Source: Clostridia bacterium (GTDB lineage Bacteria; Bacillota; Clostridia; Acetivibrionales; DTU013). From it: a stretch of 64,000 nucleotides of DNA. The notes beneath the pieces are model-generated. The model searched no databases. It saw nothing but the letters and a program-made list of their open reading frames with translations, and was not told where the DNA came from. The stretch is from positions 34,378-98,377 of the forward strand of contig DATALQ010000018.1 of NCBI GenBank assembly GCA_036260935.1, given 5' to 3'. The position numbers and the translations under genes were made by a program. Shown piece by piece: positions 1-64,000 of this stretch. Numbering within the stretch: the stretch's first letter is position 1; each line of letters starts with the position of its first letter.

Positions 1-1353
1 ACGGACAACCCCGGAAAAGGCGAGATCATAGAATTCAACTCCTCTATTTTTTCAGCCATGCTGGAGAACTGGGGCGCCGAAGTAAAAGTTTACGGAATCG
101 TTCCGGACAGGTTCCCGCTAATTAAGGAAGCCGTTCAAAAGGCCGCCGCCGAATGTGACATGGTGGTTTTGAACGCGGGCTCGTCGGCAGGCAGGGAGGA
201 TTTTTCCTCAAGAGCAGTAACCGAAAGCGGCAGGCTTATAACGCACGGTATCGCGATCAGGCCGGGGAAACCCGCGATCCTTGGAATAGTTAACGGGCGG
301 CCGATAGTAGGCGTTCCAGGATATCCTGTTTCAGGTATCATAGTGATGGACAGGCTGTTTAAAAGGGTATTGGAAAGCCTTATGCACGTTGAACACCATG
401 AAGGTGTCATGGCAAATGCCGTGCTCTCGAGGAAAATAGTGTCATCGCTAAAGTATAAAGAGTTTGTCAGGATGAAGCTTGGGGCCGTGGACGGAAAGCT
501 TATTGCCACGCCCTTGAACCGTGGCGCCGGGGTTGTAACCTCCTTCGTAAAAGCGGATGGGTTAATGGAGATACCCATCAATTCGGAAGGTTATGAAGCC
601 GGACGTGAGGTGGACGTCGAGCTTCTGAGAGACAGGGGCGAGATCGAAAACACACTGGTTGTAACAGGCAGCCATGACCCTTTGATCGATCTTGTTTCCG
701 ACCTGCTGAGGAGAAAGCATACGGGCGAATATATCGCCTCGTCGCACGTGGGAAGCATGGGAGGAATCACTGCGGTCAGGAGGGGCGAGGCTCACCTTGC
801 GGGAATACACCTTCTCGATGAGGAGACGGGAGGGTATAACGAAAGCTATATAAATAAATATTTAAGCACTGAAAAAATTTTTTTGATTCGTTGTGTAAAG
901 AGGATCCAGGGCCTGATGATAGCCAAAGGAAATCCTAAAAATATTAAGGACTTTGAGGACATTGCAAGGGAAGGAATAAGTTACGTCAACAGGCAAAAGG
1001 GATCCGGCACAAGGGTATTGCTGAATTACCTGCTGAAAAAGAAAGGTATGGCTTCCGGCAGCATTTACGGATACGACCGTGAAGAGTTCACGCATATGTC
1101 GGTCGCAGCGCTGGTTGCTTCGGGGAGCGCCGACGCCGGTATGGGGATATATTCAGCGGCCCATGCCTACGATCTGGATTTCATACCGGTTTGCGAGGAG
1201 CAATATGATTTTATAATGCCTGTCCGGTTCACTGAATTGGAAATTGTAAAGCATTTTATAAGCATACTGGAATCATCAGAGTTCAAAGCGGAGCTTGACC
1301 GCATGGGGGGATACAGATTGGACAAACCCGGAGAAATGCGGATATTCGGATAA
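1..1353 (+). CDS. moeA: MoeA-type molybdopterin molybdenumtransferase, C-terminal part, fused to a periplasmic-binding-protein-like domain (5' end outside window)
   Basis: The frame is open from nt 1 to the first listed Met (58), so the gene starts upstream. GIAIRPGKPAILG...GVPGYPVSG is the MoeA core. The last ~230 aa (TGSHDPLIDL...NRQKGSGTR) resemble the PBP-type oxyanion-binding domain often fused to clostridial MoeA. moaA-moaC follow. Confidence 0.75.
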   Translation, partial: TDNPGKGEIIEFNSSIFSAMLENWGAEVKVYGIVPDRFPLIKEAVQKAAAECDMVVLNAGSSAGREDFSSRAVTESGRLITHGIAIRPGKPAILGIVNGRPIVGVPGYPVSGIIVMDRLFKRVLESLMHVEHHEGVMANAVLSRKIVSSLKYKEFVRMKLGAVDGKLIATPLNRGAGVVTSFVKADGLMEIPINSEGYEAGREVDVELLRDRGEIENTLVVTGSHDPLIDLVSDLLRRKHTGEYIASSHVGSMGGITAVRRGEAHLAGIHLLDEETGGYNESYINKYLSTEKIFLIRCVKRIQGLMIAKGNPKNIKDFEDIAREGISYVNRQKGSGTRVLLNYLLKKKGMASGSIYGYDREEFTHMSVAALVASGSADAGMGIYSAAHAYDLDFIPVCEEQYDFIMPVRFTELEIVKHFISILESSEFKAELDRMGGYRLDKPGEMRIFG

Positions 1354-1476
1354 CCCGGATAACCTAAGACAAATATGTTTATTTAGATAAATAGAATTGC
1401 CGCAGAAATAACTGCAGTATTGATTTACGGGGAGATTGTATTTAAAAACATATATTAGAAACGTGAGGCGCTTACT

Positions 1477-2436
1477 ATGAAAGATCAATTCGGGAGGGAA
1501 ATTGAGTATTTGAGGATTTCCGTTACGCAAAACTGCAATTTGAAATGCTTATACTGCTCCCCCGATGGGAGCGGCGGCGTGCCAAAATGCCCTGATTATC
1601 TGTCGCCGGAGGAATTTGAAAGAATCGTAAGGTCGATGGTAAAAACAGGAATACGCAATGTTAGGATAACAGGCGGCGAGCCTTTAACGCGCTGCGATAT
1701 ATGTGAAATAATCGAAAGGATTTCTAAAATAGAGGGCATTGAGGATCTGTCAATGACCACGAATGGTATAAACCTTGGCAAAATGGCGGACAAGCTGAAG
1801 GCAGCAGGCTTGAAAAGGCTCAACATCAGCATGGATTCGCTGAAGGCGGACAAGTTCAGGTATATTACAGGCGGCGGAAGGCTTGAAGACACGATGAAGG
1901 GCATACAAAAATCGATGGAATTGGGCATGAATCCTGTCAAAATCAATACTGTGCTAATAAAAGGCGTAAATGATGATGAGATAGACGATTTTATACAACT
2001 GACAAAAGACAGCCCCCTGGAGGTCAGATTTATCGAGCTTATGCCGATAGGCAGGTTCGGTGAGGAAAATTCCGACAAATCCATCAGTAATTCGGACATT
2101 ATTGAAGCAAGGCCTGAACTTGTGCCTTGCGAGGATGGACTGGCCGGGGCTCCCGCAAGATATTACAGGATCGAAGGGTACAAGGGCAAAGTAGGCTTCA
2201 TAAGCCCTATGAGCCATAAGTTCTGCAGCAGCTGCAACAGGATCAGGCTGACCTGCGAGGGCAAAATCAAACCCTGCCTTGGAAACAACGGGGAGTCGGA
2301 TATTACAGAAGTATTGAAACAGGACTCCGCAGCACTGGATGAATTCGTCAGGAAGGCCATATATGAAAAACCTGAAGGCCATAATTTCGGGAAAGATTTT
2401 TCTTCGGTAAGAAATATGAGCATGATCGGAGGATAA
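1477..2436 (+). CDS. moaA: GTP 3',8-cyclase MoaA (radical SAM)
   Basis: 319 aa. N-terminal CNLKCLYC (Cx3Cx2C) radical-SAM motif and C-terminal CSSCNRIRLTCEGKIKPC second-cluster motif. Lies directly upstream of moaC. Confidence 0.9.
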   Translation: MKDQFGREIEYLRISVTQNCNLKCLYCSPDGSGGVPKCPDYLSPEEFERIVRSMVKTGIRNVRITGGEPLTRCDICEIIERISKIEGIEDLSMTTNGINLGKMADKLKAAGLKRLNISMDSLKADKFRYITGGGRLEDTMKGIQKSMELGMNPVKINTVLIKGVNDDEIDDFIQLTKDSPLEVRFIELMPIGRFGEENSDKSISNSDIIEARPELVPCEDGLAGAPARYYRIEGYKGKVGFISPMSHKFCSSCNRIRLTCEGKIKPCLGNNGESDITEVLKQDSAALDEFVRKAIYEKPEGHNFGKDFSSVRNMSMIGG

Positions 2437-2442
2437 GGTATT

Positions 2443-2919
2443 ATGGAGCTTTCACATGTTGACGAGAACGGAAATGCGCGCATGGTGGATGTCTCACAAA
2501 AGGACATGACTGCCAGGGAGGCTGTTGCTGCCGGTCGCATATATATGAGGCCGGAGACGCTGAAAAAGATATTGGAAAATAACATGCCCAAGGGCGACGT
2601 GCTTTCAACCGCAAGGATAGCCGGGATCATGGGAGCAAAGCGCACCCAGGAGCTCATTCCCATGTGCCATCAGGTGCCGCTCGACGTTGTTGAGATCGAG
2701 TTGGCGCAGGATGAGGAGAAAAGCTGCATAGATATCAAAGCGACCGCAAGATGCTACTGGAAGACAGGGGTCGAGATGGAGGCGCTTACCGCAGTTTCAG
2801 TGGCAGGACTGACCATATACGATATGTGCAAGGCAGTGGACAAGGAAATGGTTATCGGAGAGATAATGCTTATAAGAAAATCAGGCGGAAAATCCGGGGT
2901 GTTCGAAAGGAGAAAGTAA
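2443..2919 (+). CDS. moaC: Cyclic pyranopterin monophosphate synthase MoaC
   Basis: 158 aa with the conserved MoaC region AGIMGAKRTQELIPMCHQ. Starts 6 nt after the moaA stop. Confidence 0.9.
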   Translation: MELSHVDENGNARMVDVSQKDMTAREAVAAGRIYMRPETLKKILENNMPKGDVLSTARIAGIMGAKRTQELIPMCHQVPLDVVEIELAQDEEKSCIDIKATARCYWKTGVEMEALTAVSVAGLTIYDMCKAVDKEMVIGEIMLIRKSGGKSGVFERRK

Positions 2920-2922
2920 ATC

Positions 2923-3357
2923 ATGGCCAGTGTTTTAGCAATCAATATCAGTGAGAAAAAAGGCGTTCCAAAGAAAACGATCGACCAGGGTGAATTCATA
3001 GTGGACTTCGGCCTGAAGGGAGACGCTCACGGCGGCAACTGGCACAGGCAGGTAAGCCTTCTTGGGCAGGAAAGCATTGACAAGATGACGGCTATAGGAA
3101 TAAAAGGCCTGTGTTCGGGGAAATTCGCTGAGAATATAACAACGGAAGGCATAGTACTATACGAGCTGCCTGTTGGTACCAGGCTCAACATTGGCGATGT
3201 GCTCTTTGAAGTTACCCAGATAGGCAAGGAATGTCACCAGAAATGCGCCATATTCAAGCTTGTTGGAAATTGCGTAATGCCTAAGGAAGGTATTTTTGCG
3301 AAGGTCTTGAAGGGCGGCATCATCAAAAAAGGCGATAAAATTGAGATCGTGAAATAA
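2923..3357 (+). CDS. MOSC domain-containing protein
   Basis: 144 aa. Short MOSC-type pattern (GLKGDAHGG..HRQVSLLGQES, beta-barrel C-terminus). Starts 3 nt after the moaC stop. Confidence 0.75.
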   Translation: MASVLAINISEKKGVPKKTIDQGEFIVDFGLKGDAHGGNWHRQVSLLGQESIDKMTAIGIKGLCSGKFAENITTEGIVLYELPVGTRLNIGDVLFEVTQIGKECHQKCAIFKLVGNCVMPKEGIFAKVLKGGIIKKGDKIEIVK

Positions 3358-3383
3358 AACGGATTGATTCGGAGGGCAGCGCA

Positions 3384-4202
3384 ATGCTTGATGAAAATGG
3401 GGTCTTAAGGTATTCGAGGCAGATCATTCTGAAAGATGTAGGAATGGCAGGTCAGGAAAAGCTACTGAAATCGGGCGTCCTGGTGGTAGGCGCAGGCGGC
3501 CTGGGATCGCCGGCGCTGTATTATCTGGCGGCTGCTGGCGTTGGTAAAATCGGGGTTGTGGATTTTGACACCGTGGGCATTTCCAACCTGCAAAGACAGA
3601 TACTTTATACTACCGGTGATCTGCAGAAGAAGAAGGTCGATATTGCGGCCGAGAGGCTTGCTGATCTGAATCCTGATGTTAAGGCAGTTAAATACCCCTT
3701 CAGGATCGATAAAAATAACATCGAGGATATAATAGACGGGTACGATGTCGTCATAGACGCGACTGACAACTTCACGGCAAGGTATCTGGTCAGCGACAGC
3801 TGCCATTTGGCCGGGAAACCGCTGGTAGAGGGAGCTGTGCTTGCGTTTACAGGCATGCTGATGACTGTCATCCCGGGGAAAACGCCCTGCTACAGGTGCC
3901 TTTATCCGGAACCGCCAAGGGAGGGTGATGTACCTACCTGCTCGGACGCCGGGATTATAGGCATGATAGCCGGGACTATCGGCTCACTGCAGGCTCTGGA
4001 AGCGGTAAAAGTGATACTTGGCATCGGGGATATAATGGCAGGCAGGGTGTTGTTTTTTGACGGCCTCGATTTGAGCTTCAGGGAAATGAAGCTCGAAAGG
4101 AACAGGCACTGCCGGCTTTGCGGCGAAAACCCCAGTATTAAGGAACCAGTCCAATATGAAATGAATTATTGCGCAAGCAAGATAAGAGATTTTACTGAAT
4201 AA
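3384..4202 (+). CDS. moeB: ThiF/MoeB/HesA-family adenylyltransferase (probable molybdopterin-synthase adenylyltransferase)
   Basis: 272 aa. Has RYSRQI, the GAGGLGSP nucleotide loop and paired CxxC zinc motifs (CYRC ... CRLC). Located in the Moco gene context. Confidence 0.8.
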   Translation: MLDENGVLRYSRQIILKDVGMAGQEKLLKSGVLVVGAGGLGSPALYYLAAAGVGKIGVVDFDTVGISNLQRQILYTTGDLQKKKVDIAAERLADLNPDVKAVKYPFRIDKNNIEDIIDGYDVVIDATDNFTARYLVSDSCHLAGKPLVEGAVLAFTGMLMTVIPGKTPCYRCLYPEPPREGDVPTCSDAGIIGMIAGTIGSLQALEAVKVILGIGDIMAGRVLFFDGLDLSFREMKLERNRHCRLCGENPSIKEPVQYEMNYCASKIRDFTE

Positions 4203-4210
4203 TTGCTGAT

Positions 4211-4236
4211 GACAGGCACTTCTCCCTGTCGCTTTC
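4211..4236 (+). terminator. Weak hairpin after moeB
   Basis: GACAGG-N8-CCTGTC followed by GCTTTCG, 9 nt after the stop. The U-tract is short. Confidence 0.35.
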
Positions 4237-4395
4237 GAATGCATTGGCGGCGGCTTACTGTTTACCGCCAAGCCTTAAGGCAGTTGCAAATAGTGTGCCG
4301 CCAGGCCTTTCATCAGTGAGTTCTCTTACGTCATCTGGCCGACTTCATCTCTGGCCGATTTCTCGGTATAATTTCCAGAAATATGAAATAATTGG

Positions 4396-4440
4396 TTGAC
4401 ACTGTCAATTAATTTACATATAATATAGCTGACGACGTCA
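4396..4440 (+). promoter_or_regulatory. SigmaA-type promoter with overlapping dyads (candidate MarR operator)
   Basis: TTGACA (4396-4401), 17 nt, TATAAT (4419-4424). The -35 lies inside the dyad TTGAC-ACT-GTCAA (4396-4408). A second palindrome TGACG-A-CGTCA (4430-4440) sits near the predicted +1. Confidence 0.6.
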
Positions 4441-4466
4441 ACCATATTACTTAAGGAAGAATCCTG

Positions 4467-4943
4467 ATGCATAAAAATATACCTGATATTTATAGCTCTT
4501 TACAGCAAATTGCCTGGCTATTTGGAGGCCATGGGATTAACGGAGAATGCTGCGGAGATCTGTCATTCGTTGATTTCATAGCCCTTAAAAAGGTTTATGA
4601 GAACACTGCAATAACCATACAAGGGATAGGTAATGCCTTGAACTTTACCAAGAGCGGAGCAACGAGGATCATAAACCGGCTGGAGATTAAGGGTTACGTA
4701 ACGCGGGAAAATTCGCCTGAAGACGGAAGAGTCTGCTGTGTAATGATTACTGAAAAAGGGGTAACTGTAGTTTCAAAAATCATTAAGAACTATACTGAAT
4801 ACTTGCATGAAACTCTGAAAAACTTGGACACAGAAGCTGTGGAGCAAGTTAAAAAAGTATTGGATACATTGTTAGCTGAATTAAATAAAAACAAACAATG
4901 CATCTCGGATCCATTAACAGTATTGGAAGGGGAATGTATTTGA
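4467..4943 (+). CDS. MarR-family transcriptional regulator with vicinal cysteine pairs
   Basis: 158 aa. wHTH region NALNFTKSGATRIINRLEIKGYVTRENSPEDGR. Cys pairs at GECCGD and RVCCVM plus two C-terminal Cys. The stop overlaps the next gene's start by 10 nt. Confidence 0.8.
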   Translation: MHKNIPDIYSSLQQIAWLFGGHGINGECCGDLSFVDFIALKKVYENTAITIQGIGNALNFTKSGATRIINRLEIKGYVTRENSPEDGRVCCVMITEKGVTVVSKIIKNYTEYLHETLKNLDTEAVEQVKKVLDTLLAELNKNKQCISDPLTVLEGECI

Positions 4944-5833
4944 ACTCACTCTTTGATACGATAAAGTATTTTATTACGATCATGTCAGAGCTCATTGTCC
5001 TGTTCATTGGAATCAGTACTCTTGTAGCTTTGGCCCTTATGTACCTGCCACCGGATAAAATGAAAAATTGGATGTCAGGCAAAGGTATACTCGGTAACAT
5101 CCTGGGGGTTCTATTCGGTGCAGTAACGCCCTTTTGTGCCTGTTCCACTGTCCCTATAACTCTTGGGCTTATAAAGGCAGGCATTCCGTTCGGTACCGTA
5201 ATGTCTTTTGTAATAGCATCGCCGCTGATGGACCCATTAGTGTTTATAATGCTGGGGTCATTTTTAGGATGGAAGGTAGCTATTGGATTCCTACTTCTTA
5301 CATCAGCTTTTTCTGTTATTTTCGGCGTTCTTCTCGATAAGCTGGGCTGGGCCAATCAGGTGAAGAACGTCAGGATCAAAGGCGGTTCCGGCGAACACAC
5401 CGGGGAAGTGCCAAGCGGATTCAAAGCCAGGCTGAAGGCCTCTTTCTTTAAGGCTTTTGGTGACTTCAAGGCAGTATTTCTTTATATGATTATTGGTGTC
5501 GGCATAGGCGCTTTAATTTATGGATATCTGCCGGCTGATCTTTTGGCGAAGGTTGCCGGCCCTGATAATCCTTTCGCTGTGATTGTTGTAGCATTGATCG
5601 GTATGCCTCTTTATATACGCGTCGAATCTGCCATACCAATTGGTCTTGCTTTGCTTAATAAGGGAGCCAGTATAGGCGCCGTAATTGCCTTGATAATCAG
5701 CGGCGCCGGTATTGCAATACCTGAACTGACTATGCTTGCAAGTATTTTTAAGAAAAAGATCATTATTGCATTTATTGTCATTGTATTCGTTTCCGCGGTG
5801 CTTTCCGGATTGATATTTAACATGCTTGTATAA
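4934..5833 (+). CDS. COG0701/ArsP-like permease (copy A) with TPFCACS motif
   Basis: Polytopic membrane protein with the motif GAVTPFCACSTVP. I prefer ATG 4934 (preceded by GGAAGGGGA) over the listed 4898 start. Confidence 0.75.
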   Translation: MYLNSLFDTIKYFITIMSELIVLFIGISTLVALALMYLPPDKMKNWMSGKGILGNILGVLFGAVTPFCACSTVPITLGLIKAGIPFGTVMSFVIASPLMDPLVFIMLGSFLGWKVAIGFLLLTSAFSVIFGVLLDKLGWANQVKNVRIKGGSGEHTGEVPSGFKARLKASFFKAFGDFKAVFLYMIIGVGIGALIYGYLPADLLAKVAGPDNPFAVIVVALIGMPLYIRVESAIPIGLALLNKGASIGAVIALIISGAGIAIPELTMLASIFKKKIIIAFIVIVFVSAVLSGLIFNMLV

Positions 5834-5876
5834 GCGTGCTGATGATACAAAAATTACTAAAAAGGAGGTTGTGATC

Positions 5877-6044
5877 ATGAAAGAAGAAAATGAGAAAAAG
5901 AGCTTGTTTGTTCGTTTGGCCGGGAAAGGGAAAAAGAAATCCTGTTGCTGTAATATCGAAGTGGAAGAAATCCCTGAAGAAAACCAGGACGCAAAGAAAG
6001 AGAAGGATGCAAAAAAGGATGAGGGTAATTCCTGCTGCAGATAG
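5877..6044 (+). CDS. 55-aa Lys/Glu-rich protein with CCC and CC clusters (unknown function)
   Basis: Near-perfect SD AAGGAGGT 8 nt before ATG 5877. Sequence MKEENEKKSLFVRLAGKGKKKSCCCNIEVEEIPEENQDAKKEKDAKKDEGNSCCR. Followed by a rho-independent terminator. The listed ORF start 5826 has no SD. Confidence 0.7.
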   Translation: MKEENEKKSLFVRLAGKGKKKSCCCNIEVEEIPEENQDAKKEKDAKKDEGNSCCR

Positions 6045-6071
6045 TACGTCGGTCAACCTTTCATCTATCAG

Positions 6072-6100
6072 AACTCCCGCTTGTTGGGAGTTTTTTGTTT
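6072..6100 (+). terminator. Rho-independent terminator of the MarR-permease-small protein unit
   Basis: AACTCCC-N7-GGGAGTT followed by TTTTTGTTTT. Confidence 0.8.
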
Positions 6101-6119
6101 TCGATTTACAAAATAAATA

Positions 6120-6161
6120 TTGACATCTATTTATACAATAATATAATGATATTATGATATT
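6120..6161 (+). promoter_or_regulatory. SigmaA-type promoter plus AT-rich repeat (candidate ArsR operator)
   Basis: TTGACA (6120-6125), 16 nt, TATAAT (6142-6147). Tandem ATGATATT ATGATATT (6146-6161) contains the dyad AATAT-N4-ATATT. Confidence 0.55.
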
Positions 6162-6196
6162 AGAAAAAGCTAATATAACAGAAAGGTAGTTAAACT

Positions 6197-6511
6197 ATGA
6201 TAAATATGGGAAGCCAGCTTGTTTCGAATATTTTCAAGGCATTGGCCCATCCTACCAGGATACAGATCATTAAGCTATTGAAGGACGGCGAAATGTGCGT
6301 TTGCGATATTTTGCCCAAAATAGATTCGGAACAGTCGAACACATCGCAGCATCTGACAGTTCTAAAAAGTCAGGGCATCGTTGATAGCAGAAAAGAGGGT
6401 TCAAGGGTTATTTATTCTGTGAAAAACAAAGAGGTCTTTGAAATGCTTGAACTGGCTGAGAAAATCATACTTCGGCAGCTCGAGGATACTAAAGCATTAC
6501 TGTCAAAATGA
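6197..6511 (+). CDS. arsR: ArsR/SmtB-family metalloregulator with CVC site
   Basis: 104 aa. ALAHPTRIQIIKLL..GEMCVCDI matches the ELCVCDL-type As(III)/Sb(III) sensing site. These are its only two Cys. Confidence 0.85.
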   Translation: MINMGSQLVSNIFKALAHPTRIQIIKLLKDGEMCVCDILPKIDSEQSNTSQHLTVLKSQGIVDSRKEGSRVIYSVKNKEVFEMLELAEKIILRQLEDTKALLSK

Positions 6512-6538
6512 AGAACAGGGACTGAGTGGGGTCAACTT

Positions 6539-7543
6539 ATGAACATATTAGAATGGCTAAACAATCAGATACTAAAAATGGAGTGGCTTGCCGCACTGGT
6601 AAAGCTTCTTGTTGAAAAGGTATTCGGGCTCAGTACAGGGGAAAGGCTTGGCGGCAGCATCCATTTCTTTATTTATGACGTTGTAAAAATTTTTATTCTG
6701 CTTTCAGTGCTTATATTTGTGATTTCATATGTCCAGAGTTATTTTCCGCCTGAAAGGACCAGAAAAATACTGGGCCGGTACAACGGTTTTTTTGCAAACC
6801 TGCTTGGCGCATTGCTTGGGACGGTTACTCCATTTTGCTCCTGCTCGTCGATTCCGTTGTTTATAGGTTTCACGAGTGCAGGGCTGCCGATCGGAGTTAC
6901 TTTTTCCTTTCTGATCTCCTCTCCGTTAGTAGACCTCGCTTCGGTATTACTGCTGGCAAGTATTTTCAACTGGAAAATAGCTATAGCTTACGTGCTGGTT
7001 GGCATAATACTGGCCGTAATCGGCGGAACAATCATAAGTAAAGCAAAACTGGAGAAGTATGTAGAACCTTTTGTTTTTAATAACAAGATGCTGGATGTCG
7101 AACAGGAAGCATTGACTAAACGCGATAGAGTAAACTTTGCAAAAGATCAGGTTTTGAGCATTGTCAGGAAGGTTTGGCTGTATATATTGATCGGAGTCGG
7201 AATAGGCGCCGCTATTCATAATTGGATCCCGGAGCCGGTCATAACGGCTGTTCTGGGCCAGGATAAATGGTACTCGGTGCTTTTGGCAACTATCGTTGGA
7301 ATTCCGATGTATGCTGATATTTTTGGGACTCTGCCGATCGCAGAAGCTCTGGTACAAAAAGGTGTAGGTATCGGAACAGCCTTGTCTTTCATGATGGCTG
7401 TGACTGCTCTTTCTCTTCCCTCTATGATTATGCTGAAGAAGGTAGTAAAAACAAAGCTGCTCGTAATATTTGCAGGGATTGTAACACTTGGAATCATGAT
7501 AATCGGATATGTATTCAATATATTTGGTTATCTATTATTATAA
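6539..7543 (+). CDS. COG0701/ArsP-like permease (copy B) with TPFCSCS motif
   Basis: 334 aa polytopic membrane protein with the motif GTVTPFCSCSSIP. Paralogous to the 4934-5833 product. Confidence 0.8.
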   Translation: MNILEWLNNQILKMEWLAALVKLLVEKVFGLSTGERLGGSIHFFIYDVVKIFILLSVLIFVISYVQSYFPPERTRKILGRYNGFFANLLGALLGTVTPFCSCSSIPLFIGFTSAGLPIGVTFSFLISSPLVDLASVLLLASIFNWKIAIAYVLVGIILAVIGGTIISKAKLEKYVEPFVFNNKMLDVEQEALTKRDRVNFAKDQVLSIVRKVWLYILIGVGIGAAIHNWIPEPVITAVLGQDKWYSVLLATIVGIPMYADIFGTLPIAEALVQKGVGIGTALSFMMAVTALSLPSMIMLKKVVKTKLLVIFAGIVTLGIMIIGYVFNIFGYLLL

Positions 7544-7563
7544 AATATACGGAGGTCAAAAGT

Positions 7564-7815
7564 ATGTCAAAAACATGGTACCCTGTAATTGATTATGAGA
7601 AGTGTATTGAATGCGGTACATGCACCGATAAGTGCAAACATGGGGTTTACGACTGGAAGAAGGCGCCAACCCCTGTAGTTATTTTTCCTGAAGGCTGCGT
7701 GCAAGGCTGTCACGGCTGCGGAATCCTCTGCCCACAGGGAGCAATAAGCTATGTCGGTGATGTAACGGCAAAAGCGGAAAACTGTGGTTGCTCTTGCGAG
7801 GACGAAGATTCTTAA
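7564..7815 (+). CDS. 2x[4Fe-4S] ferredoxin-like protein with C-terminal CGCSC tail
   Basis: 83 aa. CIECGTCTDKC (Cx2Cx2Cx3C) and CVQGCHGCGILCP motifs, plus an extra CGCSCEDEDS tail. SD GGAGGT 8 nt upstream. Confidence 0.8.
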   Translation: MSKTWYPVIDYEKCIECGTCTDKCKHGVYDWKKAPTPVVIFPEGCVQGCHGCGILCPQGAISYVGDVTAKAENCGCSCEDEDS

Positions 7816-7899
7816 GGCGGGTATGGGTTCATGCTGTTAGTGTTTTATATGTTCTATTTGGTGCTCTAAATACAATGCTTTAATGGAGGAGTGAATCGT

Positions 7900-8139
7900 A
7901 TGGTAATAAAAGTTTTAGGTTCCGGATGTAAAAACTGCGTAGCTTTAAAGGAGAATACCGAGGCTGCCTTGAAAGAAACGGGCATTGCAGCGGAAATAAT
8001 CAAGGTGACGGATTTTAAAGACATAATGGCGTATGGGGTAATGTCTACTCCAGCTCTCGTAATTGATGAGAAGGTCGTTTCCTTCGGCAAGGTTCTAAAG
8101 CCTAAAGAAATAGTGAATATACTGACTAAATTGGCGTAG
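7900..8139 (+). CDS. Small thioredoxin-fold protein (redox-active disulfide protein 2 / MTH895-like)
   Basis: 79 aa from ATG 7900 (GGAGGA 9 nt upstream; the listed GTG 7891 is less likely). MVIKVLGSGCKNC has a CxxC at the N-terminus, typical of this family. Confidence 0.8.
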   Translation: MVIKVLGSGCKNCVALKENTEAALKETGIAAEIIKVTDFKDIMAYGVMSTPALVIDEKVVSFGKVLKPKEIVNILTKLA

Positions 8140-8295
8140 ACATGATTCAGAGGGGTTCCCCGCCCAAATAAGCGGGACAGCAGACAAATAAGTTAACTTG
8201 CTGATAATAAAAAATTAACGTTATTTTAAAGATACCGGGGTATATTTAGTAATATAGTCTTGTATCTTTTTTATTAAACAACTTAAGGAGCTATT

Positions 8296-9945
8296 ATGAA
8301 AATATTAGTTATAGGCGCTGTAGCTGCCGGTACTTCAGCTGCTGCCAAAGCAAGGAGAAATGACGAGCAAGCTGAAATCAAAATCTTCGATATGGATAGT
8401 GAAATATCCTATTCAAGCTGTGGGCTGCCGTATTTTATCGGAACTGAAGTCGAGAGCCGTGAGCTTTTGGTTCCTCGTGACGCAAAATTCTTCAAGAAGA
8501 AATACAACGTCGATGTTTACACAAGACACCAGGTGCTGGGGATCAATCCGGCAGCGAAGTCCCTTTCAATAAAAAACCTGGAAACGGAAGAAGTTTTTAA
8601 TGAAGCTTATGATAAGCTGATAATCGCAACAGGCGCGAAACCTGTCCAGCCAAACATAGAAGGGATAAATAAACCAAACGTCTTTTCCCTGCGCAATGTA
8701 GGAAGTGCTGAAAATATCCGCAACTTCATAATAAGCAAAAAACCGAAAAATGCTGTGATCGTTGGCTCGGGTTTTATTGGCCTTGAACTGGTCGAAAACT
8801 TCATGGCAAGAGGTATCGATGTAACCGTTGTTGAGATGGCCGATCAAGTCATGGCTTCGATGGATAAGGATATTGCCGTTTATCTGGAAGATTATTTAAG
8901 GGAACAGGGAGTAAGCCTGATTCTGAACGATTCCGTAACTAAATTGGAAGGCGATGCATTAGCCAATAAAGTGGTTTTAAAAAGCGGAAAAACGATCGAT
9001 GCGGATTTCGTCATTATGTCCGTCGGGGTAAAACCAAGTGTGGAATTGGCAAAAAATGCAGGCATCGAGCTGGGCGTAACCGGAGCTATCAAAGTGAATG
9101 AAAAAATGCAAACAAGCATCGAGGATATATATGCGTGCGGAGATTGTGCGGAAAGTTATTCGCTGATCACTGGCAAGCCTGTTTATAGACCTCTGGGCTC
9201 AACGGCCAATAAAATGGGTAGGATAGCCGGAGACCAAATAACAGGCGGGACTTTGGAATTCAGAGGTATCCTTGGCACAGGCATTTTCAAAGTGTTTGAT
9301 ATGGCTGTTGCGCAAACGGGACTCTCTGAAAAGGAGGCCTTAAAGGAGGGCTATGATGTTGAAGTTTGCCATAACATCAAACCGGACAAACCGGAGTATT
9401 TCCATGGTAAGGAAATGGTCATTAAGGCGGTTGCGGACAGAAAGACCGGCAGGGTGCTCGGCGCACAGATAGTAGGTAAATCTGGAGTCGATAAGCGGAT
9501 CGATGTATTTGTCACAGCTATCAGTTTCGGCGCAAAGGCCGAGGATCTGTTTCATTTGGACCTGGCTTACGCCCCACCGTTTTCAACTACAAAAGACCCG
9601 GTAATGTATACCGGTATGATCCTTGATAACGCTATAAACAGAAACCGAAAGCTTATTACAGCGGCAGCTTTGAAAGAGCGCGTGGAAAACGGTGAAGACA
9701 TAACAATCTTGGACGCCAGGACAGCTATACAGTATGAACAAGCTCATATAGACAGTGCCATAAACATGCCGCATGACAGGCTGCGTCAGGAAATGGATAC
9801 GCTTGATAAAGAAAAAACGGTGATTACTTATTGCAATAAGGGTGTCACCGGAAACGCAGCACAAAATATATTGATTAATAACGGATTCAAGAAAGTATAT
9901 AATCTGTCGGGAGGGCATTCCAATTATAAAAAAAATATTTATTGA
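8296..9945 (+). CDS. CoA-disulfide reductase-family flavoprotein fused to a C-terminal rhodanese domain (CoADR-RHD; probable persulfide/polysulfide reductase)
   Basis: 549 aa. N-terminal GAVAAG FAD loop. Redox Cys in SYSSCGLPY (CoADR/Nox type). Second GSGFIGLE NAD(P)H loop. C-terminal rhodanese with active-site loop YCNKGVTG. Confidence 0.85.
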   Translation: MKILVIGAVAAGTSAAAKARRNDEQAEIKIFDMDSEISYSSCGLPYFIGTEVESRELLVPRDAKFFKKKYNVDVYTRHQVLGINPAAKSLSIKNLETEEVFNEAYDKLIIATGAKPVQPNIEGINKPNVFSLRNVGSAENIRNFIISKKPKNAVIVGSGFIGLELVENFMARGIDVTVVEMADQVMASMDKDIAVYLEDYLREQGVSLILNDSVTKLEGDALANKVVLKSGKTIDADFVIMSVGVKPSVELAKNAGIELGVTGAIKVNEKMQTSIEDIYACGDCAESYSLITGKPVYRPLGSTANKMGRIAGDQITGGTLEFRGILGTGIFKVFDMAVAQTGLSEKEALKEGYDVEVCHNIKPDKPEYFHGKEMVIKAVADRKTGRVLGAQIVGKSGVDKRIDVFVTAISFGAKAEDLFHLDLAYAPPFSTTKDPVMYTGMILDNAINRNRKLITAAALKERVENGEDITILDARTAIQYEQAHIDSAINMPHDRLRQEMDTLDKEKTVITYCNKGVTGNAAQNILINNGFKKVYNLSGGHSNYKKNIY

Positions 9946-10214
9946 TACTGTTGACTTGCATTGTTGCCATTAGGCCAATAGAACATATGCTTTACACAAA
10001 TCTGGCAGTTACCACAGGCTGCAGTACATTGGTTTTTATAGGGGTTATGGGTGTTTTTTATTTGTTCCTGAATAAAAAATATTTCAGCATTGTATATGGA
10101 GTTCGGACATATGCCAAATAGAGTCCGTTAATATTGAAATTTATATACTGCCTGTAATATAATTACTGTATCGGGTAATCTTGTATAAAGCTATTTTGAA
10201 AGGATGGGGATTGG

Positions 10215-10304
10215 ATGATGTTGTATTTTTTGATAGTAGCAGCGATTATAGGAGGATTGATAGGGGGAGGACTGGTTTATATGAAATACAAAAAGCTAAT
10301 TTAG
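10215..10304 (+). CDS. Possible 29-aa hydrophobic peptide (MMLYFLIVAAIIGGLIGGGLVYMKYKKLI)
   Basis: Not in the ORF track (<60 aa). One predicted TM helix plus a basic tail. AAAGGA/GGGGA purine run upstream. TTGAAA-18-TATAAT candidate promoter about 65 nt upstream. Lies in a 560-bp gap between convergent genes. Confidence 0.3.
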   Translation: MMLYFLIVAAIIGGLIGGGLVYMKYKKLI

Positions 10305-10505
10305 ATTTTTCTCCCAAATTACAGTTTCGTAACAGGAACATATTCGTGAATTTTGGACGATACACGCCTTCGTCACGAACAATTATAGCGACGTCAAGTT
10401 GATTCCATGCTTTAACGTAACGGTTCCGATGCTTCGGTAGAAAGTATATAGAACAATGAATCTGAAGAAGGTAAGGAGCCATATTCGGCTCATTGCCCTG
10501 CGCAA

Positions 10506-11471
10506 TCAGATTTTACCAAGGTTTTGCTCATAGCACTCCAAAAGCTCCTGCTCGCTGAACAGGCTGGAAACCGCTTCTTCGTAGTCGCGCAGTCTTGTGG
10601 CTTTCCTAATTTTCTTCGCATATTTTTCATGGTTGGAAAACATTAAGCTCATATAGACCCAGATTTCCTTCAGCTTAAACAGGACCACAGTATCCCCGGA
10701 AAGGATTTTGCGATATTCGTCATAAAGTATATCGTGAAATAATTTCAACGTGTTTTTGTCTGTTTTTACGTTCTGCCTGATTTCTTTTGCCAATCCGGGA
10801 TTTACCAATAGACCCCTGCCGAGCATGACGGATTTTACATTGGGATACTCCTCGGAAAACTCGCGGTATTGTCCGGTTGTAAAAATGTTCCCGTTATAAC
10901 AGAGCGGATTTTTGCTGTGGCTCAAAGCATATTTGAACATTTCCATATTGGGCGTATTTTTGTAAAAATCCCTTTGAATCCTCGGATGGATGGTCAGCTC
11001 TTCTATCGGGTACTTGTTGAACATATCGATCAACCCATAGAATTCGTCCGGATGCTCCTTACCTATTCTGGTCTTTATCGAGATTTTGGTTCCTCCCCAG
11101 GCAAAAATCTCATAAAGGAATGCATCCAGTTCCTTAAGTTTAGCCAAAAAGCCGGAGCCCTTGTTTTTGGCGGCAACTGTTCCTGATGGGCATCCCAGGT
11201 TCAGGTTGATCTCCCGGTATCCCATACGCTTTATTTTCTCAGCCATGGTAATAAATTCGGCCGCCTTGTTGGACAGCAATTGCGGTACAAAAGGGTAGGC
11301 CAGATTATTTTCCGGCGACAGCTCGTCCGATTCCCGTTTCTTGAAACTTCCGCTTTCATTGGTTGAAATAAAAGGAGAATAATATTTGTCGATACTATTA
11401 AAGCAGGTATGGTGGGCATTCCTATAGATATAGCCGGTCAGGCCTTCCATCGGCGCAAAATAGAGATTCAT
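10506..11471 (-). CDS. dus: tRNA-dihydrouridine synthase family protein
   Basis: 321 aa. FAPMEGLTGYIYR start and NLNLGCPSG catalytic-Cys region of the Dus TIM-barrel family. Confidence 0.8.
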   Translation of the reverse strand: MNLYFAPMEGLTGYIYRNAHHTCFNSIDKYYSPFISTNESGSFKKRESDELSPENNLAYPFVPQLLSNKAAEFITMAEKIKRMGYREINLNLGCPSGTVAAKNKGSGFLAKLKELDAFLYEIFAWGGTKISIKTRIGKEHPDEFYGLIDMFNKYPIEELTIHPRIQRDFYKNTPNMEMFKYALSHSKNPLCYNGNIFTTGQYREFSEEYPNVKSVMLGRGLLVNPGLAKEIRQNVKTDKNTLKLFHDILYDEYRKILSGDTVVLFKLKEIWVYMSLMFSNHEKYAKKIRKATRLRDYEEAVSSLFSEQELLECYEQNLGKI

Positions 11472-11562
11472 AAAGCGTTTATTTCTTTCCTTTCAGCCTT
11501 CCATATCAACATGTCTTAGTATACCACAGATAAATTAAAATGATCGTACTGGGATTGCACTA

Positions 11563-11610
11563 ATGAAAAATGGAGTAAATACTTATGACAATTAATGTAT
11601 TTACTCCATT
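11563..11610 (-). terminator. Terminator of the SLH-protein gene
   Basis: Perfect 14-bp stem AATGGAGTAAATAC / GTATTTACTCCATT with a 14-nt loop. On the minus strand it is followed by TTTTC. Confidence 0.7.
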
Positions 11611-11643
11611 TGCTACATATATGACAAGCTTCCCGTTTTCTTT

Positions 11644-14037
11644 TTATGGTATATTGATATTGAATGTGTATTTACTGCCCTCTACGTCTATACCATCTTT
11701 CTGCAACATAATTGTAATCTCGTCCGTACCTTTTTTAGCGCCTGTAAACGTAACCGCTGGTCCATCCTCAGCAGTAAATCCTGTTACTTCACCAAGAGTG
11801 ACACAACCGTTGCCTGATGCTTTTACTACTATACTGTAGCCTGCAGTGCCAAATACATCATCTTCTCTACCGTATTGATCCTGGACAATAACATCGTCTT
11901 CATTAAGACTACTGGTTTGATCTATTGCAAGAGTGGCAGCAAAGTTCCGAATTCCAGAAATCACTGAAGGGACAGCCGGAGCATTTAACGTGAAGCTTAA
12001 TTGTGCCGGCTTGCCTGTGCATGTAATAGCATTAATTGTAAGTGTTTGCGTGGTTGTCAGATTCTTGGCATTTACCTCCAGGTAAACAGTGCCGTTCACA
12101 TCGTCCTGTTTGAACTCAATACTTACAGTATGGTCAATTTCTTCACCTTTAACAGACATTGAGGTCACGTCCTCAACAAATACCGCACCGCTAGCCGTTG
12201 TCACAGCAAATCCATATTGGTCTACGGCACCAAATGGTATATTGAACGATTCTCCGGCTACTGCCAGAGCAGGAGCGGATAAAGTTAATACATCAACCCT
12301 TGCTTTTTCCTTGACTACTATATCAAATTGATCCAATGCAACACCTGTTTTTTCGGATATTGCTGAAAATTTAACAGTACCCTCACCCTCTATGGAAGCC
12401 AATGGAAGCACTACTTTATCAACCCCGTCTATTTTCTCTATTTGAAGATTGGGATAAGTAGTATCAATAGTAACTACCGAGTCGCTGGATAAAGTGAATA
12501 CAGTATCTCCTCTCATTGCTGCAAGAAATCTCTCACTATTCATAGAATTACCATATTGGTCTTTGAATGACATTACTAGTTTAAAATCTTCAGCTGTCCC
12601 GCCAACACAAAGAACTTTATCTTTATTTTTCGTGTTGATCAGGTTTTCAATAGTAACTTCTGCAACCTGTGATGCTGCAACTACTGTCAATATTGCATGA
12701 GCTGATACATTAGCTTCAGGTTCATATGCGAATACCGAGATTGTTCTACCAACCTCAAATTCATCATCATCGTAATAGGGTAATTCTAGTGTCAATATTC
12801 CATTACCATAGGTAGTTTCCCCTTCAAATGGCTCAAATGAGAAATCTATTTCCAAGTTATTGGAAGTAATGTCTTCCCCATACTGATTTGAAACCTTATA
12901 TCTGGTAGTTGCTTTATGTCCGTTCGCCCTGTCTATTACTAACGTTGTAGAAGGAAATTCAATCCTGTCAACTTTTTCATCTGCCACCGATATTGATTTT
13001 GTTTTTGCCGTGTCACTAAGACCTGCCACAGATATTGTGTAGTCACCAAGAGAAAGTTTTGAATCTAAAGTGATTACTGCAGATTTCTTATCATCCGCAA
13101 ATGCAATACCTGACTGCGTGACTATGGTCGAACCCTTCATAACTGTGAAAACTGCTTTTGATGAGTCAACAGCTTTATTGAAGGTTACTGTCAATTTTTT
13201 AACTCCGGTAGCTGCAACGTTGACCTCTAATTCAGACATAACTATATCATCATCATCGTTATCATTATCATTAACTGACGTTGTATCGCCTTTTTTTAAA
13301 GCTGCGTCCGCTTCAGCTTTTTTTTCTGCTATTGCATCCTCGAGAGATGCTTTTACATCGGCATTCGTTATGGCATCTACCGCACCGGCGGCTGCTGATG
13401 GATCAATAATGCCTTTCTCCACCAGGCTAGTGATAACTGCTACGCTATCCTTATCCCTGGCGCTTAATGCGCCGAATGAAATGCCTACCAGGTCATCCTT
13501 GATCAATGCCTTGTCTGAAAATTTGATAGCCTGAGCTTTTGTCAAACCACCAACATCAGCGAGTTCAACTGCCGCTTTTTGATAGTCCGGTGTAAAGCCC
13601 AACTGCCTGAGTATAAGTGTGCAGTATGCTTTACCAACAAGCTTAGCTGTTGGAGCAAATGTTCCATCCGACATTCCTTCAACGAGTCCGTTTTTTACTG
13701 CGCATGCAACAGATCTCTTAGCCCAGTCTGCTATTGATGCTGTATCTTCGAACTTTGCAAGTGCTGCGTCTGCTTCTTCGTCAGTCAATTCCGCTGCCGC
13801 TTCTTCCAATCCGAATAATTTGAGAAGCATTACGACGCCTGTTTGTCTGTCCAATCTTGATCCCAGGTCAGGATCAAATGTTGTCGTTGAATTACCCTCG
13901 TACAGTCCAAGGTTATTCAAGATATTTGCTTCTTTTTCATAATTGTATGTACCCTCTGCTGAGAATGCAGGTACAGTTACTGCTGCCAGCAATGTGAATG
14001 TCACGATAAATGACAAAAGCTTTTTGAGATTTCTCAT
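11644..14037 (-). CDS. S-layer-homology (SLH) domain surface protein with Ig-like repeats
   Basis: 797 aa. Signal peptide (LLAAVTVPAFSA). N-terminal SLH repeats (FEDTASIADWAKRSVACAVKNGLVEGMSDGTFAP...). An Asp-rich linker, then a beta-rich repetitive body. Confidence 0.8.
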   Translation of the reverse strand: MRNLKKLLSFIVTFTLLAAVTVPAFSAEGTYNYEKEANILNNLGLYEGNSTTTFDPDLGSRLDRQTGVVMLLKLFGLEEAAAELTDEEADAALAKFEDTASIADWAKRSVACAVKNGLVEGMSDGTFAPTAKLVGKAYCTLILRQLGFTPDYQKAAVELADVGGLTKAQAIKFSDKALIKDDLVGISFGALSARDKDSVAVITSLVEKGIIDPSAAAGAVDAITNADVKASLEDAIAEKKAEADAALKKGDTTSVNDNDNDDDDIVMSELEVNVAATGVKKLTVTFNKAVDSSKAVFTVMKGSTIVTQSGIAFADDKKSAVITLDSKLSLGDYTISVAGLSDTAKTKSISVADEKVDRIEFPSTTLVIDRANGHKATTRYKVSNQYGEDITSNNLEIDFSFEPFEGETTYGNGILTLELPYYDDDEFEVGRTISVFAYEPEANVSAHAILTVVAASQVAEVTIENLINTKNKDKVLCVGGTAEDFKLVMSFKDQYGNSMNSERFLAAMRGDTVFTLSSDSVVTIDTTYPNLQIEKIDGVDKVVLPLASIEGEGTVKFSAISEKTGVALDQFDIVVKEKARVDVLTLSAPALAVAGESFNIPFGAVDQYGFAVTTASGAVFVEDVTSMSVKGEEIDHTVSIEFKQDDVNGTVYLEVNAKNLTTTQTLTINAITCTGKPAQLSFTLNAPAVPSVISGIRNFAATLAIDQTSSLNEDDVIVQDQYGREDDVFGTAGYSIVVKASGNGCVTLGEVTGFTAEDGPAVTFTGAKKGTDEITIMLQKDGIDVEGSKYTFNINIP

Positions 14038-14350
14038 ATTTTCAACCTCTTTAAATTTTTTGTCGAAATATACGAAATTTAGACTATTTCCCTAATATAA
14101 TGCTATATTATGGCAAATATAGATAAAAGTCAACACGCAAAAATGAAAGCAACCCAACCAAGAGTGAGCATTTTAAAGCCTTTGGCAAATTTGTGAGAGT
14201 ACGCTTACCCTGTCTTCCGAGGTTAAGCTGTTGATTCCTTCGATGATACGCGTAACCAGAAGTAATAATAACCTGGTATGATTCAGGTTGCCACTGACTT
14301 TTGCAACAATGTTTGTTATGATAAAATCAACATATAGGGGGAAGCAGAAA

Positions 14351-14950
14351 ATGATAAATATTGATAAAACCATGAAAAATCTGATCGCTCGTGGCTTTGA
14401 CGCCAGCTACTTTGCCACTGGGAAGGAAGCATCCGACTATATAGCATCACAGTTAAAGGGTGAGACTATAGGCTTCGGCGGCAGCAAGACTGTCGAGACG
14501 CTTGGTTTGTTCGAACGGCTTGGCGAAAACAACAAAGTGTATTGGCACTGGAAACAGGAGAAAGTTGAAGCGCGCAGAAACTCTGCCGCCGCGGATGTCT
14601 ACCTGACCAGTGCAAATGCAATTGCCGAATCCGGGGAGATAATAAACATTGACGGCTCCGGCAACAGGGTGGCAAATACTCTGTATGGAAAGAAGAAGGT
14701 CTACATAGTTGTTGGTACCAACAAAATCGCAGAGAGCTTCGATAAAGCGTTGTGGCGTGCAAGGAACATCGCTGCGCCTCTAAACGCCAGACGCCTCAAC
14801 GTAGGCACACCCTGCGTCAAGGGTGAGCTGAAGTGCTATGACTGCAGCAGCCCTGATCGTATATGCGCGGGATTGGTTGTCCTCTGGAATAAGCTGTCCG
14901 GCATAGAGAAGGCCGAGGTTGTCATCATAGGCGAGGAGTTAGGCTACTGA
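14351..14950 (+). CDS. LUD-domain (YkgG/LutC-like, DUF162) protein
   Basis: About 199 aa from ATG 14351 (GGGGGAAG SD; the listed 14288 start lacks one). Pattern GFGGSKT...LTSANAIAESGEIINIDGSGNR...VVGTNKI is typical of the LUD domain. Confidence 0.65.
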   Translation: MINIDKTMKNLIARGFDASYFATGKEASDYIASQLKGETIGFGGSKTVETLGLFERLGENNKVYWHWKQEKVEARRNSAAADVYLTSANAIAESGEIINIDGSGNRVANTLYGKKKVYIVVGTNKIAESFDKALWRARNIAAPLNARRLNVGTPCVKGELKCYDCSSPDRICAGLVVLWNKLSGIEKAEVVIIGEELGY

Positions 14951-15268
14951 CTAAATATATTAATTGCCTAAAAAACCGTACGCACTGTAAAAGAGCATGC
15001 CTCCCGAATACTGAGGAGGCTGGGCAATAAAAGCACACGCTCTATTGAGTCGGAACGTGGGAAAAGCTATAAAAAGGTTGTCAAAAGTTGACGTTTTAAC
15101 AGCTTTACTGTCTATATTCGTTTGTTATAATGTTAATTAAAGAGTATGAAAGCATAAATCAGGTGGTTATAGCTAACAATCAAACAGCAGGTTCCACGTC
15201 TTACAGCATTTGCTCCGGGATAGAACCTGCAATTTTCATTTCCGGGTGGTATTTTGGAGGGATTACAT

Positions 15269-18200
15269 ATGAGAAAATTACCGTGGCGCCTGGGGTCATT
15301 AGTTTTGGCTATGGTGCTGCTGCTAAGCGCATTTCCGATAAGCATCCGGGCAGTGGACGAAGAATGGATTGATATCAGCGATTCGATCGGACTGAGTAGC
15401 ATCGGCAGCAATCTCTCAGGTAATTATAGACTGACAGCGGATATTGATCTTCACGGGACCGAATGGAACCCGATTGGGCCATTTTCCGGCAAGCTGGACG
15501 GTAACTCAAAGGTAATCAGAAATTTTTCAATCAATGACACAAGTGTTTCTAATAAAGGTCTGTTTTCATCCATTGAAGTCTCAGGGCAGATAAGCAATCT
15601 GGGAATAGAAAACGCCAATATCACTGCAGGAAGTAACACAGGCATCCTAGCGGGGACAAACAGCGGCACAATAAGCCGAAGCTATACGAAAGGTTCGGTC
15701 AACGGTTATGAATATGTTGGCGGCCTTGTCGGTCAAAACTTTGGAACTATTGAAAATTCATTTACTCAGGCAAGCGTCAGCGGCAAGGATTATCTGGGCG
15801 GATTGGCAGGGGCTAATTCCGTTCCCGGCATAGTAAAGACCTCTTATGCCTCAGCCTCCTGTTCACCGTCAGTTTTTAACAATTATATGGAGTTTAATGG
15901 GACTCCTGTTGGCAATTATTCAGCGCCCAATTCAGGCGGGTATATTGATATCCCACATAAAGATGTTTATGTAGGAGACAAATTTACTCTCGAAGCGTGG
16001 TTTCAGTGGGACGATGTTGGAACAACCGATTGTAATTTTATTATGGGAAAAGGTTATGAGCAGTTTGAGATTCATACAGGTGGTGGATCAGGGGTTAATG
16101 GATTGCGGTTCATTCCGATATGGAATGAAGGTGGAGATTCCTGGATCGATATAAAAAATGTTATACAGCCAGGATGGTTCCATGTGGCGGCGGTTTATGA
16201 GTATGATTCCATTCAAAAGCAGGCTACAGCCCGTTTTTATGTCAACGGAGAGGCTCAGGATCTATGGCGGGGATCTGTTAATTTGGGAAAAGTAGCTACC
16301 CTTAACAGAACATTTAACACACTTGGATATGACAAAAGTACTGGTGCATATGTAAAAAAAGTAAATCCTATCAACATAGGGCGGCGTACAGACGGGTGGT
16401 TTTACTTCGACGGAAGAATCGCTGATGTCAGGTTCTGGAATATAGCAAGGACAGGCGAAGATATAAAAAGAGATAAGGATAAAGTGCTCACCGGAAACGA
16501 AACGGGATTGGCAGGCTACTGGAAGTTGAATGAAGCATCGGGAGACGCCGTTGACAGCAGCACTACCAGCAATAACGGCACGCTTACAGGCGATGTCGTG
16601 CGAACAAGTGAAACTGCTGCAACCCATAAGGGCGGGCTGATTGGACAGAATACCGGAACTGTTTCCGATTCCTACTATGATTTGGAAGTCTCCGGACAAT
16701 CGGATGCTGTAGGAACTCCGAAATCTACAGATGATATGAAGCTTCAGTCCACCTTTACCAACTGGAATTTCATCAGTATATGGGGGCTGGATTCCGGAAT
16801 CAATGGCGGATATCCCTATTTGCTGCCGGAAATCAACACCGCGTCGGTAAATATGACAGCCCCGTCGGCGGGAGCTGTTCCGCAGACTGCAGCCCAAGTG
16901 GAAAATACGACATCGAATGCTGATTATACCGTTTCCGATGTGGTTTGGAATGAGGCATTGACGGCAGGCAATAGATTCAAGGCAGGCCAGGTATATACGG
17001 CAACTGTCACCTTAACCTCAAAGAACGGCAAAAAGTTCCCGACGGAGGCATTCACACCTACAGTGGCAGGTGCATCTTCTGTTGGAACAACCACCTCGAA
17101 TGGAATGGGTGTGGGCAATACTGTAACTTTCACGGTGACCTTCCCGGCAACGGCGGCAAAGACAGTAACCGGCATTCAAATTAAAAATCAGCCGCTCGAT
17201 TTAATATATACTGAGGGTGAGAGCCTGAATCTGGCGGGTCTCGAAGTGACACTGACCTATAACGACAGTTCTACAGCAGACGTGGCAGAGGCGGATTTTA
17301 CTGCCAACGGAATCACAGCAAGCCCGGCTAATGGCGCAATACTGACTGTGGCAGCCCATGATGGACATGCGGTAACACTTTCGTGTAACGGATATAATGC
17401 AATAACAAACAACCTTACGGTAACAGTGGAAGCAGCACCGACTTATACAATAGCAGCGATCAGTGACCAGACCATGGCAGCCAAAACAGCAGGGTATGGT
17501 TCCGGTACGCAGGAAACTAAGACTATCACTGTAACAAGGACCGGTACGGGTGATTTGGCAAATCTGGCAGTATCCTTAAGCGGAGGGGGAAGCAGCAGCT
17601 TTGTAGTTACTCAGCCTCTGGCGGCAGCCTTGAATTCAGAGACACCATCCACCACCTTTACCGTAAAAGCAAAGGACGGGCTTGCAGCAGGCACGTATAC
17701 CGGAACTGTCACGATATCAGCGGACAACATGACCAATGTGACCTTCACTGTAACCCAGGCAGTAAATCCGCTGTCTGCGCCAGCTATTCTATCGGCAGTC
17801 GCAGGAAATGAGCATGTTGTTATCAATTGGAACAGTGTAGATGAAGCAACAGGATATAAGATATTTTGCAGTAACGCATCCGGTTTATACGGATTAGAAC
17901 TTGCAACAGTAAGCGGCTCCGTAAACAGTTTCGATGCGACAGGTCTTACCAACGGTACAACCTATTACTTTGTTGTAAAAGCCAGCAACGGAGAAGTTGA
18001 CAGCGACAATTCCAACGAAGTGAGTGCAACCCCGCAAGTAGCAGCGACGGGAGCGCCAGTTCTGCAATCGGCAAATGCGGGGGATGGGCATGTTAATATT
18101 AGCTGGAGCGGAGTGGCAGGTTCAACAGGCTATAAAGTATACGTAAGCACAACTTCAGGATCTTACGCGACGCCTGCTACTACTGTCGCCGGAGCGGTAT

Positions 18201-20179
18201 ACAGTTGTGACGTTGCAGGGCTTGCCAATGGTACAACCTATTACTTTGCAGTCAAAGCAACTAATCCGGGCGGCGACAGTGCATATTCAAATGAAATCAG
18301 TGCAATGCCTCAGGTTTCCGCCCCATCTGCGCCAACAGGAGTTACTGCGGCCGGAGGAAATGCAAAGGTAACCTTGAATTGGAACAGCGTTACGGGAGCA
18401 ACAGGATATAAAATTTATCAATCGACAGCACCGGGCTCATACGGAGCGGCTCTTGCTACAACCGGCTCTGCCTGCACTTATGAAGCTACAGGGCTGACAA
18501 ACGGAGTAACCTATTACTTCGTTATAACGGCATCAAACGCCGGCGGTGACAGTCCGAAATCCGCCGAGGTAAGTTCAATACCCAAAACTGTACCAGGAGC
18601 ACCGACAAATGTAACGTCGACAGCCGGTAATGGAGAGGCTTCGGTAAGCTTTACCGCACCGGCCGATAACGGCGGAAGCACGATAACAGGCTACACCGTA
18701 ACCTCACACCCAGGCAATAAAACAGCAACAGGGACATCCGGCCCGATAACTGTAACAGGACTTACCAATGGAACTACATATACCTTTACAGTAACCGCAA
18801 CCAATACAGCAGGGACAGGCTTACCATCTGCGGCATCGAGTGCGGTTACTCCCCATGCACCATCCAACGGCGGAAATGACGACGATACCGGTACAACCAT
18901 ACAACCCACAACCCAGCCTCCAGCAAATACGGGCGTGGACATCCTGGTCAACGGCAAGACAGAAAATGTGGGAACAGCCACGACCACTACGGAGGGAAAC
19001 CTGACTGTAACAACAATTACAATAGATGATAAGAAGCTGGAGCAAAAGCTGGATGCCGAAGGCAACAATGCGGTAATTACTATCCCGGTCAATACTAAAG
19101 CAGACATTGTAGCCGGAGAACTGAATGGTCAAACAGTAAAAAACATGGAAAATAAACAGGCGGTACTCGAGGTAAAAACTGAAAATGCAACTTATACCCT
19201 GCCCGCACAGCAGATAAATATCAGTACAATATCGGAACAACTCGGAAGCGCTGTAGAGCTTAAGGACATCAAGGTGCAGGTAGAGATTGCAAAGGCTGCC
19301 GCTGAGAACGTCCAACTGCTGGAAAATTCAACAAAGCAGGGTGAATTCTCAATCATAGCTCCACCGGTCGAATTCAGCGTGAAATGTACTTATGGAGGCA
19401 AAACTGTTGAGGTTTCAAGCTTCAATACCTTTGTAGAAAGGACTATAGCAATACCCGACGGCATAGACCCATATAAAATTACCACTGGTGTAATTGTAGA
19501 CCCGGACGGGACTATAAGACATGTTCCTACCAGGGTAACGGTCATCAACAGCAAATATTATGCAGTCATCAATAGTCTGACCAACAGCCTTTACTCGGTA
19601 GTATGGCATCCGCTGGAATTCAAGGACGCCGCAAATCACTGGGCTAAGGAAGCCATCAATGACATGGGTTCCAGAATGGTCATCAGCGGAATAAGCAACG
19701 GTATGTTTGAACCGGACAAAGACATCACCCGCGCAGAATTTACAGCCGTCATAGTAAGGGCATTGGGACTCAAACCCGGTACAAGTAATAATAAATTCGC
19801 CGATGTCAATAGTTCGGACCGGTATTGCGACTATATAAAAACCGCGGCAGAGTACAAGATTATATACGGTTACGGCAACGGTAAATTCGGTCCTGATGAC
19901 ATAATAACCCGTGAACAGGCGGCGACAATGATTGCAAGGGCGATGAATATCACAGGCCTGAAGGCGCAGCTTTCAGACGTAGAAATGGATAGGTTACTTA
20001 CAAGCTTTGGAGATGCGGCTAAATCGGCGGATTATGCCAGAGATAGCATTGCTGTTTGTGTAAAGGCCGGAATTATATCTGGCCGGAACGGCAATCTGAT
20101 AGCTCCAAAGGAGAATATAACGAGAGCGGAGGCTGCGGTGTTAGTACAAAGACTATTGCTAAAGTCAAACCTGATATAA
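15269..20179 (+). CDS. Giant SLH-anchored surface protein (GLUG repeats, LamG-like lectin domain, 4x FN3, C-terminal SLH triplet)
   Basis: 1636 aa from ATG 15269 (GGAGGG SD). Signal peptide ending ISIRA. GLUG-type motifs (GGLVGQNFGTIENS, GGLAGAN, GGLIGQNTGTVSDS). LamG-like block (LTLEAWFQW...VNGEAQ...DGRIADVRFWN). FN3 modules. C-terminal SLH repeats (FKDAANHWAKEAINDM..., FADVNSSDRYCDYI..., FGDAAKSADYARDSI...). Confidence 0.85.
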   Translation: MRKLPWRLGSLVLAMVLLLSAFPISIRAVDEEWIDISDSIGLSSIGSNLSGNYRLTADIDLHGTEWNPIGPFSGKLDGNSKVIRNFSINDTSVSNKGLFSSIEVSGQISNLGIENANITAGSNTGILAGTNSGTISRSYTKGSVNGYEYVGGLVGQNFGTIENSFTQASVSGKDYLGGLAGANSVPGIVKTSYASASCSPSVFNNYMEFNGTPVGNYSAPNSGGYIDIPHKDVYVGDKFTLEAWFQWDDVGTTDCNFIMGKGYEQFEIHTGGGSGVNGLRFIPIWNEGGDSWIDIKNVIQPGWFHVAAVYEYDSIQKQATARFYVNGEAQDLWRGSVNLGKVATLNRTFNTLGYDKSTGAYVKKVNPINIGRRTDGWFYFDGRIADVRFWNIARTGEDIKRDKDKVLTGNETGLAGYWKLNEASGDAVDSSTTSNNGTLTGDVVRTSETAATHKGGLIGQNTGTVSDSYYDLEVSGQSDAVGTPKSTDDMKLQSTFTNWNFISIWGLDSGINGGYPYLLPEINTASVNMTAPSAGAVPQTAAQVENTTSNADYTVSDVVWNEALTAGNRFKAGQVYTATVTLTSKNGKKFPTEAFTPTVAGASSVGTTTSNGMGVGNTVTFTVTFPATAAKTVTGIQIKNQPLDLIYTEGESLNLAGLEVTLTYNDSSTADVAEADFTANGITASPANGAILTVAAHDGHAVTLSCNGYNAITNNLTVTVEAAPTYTIAAISDQTMAAKTAGYGSGTQETKTITVTRTGTGDLANLAVSLSGGGSSSFVVTQPLAAALNSETPSTTFTVKAKDGLAAGTYTGTVTISADNMTNVTFTVTQAVNPLSAPAILSAVAGNEHVVINWNSVDEATGYKIFCSNASGLYGLELATVSGSVNSFDATGLTNGTTYYFVVKASNGEVDSDNSNEVSATPQVAATGAPVLQSANAGDGHVNISWSGVAGSTGYKVYVSTTSGSYATPATTVAGAVYSCDVAGLANGTTYYFAVKATNPGGDSAYSNEISAMPQVSAPSAPTGVTAAGGNAKVTLNWNSVTGATGYKIYQSTAPGSYGAALATTGSACTYEATGLTNGVTYYFVITASNAGGDSPKSAEVSSIPKTVPGAPTNVTSTAGNGEASVSFTAPADNGGSTITGYTVTSHPGNKTATGTSGPITVTGLTNGTTYTFTVTATNTAGTGLPSAASSAVTPHAPSNGGNDDDTGTTIQPTTQPPANTGVDILVNGKTENVGTATTTTEGNLTVTTITIDDKKLEQKLDAEGNNAVITIPVNTKADIVAGELNGQTVKNMENKQAVLEVKTENATYTLPAQQINISTISEQLGSAVELKDIKVQVEIAKAAAENVQLLENSTKQGEFSIIAPPVEFSVKCTYGGKTVEVSSFNTFVERTIAIPDGIDPYKITTGVIVDPDGTIRHVPTRVTVINSKYYAVINSLTNSLYSVVWHPLEFKDAANHWAKEAINDMGSRMVISGISNGMFEPDKDITRAEFTAVIVRALGLKPGTSNNKFADVNSSDRYCDYIKTAAEYKIIYGYGNGKFGPDDIITREQAATMIARAMNITGLKAQLSDVEMDRLLTSFGDAAKSADYARDSIAVCVKAGIISGRNGNLIAPKENITRAEAAVLVQRLLLKSNLI
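17770..18855 (+). repeat. Four tandem fibronectin type III modules inside the giant surface protein
   Basis: Four consecutive ~88-aa units share (I/L)(N/S)W..V.GATGYK(I/V)..S...G.Y......S..(Y/F)..TGL(T/A)NG(T/V)TYYF.(V/I).A.N..G(D/E)S..S.E(V/I)S. The fourth unit is more divergent. Confidence 0.8.
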
Positions 20180-20210
20180 ACGGGTAATAAAACAACCTCC
20201 TGATTTTTTA

Positions 20211-20236
20211 AGGCTGCAATCCGCGGATTGCAGCCT
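20211..20236 (+). terminator. Perfect 26-nt palindrome after the giant surface-protein gene
   Basis: AGGCTGCAATCCG/CGGATTGCAGCCT lies 32 nt after the stop. There is no downstream U-tract on the plus strand (a T6 run precedes it). Confidence 0.5.
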
Positions 20237-20471
20237 CAGATATATCGGTAATAACAAATTGTACATATTTCTAGCGGAATAAATCCGTATTCCCAATCTT
20301 TCAGGAAGATTGATCATAAGCTAACGTTAAAATATTGTTACAAATCCATTTCTGTTCTTGTGCTCCTGATTTAACCAAGTGTATACTTGAGTTATAGATA
20401 TCTTTCATTACACAGAAGAGAAGGCCGCCTTTTGACCGGCGAAGCCAGGAGCTTCGTCCAGAGGGGAAAAA

Positions 20472-21515
20472 ATGACCGGATTATTGAAATCACTCTTATC
20501 CATTTCAATTGTTATCTTTCTATTTGTTACCATAACGCCGGCGGTTTTTGCTGAGAGCAATCAAACTGGTGCTGTTTCCGTGGATGTACTGAATCTGAGG
20601 CAAAGCCCGACAGTGACTTCAAAGATTTTGGATCAGCTTTCAAAAGGTATGATGGTGTTGATCACGGAAAAACGGGATGATTGGTACAAGATCACGGTGC
20701 ATGAAAATGGCAGGAGCTTGACAGGCTGGGTATTGGGCCAGTATGTTTCCATAAATCAAAAGGACAGTTCTGGTGGAAATCATGATGCTGCATACAACCA
20801 GGGGAGCAGCTTTGATATAGAAAACAGCAATCCGATCGATCCGGTTGATACGGGGTTGACTGGTGCAGGCCAGGCAGGTACGATTAGTACCATCAACACA
20901 AGTATAATCCATACAATCAGTACAGATGCAAATAATGTTTCGAGGGTAGGAACAATTAATGCGTATTCTATTAGTGTTATAAGTGCAAGTAAGGTCAATG
21001 CAATCAATACAAGTACGATCAGCGTAATCAGCTTAAACCCGATTAGCTCGAGTCCGGCCGCTGCTACGGATCCAGTGGACGCAAGTTTTGCCGGAGCGGG
21101 TTCAACCGGATCAAATCCCGGTATCGTACCTAATGTGGATGAATTGGTCCAGTTTGCGAAATCTCTTTTAGGGACACCGTATGTTTATGGGGGTATGTCG
21201 CCTGCCGGCTTTGATTGTTCCGGGTTTACCAGCTATGTATTTGGAGCATTCGGAATAAGGCTGGAACGGGTATCATCAGACCAGGCCAAACAGGGGATAG
21301 AGATTTTAAAAGAGAATCTCAAGCCCGGGGATCTGGTGTTTTTTGATACGAATGGCGGACACAGCGTTATAAACCACACTGGAATATTCATAGGCGATGG
21401 GAAATTCATTCATGCTTCCTCCGGTACATCCCATTGTGTCATCATTTCCGATTTGACAACCGGCTATTATTCCGAAAATTATATCACTGCCCGCTCTATA
21501 CTCAACACGCCATAG
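20472..21515 (+). CDS. SH3b + NlpC/P60 (C40) cell-wall peptidase
   Basis: 347 aa. Signal peptide. SH3b-like VDVLNLRQSPT...DDWYKI. A low-complexity Ile/Ser/Thr/Asn linker. C-terminal NlpC/P60 core GTPYVYGGMSPAGFDCSGF...HTGIFIGDGKFIHAS. Confidence 0.85.
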   Translation: MTGLLKSLLSISIVIFLFVTITPAVFAESNQTGAVSVDVLNLRQSPTVTSKILDQLSKGMMVLITEKRDDWYKITVHENGRSLTGWVLGQYVSINQKDSSGGNHDAAYNQGSSFDIENSNPIDPVDTGLTGAGQAGTISTINTSIIHTISTDANNVSRVGTINAYSISVISASKVNAINTSTISVISLNPISSSPAAATDPVDASFAGAGSTGSNPGIVPNVDELVQFAKSLLGTPYVYGGMSPAGFDCSGFTSYVFGAFGIRLERVSSDQAKQGIEILKENLKPGDLVFFDTNGGHSVINHTGIFIGDGKFIHASSGTSHCVIISDLTTGYYSENYITARSILNTP

Positions 21516-21679
21516 GAGCACTTAATAAACTTGCTCCTTTCATTCGTCCTGACTGCAAGTCCGTATCGATAAGGCAAAACTATATTGCATTGGAAAAGAG
21601 AAGTTCCTGGATGAGTTCGGAGAAATAGGAAAGGTACTAGCTGACGAATGCAACTAAAACGGCTTCACGTTGTGCTTGC

Positions 21680-24052
21680 TTAGGAATTATCCAGCGGCGT
21701 ATTTTCAATAAGCTCCCCGATTTGGGATTCCTTCAACGGCAGACTGAGATAGTAGCCCTGCAGATAATCGCAGCCGGATTTTGCCAGATAATCCAGCTGT
21801 TCCTTAGTCTCAACCCCTTCTGCCAGGGTTTCTATATTCAGCTTTTGCGCCAGCGAAATGATTGCTTCCGTCAGGCCGTTTTTCTCACTGCTGCGTCCGA
21901 TTTCCTGAACGAAGGATTTGTCAATTTTGAGTAAAGAAATCGGCAGTAGTCTCAGATAGCTCAGCGACGAATATCCGGTGCCAAAATCGTCCATAGCCAG
22001 TCCAATGCCGGATTCCTTCAGCTTCCACAATACGCTGTACGGATCGTGTTCATTTCCAATAAAAACGCTCTCCGTAACCTCCAGATCGAGATTTTTGGGA
22101 TCAATACCCGAAGAATTTATACATTCCATTACTGTCTCATAAAAATGAGGATGCTTGATCTGAACGGCGGAGATATTAACAGACATAATAATTGGGGCAT
22201 GGTATTCCGTAATGATTTTACTGCACATCATGCATGCGGTTTTCAGTACCCAGGCGCCAATTGGTACGATAAGCCCGGTCTCCTCTGCGATAGGGATAAA
22301 TTCCATTGGACTGATTGGGCCCAATTCGGAGCTATTCCATCTAAGGAGAGCTTCCAATCCGCGGAGTTTAACTGTATCAGCCGAGTATTGCGGTTGGTAG
22401 ACAAGTGAAAGCTCCTCATTTTCCATCGCTTTACGCAGCATGCGTTCCAGTTCGGTTTTACGAAGAAGCTCCGACTTCATGCTTTCCGTAAAGAATTGAT
22501 AGGTGTTCTTTCCCATTTCCTTGGACTTGTACATGGCGGTATCTGCGTTTTTCAGCAATTCCTCCACTGTTGTGCCATCTTTGGGGAATACCGAGATTCC
22601 GATGCTTACAGTCAGGTTTATGGTTTTATTTTTTATGTCGAAGGGTTCGTTAAACTGTTCCATTATCTTATCAAGATATGGGGTAATCTCGTCCGTGCTT
22701 TCTATATTGGACAGAACGATGGAAAACTCGTCTCCGCTTAGGCGCGCTATAAAATCATCGTCTCCGATGCCGTTCATAAGCCGCTTTGATGTTGAAACCA
22801 GCAGTTCGTTGCCAATGGAGTGCCCGAGCGTATCATTGATTCTCTTAAAGTTGTCAAGGTCCAAAAAGGCAATTGCAAATTTGGAGGAGGAATGCTCCGA
22901 TATGGATATGCATTCATTCAGATGCTCGATAAAGAGGGCTCTGTTTGCCAGTTGGGTGAGGGAATCGTGATAGGCCATCTCAAGAATGGTGGCCCTGTGT
23001 TCGTTGAGTTCATTTAATTGTTCGTGGAGCTCCTCCTCGGAAGCGCTGATTTCTTCATAGAGCGCTGTTAGTTCCTCGTTTTTGCTTTCAAGGCTTTTGA
23101 TGATCGGGTTCGATATCTGCCTTGCCAGGAAATATCCGACGATCGAGGTAATGATCGTGATCAGGACGCCAAACACGATTATGACGGTAGTTAATGATTT
23201 GATCGGGGCTTCAAATTCGTTCATATTACCGACAATGACGAGCATCCATTTTGTTCTGGCGATCAGGGAACAGGCACCGATCATATCCTGACCGTTTTCC
23301 GAGTACCGGACTATGGCAGGCGAGGATTTCCCGTCATCCTGAATTTTAGTCATAATCTCACGAATTTCGGGATTTTCTACAGGATGACCAATTTTTTTCG
23401 TGTCGGGGTGGTAAATGATGTTCCCGTTTTCATCGATCAGATACGCATAACTGGAATCGGCTCCGTTCAGCTTCATACCCTTCAAATTTACGGCCATGCT
23501 GTCCGAACGGATTGCGCTTGCTATATACCCCAGGAACTCTCCGTTCTTCGGAGAAAAAACAGGATATGTAGCAACAAAGATCTGTGAGCCTTGAAATCTG
23601 GATTGCAGTGTTTCACTGATAACGGACGCTTTTGCTGCAACGGTCCTTTTATGATAATTGCGATCGGAAAGAACCATGCCGACTTCCGAGGTATTGTTTG
23701 TGGCCAGGCTTATTCCAACGGTATTGTTCAGGAATACCCCAATCAGATTTGGTTTGTTCTCGGCGTATTTGATCATTAGTTTGTTCACGGTATCAATCTT
23801 ATATTGGTTGCTTTGATCTGTCAGCAGTGCCAGTACATTGGAATCGGATGCCAGGGATGCCTGGAGATTGATTTCCTTCTCAATCAGTTCGGATATCATC
23901 TGATTATGGGATTTGGTGAGCTCGATGGCAGAGTTTTTTATCAGATTGCTGATGATATCGGTAGACCTGCTATAAGAAAATAATCCTGTGATGATAATTA
24001 CAGCATTGAGAAGAACAATAATCATCAAAGTTAGTCTGGATCTGATATTCAT
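21680..24052 (-). CDS. dCache sensor - GGDEF - EAL c-di-GMP turnover protein
   Basis: About 790 aa from ATG 24052 (MNIRSRLTLMIIV). Two TM segments flank a Cache-like region. GGDEF domain with SGDEF at the signature position. EAL domain with GLEALLRW, DDFGTGYSSL, KIDKSF and EGVET motifs intact. Confidence 0.85.
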   Translation of the reverse strand: MNIRSRLTLMIIVLLNAVIIITGLFSYSRSTDIISNLIKNSAIELTKSHNQMISELIEKEINLQASLASDSNVLALLTDQSNQYKIDTVNKLMIKYAENKPNLIGVFLNNTVGISLATNNTSEVGMVLSDRNYHKRTVAAKASVISETLQSRFQGSQIFVATYPVFSPKNGEFLGYIASAIRSDSMAVNLKGMKLNGADSSYAYLIDENGNIIYHPDTKKIGHPVENPEIREIMTKIQDDGKSSPAIVRYSENGQDMIGACSLIARTKWMLVIVGNMNEFEAPIKSLTTVIIVFGVLITIITSIVGYFLARQISNPIIKSLESKNEELTALYEEISASEEELHEQLNELNEHRATILEMAYHDSLTQLANRALFIEHLNECISISEHSSSKFAIAFLDLDNFKRINDTLGHSIGNELLVSTSKRLMNGIGDDDFIARLSGDEFSIVLSNIESTDEITPYLDKIMEQFNEPFDIKNKTINLTVSIGISVFPKDGTTVEELLKNADTAMYKSKEMGKNTYQFFTESMKSELLRKTELERMLRKAMENEELSLVYQPQYSADTVKLRGLEALLRWNSSELGPISPMEFIPIAEETGLIVPIGAWVLKTACMMCSKIITEYHAPIIMSVNISAVQIKHPHFYETVMECINSSGIDPKNLDLEVTESVFIGNEHDPYSVLWKLKESGIGLAMDDFGTGYSSLSYLRLLPISLLKIDKSFVQEIGRSSEKNGLTEAIISLAQKLNIETLAEGVETKEQLDYLAKSGCDYLQGYYLSLPLKESQIGELIENTPLDNS

Positions 24053-24267
24053 ACAGCCCCCATAGTAATTTAAATAACATAACTGCAAAAAACCACTCGG
24101 GATTGAGAAAAAACAATAGATTAATTTATTTTAGCAAATTCGACAAGGATTTACAATAAAAAACAAAATATTATCATACGCTCCTATTTCCAGCCATGTT
24201 ATAACCTTCCTGAAATTGTATATAATATCCTATAAAATATATCAATCATGGAAGGTGGGATTTATCA

Positions 24268-24783
24268 ATGTATGAGAATGTTACATACGCCGAGCTTAAG
24301 GGGCTCCCGAAAGAGCAGAAAACTGAGGCTTTGAAGGAATTGAAGACCCTGTATAAAACTCAGAAGGAGTTGGCGGGGAAACTGGGTGTAAGCCCGAATC
24401 TTCTATACAATATGATGGCGAGGTATGTGAAGGACAGACCTGTCGAAAGTGAAGAGACCGGTGAGCCGGAAGCATTGGAGAAGCCCGGAATGTTGGAGAA
24501 GCCCGTAAAGACCAGGCGTCGCTTACAAAAGCAGACGATAGAACAAACGGTGCAAAAGCAAAGGGCGCCGAAACAGAGAATGCAGAGACAGAAACTGCAG
24601 GAACAGGCTTCTGCGGCTCCTGAGATTTTGACCCTGCCTCCGGAAACAAAGGATGAAACGTTTTCCATATCGATAAAGAAAACGGTATCCGGAGAGGAAG
24701 CCCAGGTTTTCCTGAACGGAATTGGCGTTACTCTTTTAAAGGGTCAGCAATACGCCGTTGAGGTGAAAATTACAGAAAAATAA
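24268..24783 (+). CDS. Hypothetical protein with N-terminal HTH-like segment
   Basis: 171 aa. Good SD (GGAAGGTGGG). KELAGKLGVSPNLLYNMMARYV resembles an HTH. Central Gln/Lys/Arg-rich linker. No family recognised. Confidence 0.5.
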   Translation: MYENVTYAELKGLPKEQKTEALKELKTLYKTQKELAGKLGVSPNLLYNMMARYVKDRPVESEETGEPEALEKPGMLEKPVKTRRRLQKQTIEQTVQKQRAPKQRMQRQKLQEQASAAPEILTLPPETKDETFSISIKKTVSGEEAQVFLNGIGVTLLKGQQYAVEVKITEK

Positions 24784-24933
24784 GCGGGAAGTAATCCTTC
24801 GGAAAACTGAACAATACCGAGTGCTTCAGGGAGCCTTTACCGGTTTGCCTCCACGTTAATCACGCCGAGGGAACAAAAGGGAGGATAATGGTCCCTGTTA
24901 TCGCCCTGCTCGCTTTTGAGCGGGGCAGTTCGG

Positions 24934-25167
24934 CTATTTCCATATATCGTCCGTCATTTTCTTTATGGCCCGCCTCCTTGCGTCCATAGCCGCAGCATCA
25001 ATTTTGTACTCCCCGGCGCTGACGTGCAGGACATCGCCCTCCTAGGCTTCGGGAGGCAATTTGCTGCGCTCTATATTAATCATCTTTTCGTTCTCATCTT
25101 CACATACGGTGAAGCTGCCTTCAAATAATCGGCTGCTATTGCTTTTTTGTCTCCTATCATTTACCAT
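24934..25167 (-). pseudogene. DUF3006-like gene interrupted by an in-frame TAG
   Basis: Minus-strand reading gives MVNDRRQKSNSSRLFEGSFTVCEDENEKMINIERSKLPPEA*EGDVLHVSAGEYKIDAAAMDARRRAIKKMTDDIWK. It matches the DUF3006 pattern (..RFEG..AVCE...g.m..i....LP...kEGDVL...). The TAG at 25042-25044 sits where family members usually have Lys. No SD is visible. Confidence 0.5.
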
Positions 25168-25213
25168 GAATGTAAGATGGTAAATTACAGTTATTAAGAA
25201 TTGGGGTGTTTTG

Positions 25214-25906
25214 ATGGCGGCTTATATTACCAATAAGATTGGAGAAGGCTTTTATTCTATTGAACAGGATTTTGTCCGCAGTTTTCTGATTGAAGGGGAC
25301 AGGGAAGCTCTTCTGGTCGACACCGGAATCGGCGGAGGCAATCTGAAACAATGCGTGGAGGAGATAACAAAACTCCCGGTAACCGTCATATTCACACATG
25401 CGGACGGTGACCACATTGGTGACGCCGGACAGTTTGAGCGGCGTTTCATGCATCCTAGCGAATTCGACTATTACAGGAATAAAAATAAAAATTCTGTTCC
25501 TATGGAGCCCATCTGGGAGGGCGATATCATCGATCTGGGCAGCTACCGCTTTGAAGTGATACTGATACCGGGCCATACTCCGGGCAGTATCGCGTTGCTC
25601 GAAAGGGAAAAACGTTTTCTCATCGGAGGGGACAGTATTCAAACCGGCAGCATATATATGTTTGGAGACGGGCGCAATTTCCATGCCTACCGTGCCAGCA
25701 TGAAGAAGCTGCAGGGCAGAATCGGGGATTTCGATACGGTATACGCGTCCCATAGTGCTCTTTCTGTAAAGGCGGATATGATTTATACACTTTATGAGAC
25801 CGCCGGCAGGATAATGAATAATGAAATTGCCGGGATACCGGAACAGCGTTTCGATGGGAAAGTAAAATGTTATCAGGCCAATGGCGTGAGCTTTTATGCA
25901 ATATGA
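25214..25906 (+). CDS. MBL-fold metallo-hydrolase
   Basis: 230 aa. Metal motif FTHADGDHIGD, later GHTPGS and a C-terminal His. GGGGTG SD. Confidence 0.8.
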   Translation: MAAYITNKIGEGFYSIEQDFVRSFLIEGDREALLVDTGIGGGNLKQCVEEITKLPVTVIFTHADGDHIGDAGQFERRFMHPSEFDYYRNKNKNSVPMEPIWEGDIIDLGSYRFEVILIPGHTPGSIALLEREKRFLIGGDSIQTGSIYMFGDGRNFHAYRASMKKLQGRIGDFDTVYASHSALSVKADMIYTLYETAGRIMNNEIAGIPEQRFDGKVKCYQANGVSFYAI

Positions 25907-25938
25907 GTTTTTTGCGCTTTAAATTCCACTTATATTAA

Positions 25939-25967
25939 TTGAAATTGAATAAACGGGAACATATACT
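25939..25967 (+). promoter_or_regulatory. Candidate promoter of the isomerase gene
   Basis: TTGAAA (25939-25944), 17 nt, TATACT (25962-25967). Confidence 0.45.
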
Positions 25968-25977
25968 TGAAATAGAC

Positions 25978-26022
25978 GCAGTAATCGTAGTAATCGCAGT
26001 AATCGCAGTAACCACAGCAATC
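25978..26022 (+). repeat. Five tandem 9-nt repeats (GCAGTAATC consensus)
   Basis: GCAGTAATC GTAGTAATC GCAGTAATC GCAGTAACC ACAGCAATC. It lies between the candidate -10 and the AGGAGG SD (26025-26030) of the isomerase gene. Confidence 0.9.
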
Positions 26023-26038
26023 ACAGGAGGAATGTGAC

Positions 26039-27439
26039 ATGGATGAAATTGTTCTCGGCTTTGCGCCCACAAGGAGAAGCATATTTTCGGCGCCGGACGC
26101 CGTCAGGTTTACCGGCTTGACGCGTAACAGGCTGCAAGAGCTCGGTGTTACTTTTGTTGACATAGATGATATCTCGGAGGATGGCCTGCTTCATAATGAG
26201 GAAGACAGAATAAAAATCGCAGCCAAATTCAAGGAAGCCAGGGTTGACGGCCTGTTCTTTCCGCACGGTAATTTCGGGACGGAATACGAGGTTGCACGGC
26301 TAGCAAAGGAACTGAATGTGCCTGTGCTTATCTGGGGGCCGAGAGACGAGCGCCCGGATGAAAACGGCATACGTCTGAGAGACAGCCAGTGCGGTTTGTT
26401 TGCGACGGGCAAGGTACTGCGCCGCTTTCAGGTGCCGTTTACCTATCTGTGCAACTGCCGTCTGTCCGATCCGGAATTCGAAAGGGGAGTCAGAAATTTC
26501 CTGGCGGTATGCAGCGCAGTAAAGGCATTCCGCTCCATAAGGATACTGCAGATCGGCCCCAGACCTTTTGACTTCTGGTCGACCATGTGCAATGAAGGGG
26601 AGCTGCTTGAAAAGTTCAATATACAGCTTGCTCCGATCCCTATGCCGGAACTCTCGGCAGAGGTTAAAAAGGCAAAACGGGAAGGTTCCGAAGTTAAAAA
26701 GGTCATTTCCTATTGCAAAGAGAATTTTGATATCAAAATAAAGGATGACGAACTGGAAAGTGTTGCGGCATTAAAAGTGGCTGTGCGGACGCTTGCCGGC
26801 AAATATGGCTGCAGGGCCGTTGCTATCCAGTGCTGGAACGCGCTTCAGGATGAGCTTGGCATTATGCCGTGTGCGGCCAACAGCTTGCTGAATGAGGAAG
26901 GTCTCCCCGTTGTATGTGAAACGGATATACACGGGGCGATAACAGCAATTTTGTGTGAAGCGGCAGGAATGGGCGAAGCCCGCACGTTCTTCGCGGATTG
27001 GACGGTACGCCATCCGGACAATGAGAACGGTGAATTGTTGCAGCATTGCGGGCCCTGGCCTGTTTCCTGCGCACGCTGCAAACCGGCGATCGGATACCCT
27101 CTTGCCTTCTCGCACCCGGGTGCGGTCGAATTCGAGGCAAAGCACGGCGATATGACACTCTGCCGTTTTGACGGAGACAATGGTGAATATTCCCTGCTTC
27201 TTGGAAATGCCAGGGGTGTAGAAGGACCGTATACCAAGGGAACCTACGTATGGGTGGAGGTAAAGAATCTGAAGCGGCTGGAGGCAAAAATCGTCGAAGG
27301 GCCCTATATCCATCACTGCGTGGGAATTCACAAGGATGTGGTGCCTGTTCTTTATGAAGCGTGTAAATACATCGGAATAGCCCCCGACCTGTACGACAAT
27401 AACGAAGAAGAGGTCAGGGCATATATCAGAGGAGAATGA
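26039..27439 (+). CDS. L-fucose/L-arabinose isomerase-family sugar isomerase (short, ~466-aa type)
   Basis: The N-terminal LGFAPTRRSIFS...VDIDDISEDGLL...VDGLFFPHGNFGTE pattern is typical of the COG2407 FucI-like family. Substrate unknown. Confidence 0.65.
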   Translation: MDEIVLGFAPTRRSIFSAPDAVRFTGLTRNRLQELGVTFVDIDDISEDGLLHNEEDRIKIAAKFKEARVDGLFFPHGNFGTEYEVARLAKELNVPVLIWGPRDERPDENGIRLRDSQCGLFATGKVLRRFQVPFTYLCNCRLSDPEFERGVRNFLAVCSAVKAFRSIRILQIGPRPFDFWSTMCNEGELLEKFNIQLAPIPMPELSAEVKKAKREGSEVKKVISYCKENFDIKIKDDELESVAALKVAVRTLAGKYGCRAVAIQCWNALQDELGIMPCAANSLLNEEGLPVVCETDIHGAITAILCEAAGMGEARTFFADWTVRHPDNENGELLQHCGPWPVSCARCKPAIGYPLAFSHPGAVEFEAKHGDMTLCRFDGDNGEYSLLLGNARGVEGPYTKGTYVWVEVKNLKRLEAKIVEGPYIHHCVGIHKDVVPVLYEACKYIGIAPDLYDNNEEEVRAYIRGE

Positions 27440-27483
27440 AACAGAGATGTACAATTTATTGTTTTATGTTAATATATCCATAT

Positions 27484-27503
27484 AAAACCATATATATGGT
27501 TTT
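27484..27503 (+). terminator. AT-rich perfect palindrome after the isomerase gene
   Basis: AAAACCATAT/ATATGGTTTT followed by GTCTCTTT. Low GC content makes it a weak terminator. Confidence 0.4.
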
Positions 27504-27552
27504 GTCTCTTTCGAGGCTGTGATGACTTAACGTAAAAGATGGAGAGTACAAG

Positions 27553-29121
27553 GTGTATAAAGTATTGCTGGTCGATGACGAGCCATCCGCTATAGAACGC
27601 CTTTCAATGCTGGACTGGGGTCGGTTTGGGTTCACTGTTTGTGGGACTGCGCAGAACGGTGAGGACGCTTTGGAAATAATCAAGCTCTGTGATCCCGACC
27701 TCGTCGTTACCGATTTAAAAATGCCTGTGATAGACGGCCTGAAGCTCATTGGCATATGCAGTGAAATATTGAATTCAACTGCCAAATTTGTCATATTGAG
27801 CGGTTACGGTGAGTTTGCCTATGCCCAGGAAGCCATGAAATATAACGCCGCAGGTTATATACTCAAACCATTTGTCGATACCGAGCTTGAAGAGACCATT
27901 TCTAAAATGGCGCAGCTGATCCGGAATGACAGAATGAGCAGGGAATATACCGAACATCGCCTGGCATTTGTGGCAAGACAGACATTACGGCGTATAACGG
28001 AAGGCGAAGTCAAGGCGCAGCTGCTCGAAAGGGCTGCGATGTTTCTAGGCATTGTCAGCGACGATCCGATAAAATGCCTCCTCATAAATGCCGGTACTCA
28101 TAAAACCGATGTCAGTATTGCGGATGACAGGGCGATGCTTTCTAACAGAAGTCAGGTCAGAAAAATAATTGAGTCTTCGGTCGGCGAGTTCAGGTACAAT
28201 CTCTTTGAAGACAGTGACGGCAGATTTGGCCTTATATTATGTGAGAAGATGCCCTTTTACAATGCGGCCGGTTCCTTCTCCATGGAGCTTGCCGGGCAGT
28301 TAAAAGGCTTGACGGACGGTCCCGTCCTACTCTCCCTGAGCGCGCCGGCGGCAGGCGTGGCCATGCTTCCCGAGATATACAGGCAAAGCAGGAGGGCGCA
28401 GGACTTTGCATGGTTTTTCGGCGAGGGCTGCCTTGTCAGATATGAAGCCATACAGGACAAAAATATGGACGACCTGCCGTGCATGGAAAGCCCCCGGGAG
28501 CTGATCGAGGTCGTAAGCAGGGAGGCCGCCGACAGGATTGAACTAACCGTAAGGCACCTGTTTGGCAGGTTTATGGAAGGTATGAAAGCCCCCGGTTCTG
28601 TGAGAGCTTTCGTCAAGAACTTTGAATTTGAAGCCGTCAACCTGATTGACGGACTTAATGGCAGTCCGGACGATCTTGCCCGAATATCCGCGGATTTCGA
28701 TAAAGTCGTGGAATCCCTTACAATGAAGAAGCTTCAGGACTCATTTCTGGAATTGTGTCTTCAGCTGGCGTTAAAGCTCAACTCGCTCAAACAAAGCAGC
28801 AACCGTGATATCATATCCGAATTGAAAAATTATATCAGGAACAACTTTAACAAGGATATTACACTGAAAGAGCTTGCTTCGGTATTCTTCATGAACCCAA
28901 TTTATTTGGGACAGCTTTTTAGAAAATCGACTGGAAAACAGTTCAATGAATATCTGCATGAAGTACGCATAGAAGAGGCGAAAAAGCTTTTGAAAAGGAC
29001 CGGGATGAAAATATCTGAGATTGCTCTGGCTGTAGGCTATAACGACCCGAAGTATTTTCTGAGCAAGTTCAGGTCGATCGCGAAACAAGCCCCATCGGAG
29101 TATAAGCTGAACAATACCTGA
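27553..29121 (+). CDS. Response regulator, REC + AraC-type HTH (YesN-like), copy 1
   Basis: 522 aa, GTG start with GGAGAG SD. MYKVLLVDDEP...LVVTDLKMPVIDG receiver. C-terminal AraC HTH (EIALAVGYNDPKYFLSKFR). Confidence 0.85.
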   Translation: MYKVLLVDDEPSAIERLSMLDWGRFGFTVCGTAQNGEDALEIIKLCDPDLVVTDLKMPVIDGLKLIGICSEILNSTAKFVILSGYGEFAYAQEAMKYNAAGYILKPFVDTELEETISKMAQLIRNDRMSREYTEHRLAFVARQTLRRITEGEVKAQLLERAAMFLGIVSDDPIKCLLINAGTHKTDVSIADDRAMLSNRSQVRKIIESSVGEFRYNLFEDSDGRFGLILCEKMPFYNAAGSFSMELAGQLKGLTDGPVLLSLSAPAAGVAMLPEIYRQSRRAQDFAWFFGEGCLVRYEAIQDKNMDDLPCMESPRELIEVVSREAADRIELTVRHLFGRFMEGMKAPGSVRAFVKNFEFEAVNLIDGLNGSPDDLARISADFDKVVESLTMKKLQDSFLELCLQLALKLNSLKQSSNRDIISELKNYIRNNFNKDITLKELASVFFMNPIYLGQLFRKSTGKQFNEYLHEVRIEEAKKLLKRTGMKISEIALAVGYNDPKYFLSKFRSIAKQAPSEYKLNNT

Positions 29122-29143
29122 TCAATCATAAAGGAGTTCATAA

Positions 29144-30928
29144 ATGAAACCGAGACTGGGTTTTTTCAACAGGATTAATGATATTCCTTTAAACTTCAAA
29201 TTTATTTTGATTTATGTCGTTTGTATACTTATCCCCATAATCAGTGTGAATGCGGTGCTGCTCGACAGACTGCTGAAGGTCGTGTATGAAAGGGAGGAGA
29301 ACAATTACAGAATTTCCTTCGATAGAAGCAGGGCCGATATTGTGAAGCTTTTAGAGGGAGGCGTGTCGGTAACCCATTCTATAGCGACAGATAACACGGT
29401 TTACGGCATTCTGGAACGGTCCTTCAAAAGCCAAAATGAATATTACGAGGTGTACGTCAGTCAGTTGAGAAACAGGTTCGACCCAAATTTTGCGGCATAC
29501 GATTATATCACCGGCATAAGTTTGTATATCGACAACCCTACGATAGTTTCCGGCGGAGTATACTTCCGCCTGGACGATAACGTCAAAAACACTTCCTGGT
29601 ACAAGAAAATGGAAGCCACACGCAAGGGTATTATGATAGACTCCTACATAGGTTCGACGTACAGTGTCCCGAAACAGCTGATACCTAATATAAGCATTAT
29701 CAGACGGGTGCAGGACTACCCCAGGCAAGGCTCTCTTGAAATAATGCTCAAGGTTGATATTGATACAGAGAAAATAAGGAGTATCTTAAGTGTCGAGAAG
29801 GATTATATCGATCTTTTCATTGTCAACGGCGACGGAGATATTATTTGCAGTGCTGATAATGAAGTATTCTCATACCCGGAAAACGGCTTTTTGAAGTATA
29901 ATCCCGACAACGGGGGCAAAAGGCTTGTCTTTAATGAACCTCTCTCGGATTCGTTTTATCTCGACGGTTGGAAGCTCGTCGGGATTGCCAATATGCAACT
30001 GTTAACCTCGGCTGCAAACAGGGTAGTGGGTTTTGTCATACTGGTCGGGATAATCTCTATGGTATTTTCCACTCTGCTGGTCTATATAATTGTACACTCT
30101 TACAACTACAGGCTTAAAAGGCTTTCCAGGCACATGCTGAGGCTCAGGGAAGGACAGTTCGACCTGATCGAGATGTACGAGGGAAAGGATGAAATAGGAG
30201 GCGTTATCAGGAATTTCAACATAATGGCCGAAAAAATAAACGCGCTTATAAATGACGTTTACAAGCTGGAAATACAAAAGAGAGACCTCGAGCTTGAAAG
30301 GGTACGGGCGGAGCTTAATTATCTGCAGAGCCAGATGAACCCGCATTTCCTTTTCAACACACTGAACGCACTGGTGGCGGATTGTTCAAAACAAAATTAC
30401 GAAGCCGTCTCCCAGGTCCTCAACTACCTTGCGAAGCCCCTAAGGCGGCTTACAAGCTGGAAGGACGACATTGTCATGATCGAGGAGGAAATTGCCTTTA
30501 CCGAAATGTACCTGAAGATCGAAAAATACCGGTTCAGGGAAAAGTTCTTTTACAATCTGGAAGTCGATGATGAGGCGAAAAAATACAGGATACCAAAAAT
30601 GTCTCTGCAACCGTTGGCGGAAAATGCCTGCAAGCATGGGATTCAGGATATCAAGGGAGCAGGTATCGTGTCCATTACAATTGCTATAGCGGATGGACAA
30701 CTGCGCGTCAGTGTGGAGGATAACGGAAAGGGAATGGAAGGTACCAAACTCGACGAGGTAATGCGCAATATCAGGGAAGAAGGCGAGCCCGGCTACAATA
30801 TCGGCATACGAAATGTTTACAGAAGATTGAAATTATACTATGGAGACGGTGTCACCTTCAATGTGGAAAGCCGTCTGGATTACGGCACCTGCGTCTCATT
30901 TACCATACCTGTCGAAAAACTTTTGTGA
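29144..30928 (+). CDS. Sensor histidine kinase (YesM-like: 2 TM, extracytoplasmic domain, HAMP, His_kinase, HATPase)
   Basis: 594 aa. TM1 FILIYVVCILIPIISV, ~260-aa external region, TM2 VGFVILVGIISMVFSTLLVYIIV. QMNPHFLFNTLN phospho-acceptor box. C-terminal ATPase (GIRNVYRRLKLYYG). Confidence 0.85.
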   Translation: MKPRLGFFNRINDIPLNFKFILIYVVCILIPIISVNAVLLDRLLKVVYEREENNYRISFDRSRADIVKLLEGGVSVTHSIATDNTVYGILERSFKSQNEYYEVYVSQLRNRFDPNFAAYDYITGISLYIDNPTIVSGGVYFRLDDNVKNTSWYKKMEATRKGIMIDSYIGSTYSVPKQLIPNISIIRRVQDYPRQGSLEIMLKVDIDTEKIRSILSVEKDYIDLFIVNGDGDIICSADNEVFSYPENGFLKYNPDNGGKRLVFNEPLSDSFYLDGWKLVGIANMQLLTSAANRVVGFVILVGIISMVFSTLLVYIIVHSYNYRLKRLSRHMLRLREGQFDLIEMYEGKDEIGGVIRNFNIMAEKINALINDVYKLEIQKRDLELERVRAELNYLQSQMNPHFLFNTLNALVADCSKQNYEAVSQVLNYLAKPLRRLTSWKDDIVMIEEEIAFTEMYLKIEKYRFREKFFYNLEVDDEAKKYRIPKMSLQPLAENACKHGIQDIKGAGIVSITIAIADGQLRVSVEDNGKGMEGTKLDEVMRNIREEGEPGYNIGIRNVYRRLKLYYGDGVTFNVESRLDYGTCVSFTIPVEKLL

Positions 30929-30941
30929 TAGAGGAGCGGCA

Positions 30942-32561
30942 ATGTACAAAGTATTGCTTGTCGACGATGAGCCCGCGGCTTTGGAGGCGCTAAGGCTGGC
31001 TGCGGACTGGGAGAGTCTGGGCTATGTCATATGCGGTGAGTGCAGCAATGGGGAGGAAGCTGTCAGGATGATAGAAAGTCTCTGGCCCGACCTTGTTGTC
31101 ACGGATGTCAGGATGCCGGTGATGGACGGCCTCGATCTTGTGCGGCACGCTGCGGAGCATATGAAAAGCGATTCGGAATTTGTCCTGGTAAGCGGGTATG
31201 ATGAATTCGAATATGCAAAAAGGGCTATAAAATACGGCATTCGGCATTATGTCCTGAAGCCTGTCACAAAGGAAGAATTTACGGCCGTTCTTGAAGAAGT
31301 CAGGGCCAGGTTCGGACAGCGGGACAGGCTGAAGGAGCTCGATGCCTGGAACAGGGATGTCGAAGCTTACGAATATTTTGAAAGGCTTATATCAGGCGTA
31401 CTTGAAGAGCATCCCGGCGGTGTCCGCCTGACTGAAGCGGCAGGGCACGGAGTCCTTTGGGCTTATGCCGTTGTTGAACCATACTTTTACAGAGCACTTG
31501 CTCGGGAATCGCCAGGCAGGATACATAAAAGCTGCAGCGACCTTAAGAGCGAACTCGAAATGCCTGAGAATCCATTCATTATCGCCCACATAGCCCCGTT
31601 GGAAAAAGAGGGGTATGGCTTGGTGCTGCGCTGCAACTGTGAGGGTAAGCACGAAATTGATAATGCCGCGGAAGCTATACAAGAAAATGCCGCGGAAGCT
31701 TCGCTTGCAGCTGCTTCGGAAGCTTTGCGGGCGAAGCTTTCCCGGATATTCCAGGCCAACTTCTATCTTGCGGTGAGCAACCCCGCAGATGCTCCCGGGC
31801 AGCTAAAAAAGCTTGTGAAGGAGGCCATGACGGCTTTGAGTTATCGCTGTTTCAAGCCGGCAGGAAGTATCCTTTTTTATAAGGACTGCGGCTCGTTAAG
31901 ACTCAATTACAGTCTTGACTGCATAGCTGGAAGGGACGATGTTTACGAATCGCTTGAAAGTCTTGACGCGGCAAGGCTTGCCGACTCAGTCGGGAAGGTA
32001 TTCGAAGGCTTTGCGGGGACATTTACGGCGCCTGAAGTCGTTGAGATTTACCTGGCGAATGTCATTTACAAATGTCTCGAATTGATTAAAAGCATGGGCG
32101 GCGATATCGAAGAAACGCTAAAAAGCTATCAGGGCGGAATGCTGAGCTTTTCCGGGCTCTCCCTGGATGAAGCGAAAAGCATTTTCGAGTGTTTTTGTAA
32201 GAGCGTCCTGGAGTCTCTGCTCAAATTGAAAAGCACAGAGAAGCAATCCGATATGCTCAGAGTGAGGGATTACATTTCAAGCCACTATAAAGGCAGTATA
32301 ACCATCAGGGAGATGTCGGGCTATTTGTTCGTCCACCCGGTTTATCTAGGGCACCTCATACATAAATGGTTCGGGTGCGGCTTCAACGAATACCTAAACA
32401 GGCTTCGAATAGATGAGGCCAAACGGCTGCTTTCCGATACGAACCGCAAGATCGGCGAAATTGCGGTCGAGGTGGGGTACGGAGAATACGGCACCTTCCT
32501 GAAGCAGTTCGAGAAATATGTCCGGATGAAACCGGCAGAATATAGAGACATTTGTAAATAA
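30942..32561 (+). CDS. Response regulator, REC + AraC-type HTH (YesN-like), copy 2
   Basis: 539 aa from ATG 30942 (GAGGAG SD). The listed start 30840 overlaps the kinase and is rejected. MYKVLLVDDEP...LVVTDVRMPVMDG receiver. C-terminal AraC HTH (EIAVEVGYGEYGTFLKQFEKY). Confidence 0.85.
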   Translation: MYKVLLVDDEPAALEALRLAADWESLGYVICGECSNGEEAVRMIESLWPDLVVTDVRMPVMDGLDLVRHAAEHMKSDSEFVLVSGYDEFEYAKRAIKYGIRHYVLKPVTKEEFTAVLEEVRARFGQRDRLKELDAWNRDVEAYEYFERLISGVLEEHPGGVRLTEAAGHGVLWAYAVVEPYFYRALARESPGRIHKSCSDLKSELEMPENPFIIAHIAPLEKEGYGLVLRCNCEGKHEIDNAAEAIQENAAEASLAAASEALRAKLSRIFQANFYLAVSNPADAPGQLKKLVKEAMTALSYRCFKPAGSILFYKDCGSLRLNYSLDCIAGRDDVYESLESLDAARLADSVGKVFEGFAGTFTAPEVVEIYLANVIYKCLELIKSMGGDIEETLKSYQGGMLSFSGLSLDEAKSIFECFCKSVLESLLKLKSTEKQSDMLRVRDYISSHYKGSITIREMSGYLFVHPVYLGHLIHKWFGCGFNEYLNRLRIDEAKRLLSDTNRKIGEIAVEVGYGEYGTFLKQFEKYVRMKPAEYRDICK

Positions 32562-32642
32562 TATGAGTTTTTTAGGTAGCGTTTCTTTATTTTAGCAAAT
32601 TGTTTTATATGCCTCCGAATCTATAATTTAATCAGATGTGTT

Positions 32643-32656
32643 CCGTTGCGCAACGG
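32643..32656 (+). promoter_or_regulatory. Perfect 14-bp palindrome CCGTTGCGCAACGG in the 5' leader of the binding-protein gene
   Basis: Lies about 16 nt downstream of a TATAAT box (32622-32627, with only a weak -35 TTGTTT) and 30 nt before ATG 32687. Confidence 0.4.
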
Positions 32657-32686
32657 CCAGCTGATTATTTAAAGGAGGGGCAAATA

Positions 32687-34414
32687 ATGATATTAAAGAA
32701 ACGATTTGTCTGGCTATTCATAGCAGTACTCTCATTTAGCCTGGCATTTTCCGGCTGCGGTTCCAGCAGCGATACCCCGGTTAATAACACAACCGATGCG
32801 GCAGTGACTCCCGCCTCCGGTACAACGGAAGCATCGGGTCAACCGGCAGATATAACACCGACAGAGATCAGTGTTTTTATCTCCGACCCGGGCCAACAGG
32901 CTCCTACACCGGACAACGCGGTATATAAAATGATACAGGAAAAACTGGGCGTGACCTTCCAATGGGACTTCCTGGTAGGCGACAAGGACCAGAAAATAGG
33001 CGTCATGATCGCGGGCGGAGACTATCCGGACTTATTGTTCGTAGATACGTACAGTAACCCGAAATTCATGTCGGCCGGCGCACTTATCCCGCTTGATGAT
33101 CTCATGAAGAACAATGCTCCGAATCTTTATGCACATTACAAGCCTGTATGGAATATAGCCAAGAATCCTGAAGATGGTAAATTCTATATCATGGCCAATT
33201 ACGGCGTACTTAAAGGTACCTATCAGGCGCCCAGGTGGGAGGGATCTGCGTTCTGGATTCAGAAGGCAGTACTTGCCGACGCAGGATATCCGGCGCCGCC
33301 CAAGACGTTGGACGAATATTTCAGCCTCATCGAGAATTATATGGCGAAGAACCCCACCATCGAAGGACAGCCTACCATTGGTTTTGAGACGCTGTGCGAG
33401 GGCTGGAGGGATTTCTGCCTCAAACACCCGCCCGAACACCTGATGGGCCGTCCGAACGATGGCGACACGACTGTCGTTAATGGTAAATGCACATCGTTCT
33501 GGGATACAAATGAAGCAAAGGTCTATTACAAGAAGCTCAACGAGGAGATGCAGAAGGGCATAATAGACCCCGAATTCTTCTCGCTCACCTATGACCAGTA
33601 TATAGCCAAACTGTCCTCGGGCGCTGTTCTCGGTCTTTTCGACCAGCATTGGGATTTCGGTAATAACGCCGAATTGAACCTCGCGAACGCAAACAAGGAC
33701 GAGAGGACCTGGATTCCCTGCGAATTGACCCTTCCGGGCTACAAGCCGTACTATCAGGATCAGCCTGTTGTAAATGTCAATACGGGTTTTGCCATTACAA
33801 AGAGCTGCAAGGACCCTGAAAGGGTAATCAAGTTATTTGATACTTTGATGACCGAAGAATGGCAGAAGATACTCGGATGGGGCTTGCCCGGCAAAGACTA
33901 CACTGTTGGCAGCGATGGAAAATTCACACTGACAACGGAACAGTCAAACCAGAATAACGATACCGCGTACAGGCTTGCAAACAGGGCTTACACGCTCTGG
34001 TACTACGGGCCCAAGATGGAAGGCACCTACTCCGACGGAAACGCCACCTCGCCCGGGCTCTCGCCTGAAGTATTCTATAATGGACTCCACCAGTACGACA
34101 AGGACTTCATGGCAAAATACAACCGCAAGACATGGGCCGAATTCCTGACTCCTGCACCGCCGAACCCCATATCCTATCCATTATGGCAAATCGACAAGGT
34201 AGCAGGCTCACTGGCAGATGTGGCGTGGAGCAAGTATAACGACGTCGGAACCAAGTATCTGCCCAGGCTGATACTTGCAGAACCCGACAAGTTCGACTCC
34301 ATGTGGACCGAATATGTCGACAGTCTCCACAAGATAGATTTGAAGCCTTATTATGACAGGATAGACAGCCAGCTGCAGTGGAGAGAGAAAAACTGGGCCC
34401 CTAACGCAGAATAA
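32687..34414 (+). CDS. Large extracellular solute-binding lipoprotein (LplA-like, CUT1 ABC system 1)
   Basis: 575 aa from ATG 32687 (AAAGGAGGGG SD). Lipobox LAFSGC. Size and pattern match polysaccharide/oligosaccharide ABC binding proteins. Confidence 0.85.
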   Translation: MILKKRFVWLFIAVLSFSLAFSGCGSSSDTPVNNTTDAAVTPASGTTEASGQPADITPTEISVFISDPGQQAPTPDNAVYKMIQEKLGVTFQWDFLVGDKDQKIGVMIAGGDYPDLLFVDTYSNPKFMSAGALIPLDDLMKNNAPNLYAHYKPVWNIAKNPEDGKFYIMANYGVLKGTYQAPRWEGSAFWIQKAVLADAGYPAPPKTLDEYFSLIENYMAKNPTIEGQPTIGFETLCEGWRDFCLKHPPEHLMGRPNDGDTTVVNGKCTSFWDTNEAKVYYKKLNEEMQKGIIDPEFFSLTYDQYIAKLSSGAVLGLFDQHWDFGNNAELNLANANKDERTWIPCELTLPGYKPYYQDQPVVNVNTGFAITKSCKDPERVIKLFDTLMTEEWQKILGWGLPGKDYTVGSDGKFTLTTEQSNQNNDTAYRLANRAYTLWYYGPKMEGTYSDGNATSPGLSPEVFYNGLHQYDKDFMAKYNRKTWAEFLTPAPPNPISYPLWQIDKVAGSLADVAWSKYNDVGTKYLPRLILAEPDKFDSMWTEYVDSLHKIDLKPYYDRIDSQLQWREKNWAPNAE

Positions 34415-34433
34415 CTCCACCTTACTTTGAATG

Positions 34434-34470
34434 TACCGGCAATCGGTAACGAGTCTGCCGATTGCCGGTA
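34434..34470 (+). other. Intercistronic 13-bp perfect stem-loop between binding-protein and permease genes
   Basis: TACCGGCAATCGG-N11-CCGATTGCCGGTA. There is no U-tract. Confidence 0.6.
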
Positions 34471-34511
34471 TAACATAATAATTGTACAGCATTCAGAAGG
34501 GATTTGTGACT

Positions 34512-35468
34512 ATGGACGCAATAGATTTGGAACGCTATAGAACAACGGTGTTATCGAGAAAAAAATCGTTCTGGACGACGCTCTTAAAGCAGAAGCAGCT
34601 TGTTTTCATGTCTGTTCCGGTACTTTTATATATTATTTTGTTTTTTTATGTGCCCACATTGGGTTGGGTTATGGCATTCCAGAACTTCCAGCCTGCCAAG
34701 GGCTTTTTACATTCGGCATGGGTCGGATTGAGCAACTTCAGGGTGCTTTTCGCGGATGCCGATTTTTACCGCGATTTCAGGAATTCAATATGCATGAGCA
34801 GTTTAAATCTGGTATTCAGTTTTTCTACCTCGATAGTACTTGCGCTGCTGCTTAATGAAATCAAAAACAGGTTTTTCAAAAGGGCGGTTCAGACCATATC
34901 CTACCTTCCACATTTCCTTTCATGGGTAATTGTATGCAGCCTGGTCGTATCCACGCTTTCGTTGGACGGCGCAGTAAACCAACTGCTCCTCGGTCTCGGC
35001 ATTATACAAAAACCTGTCGTTTGGCTGGGCCAGGGAAACTATTTCTGGGGTATCCTGACCTCCGCGAACGTCTGGAAGGAAGTCGGATGGAATACAATAA
35101 TATATCTTGCTGCAATCGCCGCCATAGATCCTGCTCTGTACGAGGCTGCGGTAATGGATGGGGCCAGCCGGTTCCAGAAGATGAGGTATATCACTCTTCC
35201 CGGGATAAAAACTACCTTCGTGATCCTTTTGATAATGTCTATAGGGTGGATAATGCAGGCGGGCTTTGAACCGCAATACCTTCTCAGAAACGGCATGAAT
35301 ATAGATTTTGCCGAAACCCTTGACCTTTACATAATCAAGTATGGCTTTCAAATGTCCAATTTTTCGTTGGCAACGGCCGCAGGCATACTTATGAGTACTA
35401 TTAATATTGCCATGCTGCTTACTGCAAATTACATTGCAAAAAAAGTCGGCGAAGAAAGGCTTATATAG
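34512..35468 (+). CDS. Sugar ABC transporter permease (LplB-like)
   Basis: About 318 aa. Six predicted TM segments. EAA-type loop (YEAAVMDGASRFQKMRYITLPGIK). Confidence 0.85.
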   Translation: MDAIDLERYRTTVLSRKKSFWTTLLKQKQLVFMSVPVLLYIILFFYVPTLGWVMAFQNFQPAKGFLHSAWVGLSNFRVLFADADFYRDFRNSICMSSLNLVFSFSTSIVLALLLNEIKNRFFKRAVQTISYLPHFLSWVIVCSLVVSTLSLDGAVNQLLLGLGIIQKPVVWLGQGNYFWGILTSANVWKEVGWNTIIYLAAIAAIDPALYEAAVMDGASRFQKMRYITLPGIKTTFVILLIMSIGWIMQAGFEPQYLLRNGMNIDFAETLDLYIIKYGFQMSNFSLATAAGILMSTINIAMLLTANYIAKKVGEERLI

Positions 35469-35477
35469 GGGGATACC

Positions 35478-36386
35478 ATGAAAAACACATTAAACAGGAC
35501 ACAGATCAATGATGTTATATTTAACGGCTTCAATGGTATTTTCATGTTGCTGCTCATCGTGGTCATGTTATACCCCTTTCTTAATACCGTCGCGATATCG
35601 TTTAACGATGGTCTGGATTCAGTTAAAGGGGGGATATACCTCTGGCCCAGAATATTCTCACTGCAGAGCTACAAGGCGGTTTTCTTCGGCGGTGCGGTAT
35701 ATCATGCCTTTTTTATCTCGGTTGCAAGGACTGTCATTGCCACAGTCTTAAACATATTTATTACAACCATGCTGTCATATGCATTGAGCAGAAGGGAATA
35801 CATACTTAGAAAATTCATTACGGTCATTGTCGTACTAACCATGTATTTCAACGCCGGTCTCATACCTTACTATCTGCTGTATAAATCCCTCGGCTTGAGA
35901 AACAGTTTTTTGGTATATATAATACCGACTATGATCAGCGCATTCAACATGGTAGTCATAAGAACATATATAAGGACTTTGCCGGAAAGCATGGTAGAAT
36001 CGGCAAGAATAGACGGCGCAGGCGAATTCAGGATATTCCTCAGGATAATATTCCCTTTATGCAAGCCGATATTGGCAACAGTGGCGCTTTTTGTCGCCGT
36101 ATGGCAATGGAACCAGTGGTTCGACACGTTTATTTACAACTCAGGCGTCCAGAACCTCAGTACCATGCAGTATGAATTGATGAAGCTTCTTACATCCACT
36201 ACGAGCGCAAATTCCAACCCGTCACTGGTCGGCGGCGTGGGTGCGACAGGAGCTACAAACCTTGTCACACCAATATCCATACGCTCCGCCATTACAGTTG
36301 TCGCCGCAGTGCCTATGATTATTGTTTATCCTTTCCTGCAGAATTACTTTGTAGTAGGCTTGGCGGTTGGCAGTATAAAAGAGTAA
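35478..36386 (+). CDS. Carbohydrate ABC transporter permease (LplC-like)
   Basis: 302 aa. EAA-type loop (ESARIDGAGEFRIFLRIIFPLCKP). Confidence 0.85.
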   Translation: MKNTLNRTQINDVIFNGFNGIFMLLLIVVMLYPFLNTVAISFNDGLDSVKGGIYLWPRIFSLQSYKAVFFGGAVYHAFFISVARTVIATVLNIFITTMLSYALSRREYILRKFITVIVVLTMYFNAGLIPYYLLYKSLGLRNSFLVYIIPTMISAFNMVVIRTYIRTLPESMVESARIDGAGEFRIFLRIIFPLCKPILATVALFVAVWQWNQWFDTFIYNSGVQNLSTMQYELMKLLTSTTSANSNPSLVGGVGATGATNLVTPISIRSAITVVAAVPMIIVYPFLQNYFVVGLAVGSIKE

Positions 36387-36448
36387 AGTGCACCCATGGG
36401 CCGGACGAGACCATAGTTCGGTAATGATTGAGTATTCCGGAATAAAAA

Positions 36449-36478
36449 AGGAAAGTCAAATTGACTATCCTTTTTTTG
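36449..36478 (+). terminator. Rho-independent terminator of ABC system 1
   Basis: AGGAAAGTCAA-A-TTGACTATCCT (one mismatch) followed by T7. Confidence 0.75.
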
Positions 36479-36511
36479 TTTGCCGGTCATTTTTATTTTA
36501 GGAGCATGATA

Positions 36512-36560
36512 TTGACAATACCCCGGCATTTGATAAAATATAGAAAGTTAATCGTTTTAG
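36512..36560 (+). promoter_or_regulatory. Promoter of LacI-1 with operator copy TTAATCGTTTTAG
   Basis: TTGACA (36512-36517), 16 nt, extended -10 TGaTAAAAT (36531-36539). Motif at 36548-36560 is the reverse complement (12/13) of GTAAAACGATTAA. Confidence 0.55.
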
Positions 36561-36568
36561 TTTTACGT

Positions 36569-37597
36569 TTGGAGGCGGTTAAAATCGCAGCAACAATCAA
36601 GGATGTAGCCAAGTATGCAGGAGTATCCACCGCAACCATATCCAAGTATATCAACGGAGTGGCGGTAAAGGAGCAAAACAGGGCCAGGATTGAGGAAGCG
36701 ATACGCGCCCTCGATTTCAGGGTCAATACCATGGCCAGGGGACTTAAGACCAATAAGACAATGACGATCGGCGTTTTGATTCCCAGTCTCGAGAACATCT
36801 TTGCCACTAGCATCGTATCCCACATCGAACGAATTTTTTTGCAAAACGGCTATAGTACCATTATTTGCGATTATAACCAGGATATCGGGCTGGAGAACAG
36901 CAAGTTCGATTTCCTGATGAGCAAGTTTGTCGACGGCGTAATAATAATGCCTCACGGGATCACGGAGGAGAGGGTCAGGAATGCCATCGATATGGACATT
37001 CCCGTCGTTTTGATCGACAGGCCCATGAAAAACGGGGAATGCGACCTTGTGCTGGTGGATAATCTGAATGCGTCCTATAATGCGGTGGAACAGCTTATTG
37101 TGAAAGGACACAGGGAAATTGGCATCATCAGCGGTCCCCAGGATATTTATACCGCACAGGAACGCCTTAAGGGGTATCTGAGGGTGCATGAAGACTATGG
37201 GATAAAAGTAAATGAAGATAACATCAAATACGGCGATTACGAAATCCAAAGCGGTTATGACCAGATGAAGGAGTTTTTGAACTCGGAAAAGCTGCCGGAT
37301 GCCGTTTTCGTCACCAATTATGAAATGACCATCGGGGCTGTCATGGCGCTTAACGAAAGCAGTATCAAGGTTCCGGAGGAGCTTTCCCTTATAGGCTTCG
37401 ACAACCAGCAGCTTGCAAGGGTTATCAAACCGAATCTTGCCATCGTGGTGCAGCCGATACAGCAAATCGGAGAATCCGCCGCCAATATAATACTGAGACG
37501 CCTGAAAGGCGACAGAACCAACTATCCTTCCATGCTGAGGCTGAAGACGGAGCTGCTTGCCGGACAGAGCATACAGGAACGGACCACGATAAAATAA
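36569..37597 (+). CDS. LacI-family transcriptional regulator (LacI-1); start codon uncertain
   Basis: HTH ATIKDVAKYAGVSTATISKYING plus a periplasmic-binding-fold sugar domain. The listed start 36461 adds ~40 non-homologous residues. Candidates are TTG 36569 or a non-canonical ATC 36584, which lies 8 nt after GGAGG. Confidence 0.8.
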   Translation: MEAVKIAATIKDVAKYAGVSTATISKYINGVAVKEQNRARIEEAIRALDFRVNTMARGLKTNKTMTIGVLIPSLENIFATSIVSHIERIFLQNGYSTIICDYNQDIGLENSKFDFLMSKFVDGVIIMPHGITEERVRNAIDMDIPVVLIDRPMKNGECDLVLVDNLNASYNAVEQLIVKGHREIGIISGPQDIYTAQERLKGYLRVHEDYGIKVNEDNIKYGDYEIQSGYDQMKEFLNSEKLPDAVFVTNYEMTIGAVMALNESSIKVPEELSLIGFDNQQLARVIKPNLAIVVQPIQQIGESAANIILRRLKGDRTNYPSMLRLKTELLAGQSIQERTTIK

Positions 37598-37607
37598 GGG
37601 CTAATTA

Positions 37608-37686
37608 TTGACAAAAGAGCAGGAAATTGATATTTTAAAAGTAAAACGATTAATCTATGACATAAAAACAAAAGTAAAACGATTAA
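37608..37686 (+). promoter_or_regulatory. Promoter region of the AKR-fucU-ADH operon with two copies of a 17-nt operator-like repeat
   Basis: TTGACA (37608-37613), 17 nt, TATTTT. AAAAGTAAAACGATTAA occurs at 37637-37653 and again at 37670-37686, 33 bp apart. Confidence 0.6.
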
Positions 37687-37737
37687 CAATAATAAAATAT
37701 ACCATTCTGTAAAATCTAATATAAAAGAGGTCTGATC

Positions 37738-38775
37738 ATGAACAAGCAAAAAGTGTTTCAACCCGCAAGGGATGGCGTGGACCCCAGTCTGGTTCCGCAC
37801 ATGACTTTTTTCACCGGCGCAAAAATACCGGGCATAGGCCTCGGAACCTTCGGCTCTGACCGATATTCCGGAGAAGAGGTTGCAAAGGCGGTCAAGGAAG
37901 CCATATACGCCGGCTACCGGCACATCGACTGCGCAAGTGTTTACGGAAACGAGCATTTGATTGGACAATCCCTGAGTGAAGTAATTGAGGAAGGGTTGAA
38001 TCGCGAGGAATTGTTCGTCACCTCCAAAGTGTGGAACAACATGCATGGAGAAGGGGATATCCTGCGCTCATGCGAAAAGACATTAAAGGATCTCAAACTG
38101 GATTATCTGGACCTCTATCTGGTGCACTGGCCGTTCCCGAACCACCACGCGCCGGGCGTCAGTGTGGATTCCCGCGATCCGCATGCCGTACCCTATATAC
38201 ATGAAAACTACATGAAAACCTGGCGGCAGATGGAACGGCTGGTCGATGAGGGCCTTGTCAGGCATATCGGCACTTCCAACATGACCTTGCCGAAACTCGA
38301 ACTGGTTTTGAGGGATGCCAGGATTATGCCTGCTGCGAATGAAATGGAGTTGCATCCTCACTTCCAGCAGCCGGAGCTGTTCCAGTACTGTCTGGACCAT
38401 GGCATCGTACCGATCGGGTACTGCCCGGTAGGCTCACCGAAACGGCCCGAACGGGACAGAACTGAGGACGATACGGTGGATACTGAGGATCCGGTGATCT
38501 TGAAAATTGCCGAAAGGCTGAATGTGCATCCTGCAGTCGTCTGTGTCAAATGGGCAGTGCAAAGGGGTCAGGTTCCCATACCTTTTTCCACCACCAGGAG
38601 CCACTTTTTAAACAACCTGATCTGTTCAACGACTGAACCGCTCACAGCGGAAGAGATGAAGGCAGTGGCGGGGATCGACAGGAACTGTAGGCTGATCAAA
38701 GGCCAGGTATTCCTTTGGCAGAGTGCAAAGGATTGGACTGATCTGTGGGATCCCGACGGCGTAATTGCAAAGTAG
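37738..38775 (+). CDS. Aldo/keto reductase
   Basis: 345 aa. The AKR catalytic tetrad context is visible (GTFGSD, DCASVYGNE, VTSKVWN, LVHWP). Confidence 0.85.
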   Translation: MNKQKVFQPARDGVDPSLVPHMTFFTGAKIPGIGLGTFGSDRYSGEEVAKAVKEAIYAGYRHIDCASVYGNEHLIGQSLSEVIEEGLNREELFVTSKVWNNMHGEGDILRSCEKTLKDLKLDYLDLYLVHWPFPNHHAPGVSVDSRDPHAVPYIHENYMKTWRQMERLVDEGLVRHIGTSNMTLPKLELVLRDARIMPAANEMELHPHFQQPELFQYCLDHGIVPIGYCPVGSPKRPERDRTEDDTVDTEDPVILKIAERLNVHPAVVCVKWAVQRGQVPIPFSTTRSHFLNNLICSTTEPLTAEEMKAVAGIDRNCRLIKGQVFLWQSAKDWTDLWDPDGVIAK

Positions 38776-38812
38776 TAGCTTTATAATTATTAATAATCAG
38801 GAGGAAAATCTC

Positions 38813-39244
38813 ATGTTGAAAGGAATACCATCTATTATCAGCCCGGAGCTTCTAAAAGTACTGATGGAAATGGGGCATGGGGATGAACTCGTACTGTCGG
38901 ACGGCAATTTTCCAGCAGCTGCATTGGCAAATCGGCTGGTAAGATGTGATGGACACAATGTACCGGATATACTCGAAGCCATATTGAAATTCTTCCCTCT
39001 GGACCCTTATGTGGAGAAGCCTGTTTCCCTGATGGCGGTTGTCCCCGGGGATACCGTCAAGCCCGTCATATGGGACACCTATAAGGCGATTGTTGAAAAA
39101 TACGAACCGAAAAATGGCAGGATTGAGTTTGTCGAGCGTTTTGCATTCTATGAAAGAGCAAAAAAAGCGTATGCCATAATTGCAACCGGGGAAAAAGCGC
39201 TTTATGCCAATATCATCCTGAAAAAAGGCGTTGTCGTGGAGTAA
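38813..39244 (+). CDS. fucU: L-fucose mutarotase (RbsD/FucU family)
   Basis: 143 aa from ATG 38813 (AGGAGG SD). Close to E. coli FucU along its whole length (MLKGIPSIISPELLKVLMEMGHGDE..., ERFAFYERAKKAYAII.TGE...YANIILKKGVV). Confidence 0.9.
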   Translation: MLKGIPSIISPELLKVLMEMGHGDELVLSDGNFPAAALANRLVRCDGHNVPDILEAILKFFPLDPYVEKPVSLMAVVPGDTVKPVIWDTYKAIVEKYEPKNGRIEFVERFAFYERAKKAYAIIATGEKALYANIILKKGVVVE

Positions 39245-39286
39245 TGCAGGACTGAATAAATAATTTATGGAAATAGGAGGATAATT

Positions 39287-40348
39287 ATGAGCAATTCAAT
39301 GAAAGCAGCTTATTTACCCGGTAACAGCACAGTTGTACTCAAAGAGGTAGAAATTCCGGAGCCCGGCCATGGCCAGGTATTGATCAGAACAAAATCTTCA
39401 ACGATCTGCGGCAGCGATATCCGCGCCATATACCGCGAACACCTCGGAAAGGGACCTGAAGGCTACCAGGACAAGATAGCAGGGCATGAGCCTGCCGGCC
39501 AGATAATAAAGTGCGGACCCGGAATGCGCAGATTCAAAGAAGGCGACAGAGTCATCGTTTATCATATTTCCGGGTGCGGGCTCTGCAACGACTGCCGCAG
39601 GGGCTATATGATCAGCTGCACCAGCCCGCTCAGGGCGGCATACGGCTGGCAGAGGGACGGCGGGATGGCCCCCTACATCCTGGCAGACGAAAAGGATTGT
39701 GTGCTCCTGCCTGATGAATTGACTTATACGGACGGAGCCCAGGTAGCTTGCGGTTTCGGAACGGTATATGAAGGCCTTGAGAAGATCGGCATATCGGGCA
39801 ATGACGCGGTACTGGTCGTAGGACTTGGCCCAGTCGGACTTGCCACACTGATGCTTGCCAAGGCAATGGGCGCACAGAAGCTGATCGGCGTGGACGTGAC
39901 AAAGGAACGCTGCCAGCTGGCGCTGGATAAAAAACTGGCCGACCATGTCTTTGTTTCCGGAGCAGATACGCTGGAACAAATACAAAAGCTGACAGGCGGT
40001 TTTGGAGTCGAACGGGCTATTGACTGTTCCGGTCATACCTCCGGACGTCAACTGGCAATCCGTGCGACCCGTAAATGGGGAAAGATTGCGTTCGTTGGAG
40101 AAGGCGGTACGGTCGAATTCAACCCGAGCCCGGATATTATCCACGAGCAGAAAACAATTTTCGGTTCCTGGGTCACAAGCATCTGGAAGATGGAAGAACT
40201 GGTGGAAAGACTGGTCCGCTGGGGCATTCATCCGGAAGACCTCGTTACTCACCGCTTTACACTGGACAACGTATCCGAGGCATATACGCTTATGGCCGAA
40301 GGAAAATGCGGCAAGGTAGCAGTCGTATTCGACGAGGAGATCAAATAG
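39287..40348 (+). CDS. Zinc-dependent medium-chain alcohol/polyol dehydrogenase
   Basis: 353 aa. GHEPAGQI catalytic-zinc motif, [15 protein letters not shown] structural-zinc Cys cluster, GLGPVGL NAD(P) loop. Confidence 0.85.
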
Positions 40349-40384
40349 GTTTGATCTTGAAAAAAAATTAATAAATATCATGTA

Positions 40385-40416
40385 GGGGAGGGGGCGAAAG
40401 CCCCCCCTCCTTTTTT
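40385..40416 (+). terminator. Rho-independent terminator of the AKR-fucU-ADH operon
   Basis: GGGGAGGGGGC-GAAA-GCCCCCCCTCC followed by T6. Confidence 0.85.
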
Positions 40417-40475
40417 GTGAAAAATGAATTCCTTTGGTAAACTTGCTGCAGACATCTGCTTACTCCACCGATCAA

Positions 40476-40533
40476 TTGAAAAAACAAAAACCTCGTATTC
40501 GAGGCCTGTTCAGGTCAAGGAATACGAGGTTTT
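40476..40533 (-). terminator. Terminator of the minus-strand ABC operon
   Basis: On the minus strand, AACCTCGTATTC...GAATACGAGGTT (12-bp stem; an alternative inner hairpin is CCTCG-AATA-CGAGG) is followed by TTTTTGTTTTTT. Confidence 0.75.
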
Positions 40534-40556
40534 GAATCAAAGCTATTTAACCAATA

Positions 40557-42350
40557 TTACTTGTTAGCTGCAGCATTCTTGGCGTCGAGTTCGATCTGCC
40601 ATTTCTGTGTATCGAACTTAACAACATCTGCAAATCCGTTTCCATCCATCTGTGTAACCATTTCATCCCACAGTGAATCGAATTTGGCTTGGCTTCCACA
40701 GAAGATCATCTTCCAGGAGTACTCTTCGAGAACTTCTTCACAGGCATTACGAGCAACAGCTGTATCATTGGGATCGCTCGGCAGAGATACTCTGACGTTC
40801 GGGCTTATCACCAGGGCGCCGTTGTCCTTCATCCACTGTGCAGGCTCGGGAGAACCGAATTTCGCTGCCCAATCCTTCGTCATCTGAGTCTGGGTAGCAG
40901 CCTTATATGAACTCCAATACTGGCTGGAATAGGGTTCGCCTGTATTCGGGTTCTTGCTGATGGCGTCGACTATCCACTGATTGATTGCGTTGTTACCGTC
41001 GTTGTAGCCGCCACCGCCGAATTCTGCAGGAACAGGCAGGTTATCCATCAGAGCGTTTTCATTCTTAAGGGTGTATTTGCCGTCAGCACCTACAGTATAG
41101 TTGAAATCCTTGAGACCGTTGTGCTGGAAAGTTAAGCCTTCCGGACTTGCATACCAGTCGAGGAATTCCATGATCCTTGCATACTTCTCGGCGTCAACGC
41201 CGGAGCCGACACCGAATACACGGCCGCTGCCATAGTATGTATCAGCGTCTGCATAGTATTTCTGATCCTTGACGGGAATAAATCTGAATGCATTGCCCGC
41301 TTTCAGCTTATCCGTAGTATTCCAGAAGCCTACCTGCCAGCTGTACCAAAGCAGATTAACGCGACCGGCTGTTATCTTGGGATATACTGCATTCCAGTCC
41401 TGATCCTTGGAGTCGGGATCTACAAGACCCTTCTGCTGCAGATCATACAGGAAGTGAAGCATCTTATAGTAAGTGCCGTCTTTGTCCGTAACCTTGCCCC
41501 AGGTTCCGTCGGGTTTCAAAACTATGGAACCCTTGATTTTTTCGCCGTACCAGGTGGTCAGCTGAACGACATTGGCAATACCCATCATGTTGTCGCCGCC
41601 ATCCCAGTCAGGCCAAAGTGTTACAGCGTAGCACTTCTCACCCTTGTCATTCGTCGGGTGCTTCTTCTGCATCTGAGCCAGTACGTCAACGAGACCATTC
41701 AAATCAGCTATATCCGGGGTCCCGAGTTCGCTGTACAGATCCCAGCGAAGCAGAGGGCTGGAGTAAATAACATCCTGCGAATATGCCGTCGCACCTGTAT
41801 TTGTCATCTGTGCGGGGATACCGTAGATATTGCCTGCATCATTTGTTGGAATACCCTTGTTGTATGTATCGATCTGATCCTTGTAGGTCATCAGGTTGGA
41901 ATAATTTCCGACATCAGCGGTGATATCCTTGATCAGCTTGTTCTGAACGCAGTCAGAAAAATCCGAGGGTTCAAGGAGCACGATATCGCCGAGATTACCC
42001 GAGCTTACACGTGTCTGATATAATGCGGCGCCCGCTACCTGCGGAGCCAGGATATTGAGTGACAGGTTGAATTTGTCCTTTACAATCTTGCCGAACCAGC
42101 CGGTCTGCAGTCCCTGAAAGTTAGCTGCAACGTCATAGATGTCGATTGTCAGCTCTTTATCATGGGATACTGTCGGAGTAGCGGGAGCAGCAGCAGTGCT
42201 TTCTGCTGGTGCTGCTTCAGGTGTCGCTGCCGGTGCCGTGGTCGCTGCAGCATTTGTGTTGTCAGCGGTATTGCCACCGCATCCAGTCAAAGCTGTTGCC
42301 AAAACAAATACTACTACCAGCAGTAATGATAATAACTTTTTGTGGCCCAT
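40557..42350 (-). CDS. Large extracellular solute-binding lipoprotein (CUT1 ABC system 2)
   Basis: 597 aa from ATG 42350 (GGGAGG SD). Lipobox ALTGC followed by an Ala/Thr/Pro-rich linker. Confidence 0.85.
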   Translation of the reverse strand: MGHKKLLSLLLVVVFVLATALTGCGGNTADNTNAAATTAPAATPEAAPAESTAAAPATPTVSHDKELTIDIYDVAANFQGLQTGWFGKIVKDKFNLSLNILAPQVAGAALYQTRVSSGNLGDIVLLEPSDFSDCVQNKLIKDITADVGNYSNLMTYKDQIDTYNKGIPTNDAGNIYGIPAQMTNTGATAYSQDVIYSSPLLRWDLYSELGTPDIADLNGLVDVLAQMQKKHPTNDKGEKCYAVTLWPDWDGGDNMMGIANVVQLTTWYGEKIKGSIVLKPDGTWGKVTDKDGTYYKMLHFLYDLQQKGLVDPDSKDQDWNAVYPKITAGRVNLLWYSWQVGFWNTTDKLKAGNAFRFIPVKDQKYYADADTYYGSGRVFGVGSGVDAEKYARIMEFLDWYASPEGLTFQHNGLKDFNYTVGADGKYTLKNENALMDNLPVPAEFGGGGYNDGNNAINQWIVDAISKNPNTGEPYSSQYWSSYKAATQTQMTKDWAAKFGSPEPAQWMKDNGALVISPNVRVSLPSDPNDTAVARNACEEVLEEYSWKMIFCGSQAKFDSLWDEMVTQMDGNGFADVVKFDTQKWQIELDAKNAAANK

Positions 42351-42417
42351 AAACAAACCTCCCTTTAATAATATGATGTTTCTTACAATCAACAACGAAG
42401 TGCTACTTCATTGTTCA

Positions 42418-43362
42418 TTATCCTTTTACAGCCCCGATCATGATACCTTTTACGAAGAATCTCTGGAAGATCGGGTATACCAGTATGATCGGCGTTACGA
42501 CGAGGACTGTTACCGTCATACGGATTGAGGTGGCTGTCTGCGCTTTCGCAAGACTTGCTGCAATGTTGACCGTACCCGAAGCGTTATTAATCAAGCCTTT
42601 CAAAGAGCTTGCCTGATTGATGTACTGGTATAGCACAAACTGCAATGTAAACAGTTTGTTGTCAGTTACCAGAAGCAGAGTGTCCTGGAAGGAATTCCAC
42701 TGTGCAACTGCCGCGAATATCGCAATTGTCGCAAGAATCGGCTTGACGATCGGCAGAATGACGCGGAAAAAAATCTTGAGCGTACCGGCGCCGTCAATCT
42801 CCGCCGCTTCCTGCAGTTCCTTCGGAGTGGATTCTACAAAGGTTTTACACAGCACGATATAGAAAGGCTGAATAACTACTGGCCAGATATAGCCCCAGAA
42901 ATTATTCGTAAGCCCGAGATTTTTCATGGTAATATACCATGGAATTATACCGGCGTTGAAATACATTGTCGCTATTACGAAGCGATACCAGAATTTTCTG
43001 TGCCACAGACTTTCCCGCGTAAACATGTACCCCAGAAAGGCTGCGAACAATACTGTAAGGGCCGTTCCTATCACTGTTCTTTCTACAGAAACCGTAAGTG
43101 CATTGAACAGATCCGGTATTTTCAGTACGTTTGCATAGTTGCTGAAATGTATTCCCAGCGGCCAAAACAGTACTTTACCTTTGTCACTCAGGTCATTCGC
43201 ACTGATTGAATTGATAAAGATATAATAAAACGGGTAGATGCATACGAAGGAAAACAGTGCGTATACAACATAGGTAACTATGCTTATGAGCCTGTCGCCT
43301 ATGCCGTATTTCATTTTCAATTTTGTTGTTTTGGGCTTTTCAGTACTTATATGTAATTCCAT
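42418..43362 (-). CDS. Carbohydrate ABC transporter permease (LplC-like)
   Basis: 314 aa. EAA loop (EAAEIDGAGTLKIFFRVILPIVKP). Confidence 0.85.
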   Translation of the reverse strand: MELHISTEKPKTTKLKMKYGIGDRLISIVTYVVYALFSFVCIYPFYYIFINSISANDLSDKGKVLFWPLGIHFSNYANVLKIPDLFNALTVSVERTVIGTALTVLFAAFLGYMFTRESLWHRKFWYRFVIATMYFNAGIIPWYITMKNLGLTNNFWGYIWPVVIQPFYIVLCKTFVESTPKELQEAAEIDGAGTLKIFFRVILPIVKPILATIAIFAAVAQWNSFQDTLLLVTDNKLFTLQFVLYQYINQASSLKGLINNASGTVNIAASLAKAQTATSIRMTVTVLVVTPIILVYPIFQRFFVKGIMIGAVKG

Positions 43363-43389
43363 AACATTTCCCCCTTCCCTCTCTATAGT

Positions 43390-44310
43390 CTAAATAAAGC
43401 CCTGGCCTCTTACCAACTTCGATACACCATTCGTGACACACAGGAGTATGACACTGATGATGCTCTTGAACATGCTGACTGCGACGGAAAGGGAATAGCC
43501 TCCGTTACCCATTGCCAGATTGTAGACATAAAGGTCAAGAACCTGTATATAGTCCTTATTGAATGCGTTCTGGAAGACATAGAACTGTTCCATGCCATTG
43601 GTCAGGAAGTTCGCCAGATTGAGCATTACTATTACGAAATAGGTTGGCAGCAGGCTCGGAAGCGTAATGTGCCATATTATCTTCATTCTCGAAGCGCCAT
43701 CTATCTTTGCTGCCGTAATCATTTCCTCATCTATGCCTGATATGGCCGCGATATACATGATAGCGGCCCAGCCTGCATTTTTCCATGTCAGCCACAGCCA
43801 CATCTTGAACCAGACATGGTCGGGTGACGCCAAAAATATCTGTGGTTCCTGTATAAGTCCCAGGTTCATTGCCACTGTATTGACAGCACCGGTGCTGCTG
43901 AAAACAGAAAAAGCGATTGAATACACGAGGACCCAGCTGATGAAGTTCGGAAGCGTGGTTACTGTCTGCACGAACCTTTTATAAGTCCTGGCCTTGATCT
44001 CATTAAGGAATACGGCAAAGACCATGGGGAACCATGAAAAAGCAAGGCTCAGCCCGCTGATTGCAAAAGTGTTTCTCATAACTTCCAGGAGTTGATTTAT
44101 CCTGACCTTGTTCGATACCATCGTCTGGAACCATTTTAATCCGACAAACTTTTCCCAGGTCAGAGGAAATGGAGGTTTGTAATCGAAAAATGCATAGAAC
44201 CAACCATAAAGCGGGTAGTACGCAAACAGTGCTACAATTGCCAGGAAAGGCAGTATGTACAGGAATTCCCGATACGATCTGGCCTTTGCCCTGTCCTTAA
44301 TCAACTTCAT
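43390..44310 (-). CDS. Sugar ABC transporter permease (LplB-like)
   Basis: 306 aa. EAA loop (TAAKIDGASRMKIIWHITLPSL). Confidence 0.85.
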   Translation of the reverse strand: MKLIKDRAKARSYREFLYILPFLAIVALFAYYPLYGWFYAFFDYKPPFPLTWEKFVGLKWFQTMVSNKVRINQLLEVMRNTFAISGLSLAFSWFPMVFAVFLNEIKARTYKRFVQTVTTLPNFISWVLVYSIAFSVFSSTGAVNTVAMNLGLIQEPQIFLASPDHVWFKMWLWLTWKNAGWAAIMYIAAISGIDEEMITAAKIDGASRMKIIWHITLPSLLPTYFVIVMLNLANFLTNGMEQFYVFQNAFNKDYIQVLDLYVYNLAMGNGGYSLSVAVSMFKSIISVILLCVTNGVSKLVRGQGFI

Positions 44311-44414
44311 CCAAATAGCCCCCCTACTCGTTATGAAATCAAATCAAATCAAGCGAAATTATTAAGTCTGATAATACTAATAGAAAGTGCAGGTTCCTTA
44401 TAGAATTTCTTTGG

Positions 44415-44467
44415 TTAATCGTTTTACCTTATATGGTAATTATATTCACACGGTTTGTGAATGTCAA
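44415..44467 (-). promoter_or_regulatory. Consensus promoter of ABC operon 2 with downstream operator GTAAAACGATTAA
   Basis: On the minus strand: TTGACA (44467-44462), 17 nt, TATAAT (44444-44439), then GGTAAAACGATTAACC (core 44427-44415) 11 nt after the -10. Confidence 0.65.
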
Positions 44468-44630
44468 CCTCGGGAGGAAATTTGTACAAAAATTTAAATA
44501 ATTAATCTTAAATTTAAAGTCGTTATTTGTATGAATCATGCAGGCTAATATTCCATTCAGGGCTTCCGCTGTCGGCTGCATATTCGACTTATATGAATTG
44601 AGTAATGAAAAGAGAACAGAAGTTGCCGGA

Positions 44631-45668
44631 TTAAATCTGTCTGACGGAATTGCGTTTGATTATCCGGCACGGTATTTTGATGATTCCAGAGGTGCTGCCT
44701 TCGTTGCCTTCAGCCAATGAACCTATCATTATTTCCGCAGATCTCGTGCCTATTTCAATTAAAGGAATCTCGTTTGTAGTAAGCGCAGGTCTTAAATATG
44801 CCGAGACCTCCTTGTTATCATACCCTGCGACGGATATATCCACCCCGGCCTTCATACCGTGCTCCTCCAGATAGTCGTAAACGCCTGCGGCCATTGTATC
44901 GTTCATGCAAAAAATAGCCGTGACGCCTTGCTTGATGATTCTTTCAACTTCCTGGCAGCCTGATTGCCTTTCCCAGTCGCCATATCCGATCAAATCGGGG
45001 TTGTATGGTATCTGATACTCGCGCAATGCCTTTTGATATCCCAGCTTCCTTTTCTGAGTATGCAAATTATCGGCTGTACCGCCAATCACGCCTATCCTGC
45101 GGTGACCCATCGAGATCAGGTGCCGTGTCATATCATATCCGCCCTTCTCATCATCTATAACGACGGAGGTGAATTTAGGCGATTTTGAATAGGAGTAAAC
45201 CACCATGGCCGGTATCTTGAAATCGTCGGGGAAACAATTGATGATCCTGGCGTGTCCCGCAACATACATAATTCCGTCCACTTTGATGGACAGCAGCTCC
45301 TGAATGGCGGGATTCAGTACGGATCTGAATTTTTTTTCGTCATGAAACCAGGTGTTTTTCCACCTGTCATAAAGGCGCATGTTGATCAGAATCGTCCTGT
45401 AATTCATATCTTCACAGCGAGCTATGATCCGTTCAATAATGGGCGGGGAACTAAATTGGCTCAGATCTTCCGTGAGGATGCCGATAATGTTGGTCCTTTG
45501 TTTTCTCATGCCCTGCGCAAAATAGTTGGGCTGGTATCCCGTCTGCTTCACAACCTCGAGAACCCTCTGTCTTGTAGCCTCGCTGACTTTATTCTTGCCA
45601 TTCAATATATTTGATATGGTTGAAGCGGAGACGCCGCACATCTGAGCAATTTCCTTCAGAGTAATCAA
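44631..45668 (-). CDS. LacI-family transcriptional regulator (LacI-2)
   Basis: 345 aa, TTG start. HTH ITLKEIAQMCGVSASTISNILNG plus a sugar-binding domain. Confidence 0.85.
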   Translation of the reverse strand: MITLKEIAQMCGVSASTISNILNGKNKVSEATRQRVLEVVKQTGYQPNYFAQGMRKQRTNIIGILTEDLSQFSSPPIIERIIARCEDMNYRTILINMRLYDRWKNTWFHDEKKFRSVLNPAIQELLSIKVDGIMYVAGHARIINCFPDDFKIPAMVVYSYSKSPKFTSVVIDDEKGGYDMTRHLISMGHRRIGVIGGTADNLHTQKRKLGYQKALREYQIPYNPDLIGYGDWERQSGCQEVERIIKQGVTAIFCMNDTMAAGVYDYLEEHGMKAGVDISVAGYDNKEVSAYLRPALTTNEIPLIEIGTRSAEIMIGSLAEGNEGSTSGIIKIPCRIIKRNSVRQI

Positions 45669-45857
45669 GATTTACAGTTCCTTTCCTGATATTGTCCATT
45701 GTTGCAAATAAATTTAATAATTCCATATTAACTACAAAAAAGTTCATATTGCAATAGTCAGGAACAAAAAAGGTAAATTATTCGATATTGTGAATTGAGA
45801 AAACACTTTCAAAAGAATCATACAGGATGTCAACGTACGGCTTGATCAGGCTGCAGA

Positions 45858-45886
45858 CGAAGAAATGCCGCTGCGGCTGCAGCGGC
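45858..45886 (-). terminator. Terminator after the DUF3892 / micro-ORF unit
   Basis: GCCGCTGC-N4-GCAGCGGC perfect 8-bp GC stem. On the minus strand it is followed by ATTTCTT. Confidence 0.6.
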
Positions 45887-45891
45887 GCGGT

Positions 45892-46029
45892 TCAATCCTT
45901 CTTTGAATAGGCGATCAGTACGATATCCTTGCCCTCTGCCTGTGAAATCTCATTTTCAAGTTTGCTGATCTTGTCAAGGATATTCATTTTTTCCTTATCC
46001 AGTTCGGCATAAGTGTAATTGAAATCCAT
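45892..46029 (-). CDS. 45-aa hypothetical protein (MDFNYTYAELDKEKMNILDKISKLENEISQAEGKDIVLIAYSKKD)
   Basis: Not in the ORF track (<60 aa). Perfect SD AAAGGAGGT 8 nt upstream, overlapping the stop of the DUF3892 gene. Terminator immediately downstream. Confidence 0.6.
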   Translation of the reverse strand: MDFNYTYAELDKEKMNILDKISKLENEISQAEGKDIVLIAYSKKD

Positions 46030-46044
46030 TTTATTTACCTCCTT

Positions 46045-46275
46045 TCAGCCGAAGGTCGGAAGATTATCCAGGTTGTCTCTTTCAGTTCCGTTCAGATTAC
46101 TTCTAAGGTATTCTCTGCCGTTCTTCGCCCGGCCTACGTTAATTCCTTCGATCAGCCCGTCCTTTGCCATTATTATGGCTTCACTGACAGAGTACACATT
46201 TCCGTTGCCGAGCATTACATCGGTTATATCGCCCTCGCTGTTTTTCCTGACTTTAATTATCTCAGCAGTTTCCAT
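46045..46275 (-). CDS. DUF3892 domain protein
   Basis: 76 aa from ATG 46275 (GGAGGT SD). IIKVRKNSEGDITDV.L.NG..YSVSEAI.MAKDG.IEG.NVG....G.EYLRSN.....DNLDNLP matches my memory of the DUF3892 pattern. The listed longer start is rejected. Confidence 0.6.
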   Translation of the reverse strand: METAEIIKVRKNSEGDITDVMLGNGNVYSVSEAIIMAKDGLIEGINVGRAKNGREYLRSNLNGTERDNLDNLPTFG

Positions 46276-46314
46276 ATACGATACCTCCGGTATTATTGTT
46301 GGAGCAAAAAAGCA

Positions 46315-46343
46315 TTTTATACACGTGTGGCAGCCGTATAAAA
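46315..46343. promoter_or_regulatory. Inverted repeat in the divergent DUF3892 / ric intergenic region
   Basis: TTTTATAC-N13-GTATAAAA with an internal CACGTG. A second dyad TGAAAG-N5-CTTTCA lies about 20 nt further on. Confidence 0.35.
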
Positions 46344-46397
46344 ATTTTCCGGCAAGAAACACTTGAAAGAAAGGCTTTCAGAAAGGTGGTCGGTAAT

Positions 46398-47105
46398 ATG
46401 TTCGAAAGTAATCAAAGCGTAGGCGAGATTGTTTCTCGAATGCCGAAGGCAGGAGATATTTTCAAGCAGTACAGGATAGACTTCTGCTGCGGAGGTAACA
46501 GGACGCTGAAAAAAGTCCTTGCCGAGAAGGGCCTCGACGAAGGTGAGATATTGGGCAGGCTGGAAGCAGCCTACAGGGAGGGTGAAACAGGCAGGGCACC
46601 GGCCATGGACTTTACTGAAATGAAGCCTGTAGAGCTGGCAGAATATATTGAGGAAAAGCACCACGGCTATCTAAAAAAAATCATGCCGGAGTTGGACGAG
46701 CTTACTGCAAGGATAATGAAGGTTCACGGGCTGCGCCACAGTGAGCTTTTCAAAGTCCATAAGCTTTTTGCCGCACTCAGGGCTGAGTTGGAAGAGCACC
46801 TCGTGAAGGAAGAAGAGATATTGTTTCCAAAAATCAGGGAATACCAGGAAAGACGGTCTATCAGGCTTCTTGCGGAGATAGGAAGGATAATAAGGGAAAC
46901 AGAGGACGAGCATGAGGCGGCGGGCAAAATACTGAAGGAGCTAAGAGATATAACCGATGATTACAAGGTTCCCGACGATGGATGCGGGACTTACCGAAGG
47001 GCTTATGAAAAGCTTGAGGAAATGGAGACGGACGTTTTCGAGCACATCCACCTTGAGAACAATATCCTGTTCAAAAAGATCGGGGTGGACGTCGATCTGA
47101 TGTAA
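46398..47105 (+). CDS. ric: Iron-sulfur cluster repair di-iron protein (RIC / ScdA / YtfE family)
   Basis: 235 aa from ATG 46398 (GAAAGGTGG SD). N-terminal ScdA_N motif YRIDFCCGG. Hemerythrin-like His/Glu motifs (EEKHH, HLVKEEEILFP, EDEHEAAG, HIHLENNILF). Confidence 0.85.
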   Translation: MFESNQSVGEIVSRMPKAGDIFKQYRIDFCCGGNRTLKKVLAEKGLDEGEILGRLEAAYREGETGRAPAMDFTEMKPVELAEYIEEKHHGYLKKIMPELDELTARIMKVHGLRHSELFKVHKLFAALRAELEEHLVKEEEILFPKIREYQERRSIRLLAEIGRIIRETEDEHEAAGKILKELRDITDDYKVPDDGCGTYRRAYEKLEEMETDVFEHIHLENNILFKKIGVDVDLM

Positions 47106-47202
47106 AGGCGGTGTACTTGAGATATTGGCATGGTTGCTGTAAAATTAGAATAAATTGCCGCGACGGTTGCTTTAAGCATGGCAAATCAAAGGAGTGGTCG
47201 AA

Positions 47203-47637
47203 ATGGTCGAACTAAAGGCGGAGCATGTGCTGCATATCCATGTACAATGCACGGACGGCCTGCTTGTCGGAGATTCTGTTCAGGGTTCGTTGTGCGTTAT
47301 ACCGATTGCCGGCGGAAATTTCACCGGAAAGGACATCAAAGGCAGGGTCGTGCCCGGCGGTGCCGATTGGAACACCCGTGTATCGGACAAGGTATCCCAT
47401 GTTTTTGCCAAGTATATGATCCAGACGGATGACGGTGAATATATAGCGATCGAGAATGCCGGAATACTCAATGATGCTGACTCAGACAGAGTGATCAAAA
47501 CGTCCCCCAGGTTCACAGCCAGAAAAGGCAGTAAATACGAATGGCTTAACGACGGTATATACGTAGGCTCGCTTGAAGTCTCGAACGATCCTCAATATGC
47601 CATTGCAGTTGATATTAACATATACAGAATGCTTTAA
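47203..47637 (+). CDS. DUF3237 (UPF0311) family protein
   Basis: 144 aa from ATG 47203 (AAAGGAG SD). The pattern IPIAGGNFTG..I.G.V.PGGADW......V.....KY.IQTDDGEYI.IEN.G matches my memory of DUF3237. Confidence 0.55.
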   Translation: MVELKAEHVLHIHVQCTDGLLVGDSVQGSLCVIPIAGGNFTGKDIKGRVVPGGADWNTRVSDKVSHVFAKYMIQTDDGEYIAIENAGILNDADSDRVIKTSPRFTARKGSKYEWLNDGIYVGSLEVSNDPQYAIAVDINIYRML

Positions 47638-47694
47638 AGAGTACGATCACGGCGGAGGCCGCTTCGTTATTCAGTTGAACAGAAACATTATCGG

Positions 47695-47735
47695 GCAGGC
47701 CGTCTCTGAAAATGGGAGGGCCTGCTTACTTTTTG
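47695..47735 (+). terminator. Terminator after the DUF3237 gene
   Basis: GCAGGCC-N17-GGCCTGC followed by TTACTTTTT. Confidence 0.55.
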
Positions 47736-47919
47736 GATATTAATGTCATGCGCATAACATAACTGTGCTTCAAATTGCTTTTTCGCTAACCAGGCAGCCA
47801 TCTCTTACTTTATCTGGTGGTAAAACCTAAGAGTACCAAAGGATTTTTTTCAATAATGTCAAATATATTTAATATATGCTGTTTAACGAATGACATATAA
47901 TTTGAAAAGGGGTTAAATT

Positions 47920-50031
47920 ATGACAATTATTGAAAAATTCATGAGCTTTATGCACTTTTTCTCGAGGAACACTTCACGCAGCATCCGGACAAAGCTCATT
48001 TCAGCATTCATGATCACCATTATTCCGATACTCCTTTTGGGAATAGTCTCATTCTACTCTTCCAGGAATGCCTTGGAAACTGTTGCAGTTGACAGTTCTC
48101 TATCGACTCTGGCGCAAAGCAACAATTATTTGAAGCTTGCCATGGCAAATGTGGAAGACCTGTCAATGCAAATAATATCAAACACCACATTTCAAAGTTA
48201 TCTGGATTATAACGGAACCGATGATTACGACTATTACGCTCTGCGGAAAGAGGCGGATAATTACCTGAATACGCTGTTGATCTCCAATAAACTTATATCG
48301 AATATTTATTTTATTCAGGATTCAGGTACTATTTTGGGCGACAAAGGCAATTTGAAAACTGAAGGCCTGAGCCTGGAGAAGCTTAAAAAGAATGAGTTTT
48401 ACAAAAGAGTATTTGACAGCAAGGGAAAATCTGAATGGTATGCAAGCCATTCGGATATTGATAAGAATCCTGATGTATCCACCTATTCCATTAGCCTGGT
48501 TCGATTGATCGGCAGTCTTAAAACAAATGAAACCAAAGGCATGCTGGTAATCGACGTTAAGAAGGATGTAGTTCAAAAGCTGATGGAACAGATTTCAATA
48601 GGGAAAAACTCACAAATACATCTGGTCAGCCCGGACGGGGCAGACTTGACCAAAAGCGCTGCCGCAGCCGGAATACCGGCGGGTACTTCGGAGAAAACTT
48701 CCAATATTACCTCGGAAGACTTTTTCCGAGATATTACTGCTTCTGATGAAATCTCAGGCAATAAACAGGTCACGTACAACGGAACTGATAATCTGCTGGA
48801 GTATGCCAAAGTCGGAACAACCGGGTTTATAATGATCGGTTTGATACCCACGGCGGAGCTTTACGCAGCATCGAGCAGGATTATGGTCACTACGATAATT
48901 TTGATAATTCTGGCCATTGCAGTGTCCGTGCTGATAGGGTTCTTCATTTCCACCAGTATGAGTCGTACGATCAACCGGATAATAAAGGTAGCGGGGCAGG
49001 CAGCCTCGGGGGATCTTACCGTCAGCCCACAATCGAACCGCAAGGATGAATTGGGTACTTTAACGATAAGTATCAGTTCAATGATTACAAATATGCGGGC
49101 ACTTATCAGGCAAGCTGCGACTATAGCGTCGTCCGTGGATTCATCGGCATTGACTGTAGCCACCACTTCCCAGCATGTATCCTCCGTATCCCAGGAAATA
49201 TCCAATGCAATACAGGAAATATCGACGGGTGCTTCATCTCAAGCTACGGATGCCGAAAAAGGTTCACAAAAAATGAACGAACTGGCTCAAAAGATCAATA
49301 TCGTATCAGAAAATTCAAGCGCTATAGAAGCTTTTTCAATCGAAACAATGAATCTTACGCAAAAAGGCCTGTCTTCCGTTTCGGAACTGGACGAGAGAAC
49401 TAAGGAAACAACCAATATAACAAGTGCGATTATCGGTGATATTAAATCGCTGGATCACAACTCCAAATCCATAGGAAAGATTATTAAAGTAATAAGCGGT
49501 ATTGCCGATCAGACCAACCTACTGGCTTTGAATGCCGCAATAGAAGCCGCTCGTGCCGGAGAAGCAGGCAGCGGCTTTGCTGTTGTGGCGGATGAAGTGA
49601 GAAAATTGGCGGAACAGTCCATGAACGCCACAAATGATATAGCTTCAATAGTCAAGGATACTCAGAACCAGACTGATAAGGCTGTGAAGAGGGCGGAAAC
49701 GTCAAGCGGCATATTGAAACTCCAGAATGAGTCCCTGCAGAAGACAATAGACATCTTTAGAAGTATTTCAGGTTCAATGGAACAGCTGGCGGGAAAAGTC
49801 GAGAACACCATTGATGCAATTTCCGAGATGGATAGCTATAAAGTACAAACTGTATCCGCCATCGAGAATATCTCCGCTGTTTCGGAACAGACGGCTGCAT
49901 CCTCACAGGAAGTGACTGCATCTACCCAGGAACAGCTTTCCGGCATCGAAGAACTAGCGGCATACGCACAGCAGCTAAACGAAGCGGCGCACGACCTCAC
50001 TGAGGCAATCAGCAAATTCAAAGTCGAGTAG
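47920..50031 (+). CDS. Methyl-accepting chemotaxis protein (dCache-like sensor, HAMP, MA domain)
   Basis: 703 aa. Two TM segments flank a ~280-aa external domain. Invariant signalling hairpin [40 protein letters not shown]. Confidence 0.9.
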
Positions 50032-50048
50032 TGCATAGTACAAAATGC

Positions 50049-50066
50049 GAGTCAATCGATTGACAT
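50049..50066. promoter_or_regulatory. Operator-like palindrome GAGTCAATCGATTGACAT
   Basis: The core GTCAATCGATTGAC (50051-50064) is a perfect 14-bp palindrome with a central CG, 20 nt after the MCP stop. Confidence 0.5.
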
Positions 50067-50128
50067 TGGAAAATGCCTTTTAGAAGTGCTGATACTGCTA
50101 TGTTGCGATGCTAATAACGAGAAAATAT

Positions 50129-50168
50129 ATGTCAAATGGTTGACATTTTATTTGATTTAAAGTAATAT
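50129..50168 (+). promoter_or_regulatory. Promoter of ABC system 3 with overlapping dyad ATGTCAA-ATGG-TTGACAT
   Basis: Dyad at 50129-50146. Its right arm is the -35 TTGACA (50140-50145), followed by 17 nt and TAATAT (50163-50168). Confidence 0.6.
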
Positions 50169-50238
50169 CAAATAGTGCCAAGCGATTGCTTATTTACGGA
50201 AACGGCACAAATATAGAGTATTAAATAGGAGGTCAATC

Positions 50239-51627
50239 ATGAAACGTACACTATTGTCGATGGTCCTTGTTATTATGATGCTTAGCGTTCTGTTAACATC
50301 GTGCGGACAGGCGCCTGACACAACCAAACCGGACTCAAGCGTCTCTGCAAGTTCGACTGACGCATCCACCAACGAGGCAAACGCCGCCAGCGCTACCCCG
50401 GCTGACACTCAGAAGCCTGTAAAAATTACATACTTCAATACGTCGGCTGAAGTTAACACAATGTTTGAAAATATGTTCAAGAAATATCACGAACTATTTC
50501 CAAACGTAACCATCGAGCTGATTCCGACAGCTGTCGGAGAAGGACAGCAGGAGAAGCTGCAGTCTCTGTTCGCAGCAGGAAATGGTCCTACGTTCATGAA
50601 TGTCGATCCGGCCAACGTCATACAGTATCAGGACAAATTGTTCGAGATGACGATGGAGAACGCTCCCTGGCTGGCACAAGCCAGTGACGGTGCGGTAGAG
50701 GGCGGAACCTTCGGCGGCAAGATACTGGGAGCTCCGTGGAGCGTTCAGGGCTATGGCTTGCTGTACAATAAAAGGGTTGTTGACAAGGTCTACGGCGGGG
50801 CATTTGATCCGGCAACGATCAATACAAGAGATTCATTAAAAGCATTCCTTGAGAAAATCGAAGCCTCCGGCGTACCTGCAACCATGCTGCATGGAGCCAA
50901 CTGGTCCATGGGCGGTCACTACCTCACGCTGACCTACGCTGTTCAGGGCCCCAAGACTACCGATGGTACAGGATTTATAGATAAATTAAAAGCAGGAACT
51001 GCAAAGATCGAAGACAGTCCGATTTTCCAAGGCTATATGGATACGATGGACCTGCTTGTTGAACACAATTATAACAAGGCTGATCCTCTGGTAGGAGATT
51101 TCAATAAGGACGTTCAGGCCTTCGGCGAAGGGAAAGCAGCAACTTTCTTCATGGGCGACTGGACATGGACTTCAATGACTACCTTGAAAAATGTAGATCA
51201 GGATTACGGCTTCATTCCGGTGCCGTGGAGCAATAACCCGGCTGATTACGGCAATACGCAGATAGTAATGGTACTGCCGAAATTCCAGTCTATCGATAAG
51301 TCTCAAAACACGCCGGAACAGACAAAGGCCGCGTTGGATGCCTTGGGCTGGATGATGACAGACCCGGCAGGCCAGCAGTTCTTCATTGACGCAGGCTTCT
51401 TCATGCCGTACAAGAATGTAAGAACAGACGTTAAATACAATTCGATGACAACTGCAGTCGCGGACTACGCTAAAAACGGTAAAACCATCAATCTCGGATG
51501 TTTCTCTTACATTTCCGGCGACGCATGGACCCAGACCGGCAATCTGATGCTCAAGTATATTTCCAAAGCTGCTACCAGACAAGAGCTGGCGCAGGGAATA
51601 GACGACTACTGGAAGACTGTAAAGTAA
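50239..51627 (+). CDS. Sugar ABC transporter substrate-binding lipoprotein (CUT1 system 3)
   Basis: 462 aa. Lipobox LLTSC followed by a Ser/Thr/Ala linker. AGGAGG SD. Confidence 0.85.
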   Translation: MKRTLLSMVLVIMMLSVLLTSCGQAPDTTKPDSSVSASSTDASTNEANAASATPADTQKPVKITYFNTSAEVNTMFENMFKKYHELFPNVTIELIPTAVGEGQQEKLQSLFAAGNGPTFMNVDPANVIQYQDKLFEMTMENAPWLAQASDGAVEGGTFGGKILGAPWSVQGYGLLYNKRVVDKVYGGAFDPATINTRDSLKAFLEKIEASGVPATMLHGANWSMGGHYLTLTYAVQGPKTTDGTGFIDKLKAGTAKIEDSPIFQGYMDTMDLLVEHNYNKADPLVGDFNKDVQAFGEGKAATFFMGDWTWTSMTTLKNVDQDYGFIPVPWSNNPADYGNTQIVMVLPKFQSIDKSQNTPEQTKAALDALGWMMTDPAGQQFFIDAGFFMPYKNVRTDVKYNSMTTAVADYAKNGKTINLGCFSYISGDAWTQTGNLMLKYISKAATRQELAQGIDDYWKTVK

Positions 51628-51644
51628 AAAACGTTTCGGTTACT

Positions 51645-51677
51645 GGCGGGTGGCGGCCGGATCGGCCGCTATCCGCC
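51645..51677 (+). other. GC-rich intercistronic stem-loop after the binding-protein gene
   Basis: Inner perfect stem GCGGCCG-GAT-CGGCCGC, extended outward to about 15 bp including G-U pairs. There is no U-tract. Confidence 0.55.
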
Positions 51678-51707
51678 TGGTAATCAGGCCCTATGCACAG
51701 GAGAGAT

Positions 51708-52595
51708 ATGATGAAAGCTAAGACAAAGGCACTGAACAATGCAGGACTTTTCGTTATTTTTATGGGTCCTGCACTAATTACGTTTGCTTGCGTGTTGTTG
51801 ATTCCGTTTTTATACGGTGTTTTTCTGACCTTTACCAACTATGATCCGATAAAGGGGACAAAAGATTTTATTGGCTTTGCCAACTTTGCCGCCATTTTTG
51901 CTGATAAGGAGTTTCTTGGCCAGTTTTTGAAGACTCTGAGCTATGTATTCTATTCAACTGTTTTTTGCAATCTCCTGGCGTTTTTATTGGCTTATCTGCT
52001 TACCACCAATATCAAGGCTCAAAACTTTCTGAGAGGCGGGTTCTTCACGCCGAATCTGATCGGAGGAATAATCCTCGGATATATTTGGAAATTCATATTT
52101 GCCAATGTAGTTACGCAGTTGGGAAATTCTTTGGAATTTAAACCGTTGATGACTTCGTTTTTAACTCATCCGGACAGGGCAATCCTCGCTATGATTATAG
52201 TGACCGTGTGGCAATATGCCGGATACCTTATGATGATCTATATAGCCGGGTTCGTCGGAATATCAAGGGATGTTCTGGAGGCTGCCGAAATCGACGGCGC
52301 CACAGGCATGAACAAGCTTTTACATATTACAATTCCTTCAATGGTACCTTCGTTTATTATTTGTCTGTTTATTACCATATCAAGGGGCTTTATGGCGTAC
52401 GACCTGAACCTTGCGCTTACGAACGGCGCTCCGTACGGAGCTACTCGTCTTGCGTCGATGCACATTTATCAGAAAGCGTTCCAGGCAAATCAATATGCCA
52501 CAGGGCAGGCAGAGGCAATCGTGCTTTTCATTGCCGTTGCGATTGCGGCGGTATCACAGGTTCTGCTGACCAAGAAACTTGAGGTGGAAGCATGA
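51708..52595 (+). CDS. Sugar ABC transporter permease
   Basis: About 295 aa. Start at ATG 51708 or 51711, just after AGGAGAG. EAA loop (EAAEIDGATGMNKLLHITIPSM). Confidence 0.85.
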   Translation: MMKAKTKALNNAGLFVIFMGPALITFACVLLIPFLYGVFLTFTNYDPIKGTKDFIGFANFAAIFADKEFLGQFLKTLSYVFYSTVFCNLLAFLLAYLLTTNIKAQNFLRGGFFTPNLIGGIILGYIWKFIFANVVTQLGNSLEFKPLMTSFLTHPDRAILAMIIVTVWQYAGYLMMIYIAGFVGISRDVLEAAEIDGATGMNKLLHITIPSMVPSFIICLFITISRGFMAYDLNLALTNGAPYGATRLASMHIYQKAFQANQYATGQAEAIVLFIAVAIAAVSQVLLTKKLEVEA

Positions 52596-53416
52596 GAAGA
52601 AATAATGTAACAACTTGGGTAAAGTACGTTTTTATTCTGGGTTTGCTCATTCTGTTTATCATACCGTTCTATCTGATGGTGATAAATTCCTTCAAAACGA
52701 CGCAGCAATTTGTCGACAGCCCGTTTTCACTGCCGGATAAAATTGATTTTACCAATTATTTGGACGCCTTTGTAAAAATGAAGTTTCTCAATGGTTTGGC
52801 AAATAGCTTTATTATTACAATCAGCAGTGTTGCCCTGATTATTTTGACCTCTTCGATGGCGGCTTATTTCCTGGTGAGGAATAAGTGGAAAATAAACAAG
52901 ATAATATTCGCGGTATTGGTCGCTTCCATGATAGTTCCTTTTCAAGCCATAATGATACCGCTTGTAAGTATTTACGGCAATATGCAGCTGCTGAACAGCA
53001 AGTGGATTCTGGTATTCATGTACATGGGATTCGGCCAGGCTTTTGCCATATTCATCTTCCACGGTTTCATCAAGAACATACCGTTGGAAATGGAGGAAGC
53101 GGTGCTGATCGACGGCGGAAACAAGCTGCAGTCATTCTTCAGGGTCGTATTTCCTCTGCTGACCCCCGTAGTTGTAACAGTTTTGATACTTGACGTGCTG
53201 TGGATCTGGAATGATTACCTGCTTCCGAGTCTTGTACTGCTTTCCCCGACGCAGCGTACGCTGCCGCTTTCGACGTACAGCTTCTTCCAGTCGTACAGTG
53301 TGGACTATGCGCCGCTTATGGCCGGTATCGTACTGACGATACTGCCCGTACTGATAACGTATATTTTCTGTCAGAAGCAAATCGTCAAAGGGGTCGTTCA
53401 AGGAGCCATCAAATAG
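52592..53416 (+). CDS. Carbohydrate ABC transporter permease
   Basis: 274 aa. 4-nt ATGA overlap with the upstream permease gene. EAA loop (EEAVLIDGGNKLQSFFRVVFPLL). Confidence 0.85.
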   Translation: MRRNNVTTWVKYVFILGLLILFIIPFYLMVINSFKTTQQFVDSPFSLPDKIDFTNYLDAFVKMKFLNGLANSFIITISSVALIILTSSMAAYFLVRNKWKINKIIFAVLVASMIVPFQAIMIPLVSIYGNMQLLNSKWILVFMYMGFGQAFAIFIFHGFIKNIPLEMEEAVLIDGGNKLQSFFRVVFPLLTPVVVTVLILDVLWIWNDYLLPSLVLLSPTQRTLPLSTYSFFQSYSVDYAPLMAGIVLTILPVLITYIFCQKQIVKGVVQGAIK

Positions 53417-53540
53417 CATTCTTCTCGGAAGAAACCGTATATATTTGAAAAATGGAGTATGTAGTCGTTGCATCCTCCATTTTACACATTAAGATGCTTA
53501 ATTCCTTAGTGCTGCTTTAATCGATCGACAACAACCGGAA

Positions 53541-53558
53541 GTGTCATACGGTTGACAC
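53541..53558 (+). promoter_or_regulatory. Operator-like dyad GTGTCAT-ACGG-TTGACAC upstream of the kinase-phosphorylase pair
   Basis: Same arms and spacing as the dyads at 50051 and 50131. The right arm contains TTGACA. An imperfect TTTAATCGATCGAC lies at 53516-53529. Confidence 0.45.
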
Positions 53559-53616
53559 TAACTTCACATACATTCAATTCTTAAAATGCCGGATTAACTT
53601 TTTGTGGGGGATTTGA

Positions 53617-54627
53617 ATGAACAATCACTTATCTGATATAAATAGCCCGATAAAGCTGGGTCACGATAAAAAAATATTGTTGGAGCGCCCCTGGGTCCCC
53701 GAAATAATCGAGAATCCGAATAATATTCCCAAGGGGGACATGCCTGGCGATAAAATTGTGATCAGCCCGGATCATATTAAAAAAGCACATGCGATTTTTC
53801 CGGGATTGCTGGAAATACTTGTGCCGATACTTAACGATAATCAATACCGCCGCGCGGTCGTTGCCGTGTGCGGCGGATCAGGCGTAGGTAAATCCGAGAT
53901 AGCCTCATTGCTGTCCCATTATTTAAACAGTATAGGACTGAACAGCTATACCTTATCCGGTGACAACTATCCTCACAGGATACCCAGGTATAACGATGCC
54001 GAGCGTTTGCGTATTTTCAGGCACAGCGGGATAAGGGGTTTGATTGCTCATGGGGAGTATACGGACGGCAGGCAGACAATCATCAGGGAACTTCAAAAAA
54101 GCGGCAGGGACGCCGATCAGGATTATACTAAAATATACCACTGGCTTTCCATATACCAGAGTGCCGGCCGCTGCGGTTTGAAGAACTATTTGGGTACGCC
54201 CGCGGAAATAGACTTTGACGAGCTTACGGGAATAATTACGCAATTCAAAAACGGCCGGTCACAGATACTTCTCAAGCGGATGGGACGGGAGGAAACGGAG
54301 TTCTGGTATGAATCAGTTGACTTCAGTGACGGGAATGTTTTGTTGATCGAGTGGACCCATGGGAACAATCACAACCTTTTCGGCGTAGATATTCCTATTT
54401 TGCTTAACAGCACGCCGCAAGAGACCCTTGAACATCGCAAATCCCGAAACAGAGACGGCAACGCCGACAGTCCGTTTACAACCATGGTCCTTGAACTCGA
54501 GCAGGATATACTTTTTACTCAGGCATCAAGAGCAAAGCTGATAGTGTCGAAGAACGGCGAAATACTGACTTTCAGAGACTATGCCGGACTTATGATGGAG
54601 AAGCGACAGGAGGCCGGCAATGGATGA
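53617..54627 (+). CDS. P-loop kinase of the uridine-kinase/PRK-like type, substrate unknown
   Basis: 336 aa. Walker A VCGGSGVGKSEIA followed by the LSGDNYPH segment (equivalent to the xSxDDFY of Udk/PRK/GLYK-type kinases). The stop overlaps the next start (ATGGATGA). Confidence 0.6.
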   Translation: MNNHLSDINSPIKLGHDKKILLERPWVPEIIENPNNIPKGDMPGDKIVISPDHIKKAHAIFPGLLEILVPILNDNQYRRAVVAVCGGSGVGKSEIASLLSHYLNSIGLNSYTLSGDNYPHRIPRYNDAERLRIFRHSGIRGLIAHGEYTDGRQTIIRELQKSGRDADQDYTKIYHWLSIYQSAGRCGLKNYLGTPAEIDFDELTGIITQFKNGRSQILLKRMGREETEFWYESVDFSDGNVLLIEWTHGNNHNLFGVDIPILLNSTPQETLEHRKSRNRDGNADSPFTTMVLELEQDILFTQASRAKLIVSKNGEILTFRDYAGLMMEKRQEAGNG

Positions 54628-56362
54628 AGGTGCCATGAAAAAGCAGTCGGATAAAGCTATAAAGTCAGGCCCTATGCTGAACGCCTATCCCGACAGCATC
54701 GGCGGGTCATTGCGCGACATCGTCGAATTTCTTCAACTACCTGAGCTTGACGGTGTATTTCAGTCATTTTATATATTGCCCAGCATATTCAATACCGATT
54801 TGGACCGGGGATTTTCAGTGATAGATTATGAACTGAATGAAATCTATGCTTCCCGTGAAGATTTCGATATCCTGAAGGAGCTTGGAATAGCGCTCAAGCT
54901 TGACTTTGTACTGAACCATTCTTCAGTTTTGTCAAGGCAGTTTCAAGACATATTGAAAAACGGAAATGCTTCAAGGTACAGGGATTTTTTCATTGATTGG
55001 AACAAATTCTGGGAAGGCCGCGGCCCGGTGACAGATGCCGGATACATACAGCCCGAATCAGATTTGCTCAAAAACATGTTTTTCAGGAAACCGGGGCTTC
55101 CCATCCTGAGAGTCCGCATGCCGGACGGGAATGAGGTCCCGTATTGGAATACGTTTTACCAGGAAGTGAAATATGAAAAGGTCGATGCACAGGGCCTGAT
55201 GAAATGTATGGATATACAGTATCTTGCGGCGGAGAGACTGGCAGGCATTATAAACAATGCTCTCGACGCAGGGAAGAAGCCTGCGGAGATGGAATTCGGC
55301 AGGTTCTCAAGATACAGCAAAAAAGTAATCGATATGCTCGAATCGGGGCGTAAATATCTGGGGCAGATGGATCTCAACGTAAAATCACCGTTGGTATGGG
55401 AGTTTTACGAGGAGACGCTGAAAAAATTGTCGCAGTACGGGGCCGAAATAGTAAGGCTCGATGCATTTGCATACGCTTCCAAGGAGCCCGGCGCCAGAAA
55501 TTTCTTCAATGAACCGGAGACCTGGGAGCTGCTTGAACGGATAAAGTCGTTGGCTGACCGATTCGGGCTGACCCTGCTGCCCGAGATACATTCAAGGTAT
55601 GAGGAAAAAATGCATGAGAAGCTTGCCGAAAAAGGCTACCTGACATATGATTTCTTTCTGCCCGGGTTGATAATAGACGCATTGGAAAGGAACTCAAACG
55701 AGTATCTGATCACATGGATCAATGACATACAGGAAAAAAGCATCAGAACCGTCAACATGCTTGGAAGCCATGACGGCATTCCGTTGCTGGATCTTAAGGG
55801 TCTGATACCGGACGGACAGATCGACAACCTGATAAGGACGGTAGTTGACCGGGGCGGTTATATAAAGGATCTGCACGGCAGCAGAAATGTTTATTACCAG
55901 GTAAATGCCACGTATTACAGCGCTTTGGGCGAGGATGACAGGAAACTGCTTCTGGCGAGGGCTATCCAGATGTTTATGCCGGGAAAGCCGCAGGTGTGGT
56001 ATCTTGACCTTTTTGCCGGAAGGAACGACAAGGAAGCCGTAGAAAAAGCGGGTCCAGGAGGACATAAGGAGATTAACAGAACAAACCTTTCTCTGGAGCA
56101 GGCCCGGAGGGGACTGGAAAGTGAAGTGGTTCGAAAGCAGCTCTCCCTGCTGAGATTCAGGAATGCATTCCCTGCATTCGGGTTTGATGCAAAGCTAAGG
56201 ATCCATGCTTCCAAACGACAGGAATTGATACTGTCCTGGGAAAATAACAGCTGTATGGCAAGGCTGGAAGCGGATCTCAAGGAATATTGTTTCCGTATCA
56301 CCGCGGTAAATAAAAAAGGCGAGTCCGTTTTTTTGACCGGTGATGATGATATGAAAATATGA
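54620..56362 (+). CDS. GH13_18 sucrose-phosphorylase-family glycoside phosphorylase (long, YcjM/glucosylglycerate-phosphorylase-like)
   Basis: 580 aa. LNAYPDSIGG start region. GH13 catalytic motifs RLDAFAY (nucleophile), LLPEIH (acid/base) and GSHDGIPLLD. A long insertion follows the third strand. Confidence 0.8.
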   Translation: MDEGAMKKQSDKAIKSGPMLNAYPDSIGGSLRDIVEFLQLPELDGVFQSFYILPSIFNTDLDRGFSVIDYELNEIYASREDFDILKELGIALKLDFVLNHSSVLSRQFQDILKNGNASRYRDFFIDWNKFWEGRGPVTDAGYIQPESDLLKNMFFRKPGLPILRVRMPDGNEVPYWNTFYQEVKYEKVDAQGLMKCMDIQYLAAERLAGIINNALDAGKKPAEMEFGRFSRYSKKVIDMLESGRKYLGQMDLNVKSPLVWEFYEETLKKLSQYGAEIVRLDAFAYASKEPGARNFFNEPETWELLERIKSLADRFGLTLLPEIHSRYEEKMHEKLAEKGYLTYDFFLPGLIIDALERNSNEYLITWINDIQEKSIRTVNMLGSHDGIPLLDLKGLIPDGQIDNLIRTVVDRGGYIKDLHGSRNVYYQVNATYYSALGEDDRKLLLARAIQMFMPGKPQVWYLDLFAGRNDKEAVEKAGPGGHKEINRTNLSLEQARRGLESEVVRKQLSLLRFRNAFPAFGFDAKLRIHASKRQELILSWENNSCMARLEADLKEYCFRITAVNKKGESVFLTGDDDMKI

Positions 56363-56384
56363 GCTAATGAGAAGGGGTAAGACA

Positions 56385-57323
56385 ATGGACTACGGAATAA
56401 ACCGGGAAATCCTTACGGAGATCGTCAGGTCCAGGGGAGTTATCTGGCCTGAGGCAAATCAGCATAAAGCCGACGGTTCGTTTGATCTTGAGAGCAATCA
56501 CAGGACATGGAACTCAGCCATATCACAATTTAAACAGATACAATTATGGGAAGACGGGGCGCCCGGCTATGATAAAAATATCGGCCAGCCCCAGCCCTCG
56601 GTCATTTTTATACCGAGCCCTTCGGGAACAGTGCGCGGCACGGTCATTATTGCGCATGGGGGCGCTTTCATGGCAAGGGCGGGCCATGAGGGGTTTCATG
56701 CAGCTGACTATTTCAACAGAGCAGGGTTTTCGACAGCTGTTCTAACATACAGATTAATACCCTATACACGGTTCGATGCGATCAGAGACATGCAGCGCGC
56801 CATCCGGGTATTGAGATCGAGAGCCGACGAGCTTGGAATATCCGATAAGGTTGCCGTTATGGGTTTCTCGGCAGGAGGCATGCTTGCCGGTAATTGTGCG
56901 ACTCATTTCGACTACGGAAATGAGAGCGCTTCCGATGCGATCGAAAGGAGCTCATGCCGGCCTGATGCTGCAGTCGTCTGTTATGGTGCGTTCAGCAGCG
57001 TCTCTTTCCCCGGTCCTATGTTCGGCAAGGTATTTGGTGATCCTCAAAGGGCAGAACAGGTTTATCTGGCGCCCGAGAAAAACATAACCCCCGAAACACC
57101 GCCCTTTTTCATATGGCAGACAATAAGCGACGACCCGAGACATTCCATGAATCTCGCAAAGGAATTGACAGACGCGGGTGTACCTTTCGAATTGCACTGT
57201 TTTCAGGATGGGACGCACGGTTTGGGCCTTGCTGATGGCGTAAATGATCAGAACGTCAGGATTCCCCACTTGATGCATTGGAGTGAGCTATGTTCGGAAT
57301 GGTTGGAGTCTCAAGGCTTTTAA
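56385..57323 (+). CDS. Alpha/beta-hydrolase (esterase/lipase, HGG type)
   Basis: 312 aa from ATG 56385. HGGAF oxyanion motif, GFSAGG nucleophile elbow, C-terminal DGTHG. Confidence 0.8.
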   Translation: MDYGINREILTEIVRSRGVIWPEANQHKADGSFDLESNHRTWNSAISQFKQIQLWEDGAPGYDKNIGQPQPSVIFIPSPSGTVRGTVIIAHGGAFMARAGHEGFHAADYFNRAGFSTAVLTYRLIPYTRFDAIRDMQRAIRVLRSRADELGISDKVAVMGFSAGGMLAGNCATHFDYGNESASDAIERSSCRPDAAVVCYGAFSSVSFPGPMFGKVFGDPQRAEQVYLAPEKNITPETPPFFIWQTISDDPRHSMNLAKELTDAGVPFELHCFQDGTHGLGLADGVNDQNVRIPHLMHWSELCSEWLESQGF

Positions 57324-57380
57324 CAAGGAATTTGATCACTGTGGAAATATATCGTTCATTCTGTTTGCGGTAGTATGGCA

Positions 57381-57413
57381 GAGAGACTCCGGATCCGGAG
57401 TCTCTCCGTTTTT
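57381..57413 (+). terminator. Rho-independent terminator of the kinase-phosphorylase-esterase unit
   Basis: GAGAGACTCCGG-AT-CCGGAGTCTCTC perfect 12-bp stem followed by CGTTTTT. Confidence 0.85.
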
Positions 57414-57452
57414 ACCGGCCATTCCGCGAAGCGGAATCAGGCCAAAATCGAG

Positions 57453-57479
57453 CGGGGCTCGATGCCCCCGAGATTTTTT
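57453..57479. terminator. Second GC hairpin with T8 (possibly bidirectional; abuts the LacI-3 stop)
   Basis: CGGGGC-TCGAT-GCCCCCG followed by AGATTTTTTTT on the plus strand. On the minus strand the same hairpin follows the LacI-3 stop and precedes CTCGATTTT. Confidence 0.55.
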
Positions 57480-58457
57480 TTAAGTGGTTTCTCTTTTTAT
57501 AAGAGTGACGGGGAAGGTTACGGCCGATGGGATAACTTTGTTTTCGGCCTTGAATACGATGCTTTCAACCGCATACTGGCATATATCGTCCACGGACTGG
57601 TGTATTGTCGTGATTGCCGGGCTGCAGAGAGTACACAGATCGATATCGTCATACCCTACAATTTTTATCTGATCCGGTATTTTGATTCCGCGTTTATTGC
57701 AGATGGCTATTGCCTGTGCGGCGATGATGTCGTTCGACGTGAAAATGCCGTCCACATCGGGGTACTTGTCCAGAAGCACGTCTATAACCGTTTCGTAATG
57801 CATCGATTGGAACTGTTCTTCATTTGCATCGATGACAATCTGCGGTATGCCTTTTCTTTCACAAACCTCTTTGAAACCGAAATAACGCTTGTTTGCATCC
57901 ATGTTGAGATCGGTGCTGCCGCTAATGTGGGCGAGCTTTTTGCAGCCTTTGGATATAAGGTGCTCTGCCGCAAGTACCCCGCCCTGATAGTTATCCGAGC
58001 AGATGGAAGGAATATGCGGCGACAAGATACGGTCAATGGATATGACAGGCGCGTCGATTGCTATATTTTTATCTATATCCTGCGTATGGCTTGCAATAAT
58101 AACGCCGGCTACCTTGTTCGCGCCCAGCATATCAAAGAATTCGATTTCCTTTTTAGGCTCCAGGTTTGACGTACAGAGCAGCAGTTTAAATCCGTGCTTT
58201 GACACGTGATGCTCGATGGAATCTATCACTTTGCAGAAAAACATGTTGCTTGCAGAGGGAACGATTAAACCGATATAGCTGCTCTTTTTCAATGAGAGCG
58301 CGCGCGCAAATTCATTTGGCTGATAATTCAGCTCTTTCATGGCCTGGCGGATCTTTTTACGCGTCTTTTCACTGACGTAACCCCGGTCGTTTAACATCCG
58401 GGATACCGTAGTTACCGTAACCCCGCACTTTTCAGCTACATCCTTCAATGTACTCAT
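57480..58457 (-). CDS. LacI-family transcriptional regulator (LacI-3)
   Basis: 325 aa. HTH STLKDVAEKCGVTVTTVSRMLN plus a sugar-binding domain. Confidence 0.85.
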   Translation of the reverse strand: MSTLKDVAEKCGVTVTTVSRMLNDRGYVSEKTRKKIRQAMKELNYQPNEFARALSLKKSSYIGLIVPSASNMFFCKVIDSIEHHVSKHGFKLLLCTSNLEPKKEIEFFDMLGANKVAGVIIASHTQDIDKNIAIDAPVISIDRILSPHIPSICSDNYQGGVLAAEHLISKGCKKLAHISGSTDLNMDANKRYFGFKEVCERKGIPQIVIDANEEQFQSMHYETVIDVLLDKYPDVDGIFTSNDIIAAQAIAICNKRGIKIPDQIKIVGYDDIDLCTLCSPAITTIHQSVDDICQYAVESIVFKAENKVIPSAVTFPVTLIKRETT

Positions 58458-58510
58458 ACAAATACTCCAAAATAAATTCCTTTTCTATAAGCTAACATAA
58501 CCTGTGTTTT

Positions 58511-58527
58511 GTGTCAACCCAGTGACC
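58511..58527. promoter_or_regulatory. Degenerate dyad GTGTCAA-CCCA-GTGACC between GT1 and LacI-3
   Basis: Matches TGTCAA-N4-TTGACA in 4/5 positions of the right arm. On the minus strand it reads GGTCAC-TGGG-TTGACAC, upstream of LacI-3. Confidence 0.35.
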
Positions 58528-59819
58528 TATTTTATGACTTGACTGGAATTGGAAAAAGTACTCGTGCTTAAATGTCTTTCAACAATATCTACTGCTTTTT
58601 GTACTCCGTTTTCCAATTCAATTGTTCTACCAAGCTGCCTGGCTTTTGCTTTCATGCTATCATCACTAACGGCAATTTTGATTAAATCAGCTAACTTTTC
58701 CGGTGTTAATTTGCTGTAAGCCGTAGATTTCGGCCCGGCTCCAAGTTCAGATATCCTCTGTGCCCAAAAAGGCTGATCCGCGAAGAAAGGAGCGACTATC
58801 GAAGGTACTCCCGATCGTACCGCCGCCGCAGTAGTGCCTGCTCCGCCATGGTGGACTATGGCAGCCATTCTTTTAAACAACCATGCATGAGGTATTGAGT
58901 CGACCCTTAAAACCGAATCAGGAAGTTTTTCGCTCCCCAAACCATTCCATCCTGAGGATATGATACCACGCTGCCCGCTCAACCTAAGTGCCTCCAATGC
59001 TATCTGTGTAATACGTTCAGGTTCCTTGTCGACCATGCTTCCAAACCCGATATAGACAGGCGGCGCTCCGGAGCTGAGGAAAACTTCAAGATCTTTCGGC
59101 GGCTTCCAGCCTTCAGGTTCATCAAGAAACCAATATCCGGTTATATTTATTGAATCGGGCCAGTCCTCCGGTTTGGGAACAATCGATGGACTGAAGCCGC
59201 AAAGAACAGGAGCCTCACTACTATATATTTTTTTGTATGCGCCCCAAAAGTTTTGCGGTTTCAGACCGAGTATGTCCTTTCGCCAAATATTGAGTTCCTT
59301 TCTTAAGGGTTGCCATGCTATTTGCTCTGTCAATTCATGCGTAAGCTTATTATAAGGAGCCAGGTTAAAAAAGTCAGGGACAAAGGGGGAATGAAATTCC
59401 GATGTGGGACATACCGGAAGGACCATAGTATGAATGCACGGTATTCCAAGCTTTTCCGCACTATCCGACGCACCCATGGCTCCCAATGTAGTTATTATCA
59501 GGTTGCTTCCCTGACAAGCTTCCCAGGTCTCATTAAAAACCCCTTTGATTAAGGGCTCCAATTCTTTAAATACCGTTCTGATAAAGCTTAACTTGTTTTT
59601 ACTTTGGGCTGCGCTTTTCATCTTCAGATTATTGACGAATTCCCGTGGGTTAACACTATTTGTCTGTATATACTCAAGTCCGTTTTCTGTTATGATCTCC
59701 CGAAACTCTTCTGCTGCAGGCATGTGTACTGAAAACCCCGCTTTTCTCAAGCCTGCCCCCAATGCGACGTAAGGCTGCACATCTCCCCGTGAACCTGCTG
59801 TTACTATCGTAATCTTCAT
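58527..59819 (-). CDS. GT1-family (UGT/MGT-like) glycosyltransferase
   Basis: 430 aa. N-terminal TAGSRGDVQPYVALG and C-terminal nucleotide-sugar motif HHGGAGTTAAAVRSGVPSIVAPFFADQPFW. Confidence 0.8.
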   Translation of the reverse strand: MKITIVTAGSRGDVQPYVALGAGLRKAGFSVHMPAAEEFREIITENGLEYIQTNSVNPREFVNNLKMKSAAQSKNKLSFIRTVFKELEPLIKGVFNETWEACQGSNLIITTLGAMGASDSAEKLGIPCIHTMVLPVCPTSEFHSPFVPDFFNLAPYNKLTHELTEQIAWQPLRKELNIWRKDILGLKPQNFWGAYKKIYSSEAPVLCGFSPSIVPKPEDWPDSINITGYWFLDEPEGWKPPKDLEVFLSSGAPPVYIGFGSMVDKEPERITQIALEALRLSGQRGIISSGWNGLGSEKLPDSVLRVDSIPHAWLFKRMAAIVHHGGAGTTAAAVRSGVPSIVAPFFADQPFWAQRISELGAGPKSTAYSKLTPEKLADLIKIAVSDDSMKAKARQLGRTIELENGVQKAVDIVERHLSTSTFSNSSQVIK

Positions 59820-59921
59820 AATTTTACCTCCTGAATTTTCATCTGGAAATTGGCGAAATAATTGATTGAGAAATAGCTAAAAAGCTTACTTCAAATACCG
59901 ATTTTCAATCAAATTATCAAT

Positions 59922-60284
59922 TCAATTAAAGAGAAAAACAGAAGGAAAATACTTTGAATATGTTTTAAACAGGAATGGAATAATCAAGTATAGGAAAAAA
60001 AGAATATCCAAATCGATTAGAATACGTTTAGACATATATAGTGATAAACAGAACAGGAAAAGACCAATTGAAACATAATCGGCAATAACGCATTTTTTAA
60101 GATGTATTTGTTTGTTTAATTCGACTTTTTTGTTTTCAATTGTCTGGCAGGGAAACACCTTGCTTAATTCTTGAAACATAGTCTTCAAGAAGAGGCATAG
60201 AAATGAGAATATATATTTAGGGATACATAATACTATATCTGTAAAATGAACTACTTTTCTCATAAACCCCAAAATCCTGCACAT
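59922..60284 (-). CDS. Hypothetical membrane protein in AT-rich DNA (doubtful)
   Basis: 120-aa ORF, hydrophobic and Phe/Leu/Ile/Lys-rich as expected from AT-rich sequence. No clear SD and no recognisable family. Confidence 0.25.
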   Translation of the reverse strand: MCRILGFMRKVVHFTDIVLCIPKYIFSFLCLFLKTMFQELSKVFPCQTIENKKVELNKQIHLKKCVIADYVSIGLFLFCLSLYMSKRILIDLDILFFLYLIIPFLFKTYSKYFPSVFLFN

Positions 60285-60458
60285 ATTATTTTCAGATTTT
60301 CCTTAAGTATATATTGTTATCTGAACCTTGTAAACGAATTTACGTAATGCCACCTAATGGAAATACAGATATGAGCAATATCTCTTAGCGAAGAATTAAA
60401 AACAACGATGAAGAAAATAATAAAAACAGTGTCAATTTGAATGAAGCCGGGTGATTGT

Positions 60459-60839
60459 ATGGAAATCAGAGAAAATATAATGATCCCCTTTGGCTACGGT
60501 AAGTTTGTGCGTTCGGACAAAGTCGTAAGCCTGGAGCCGATCGAAGATGACAGGGGACCGGGAAGAAGAACGATCGTATATGTCGAAGACGTAAAAGCGC
60601 CTTTTATTGCCTCAAGAACGGAGAACTCCATACTGGCAAACATGGTCGAGGTTCCAAGGGAAGAATTGGAGGCTGCGGCTTCATTGGAGCTTCTCAAGGA
60701 TATTTGGGACGAAATGTCCCAGATCGGCCCTATGTTACGCAAGAGTATCAAAAAAGAAGCGAATTTCGATATAGATAAAATCGAGAAGAAGATAAATGAA
60801 ATTCTAAAGCATGAGATCGAATTCGATCTCATGCACTAG
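60459..60839 (+). CDS. RemA/DUF370-like protein with a C-terminal extension
   Basis: 126 aa from ATG 60459. MIPFGYGKFVRSDKVVSLEPIE...GRRT...FIASRTENSILANM aligns by eye with RemA (INIGFGN.V.A.R.ISIV.PES...GRRTRAV...ILSAVQPET.A.R). It adds ~55 acidic/helical residues. Confidence 0.45.
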   Translation: MEIRENIMIPFGYGKFVRSDKVVSLEPIEDDRGPGRRTIVYVEDVKAPFIASRTENSILANMVEVPREELEAAASLELLKDIWDEMSQIGPMLRKSIKKEANFDIDKIEKKINEILKHEIEFDLMH

Positions 60840-60864
60840 AGCGTTTTTGTTCATTTCGATCCGA

Positions 60865-60890
60865 ATCCCGCCTTATTGCGGTATTTTTTT
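60865..60890 (+). terminator. Terminator after the RemA-like gene
   Basis: ATCCCGC-CTTATT-GCGGTAT (one mismatch) followed by T6. Confidence 0.6.
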
Positions 60891-61010
60891 ATGCATCTTT
60901 TCTACTTGACGATACACCCTGTCCCGGATTATAATTATTTAGCATGCGAAATAATCGTACACGAATATTATGTATGCTAATTATATTATGTGGAATATAA
61001 TCAGTCGGGA

Positions 61011-61475
61011 ATGAGAAGGGGTGATATTTTGTCCGAAGCGTATGATAAGACGGAAGTCGGCAGGTTGATATTCGAATTGGGAAAGTTGATGAAGCAATAC
61101 ATGCGTAAATACTTTGAACATGAAGGCATAACTATGCCGCAGAGTTCCGTTCTTGGCACGCTCATGAAAAACGGAGAAATGAAGATAACTGAACTCAGCA
61201 GCAAACTGACTCTTTCGAATAGTACGGTCTCGGGTATCGTCGACAGACTCGAGAAGCAGCAGCTCGTTGAAAGACGCCGCAGTGAAGATGACAGAAGAAT
61301 AGTTTATGTGAAGGCTTCACAGAAATTTTTTGATATGCACACCGAGTCGCATAAAAAAATTGAAAGATCCTTCGAGGAAATGCTTGATTCAGGGACTCCG
61401 GAAGAGATCGATAAAATAATAGACGGTTTGAATACCCTGAAGAAAATAGTCAGTGAATGTATAAATAAGGAATAA
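61011..61475 (+). CDS. MarR-family transcriptional regulator
   Basis: wHTH ITELSSKLTLSNSTVSGIVDRLEKQQLVERRRSEDDRR. Start ambiguous: ATG 61011 or TTG 61029, which follows AAGGGGTGAT. Upstream TTGACG-17-TATAAT and the inverted repeat TTAGCAT...ATGCTAA are present. Confidence 0.8.
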   Translation: MRRGDILSEAYDKTEVGRLIFELGKLMKQYMRKYFEHEGITMPQSSVLGTLMKNGEMKITELSSKLTLSNSTVSGIVDRLEKQQLVERRRSEDDRRIVYVKASQKFFDMHTESHKKIERSFEEMLDSGTPEEIDKIIDGLNTLKKIVSECINKE

Positions 61476-61558
61476 TGCTGTAAAATCACGATTTAGTAGG
61501 AAAATTTGATCCGGAAAACGTATAATGACTGAAATTGATAGCAGGAGAGGAATCGAAT

Positions 61559-63286
61559 ATGCTCAAACTTTACAGGTTTTTGAAACCTTATAGTTTTATG
61601 ATCGGCCTGACGCTGATCTTTATATTCCTGCAAACGATCGGCGATCTATATCTGCCGACTTTGATGGGAGACATCATAAATAAGGGCGTCATGCAGGGCG
61701 ATACTAAAAAGATACTGCAGATCGGAGGCGAGATGCTGCTCGTGACGGGCGGCGGGGTAATCTGCGCCATCATTGCCAGTTACCTTTCGTCAAGAATAGC
61801 GGTGGGACTTGGTACTATACTGAGAAGCAAGATATTCAGAAGGGTCGAAAGCTTTTCGCTCCACGAATTTGACAAGATCGGAACGGCGACACTGATAACA
61901 AGGACGACAAACGACATCACACAAATACAGATGGTCACTGTCATGATCATGAGAATGATGATAGGCGCGCCTATGATGGCGATCGGCGGAACCATCCTTG
62001 CTATGAGGAGAGATAAACCGCTGACGCTGGTGCTTGCGGTTTCGCTGCCCGTACTTGCCGGAGTGGTCATTTTTATCGCGTCACGGATGATACCGCTATT
62101 TAGGGCGGTGCAGAAAAAGATCGACAGGATCAACCTCGTGCTGCGTGAAAAGTTGACGGGTATCAGGGTTATCCGCGCCTTCAACACCACGGAACGTGAA
62201 GAGATGCGTTTTGGCGAAGCGAATGATGATTTGACGAACAATTATATTAAGGTAAACAGGATAATGGCATTCATGATGCCATCCATTATGATAATAATGA
62301 GCCTGACACAGCTGTCGATCCTGTGGTTCGGCGGGCTGCGTGTTTCAAGGGGCGACATGGACCTCGGAGCGCTTTCTTCCTTTACGCAGTATGCGATGCA
62401 GATAATGATGTCCATGCTCATGCTTGCCGTAATGTTCATAATGGTGCCGCGTGCGCAGGCTGCGGCAGTAAGGATCAATGAAGTGCTGGATACTGAGCCC
62501 GGGATTGTAGATCCCGGCACGACCAGGGAATCGAATTCCGGAAAGGGCTATATAGAATTCAAGGATGTCACCTTCAGCTATCATGGCGCGGAAGAACCGG
62601 TGCTGCGCAACATAAGCTTTGCGGCCAGGCCGGGGGAAGTGACTGCGATCATAGGCAGCACGGGCTCGGGGAAATCGACGCTGATCAACCTCATACCGCG
62701 CTTCTATGATGTGGAAAGCGGCAGCGTATTGCTGGATGGTGTTGATGTAAGGGAATATTCCCAGGAAAACCTCCGCGGCAGGATCGGCTTTGTCCCGCAG
62801 AAGGCGGTCCTTTTTTCCGGCACTATAGCGGAAAACATAAAGGTAGGGAAAGACGACGCCACGGACGAGGAAATACGCCATGCCGCAGAGATCGCGCAGG
62901 CTGACGATTTCATAGCAGGCATGGACGGCGGGTATGAACATGAAATAGCACAGGGCGGCACCAACGTGTCCGGCGGTCAGAAGCAGAGGCTTTCGATTGC
63001 CAGGGCGCTGGTGAGGAAGCCTGAGATCTATATATTTGATGATAGCTTTTCGGCGCTGGACTTTAAAACGGACGCAAAGCTTCGTGCAGCATTGAAAAAG
63101 GAAATAGCGGAGGCAACTGTCATCATAGTTACCCAAAGGGTAGGCACAGTCATGGACGCAGACAGGATCATAGTCCTCGACGACGGCCAGGTAGCGGGTA
63201 TGGGAAAACATAAAGAGCTGCTGGCTAACTGCGGCGTATACCGTGAAATTGTGGAATCCCAGCTGTCAGAGGAGGAGATCGCATGA
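61559..63286 (+). CDS. ABC exporter, fused TMD-NBD half transporter (subunit 1)
   Basis: 575 aa from ATG 61559. Six TM segments. Walker A GSTGSGKST, signature VSGGQKQRLSIARAL, Walker B IYIFDDSFSALD. Confidence 0.9.
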   Translation: MLKLYRFLKPYSFMIGLTLIFIFLQTIGDLYLPTLMGDIINKGVMQGDTKKILQIGGEMLLVTGGGVICAIIASYLSSRIAVGLGTILRSKIFRRVESFSLHEFDKIGTATLITRTTNDITQIQMVTVMIMRMMIGAPMMAIGGTILAMRRDKPLTLVLAVSLPVLAGVVIFIASRMIPLFRAVQKKIDRINLVLREKLTGIRVIRAFNTTEREEMRFGEANDDLTNNYIKVNRIMAFMMPSIMIIMSLTQLSILWFGGLRVSRGDMDLGALSSFTQYAMQIMMSMLMLAVMFIMVPRAQAAAVRINEVLDTEPGIVDPGTTRESNSGKGYIEFKDVTFSYHGAEEPVLRNISFAARPGEVTAIIGSTGSGKSTLINLIPRFYDVESGSVLLDGVDVREYSQENLRGRIGFVPQKAVLFSGTIAENIKVGKDDATDEEIRHAAEIAQADDFIAGMDGGYEHEIAQGGTNVSGGQKQRLSIARALVRKPEIYIFDDSFSALDFKTDAKLRAALKKEIAEATVIIVTQRVGTVMDADRIIVLDDGQVAGMGKHKELLANCGVYREIVESQLSEEEIA

Positions 63287-64000
63287 GTGAACAGGACAAC
63301 AGCATACAAAACCGTCCTCCGCAGAGAAGGGGACCGATGGGCGGCCATGGCGGTCCGATGGGCGGCATTGGCATGCCGGTGCAGAAGGCAAAAGACTTCA
63401 AGGGCACATTGAAAAGATTGATTGGTTATTTGAGACCACACAGGACCAGGTTGATAATAGTCCTTATATTTGCGATCGCCAGCACGGCCTTCACTATAGC
63501 GGCGCCCAAGGTTATGAGCAAGGGCATGAACAAGCTGCAGGACTCATATATGGCAAGCTCGATGCTCAAGGAGCTGGGCAAGGGCCAAAGACAGGCAATT
63601 GACGAGATGTACAGGTCGATAGCCGTGCAGTTATACAACGGAGTTTTGGAAGGGCAAAAAACTGCAGTCGATGAAATAACGAAGCAAATGGGAGCAGCAC
63701 AGAAAAGCATGGTCGAAAGGATAAATCTGCAAATGCAGCAGCTTCAGCAGATGCAGGCGGCGGCTATGAAAGGCATAGGGGCAGGAGCAGGTGCTGAGGC
63801 ACAGAGCGCGGGAGCGGGAACAAAGGGAGCAGGAGCGCAAGGTGCAGCCTCACAAACCAAAGGCGCAGCGGCACAAGGTGCGTCGGCAGGTACGGCTGTA
63901 CCGCCGCAGATGGATCCCAAAATGCTGGCTGCAATCCAGGAACTGCAGAAACTGCCGATGATCGATTCACTTAAAACGCTTCAGGAGAAAGCGGACACGA
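63283..64000 (+). CDS. ABC exporter half transporter (subunit 2), 3'-truncated by window edge
   Basis: ATG 63283 overlaps the upstream stop (ATGA). Gly/Pro/Met-rich N-terminus, then TM1 LIIVLIFAIASTAFTIAAP, then a long Gln/Ala/Gly-rich segment. The frame stays open to nt 64000. Not in the ORF track because it is open-ended. Confidence 0.8.
   Translation, partial: MSEQDNSIQNRPPQRRGPMGGHGGPMGGIGMPVQKAKDFKGTLKRLIGYLRPHRTRLIIVLIFAIASTAFTIAAPKVMSKGMNKLQDSYMASSMLKELGKGQRQAIDEMYRSIAVQLYNGVLEGQKTAVDEITKQMGAAQKSMVERINLQMQQLQQMQAAAMKGIGAGAGAEAQSAGAGTKGAGAQGAASQTKGAAAQGASAGTAVPPQMDPKMLAAIQELQKLPMIDSLKTLQEKADT

Follow-up and report, generated by a model that had tools for sequence, protein, structure and literature searches.

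Which substrate is handled by a P-loop kinase whose gene overlaps that of a long GH13_18 phosphorylase, and which of the two enzymes acts first? The pair lies in a 64,000-nucleotide stretch of a Clostridia bacterium contig (hereafter the window), and the original prediction read it as a module in which a YcjM-like glucosylglycerate phosphorylase would hand an acceptor to a glycerate-kinase candidate. Our comparisons resolve the most likely role of what is a widely distributed and mislabelled gene pair: the operon would import sucrose or a sucrose conjugate, deacylate it with an esterase, phosphorylate it with the kinase and then cleave it with a sucrose-6F-phosphate phosphorylase (SPP), a joint reading to which we assign a probability of about three in four.

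Operon architecture

The ORF and domain scan of the window gave the operon order SBP-permease-permease-kinase-phosphorylase-esterase (Table 1). As predicted, an ABC system that could feed the pair (a solute-binding protein, SBP, and two permeases) lies upstream, and the kinase stop overlaps the phosphorylase start by 8 nt, the kinase frame reading ..AAT GGA TGA and the phosphorylase frame ATG GAT GAA. The esterase gene starts 4 nt past the phosphorylase stop. The nearest solved structure to the SBP is 9XOR (1.6e-35), and it also matches 2HEU, 2I58 and 6PQL at about 6e-9, which we take to be raffinose-binding RafE entries. Homologues of the SBP occur at 21 of 80 kinase loci, and LacI-family homologues at 33 of the 80. 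Imperfect copies related to the perfect palindrome in front of the kinase gene are found at 50048-50067 and 50128-50147; the counts of TGTCA-N6-TGACA alone give the operator idea no statistical support (at least four matches in 12 of 100 shuffles).

Table 1. Features of the kinase-phosphorylase operon and its surroundings, in window coordinates.
Feature	Position	Strand	Remark
DUF3237 gene	47194..47637	+	Possibly associated with the kinase-SPP module; family in 11 kinase-SPP loci
TGTCA-N6-TGACA-like palindrome	50128-50147		Imperfect; overlaps promoter-like site
Promoter-like site TTGACA-17-TAATAT	50140..50168	+	5' of SBP gene; consensus match only
Lipoprotein-type solute-binding protein, CUT1-type sugar ABC importer	50239..51627	+	Weak MalE match
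ABC permease 1	51693..52595	+	PF00528
ABC permease 2	52592..53416	+	PF00528
Perfect palindrome AGTGTCA-N6-TGACACT, possible operator	53540..53559	.	Within 200-nt gap 5' of kinase gene
Stand-alone sucrose-kinase-type P-loop kinase, 336 aa (predicted)	53617..54627	+	ATG start; ORF and homology
Walker A GGSGVGKS	53872-53895	+	Kinase residues 86-93
SGDNYP motif	53956-53973	+	Within TLSGDNYP, kinase residues 112-119
AGGAGG Shine-Dalgarno	54608-54613	+	6 nt 5' of phosphorylase ATG; read from sequence
Kinase/phosphorylase 8-nt overlap ATGGATGA	54620..54627	+	Stop/start junction
GH13_18 phosphorylase, IcSPP/RgSPP clade (predicted), long form, 580 aa	54620..56362	+	ATG start; homology
Phosphorylase 53-aa insertion (residues 185-237)	55172..55330	+	Not in IcSPP or YcjM
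Cytoplasmic alpha/beta-hydrolase esterase (BD-FAE/Abhydrolase_3, PaeX-like)	56367..57323	+	Last operon gene
Intrinsic-terminator-like hairpin, strong	57381..57406	+	11-bp stem then T run; operon end
LacI-family regulator, convergent	57480..58457	-	Homologues in 33/80 related loci

A kinase homologous to the AgaSK sucrose-kinase domain

The Walker A and LSGDNY segments described originally are present and are near-invariant across 52 kinase homologues. An AF2 model (pLDDT 93.6) found pantothenate kinase, uridine-cytidine kinase (UCK2) and 3C8U as its best Foldseek matches, and the predicted fold is that of a PRK/uridine-kinase-like P-loop kinase. The family had been called unassigned, which agrees with its Pfam matches: Zeta_toxin and APS_kinase only, both borderline and covering the P-loop alone (residues 76-130). 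We rejected a Zeta-toxin identity, for which the match is P-loop only and far below or at threshold, and likewise an APS kinase identity: with TIGR00455 the kinase reaches 20.1 bits where the cut-off is 138.7, and only ~47 residues flanking the P-loop are matched. Adenylylsulfate (APS) kinase is nonetheless the name that NCBI gives to the identical protein.

Residues 78-316 of the kinase align with residues 739-931 of a GH36-kinase protein of 933 aa, P0178 (BLASTP, E 2e-58, 42% identity, or about 52% when the gap is excluded). The GH36 part of P0178 scores 1211.7 bits against AgaSK (2YFN), and its kinase part matches PF00485 PRK. On this comparison we class the kinase as a stand-alone homologue of the sucrose-kinase (SK) domain of AgaSK from Ruminococcus gnavus E1 (PMC6521584, PMC7688924). 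Whereas the SK domain is the C-terminal part of a GH36 enzyme, the window kinase is a separate ORF unfused to GH36, with an extra ~77 aa at its N-terminus that carry GDMPGD and an extra 42-46-aa helical insertion; GH36 is present in just 4 of 80 related loci.

The bacterial kinase subtype had been thought undescribed. That holds in part: papers of 2011 and 2020 characterised the fused AgaSK form, and in Clostridium sp. L2-50 a kinase gene of its own has been noted (PMC7688924), while the range of the stand-alone family and its esterase enrichment are not described in the searchable literature. In L2-50 the sucrose-kinase homologue has its own gene beside spp, as in the window, but that locus retains GH36 and has been regarded as an unusual variant (PMC6521584, PMC7688924).

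The phosphorylase groups with strict sucrose-6F-phosphate phosphorylases

The phosphorylase matches IcSPP of Ilumatobacter coccineus (PDB 6S9U; PMC6720575), its nearest solved relative, with 591.5 bits (E 1.5e-176, about 57% identity), the runners-up being TtSPP (270 bits), glucosylglycerol phosphorylase (208) and BaSP (187). All GH13 catalytic motifs are in place, with D281 (RLDAFAY), E322 (LPEIH) and D385 (SHDGI) aligned to D223, E264 and D327 of IcSPP. The loop A YYQ motif, as defined in PMC6720575, is kept as Y425-Y426-Q427, and the residues predicted to bind fructose-6-phosphate in that work are retained as R156, K416, Q427 and K483 (IcSPP R152, K364, Q378 and K434). Arg422 replaces the loop A lysine (IcSPP K373), which is Lys in 67 of 73 kinase-adjacent homologues; the change is conservative, because in IcSPP this lysine faces away from the active site (PMC6720575). 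By sequence, these features place the enzyme with IcSPP and RgSPP in a clade of strict sucrose-6F-phosphate phosphorylases.

At 580 aa the enzyme is indeed longer than classical sucrose phosphorylases, as first noted, and longer than IcSPP (531 aa), but the excess over about 500 aa is a 53-aa insertion after domain B, ahead of the YLGQMDLN strand, and not a set of YcjM-like features. The insertion, also missing from RgSPP, was modelled as three helices in a homologous fusion protein, P0126 from Propioniciclava (pLDDT 88, pTM 0.73). Specificity could differ from that of the characterised enzymes, given the SPP insertion and Arg422 and the kinase extension and insertion.

Kinase and SPP are paired across several phyla and fused in some bacteria

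The stand-alone kinase occurs in no fewer than 550 species genomes, and SPP lies immediately 3' of it in 78 of the best 80 genome loci. Among the carriers of window-kinase homologues are two isolates, Herbinix hemicellulosilytica and Anaerocolumna sp. In the reverse direction, the kinase was found at 68 of 69 SPP-anchored metagenome loci with enough upstream sequence. The pairing is near-obligate, which bears out the predicted conserved, translationally coupled two-step catabolic module. Since most junction gaps fall between -20 and +34 nt, with at least 14 overlaps among 49 measurable loci, the tight junction is not due to chance.

Kinase-SPP fusions make up at least 120 protein clusters in Actinomycetota, and the best 120 matches to P0126 are all such fusions, of 856-887 aa. 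At two loci, L083 and L084, a lone fusion gene has neither accessory genes nor a GH32 gene nearby, which indicates that the two activities suffice together; bare kinase-SPP bicistrons also occur in gut metagenomes. The stand-alone form is the dominant form of the kinase family. No Pfam model covers it, its members go under the names APS kinase, alpha-galactosidase or hypothetical, and the fusions are annotated as sucrose phosphorylase. The literature greatly understates the spread of the pair: the published view of a kinase/SPP cluster confined to a few gut Firmicutes is contradicted by the number of genomes, and the best 80 loci span several phyla.

Of the known systems, the AgaSK-type locus shares with the window the kinase-then-SPP order, an ABC permease context upstream and, in L082, an AgaSK-SPP junction with an 8-nt start/stop overlap of the same type (ATGGATAA); the 492-aa GH13 enzyme directly 3' of the AgaSK gene, its SPP, is 53% identical to the window phosphorylase. 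By comparison, the window locus has an esterase in the accessory position, and no GH36 alpha-galactosidase was found among the large ORFs scanned over its 64 kb. In Thermoanaerobacterium thermosaccharolyticum, TtSPP is likewise clustered with a kinase, a PfkB-type enzyme annotated as putative phosphofructokinase (PMC6521584, PMC12703740), but this SPP belongs to another clade with different +1 residues, and its kinase has an unrelated fold.

Proposed pathway and alternatives

We infer that sucrose or a sucrose conjugate would be taken in by the ABC system and that the cytoplasmic esterase probably strips acyl groups from the esterified sugar ahead of the kinase. The kinase would then use ATP to phosphorylate the fructosyl 6-OH of sucrose, giving sucrose-6F-phosphate, and the phosphorylase, acting second, would convert this to G1P and F6P. 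The original prediction placed phosphorolysis before phosphorylation of the aglycone; the order is most likely reversed, the disaccharide being phosphorylated first, and among the acceptors proposed (glycerol, fructose or something new) fructose came nearest the truth. When isolated from AgaSK, the SK domain acts on sucrose as a kinase, with a Km of 1 mM (PMC7688924). The same paper, citing Bruel 2011, gives the product as sucrose with the phosphate on glucose C6. Such a product would not serve as an SPP substrate, and so the authors never linked the kinase directly to SPP; they proposed uptake of sucrose-6F-phosphate instead (PMC6521584, PMC7178133). Reviews call the source of sucrose-6F-phosphate unknown and propose phosphosugar uptake (PMC7178133, PMC6521584, PMC12703740), because the kinase encoded next door had been reported to place its phosphate on the glucose part. 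The near-obligate adjacency and the natural fusions speak for the kinase itself as the source of the substrate of SPP.

If the published regiochemistry (PMC7688924) applied here, the kinase product would be sucrose-6(Glc)-phosphate for a GH32 hydrolase encoded elsewhere, SPP would draw on separate sucrose-6F-phosphate, and the pairing would reflect co-regulation. Three Actinomycetota loci (L002, L007 and L009) do have a GH32 gene directly 5' of the kinase, but we consider this scheme unlikely in view of the fusions without GH32 nearby, the adjacency in both directions and the bare gut bicistrons; moreover, free sucrose-6F-phosphate for uptake has no known natural source (PMC7178133). Rather less probable is a scheme in which the GH13_18 enzyme works first, as an ordinary sucrose phosphorylase, with the kinase following as a new type of fructokinase on the freed fructose. 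Its net stoichiometry would be the same (sucrose + ATP + Pi -> G1P + F6P + ADP), and 3C8U, among the Foldseek matches, is labelled 'putative fructose transport system kinase'; yet the nearest characterised relatives, RgSPP and IcSPP, accept only sucrose-6F-phosphate and show no activity with sucrose (PMC6521584, PMC6720575), their residues for binding the F6P phosphate are kept in the window enzyme, and the homologous SK domain acts on sucrose (PMC7688924).

A shade more doubtful again is a long-form pair devoted to a different alpha-glucoside, with the aglycone phosphorylated and specificity reshaped by the insertions. The insertion and the kinase extensions are peculiar to the subclade and the mixed esterase neighbourhoods suggest unusual substrates, but the predicted IcSPP +1-subsite residues are invariant in 67 of 73 long-form enzymes, and GH36 and GH32 genes at some loci fit sucrose release from raffinose-family sugars or fructans. 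The glycerate scheme that had been put forward, in which a YcjM-type enzyme frees D-glycerate for a GLYK-like P-loop kinase, drew on the similar length of YcjM (559 aa), on its membership of the same CAZy subfamily and on the PRK/UCK-like kinase fold, and glucosylglycerate phosphorylase genes do often adjoin a glycerate kinase gene (PMC7178133). We discarded it after aligning the enzyme with YcjM of E. coli, and now give it almost no credence: identity is 25% (111 bits), the insertion is missing from YcjM, the neighbourhood differs, and Gln427 stands where glucosylglycerate phosphorylases carry Glu (PMC6720575), YcjM itself having E in the aligned column. The kinase shows clear and far stronger homology to the sucrose-kinase domain; no glycerate kinase appeared among its top 50 PDB fold matches by Foldseek, and no gpgS/gpgP-type genes were seen among the recurring gene families of the 80 related loci.

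Esterases as an accessory module

Esterases of at least nine families, esterase-kinase fusions included, are enriched in kinase operons, being present at 50 of 81 genome loci and 14 of 45 metagenome loci (at least 8 kb); neither the fusions of Propionibacteriaceae nor the gut bicistrons have them nearby. Besides the window esterase, the neighbours include CE1, CE2 and GDSL enzymes in L012, L047 and L085. Because they are frequent but not universal, we place them in an accessory module outside the core. Their enrichment suggests sucrose-ester catabolism and points to an undescribed degradation route. A broader and tentative extension, to which we give somewhat less than even odds, is that the kinase-SPP core forms the universal end-module of unrecognised acylated-sucrose catabolism loci. 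Candidate substrates would be plant phenylpropanoid/acetyl sucrose esters, acylsugars and sucrose-ester emulsifiers, deacylated by esterases of unrelated folds (cytoplasmic in Bacillota, secreted in Bacteroidota). The kinase would then yield sucrose-6F-phosphate for SPP to split, correcting the published Glc-6 assignment, and correlated insertions in kinase and SPP may mediate a physical complex. Such a docking role is speculation, since the correlation is imperfect: L044 and L068 combine the kinase insertion with a short SPP. Where the two activities reside in one polypeptide, a single fused enzyme taking sucrose + ATP + Pi to G1P + F6P may suit biocatalysis.

A kinase–phosphorylase pair in an apparent operon

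Both ORFs of the original prediction, a P-loop kinase (336 aa) and a GH13 enzyme (580 aa), were recovered, and their overlap was borne out: the 8 bases ATGGATGA contain the phosphorylase start together with the kinase stop. A Shine-Dalgarno sequence (AGGAGG) lies 6 nt before the phosphorylase ATG. The pair sits in an apparent six-gene operon (solute-binding protein (SBP), two ABC permeases, kinase, phosphorylase, and an alpha/beta-hydrolase esterase starting 4 nt past the phosphorylase stop), with a convergent LacI-family regulator after its terminator. Palindromes lie in the intergenic gap ahead of the kinase gene and upstream of the SBP gene, where one overlaps the -35 of a promoter-like site; judged from sequence, they could form a candidate operator for the LacI regulator, and their count is not significant (12 of 100 shuffles reach the same number). 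The chemotaxis protein encoded directly upstream may sense the same substrate as the operon. Within the kinase and phosphorylase genes, long antisense ORFs belong to no recurrent family among related loci and appear spurious.

Coordinates of features in the window and in related loci (L numbers)
Locus	Position	Strand	Feature
Window	27553-34414		Further two-component/AraC sugar sensors and SBP
Window	40557-45668	-	Second sugar-uptake cluster, including a 612-aa protein without Pfam match, possibly an SBP
Window	42418-44310		Two permease-like ORFs of second cluster
Window	44631-45668	-	LacI regulator of second cluster
Window	47194-47637	+	DUF3237 gene, upstream of operon
Window	47920-50031	+	Methyl-accepting chemotaxis protein, dCache sensor domain
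Window	50048-50067		Imperfect TGTCA/TGACA-type palindrome
Window	50128-50147		Imperfect TGTCA/TGACA-type palindrome
Window	50140-50168		Promoter-like site, operon start
Window	53540-53559		Perfect palindrome AGTGTCA-N6-TGACACT
Window	53617-54627		P-loop kinase
Window	53953-54243	-	Antisense ORF
Window	54620-54627		Kinase stop/phosphorylase start overlap
Window	54620-56362		GH13 phosphorylase
Window	55694-56065	-	Antisense ORF
Window	55915-56385	-	Antisense ORF
Window	57381-57406		Terminator, 11-bp stem, operon end
Window	58527-59819	-	GT1-family (EryCIII/UDP-glycosyltransferase-like) glycosyltransferase, adjoining LacI regulator
L082	4726-4733		AgaSK stop/SPP start overlap
L083	9001-11607		Kinase-SPP fusion
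L084	9001-11595		Kinase-SPP fusion
L085	8001-9719		Esterase-kinase fusion P0123
L086	431-2491		Esterase-kinase fusion P0128

Identity of the two enzymes

The phosphorylase falls in GH13_18 by sequence; its NCBIfam score for sucrose phosphorylase, 329 bits, lies just below that model's cut-off (334 bits). By a wide margin, its best solved relative is 6S9U (591.5 bits, E = 1.5e-176, ~57% identity), the strictly specific sucrose-6F-phosphate phosphorylase (SPP) of Ilumatobacter coccineus, IcSPP (PMC6720575), followed by TtSPP (270 bits), a glucosylglycerol phosphorylase (208) and a Bifidobacterium sucrose phosphorylase (187). The YYQ motif of acceptor loop A, which defines the IcSPP clade including R. 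gnavus RgSPP (PMC6720575), is present (Y425-Y426-Q427), as are the catalytic residues D281/E322/D385 and all predicted fructose-6-phosphate-binding residues (R156, K416, Q427, K483), with Arg replacing the Lys typical of loop A in this clade. The original prediction had favoured a YcjM-type glucosylglycerate phosphorylase, citing its length, with a glycerate kinase. However, identity to E. coli YcjM is 25%, and YcjM has Glu at the column of Gln427, a difference diagnostic for glucosylglycerate phosphorylase (PMC6720575); an insertion of 53 residues (185-237), which both YcjM and IcSPP lack, accounts for the extra length. The observed gene pair stands, and we reject the glucosylglycerate/glycerate module.

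In the kinase, the previously noted Walker A (GGSGVGKS, residues 86-93) and SGDNYP segment (114-119) are almost invariant in 52 homologues. Its uridine-kinase-like fold had also been assigned correctly, since the AlphaFold model (pLDDT 93.6) matches pantothenate kinase and uridine-cytidine kinase, as well as a “fructose transport system kinase” (11-16% identity). Pfam and NCBIfam matches to Zeta_toxin and APS kinase are P-loop-level only, at or far below threshold, and neither label was accepted; NCBI misleadingly names an identical protein (P0001) “adenylylsulfate kinase”. Many stand-alone homologues without a GH36 domain are called “alpha-galactosidase” by JGI, a misleading label that was also the clue pointing to AgaSK, the R. 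gnavus alpha-galactosidase/sucrose kinase whose isolated sucrose kinase (SK) domain phosphorylates sucrose with a Km of ~1 mM (PMC7688924). An exhaustive HMMER search found the kinase at the C-terminus of a 933-aa protein (P0178) whose first 720 residues match the AgaSK alpha-galactosidase part (PDB 2YFN, 1211.7 bits); the window kinase aligns with residues 739-931 (E = 2e-58). Compared with the SK domain, it has a ~77-residue N-terminal extension with a conserved GDMPGD motif and a 42-46-residue helical insertion. With its stand-alone kinase and long SPP, the module is a variant of the AgaSK/SPP system already known and is not categorically new.

Conservation and fusion of the pair

Kinase relatives are encoded in at least 550 species genomes. 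Among the best 80 loci, which span Bacillota, Bacteroidota, Actinomycetota and MAGs assigned to Alphaproteobacteria, Myxococcales and Gemmatimonadaceae, 78 have an SPP homologue (53-75% identical) directly downstream. Junctions are tight, mostly -20 to +34 nt in the 49 related loci measured. The pairing holds in the other direction too, the kinase being present in 68 of 69 SPP-anchored metagenome loci (those whose contigs extend 1 kb or more upstream). An AgaSK-type locus (L082) has the gene order of the window pair, and its own 8-nt overlap (ATGGATAA) is of the type seen there, which suggests, at the sequence level, an ancestral kinase-SPP junction. In Propioniciclava soli, the kinase followed by the SPP forms one 868-aa protein (P0126), 60% identical to the window SPP, insertion region included; its best 120 matches, from Propionibacteriaceae and other Actinomycetota, are all full-length fusions (856-887 aa). 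These fusions (P0126, P0271-P0389), common in such bacteria, are annotated solely as “sucrose phosphorylase”. In two of these genomes (L083, L084) the fusion is a lone gene that has neither a transporter nor an accessory enzyme close to it, and a human-gut group carries the unfused genes as a bare bicistron. Because of this two-way adjacency, the tight junctions, the fusions and their occurrence as lone genes, and the bare bicistrons, kinase and SPP are a conserved functional unit.

Most pairs carry insertions in both proteins. The ~53-aa SPP insertion, which AlphaFold models as three confident helices in the fusion protein, occurs in 70 of 73 kinase-adjacent SPPs, and 67 of the 73 share the full signature D-R-D-E-D-K-K-Y-Y-Q-K. 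In contrast, the AgaSK-adjacent SPP (492 aa) lacks it; AgaSK with its SPP, and likewise P0196, have neither insertion, and loci L044 and L068 are exceptions to the co-occurrence. A role in kinase-SPP docking is possible but speculative.

A probable kinase-first sucrose pathway

The simplest reading, to which we give a probability of about three in four, is that an ABC importer would bring in the sugar, the kinase would convert sucrose and ATP to sucrose-6F-phosphate, and the SPP would then yield glucose-1-phosphate and fructose-6-phosphate with Pi. This reverses the original step order, in which phosphorolysis preceded phosphorylation. However, the account of AgaSK in PMC7688924, citing a 2011 paper, describes its product as phosphorylated at glucose C6, and for this reason its authors and later reviews have left the origin of sucrose-6F-phosphate open or invoked phosphosugar uptake (PMC6521584, PMC7178133, PMC12703740). 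Given the fusions and the near-obligate adjacency, a kinase that supplies the SPP is much the likelier arrangement, and we infer that either the AgaSK regiochemistry has to be re-examined or the stand-alone kinases are unlike AgaSK. This genetic argument for the kinase as supplier of sucrose-6F-phosphate appears unreported in the literature searched, as do the dominance of stand-alone and SPP-fused forms and a taxonomic spread far wider than published.

Esterases and other possible front ends

When crude gene calls of the window and the 80 loci were clustered, the recurrent clusters included at least nine esterase families: PF00756/CE1-like (26 loci), CE2 (13), beta-lactamase-fold long form (9) and short form (6), GDSL (7), BD-FAE (6; the type found in the window), type-B carboxylesterase (6), Abhydrolase_3 (4) and Abhydrolase_3-GDSL fusions (4). 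Of the 81 loci, 50 have one or more esterases, and in 26 an esterase directly adjoins the pair and shares its strand. Esterases make up 62 of 276 other genes inside the kinase's same-strand block vs. 22 of 420 outside (odds ratio 5.2, Fisher p = 2e-11, for loci that are not phylogenetically independent). Not every locus shows the association, which holds in 14 of the 45 metagenome loci that are 8 kb or longer. Two proteins carry an esterase N-terminal to the kinase, of PF00756 type in P0123 and beta-lactamase fold in P0128; the P0123 locus (L085) sets the fusion amid an SPP and three more esterase genes, in the order SBP, two permeases, GDSL esterase, CE1 esterase-kinase fusion, SPP, CE1 esterase, alpha/beta hydrolase. 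Esterases of Bacillota loci are without signal peptides; in Bacteroidota loci, ceramidase-like, carboxylesterase and Abhydrolase_3-GDSL proteins carry such peptides, and an MFS transporter is encoded after the SPP. In the literature searched, no paper connects esterases or sucrose-ester catabolism with SPP or with sucrose kinase, and the association appears unreported.

DUF3237 genes recur in 11 kinase-SPP loci (including the window, L012, L014, L023, L047 and L053) and NIF3/DUF34 genes in 19; we know of no role for either family in sugar catabolism.

Other feeder enzymes adjoin the kinase-SPP core, namely GH36 in four loci and GH32 in three. The arrangement fits a modular design in which varied front ends would release sucrose for processing by a constant back end of kinase and SPP; the sources, we infer, would be raffinose-type sugars, fructans or acylated sucrose. 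Three Actinomycetota MAG loci (L002, L007, L009) share the order LacI, SBP, permeases, Abhydrolase_3 esterase, GH32, kinase, SPP, and L002 holds a second, short SPP paralogue (485 aa) without the insertion.
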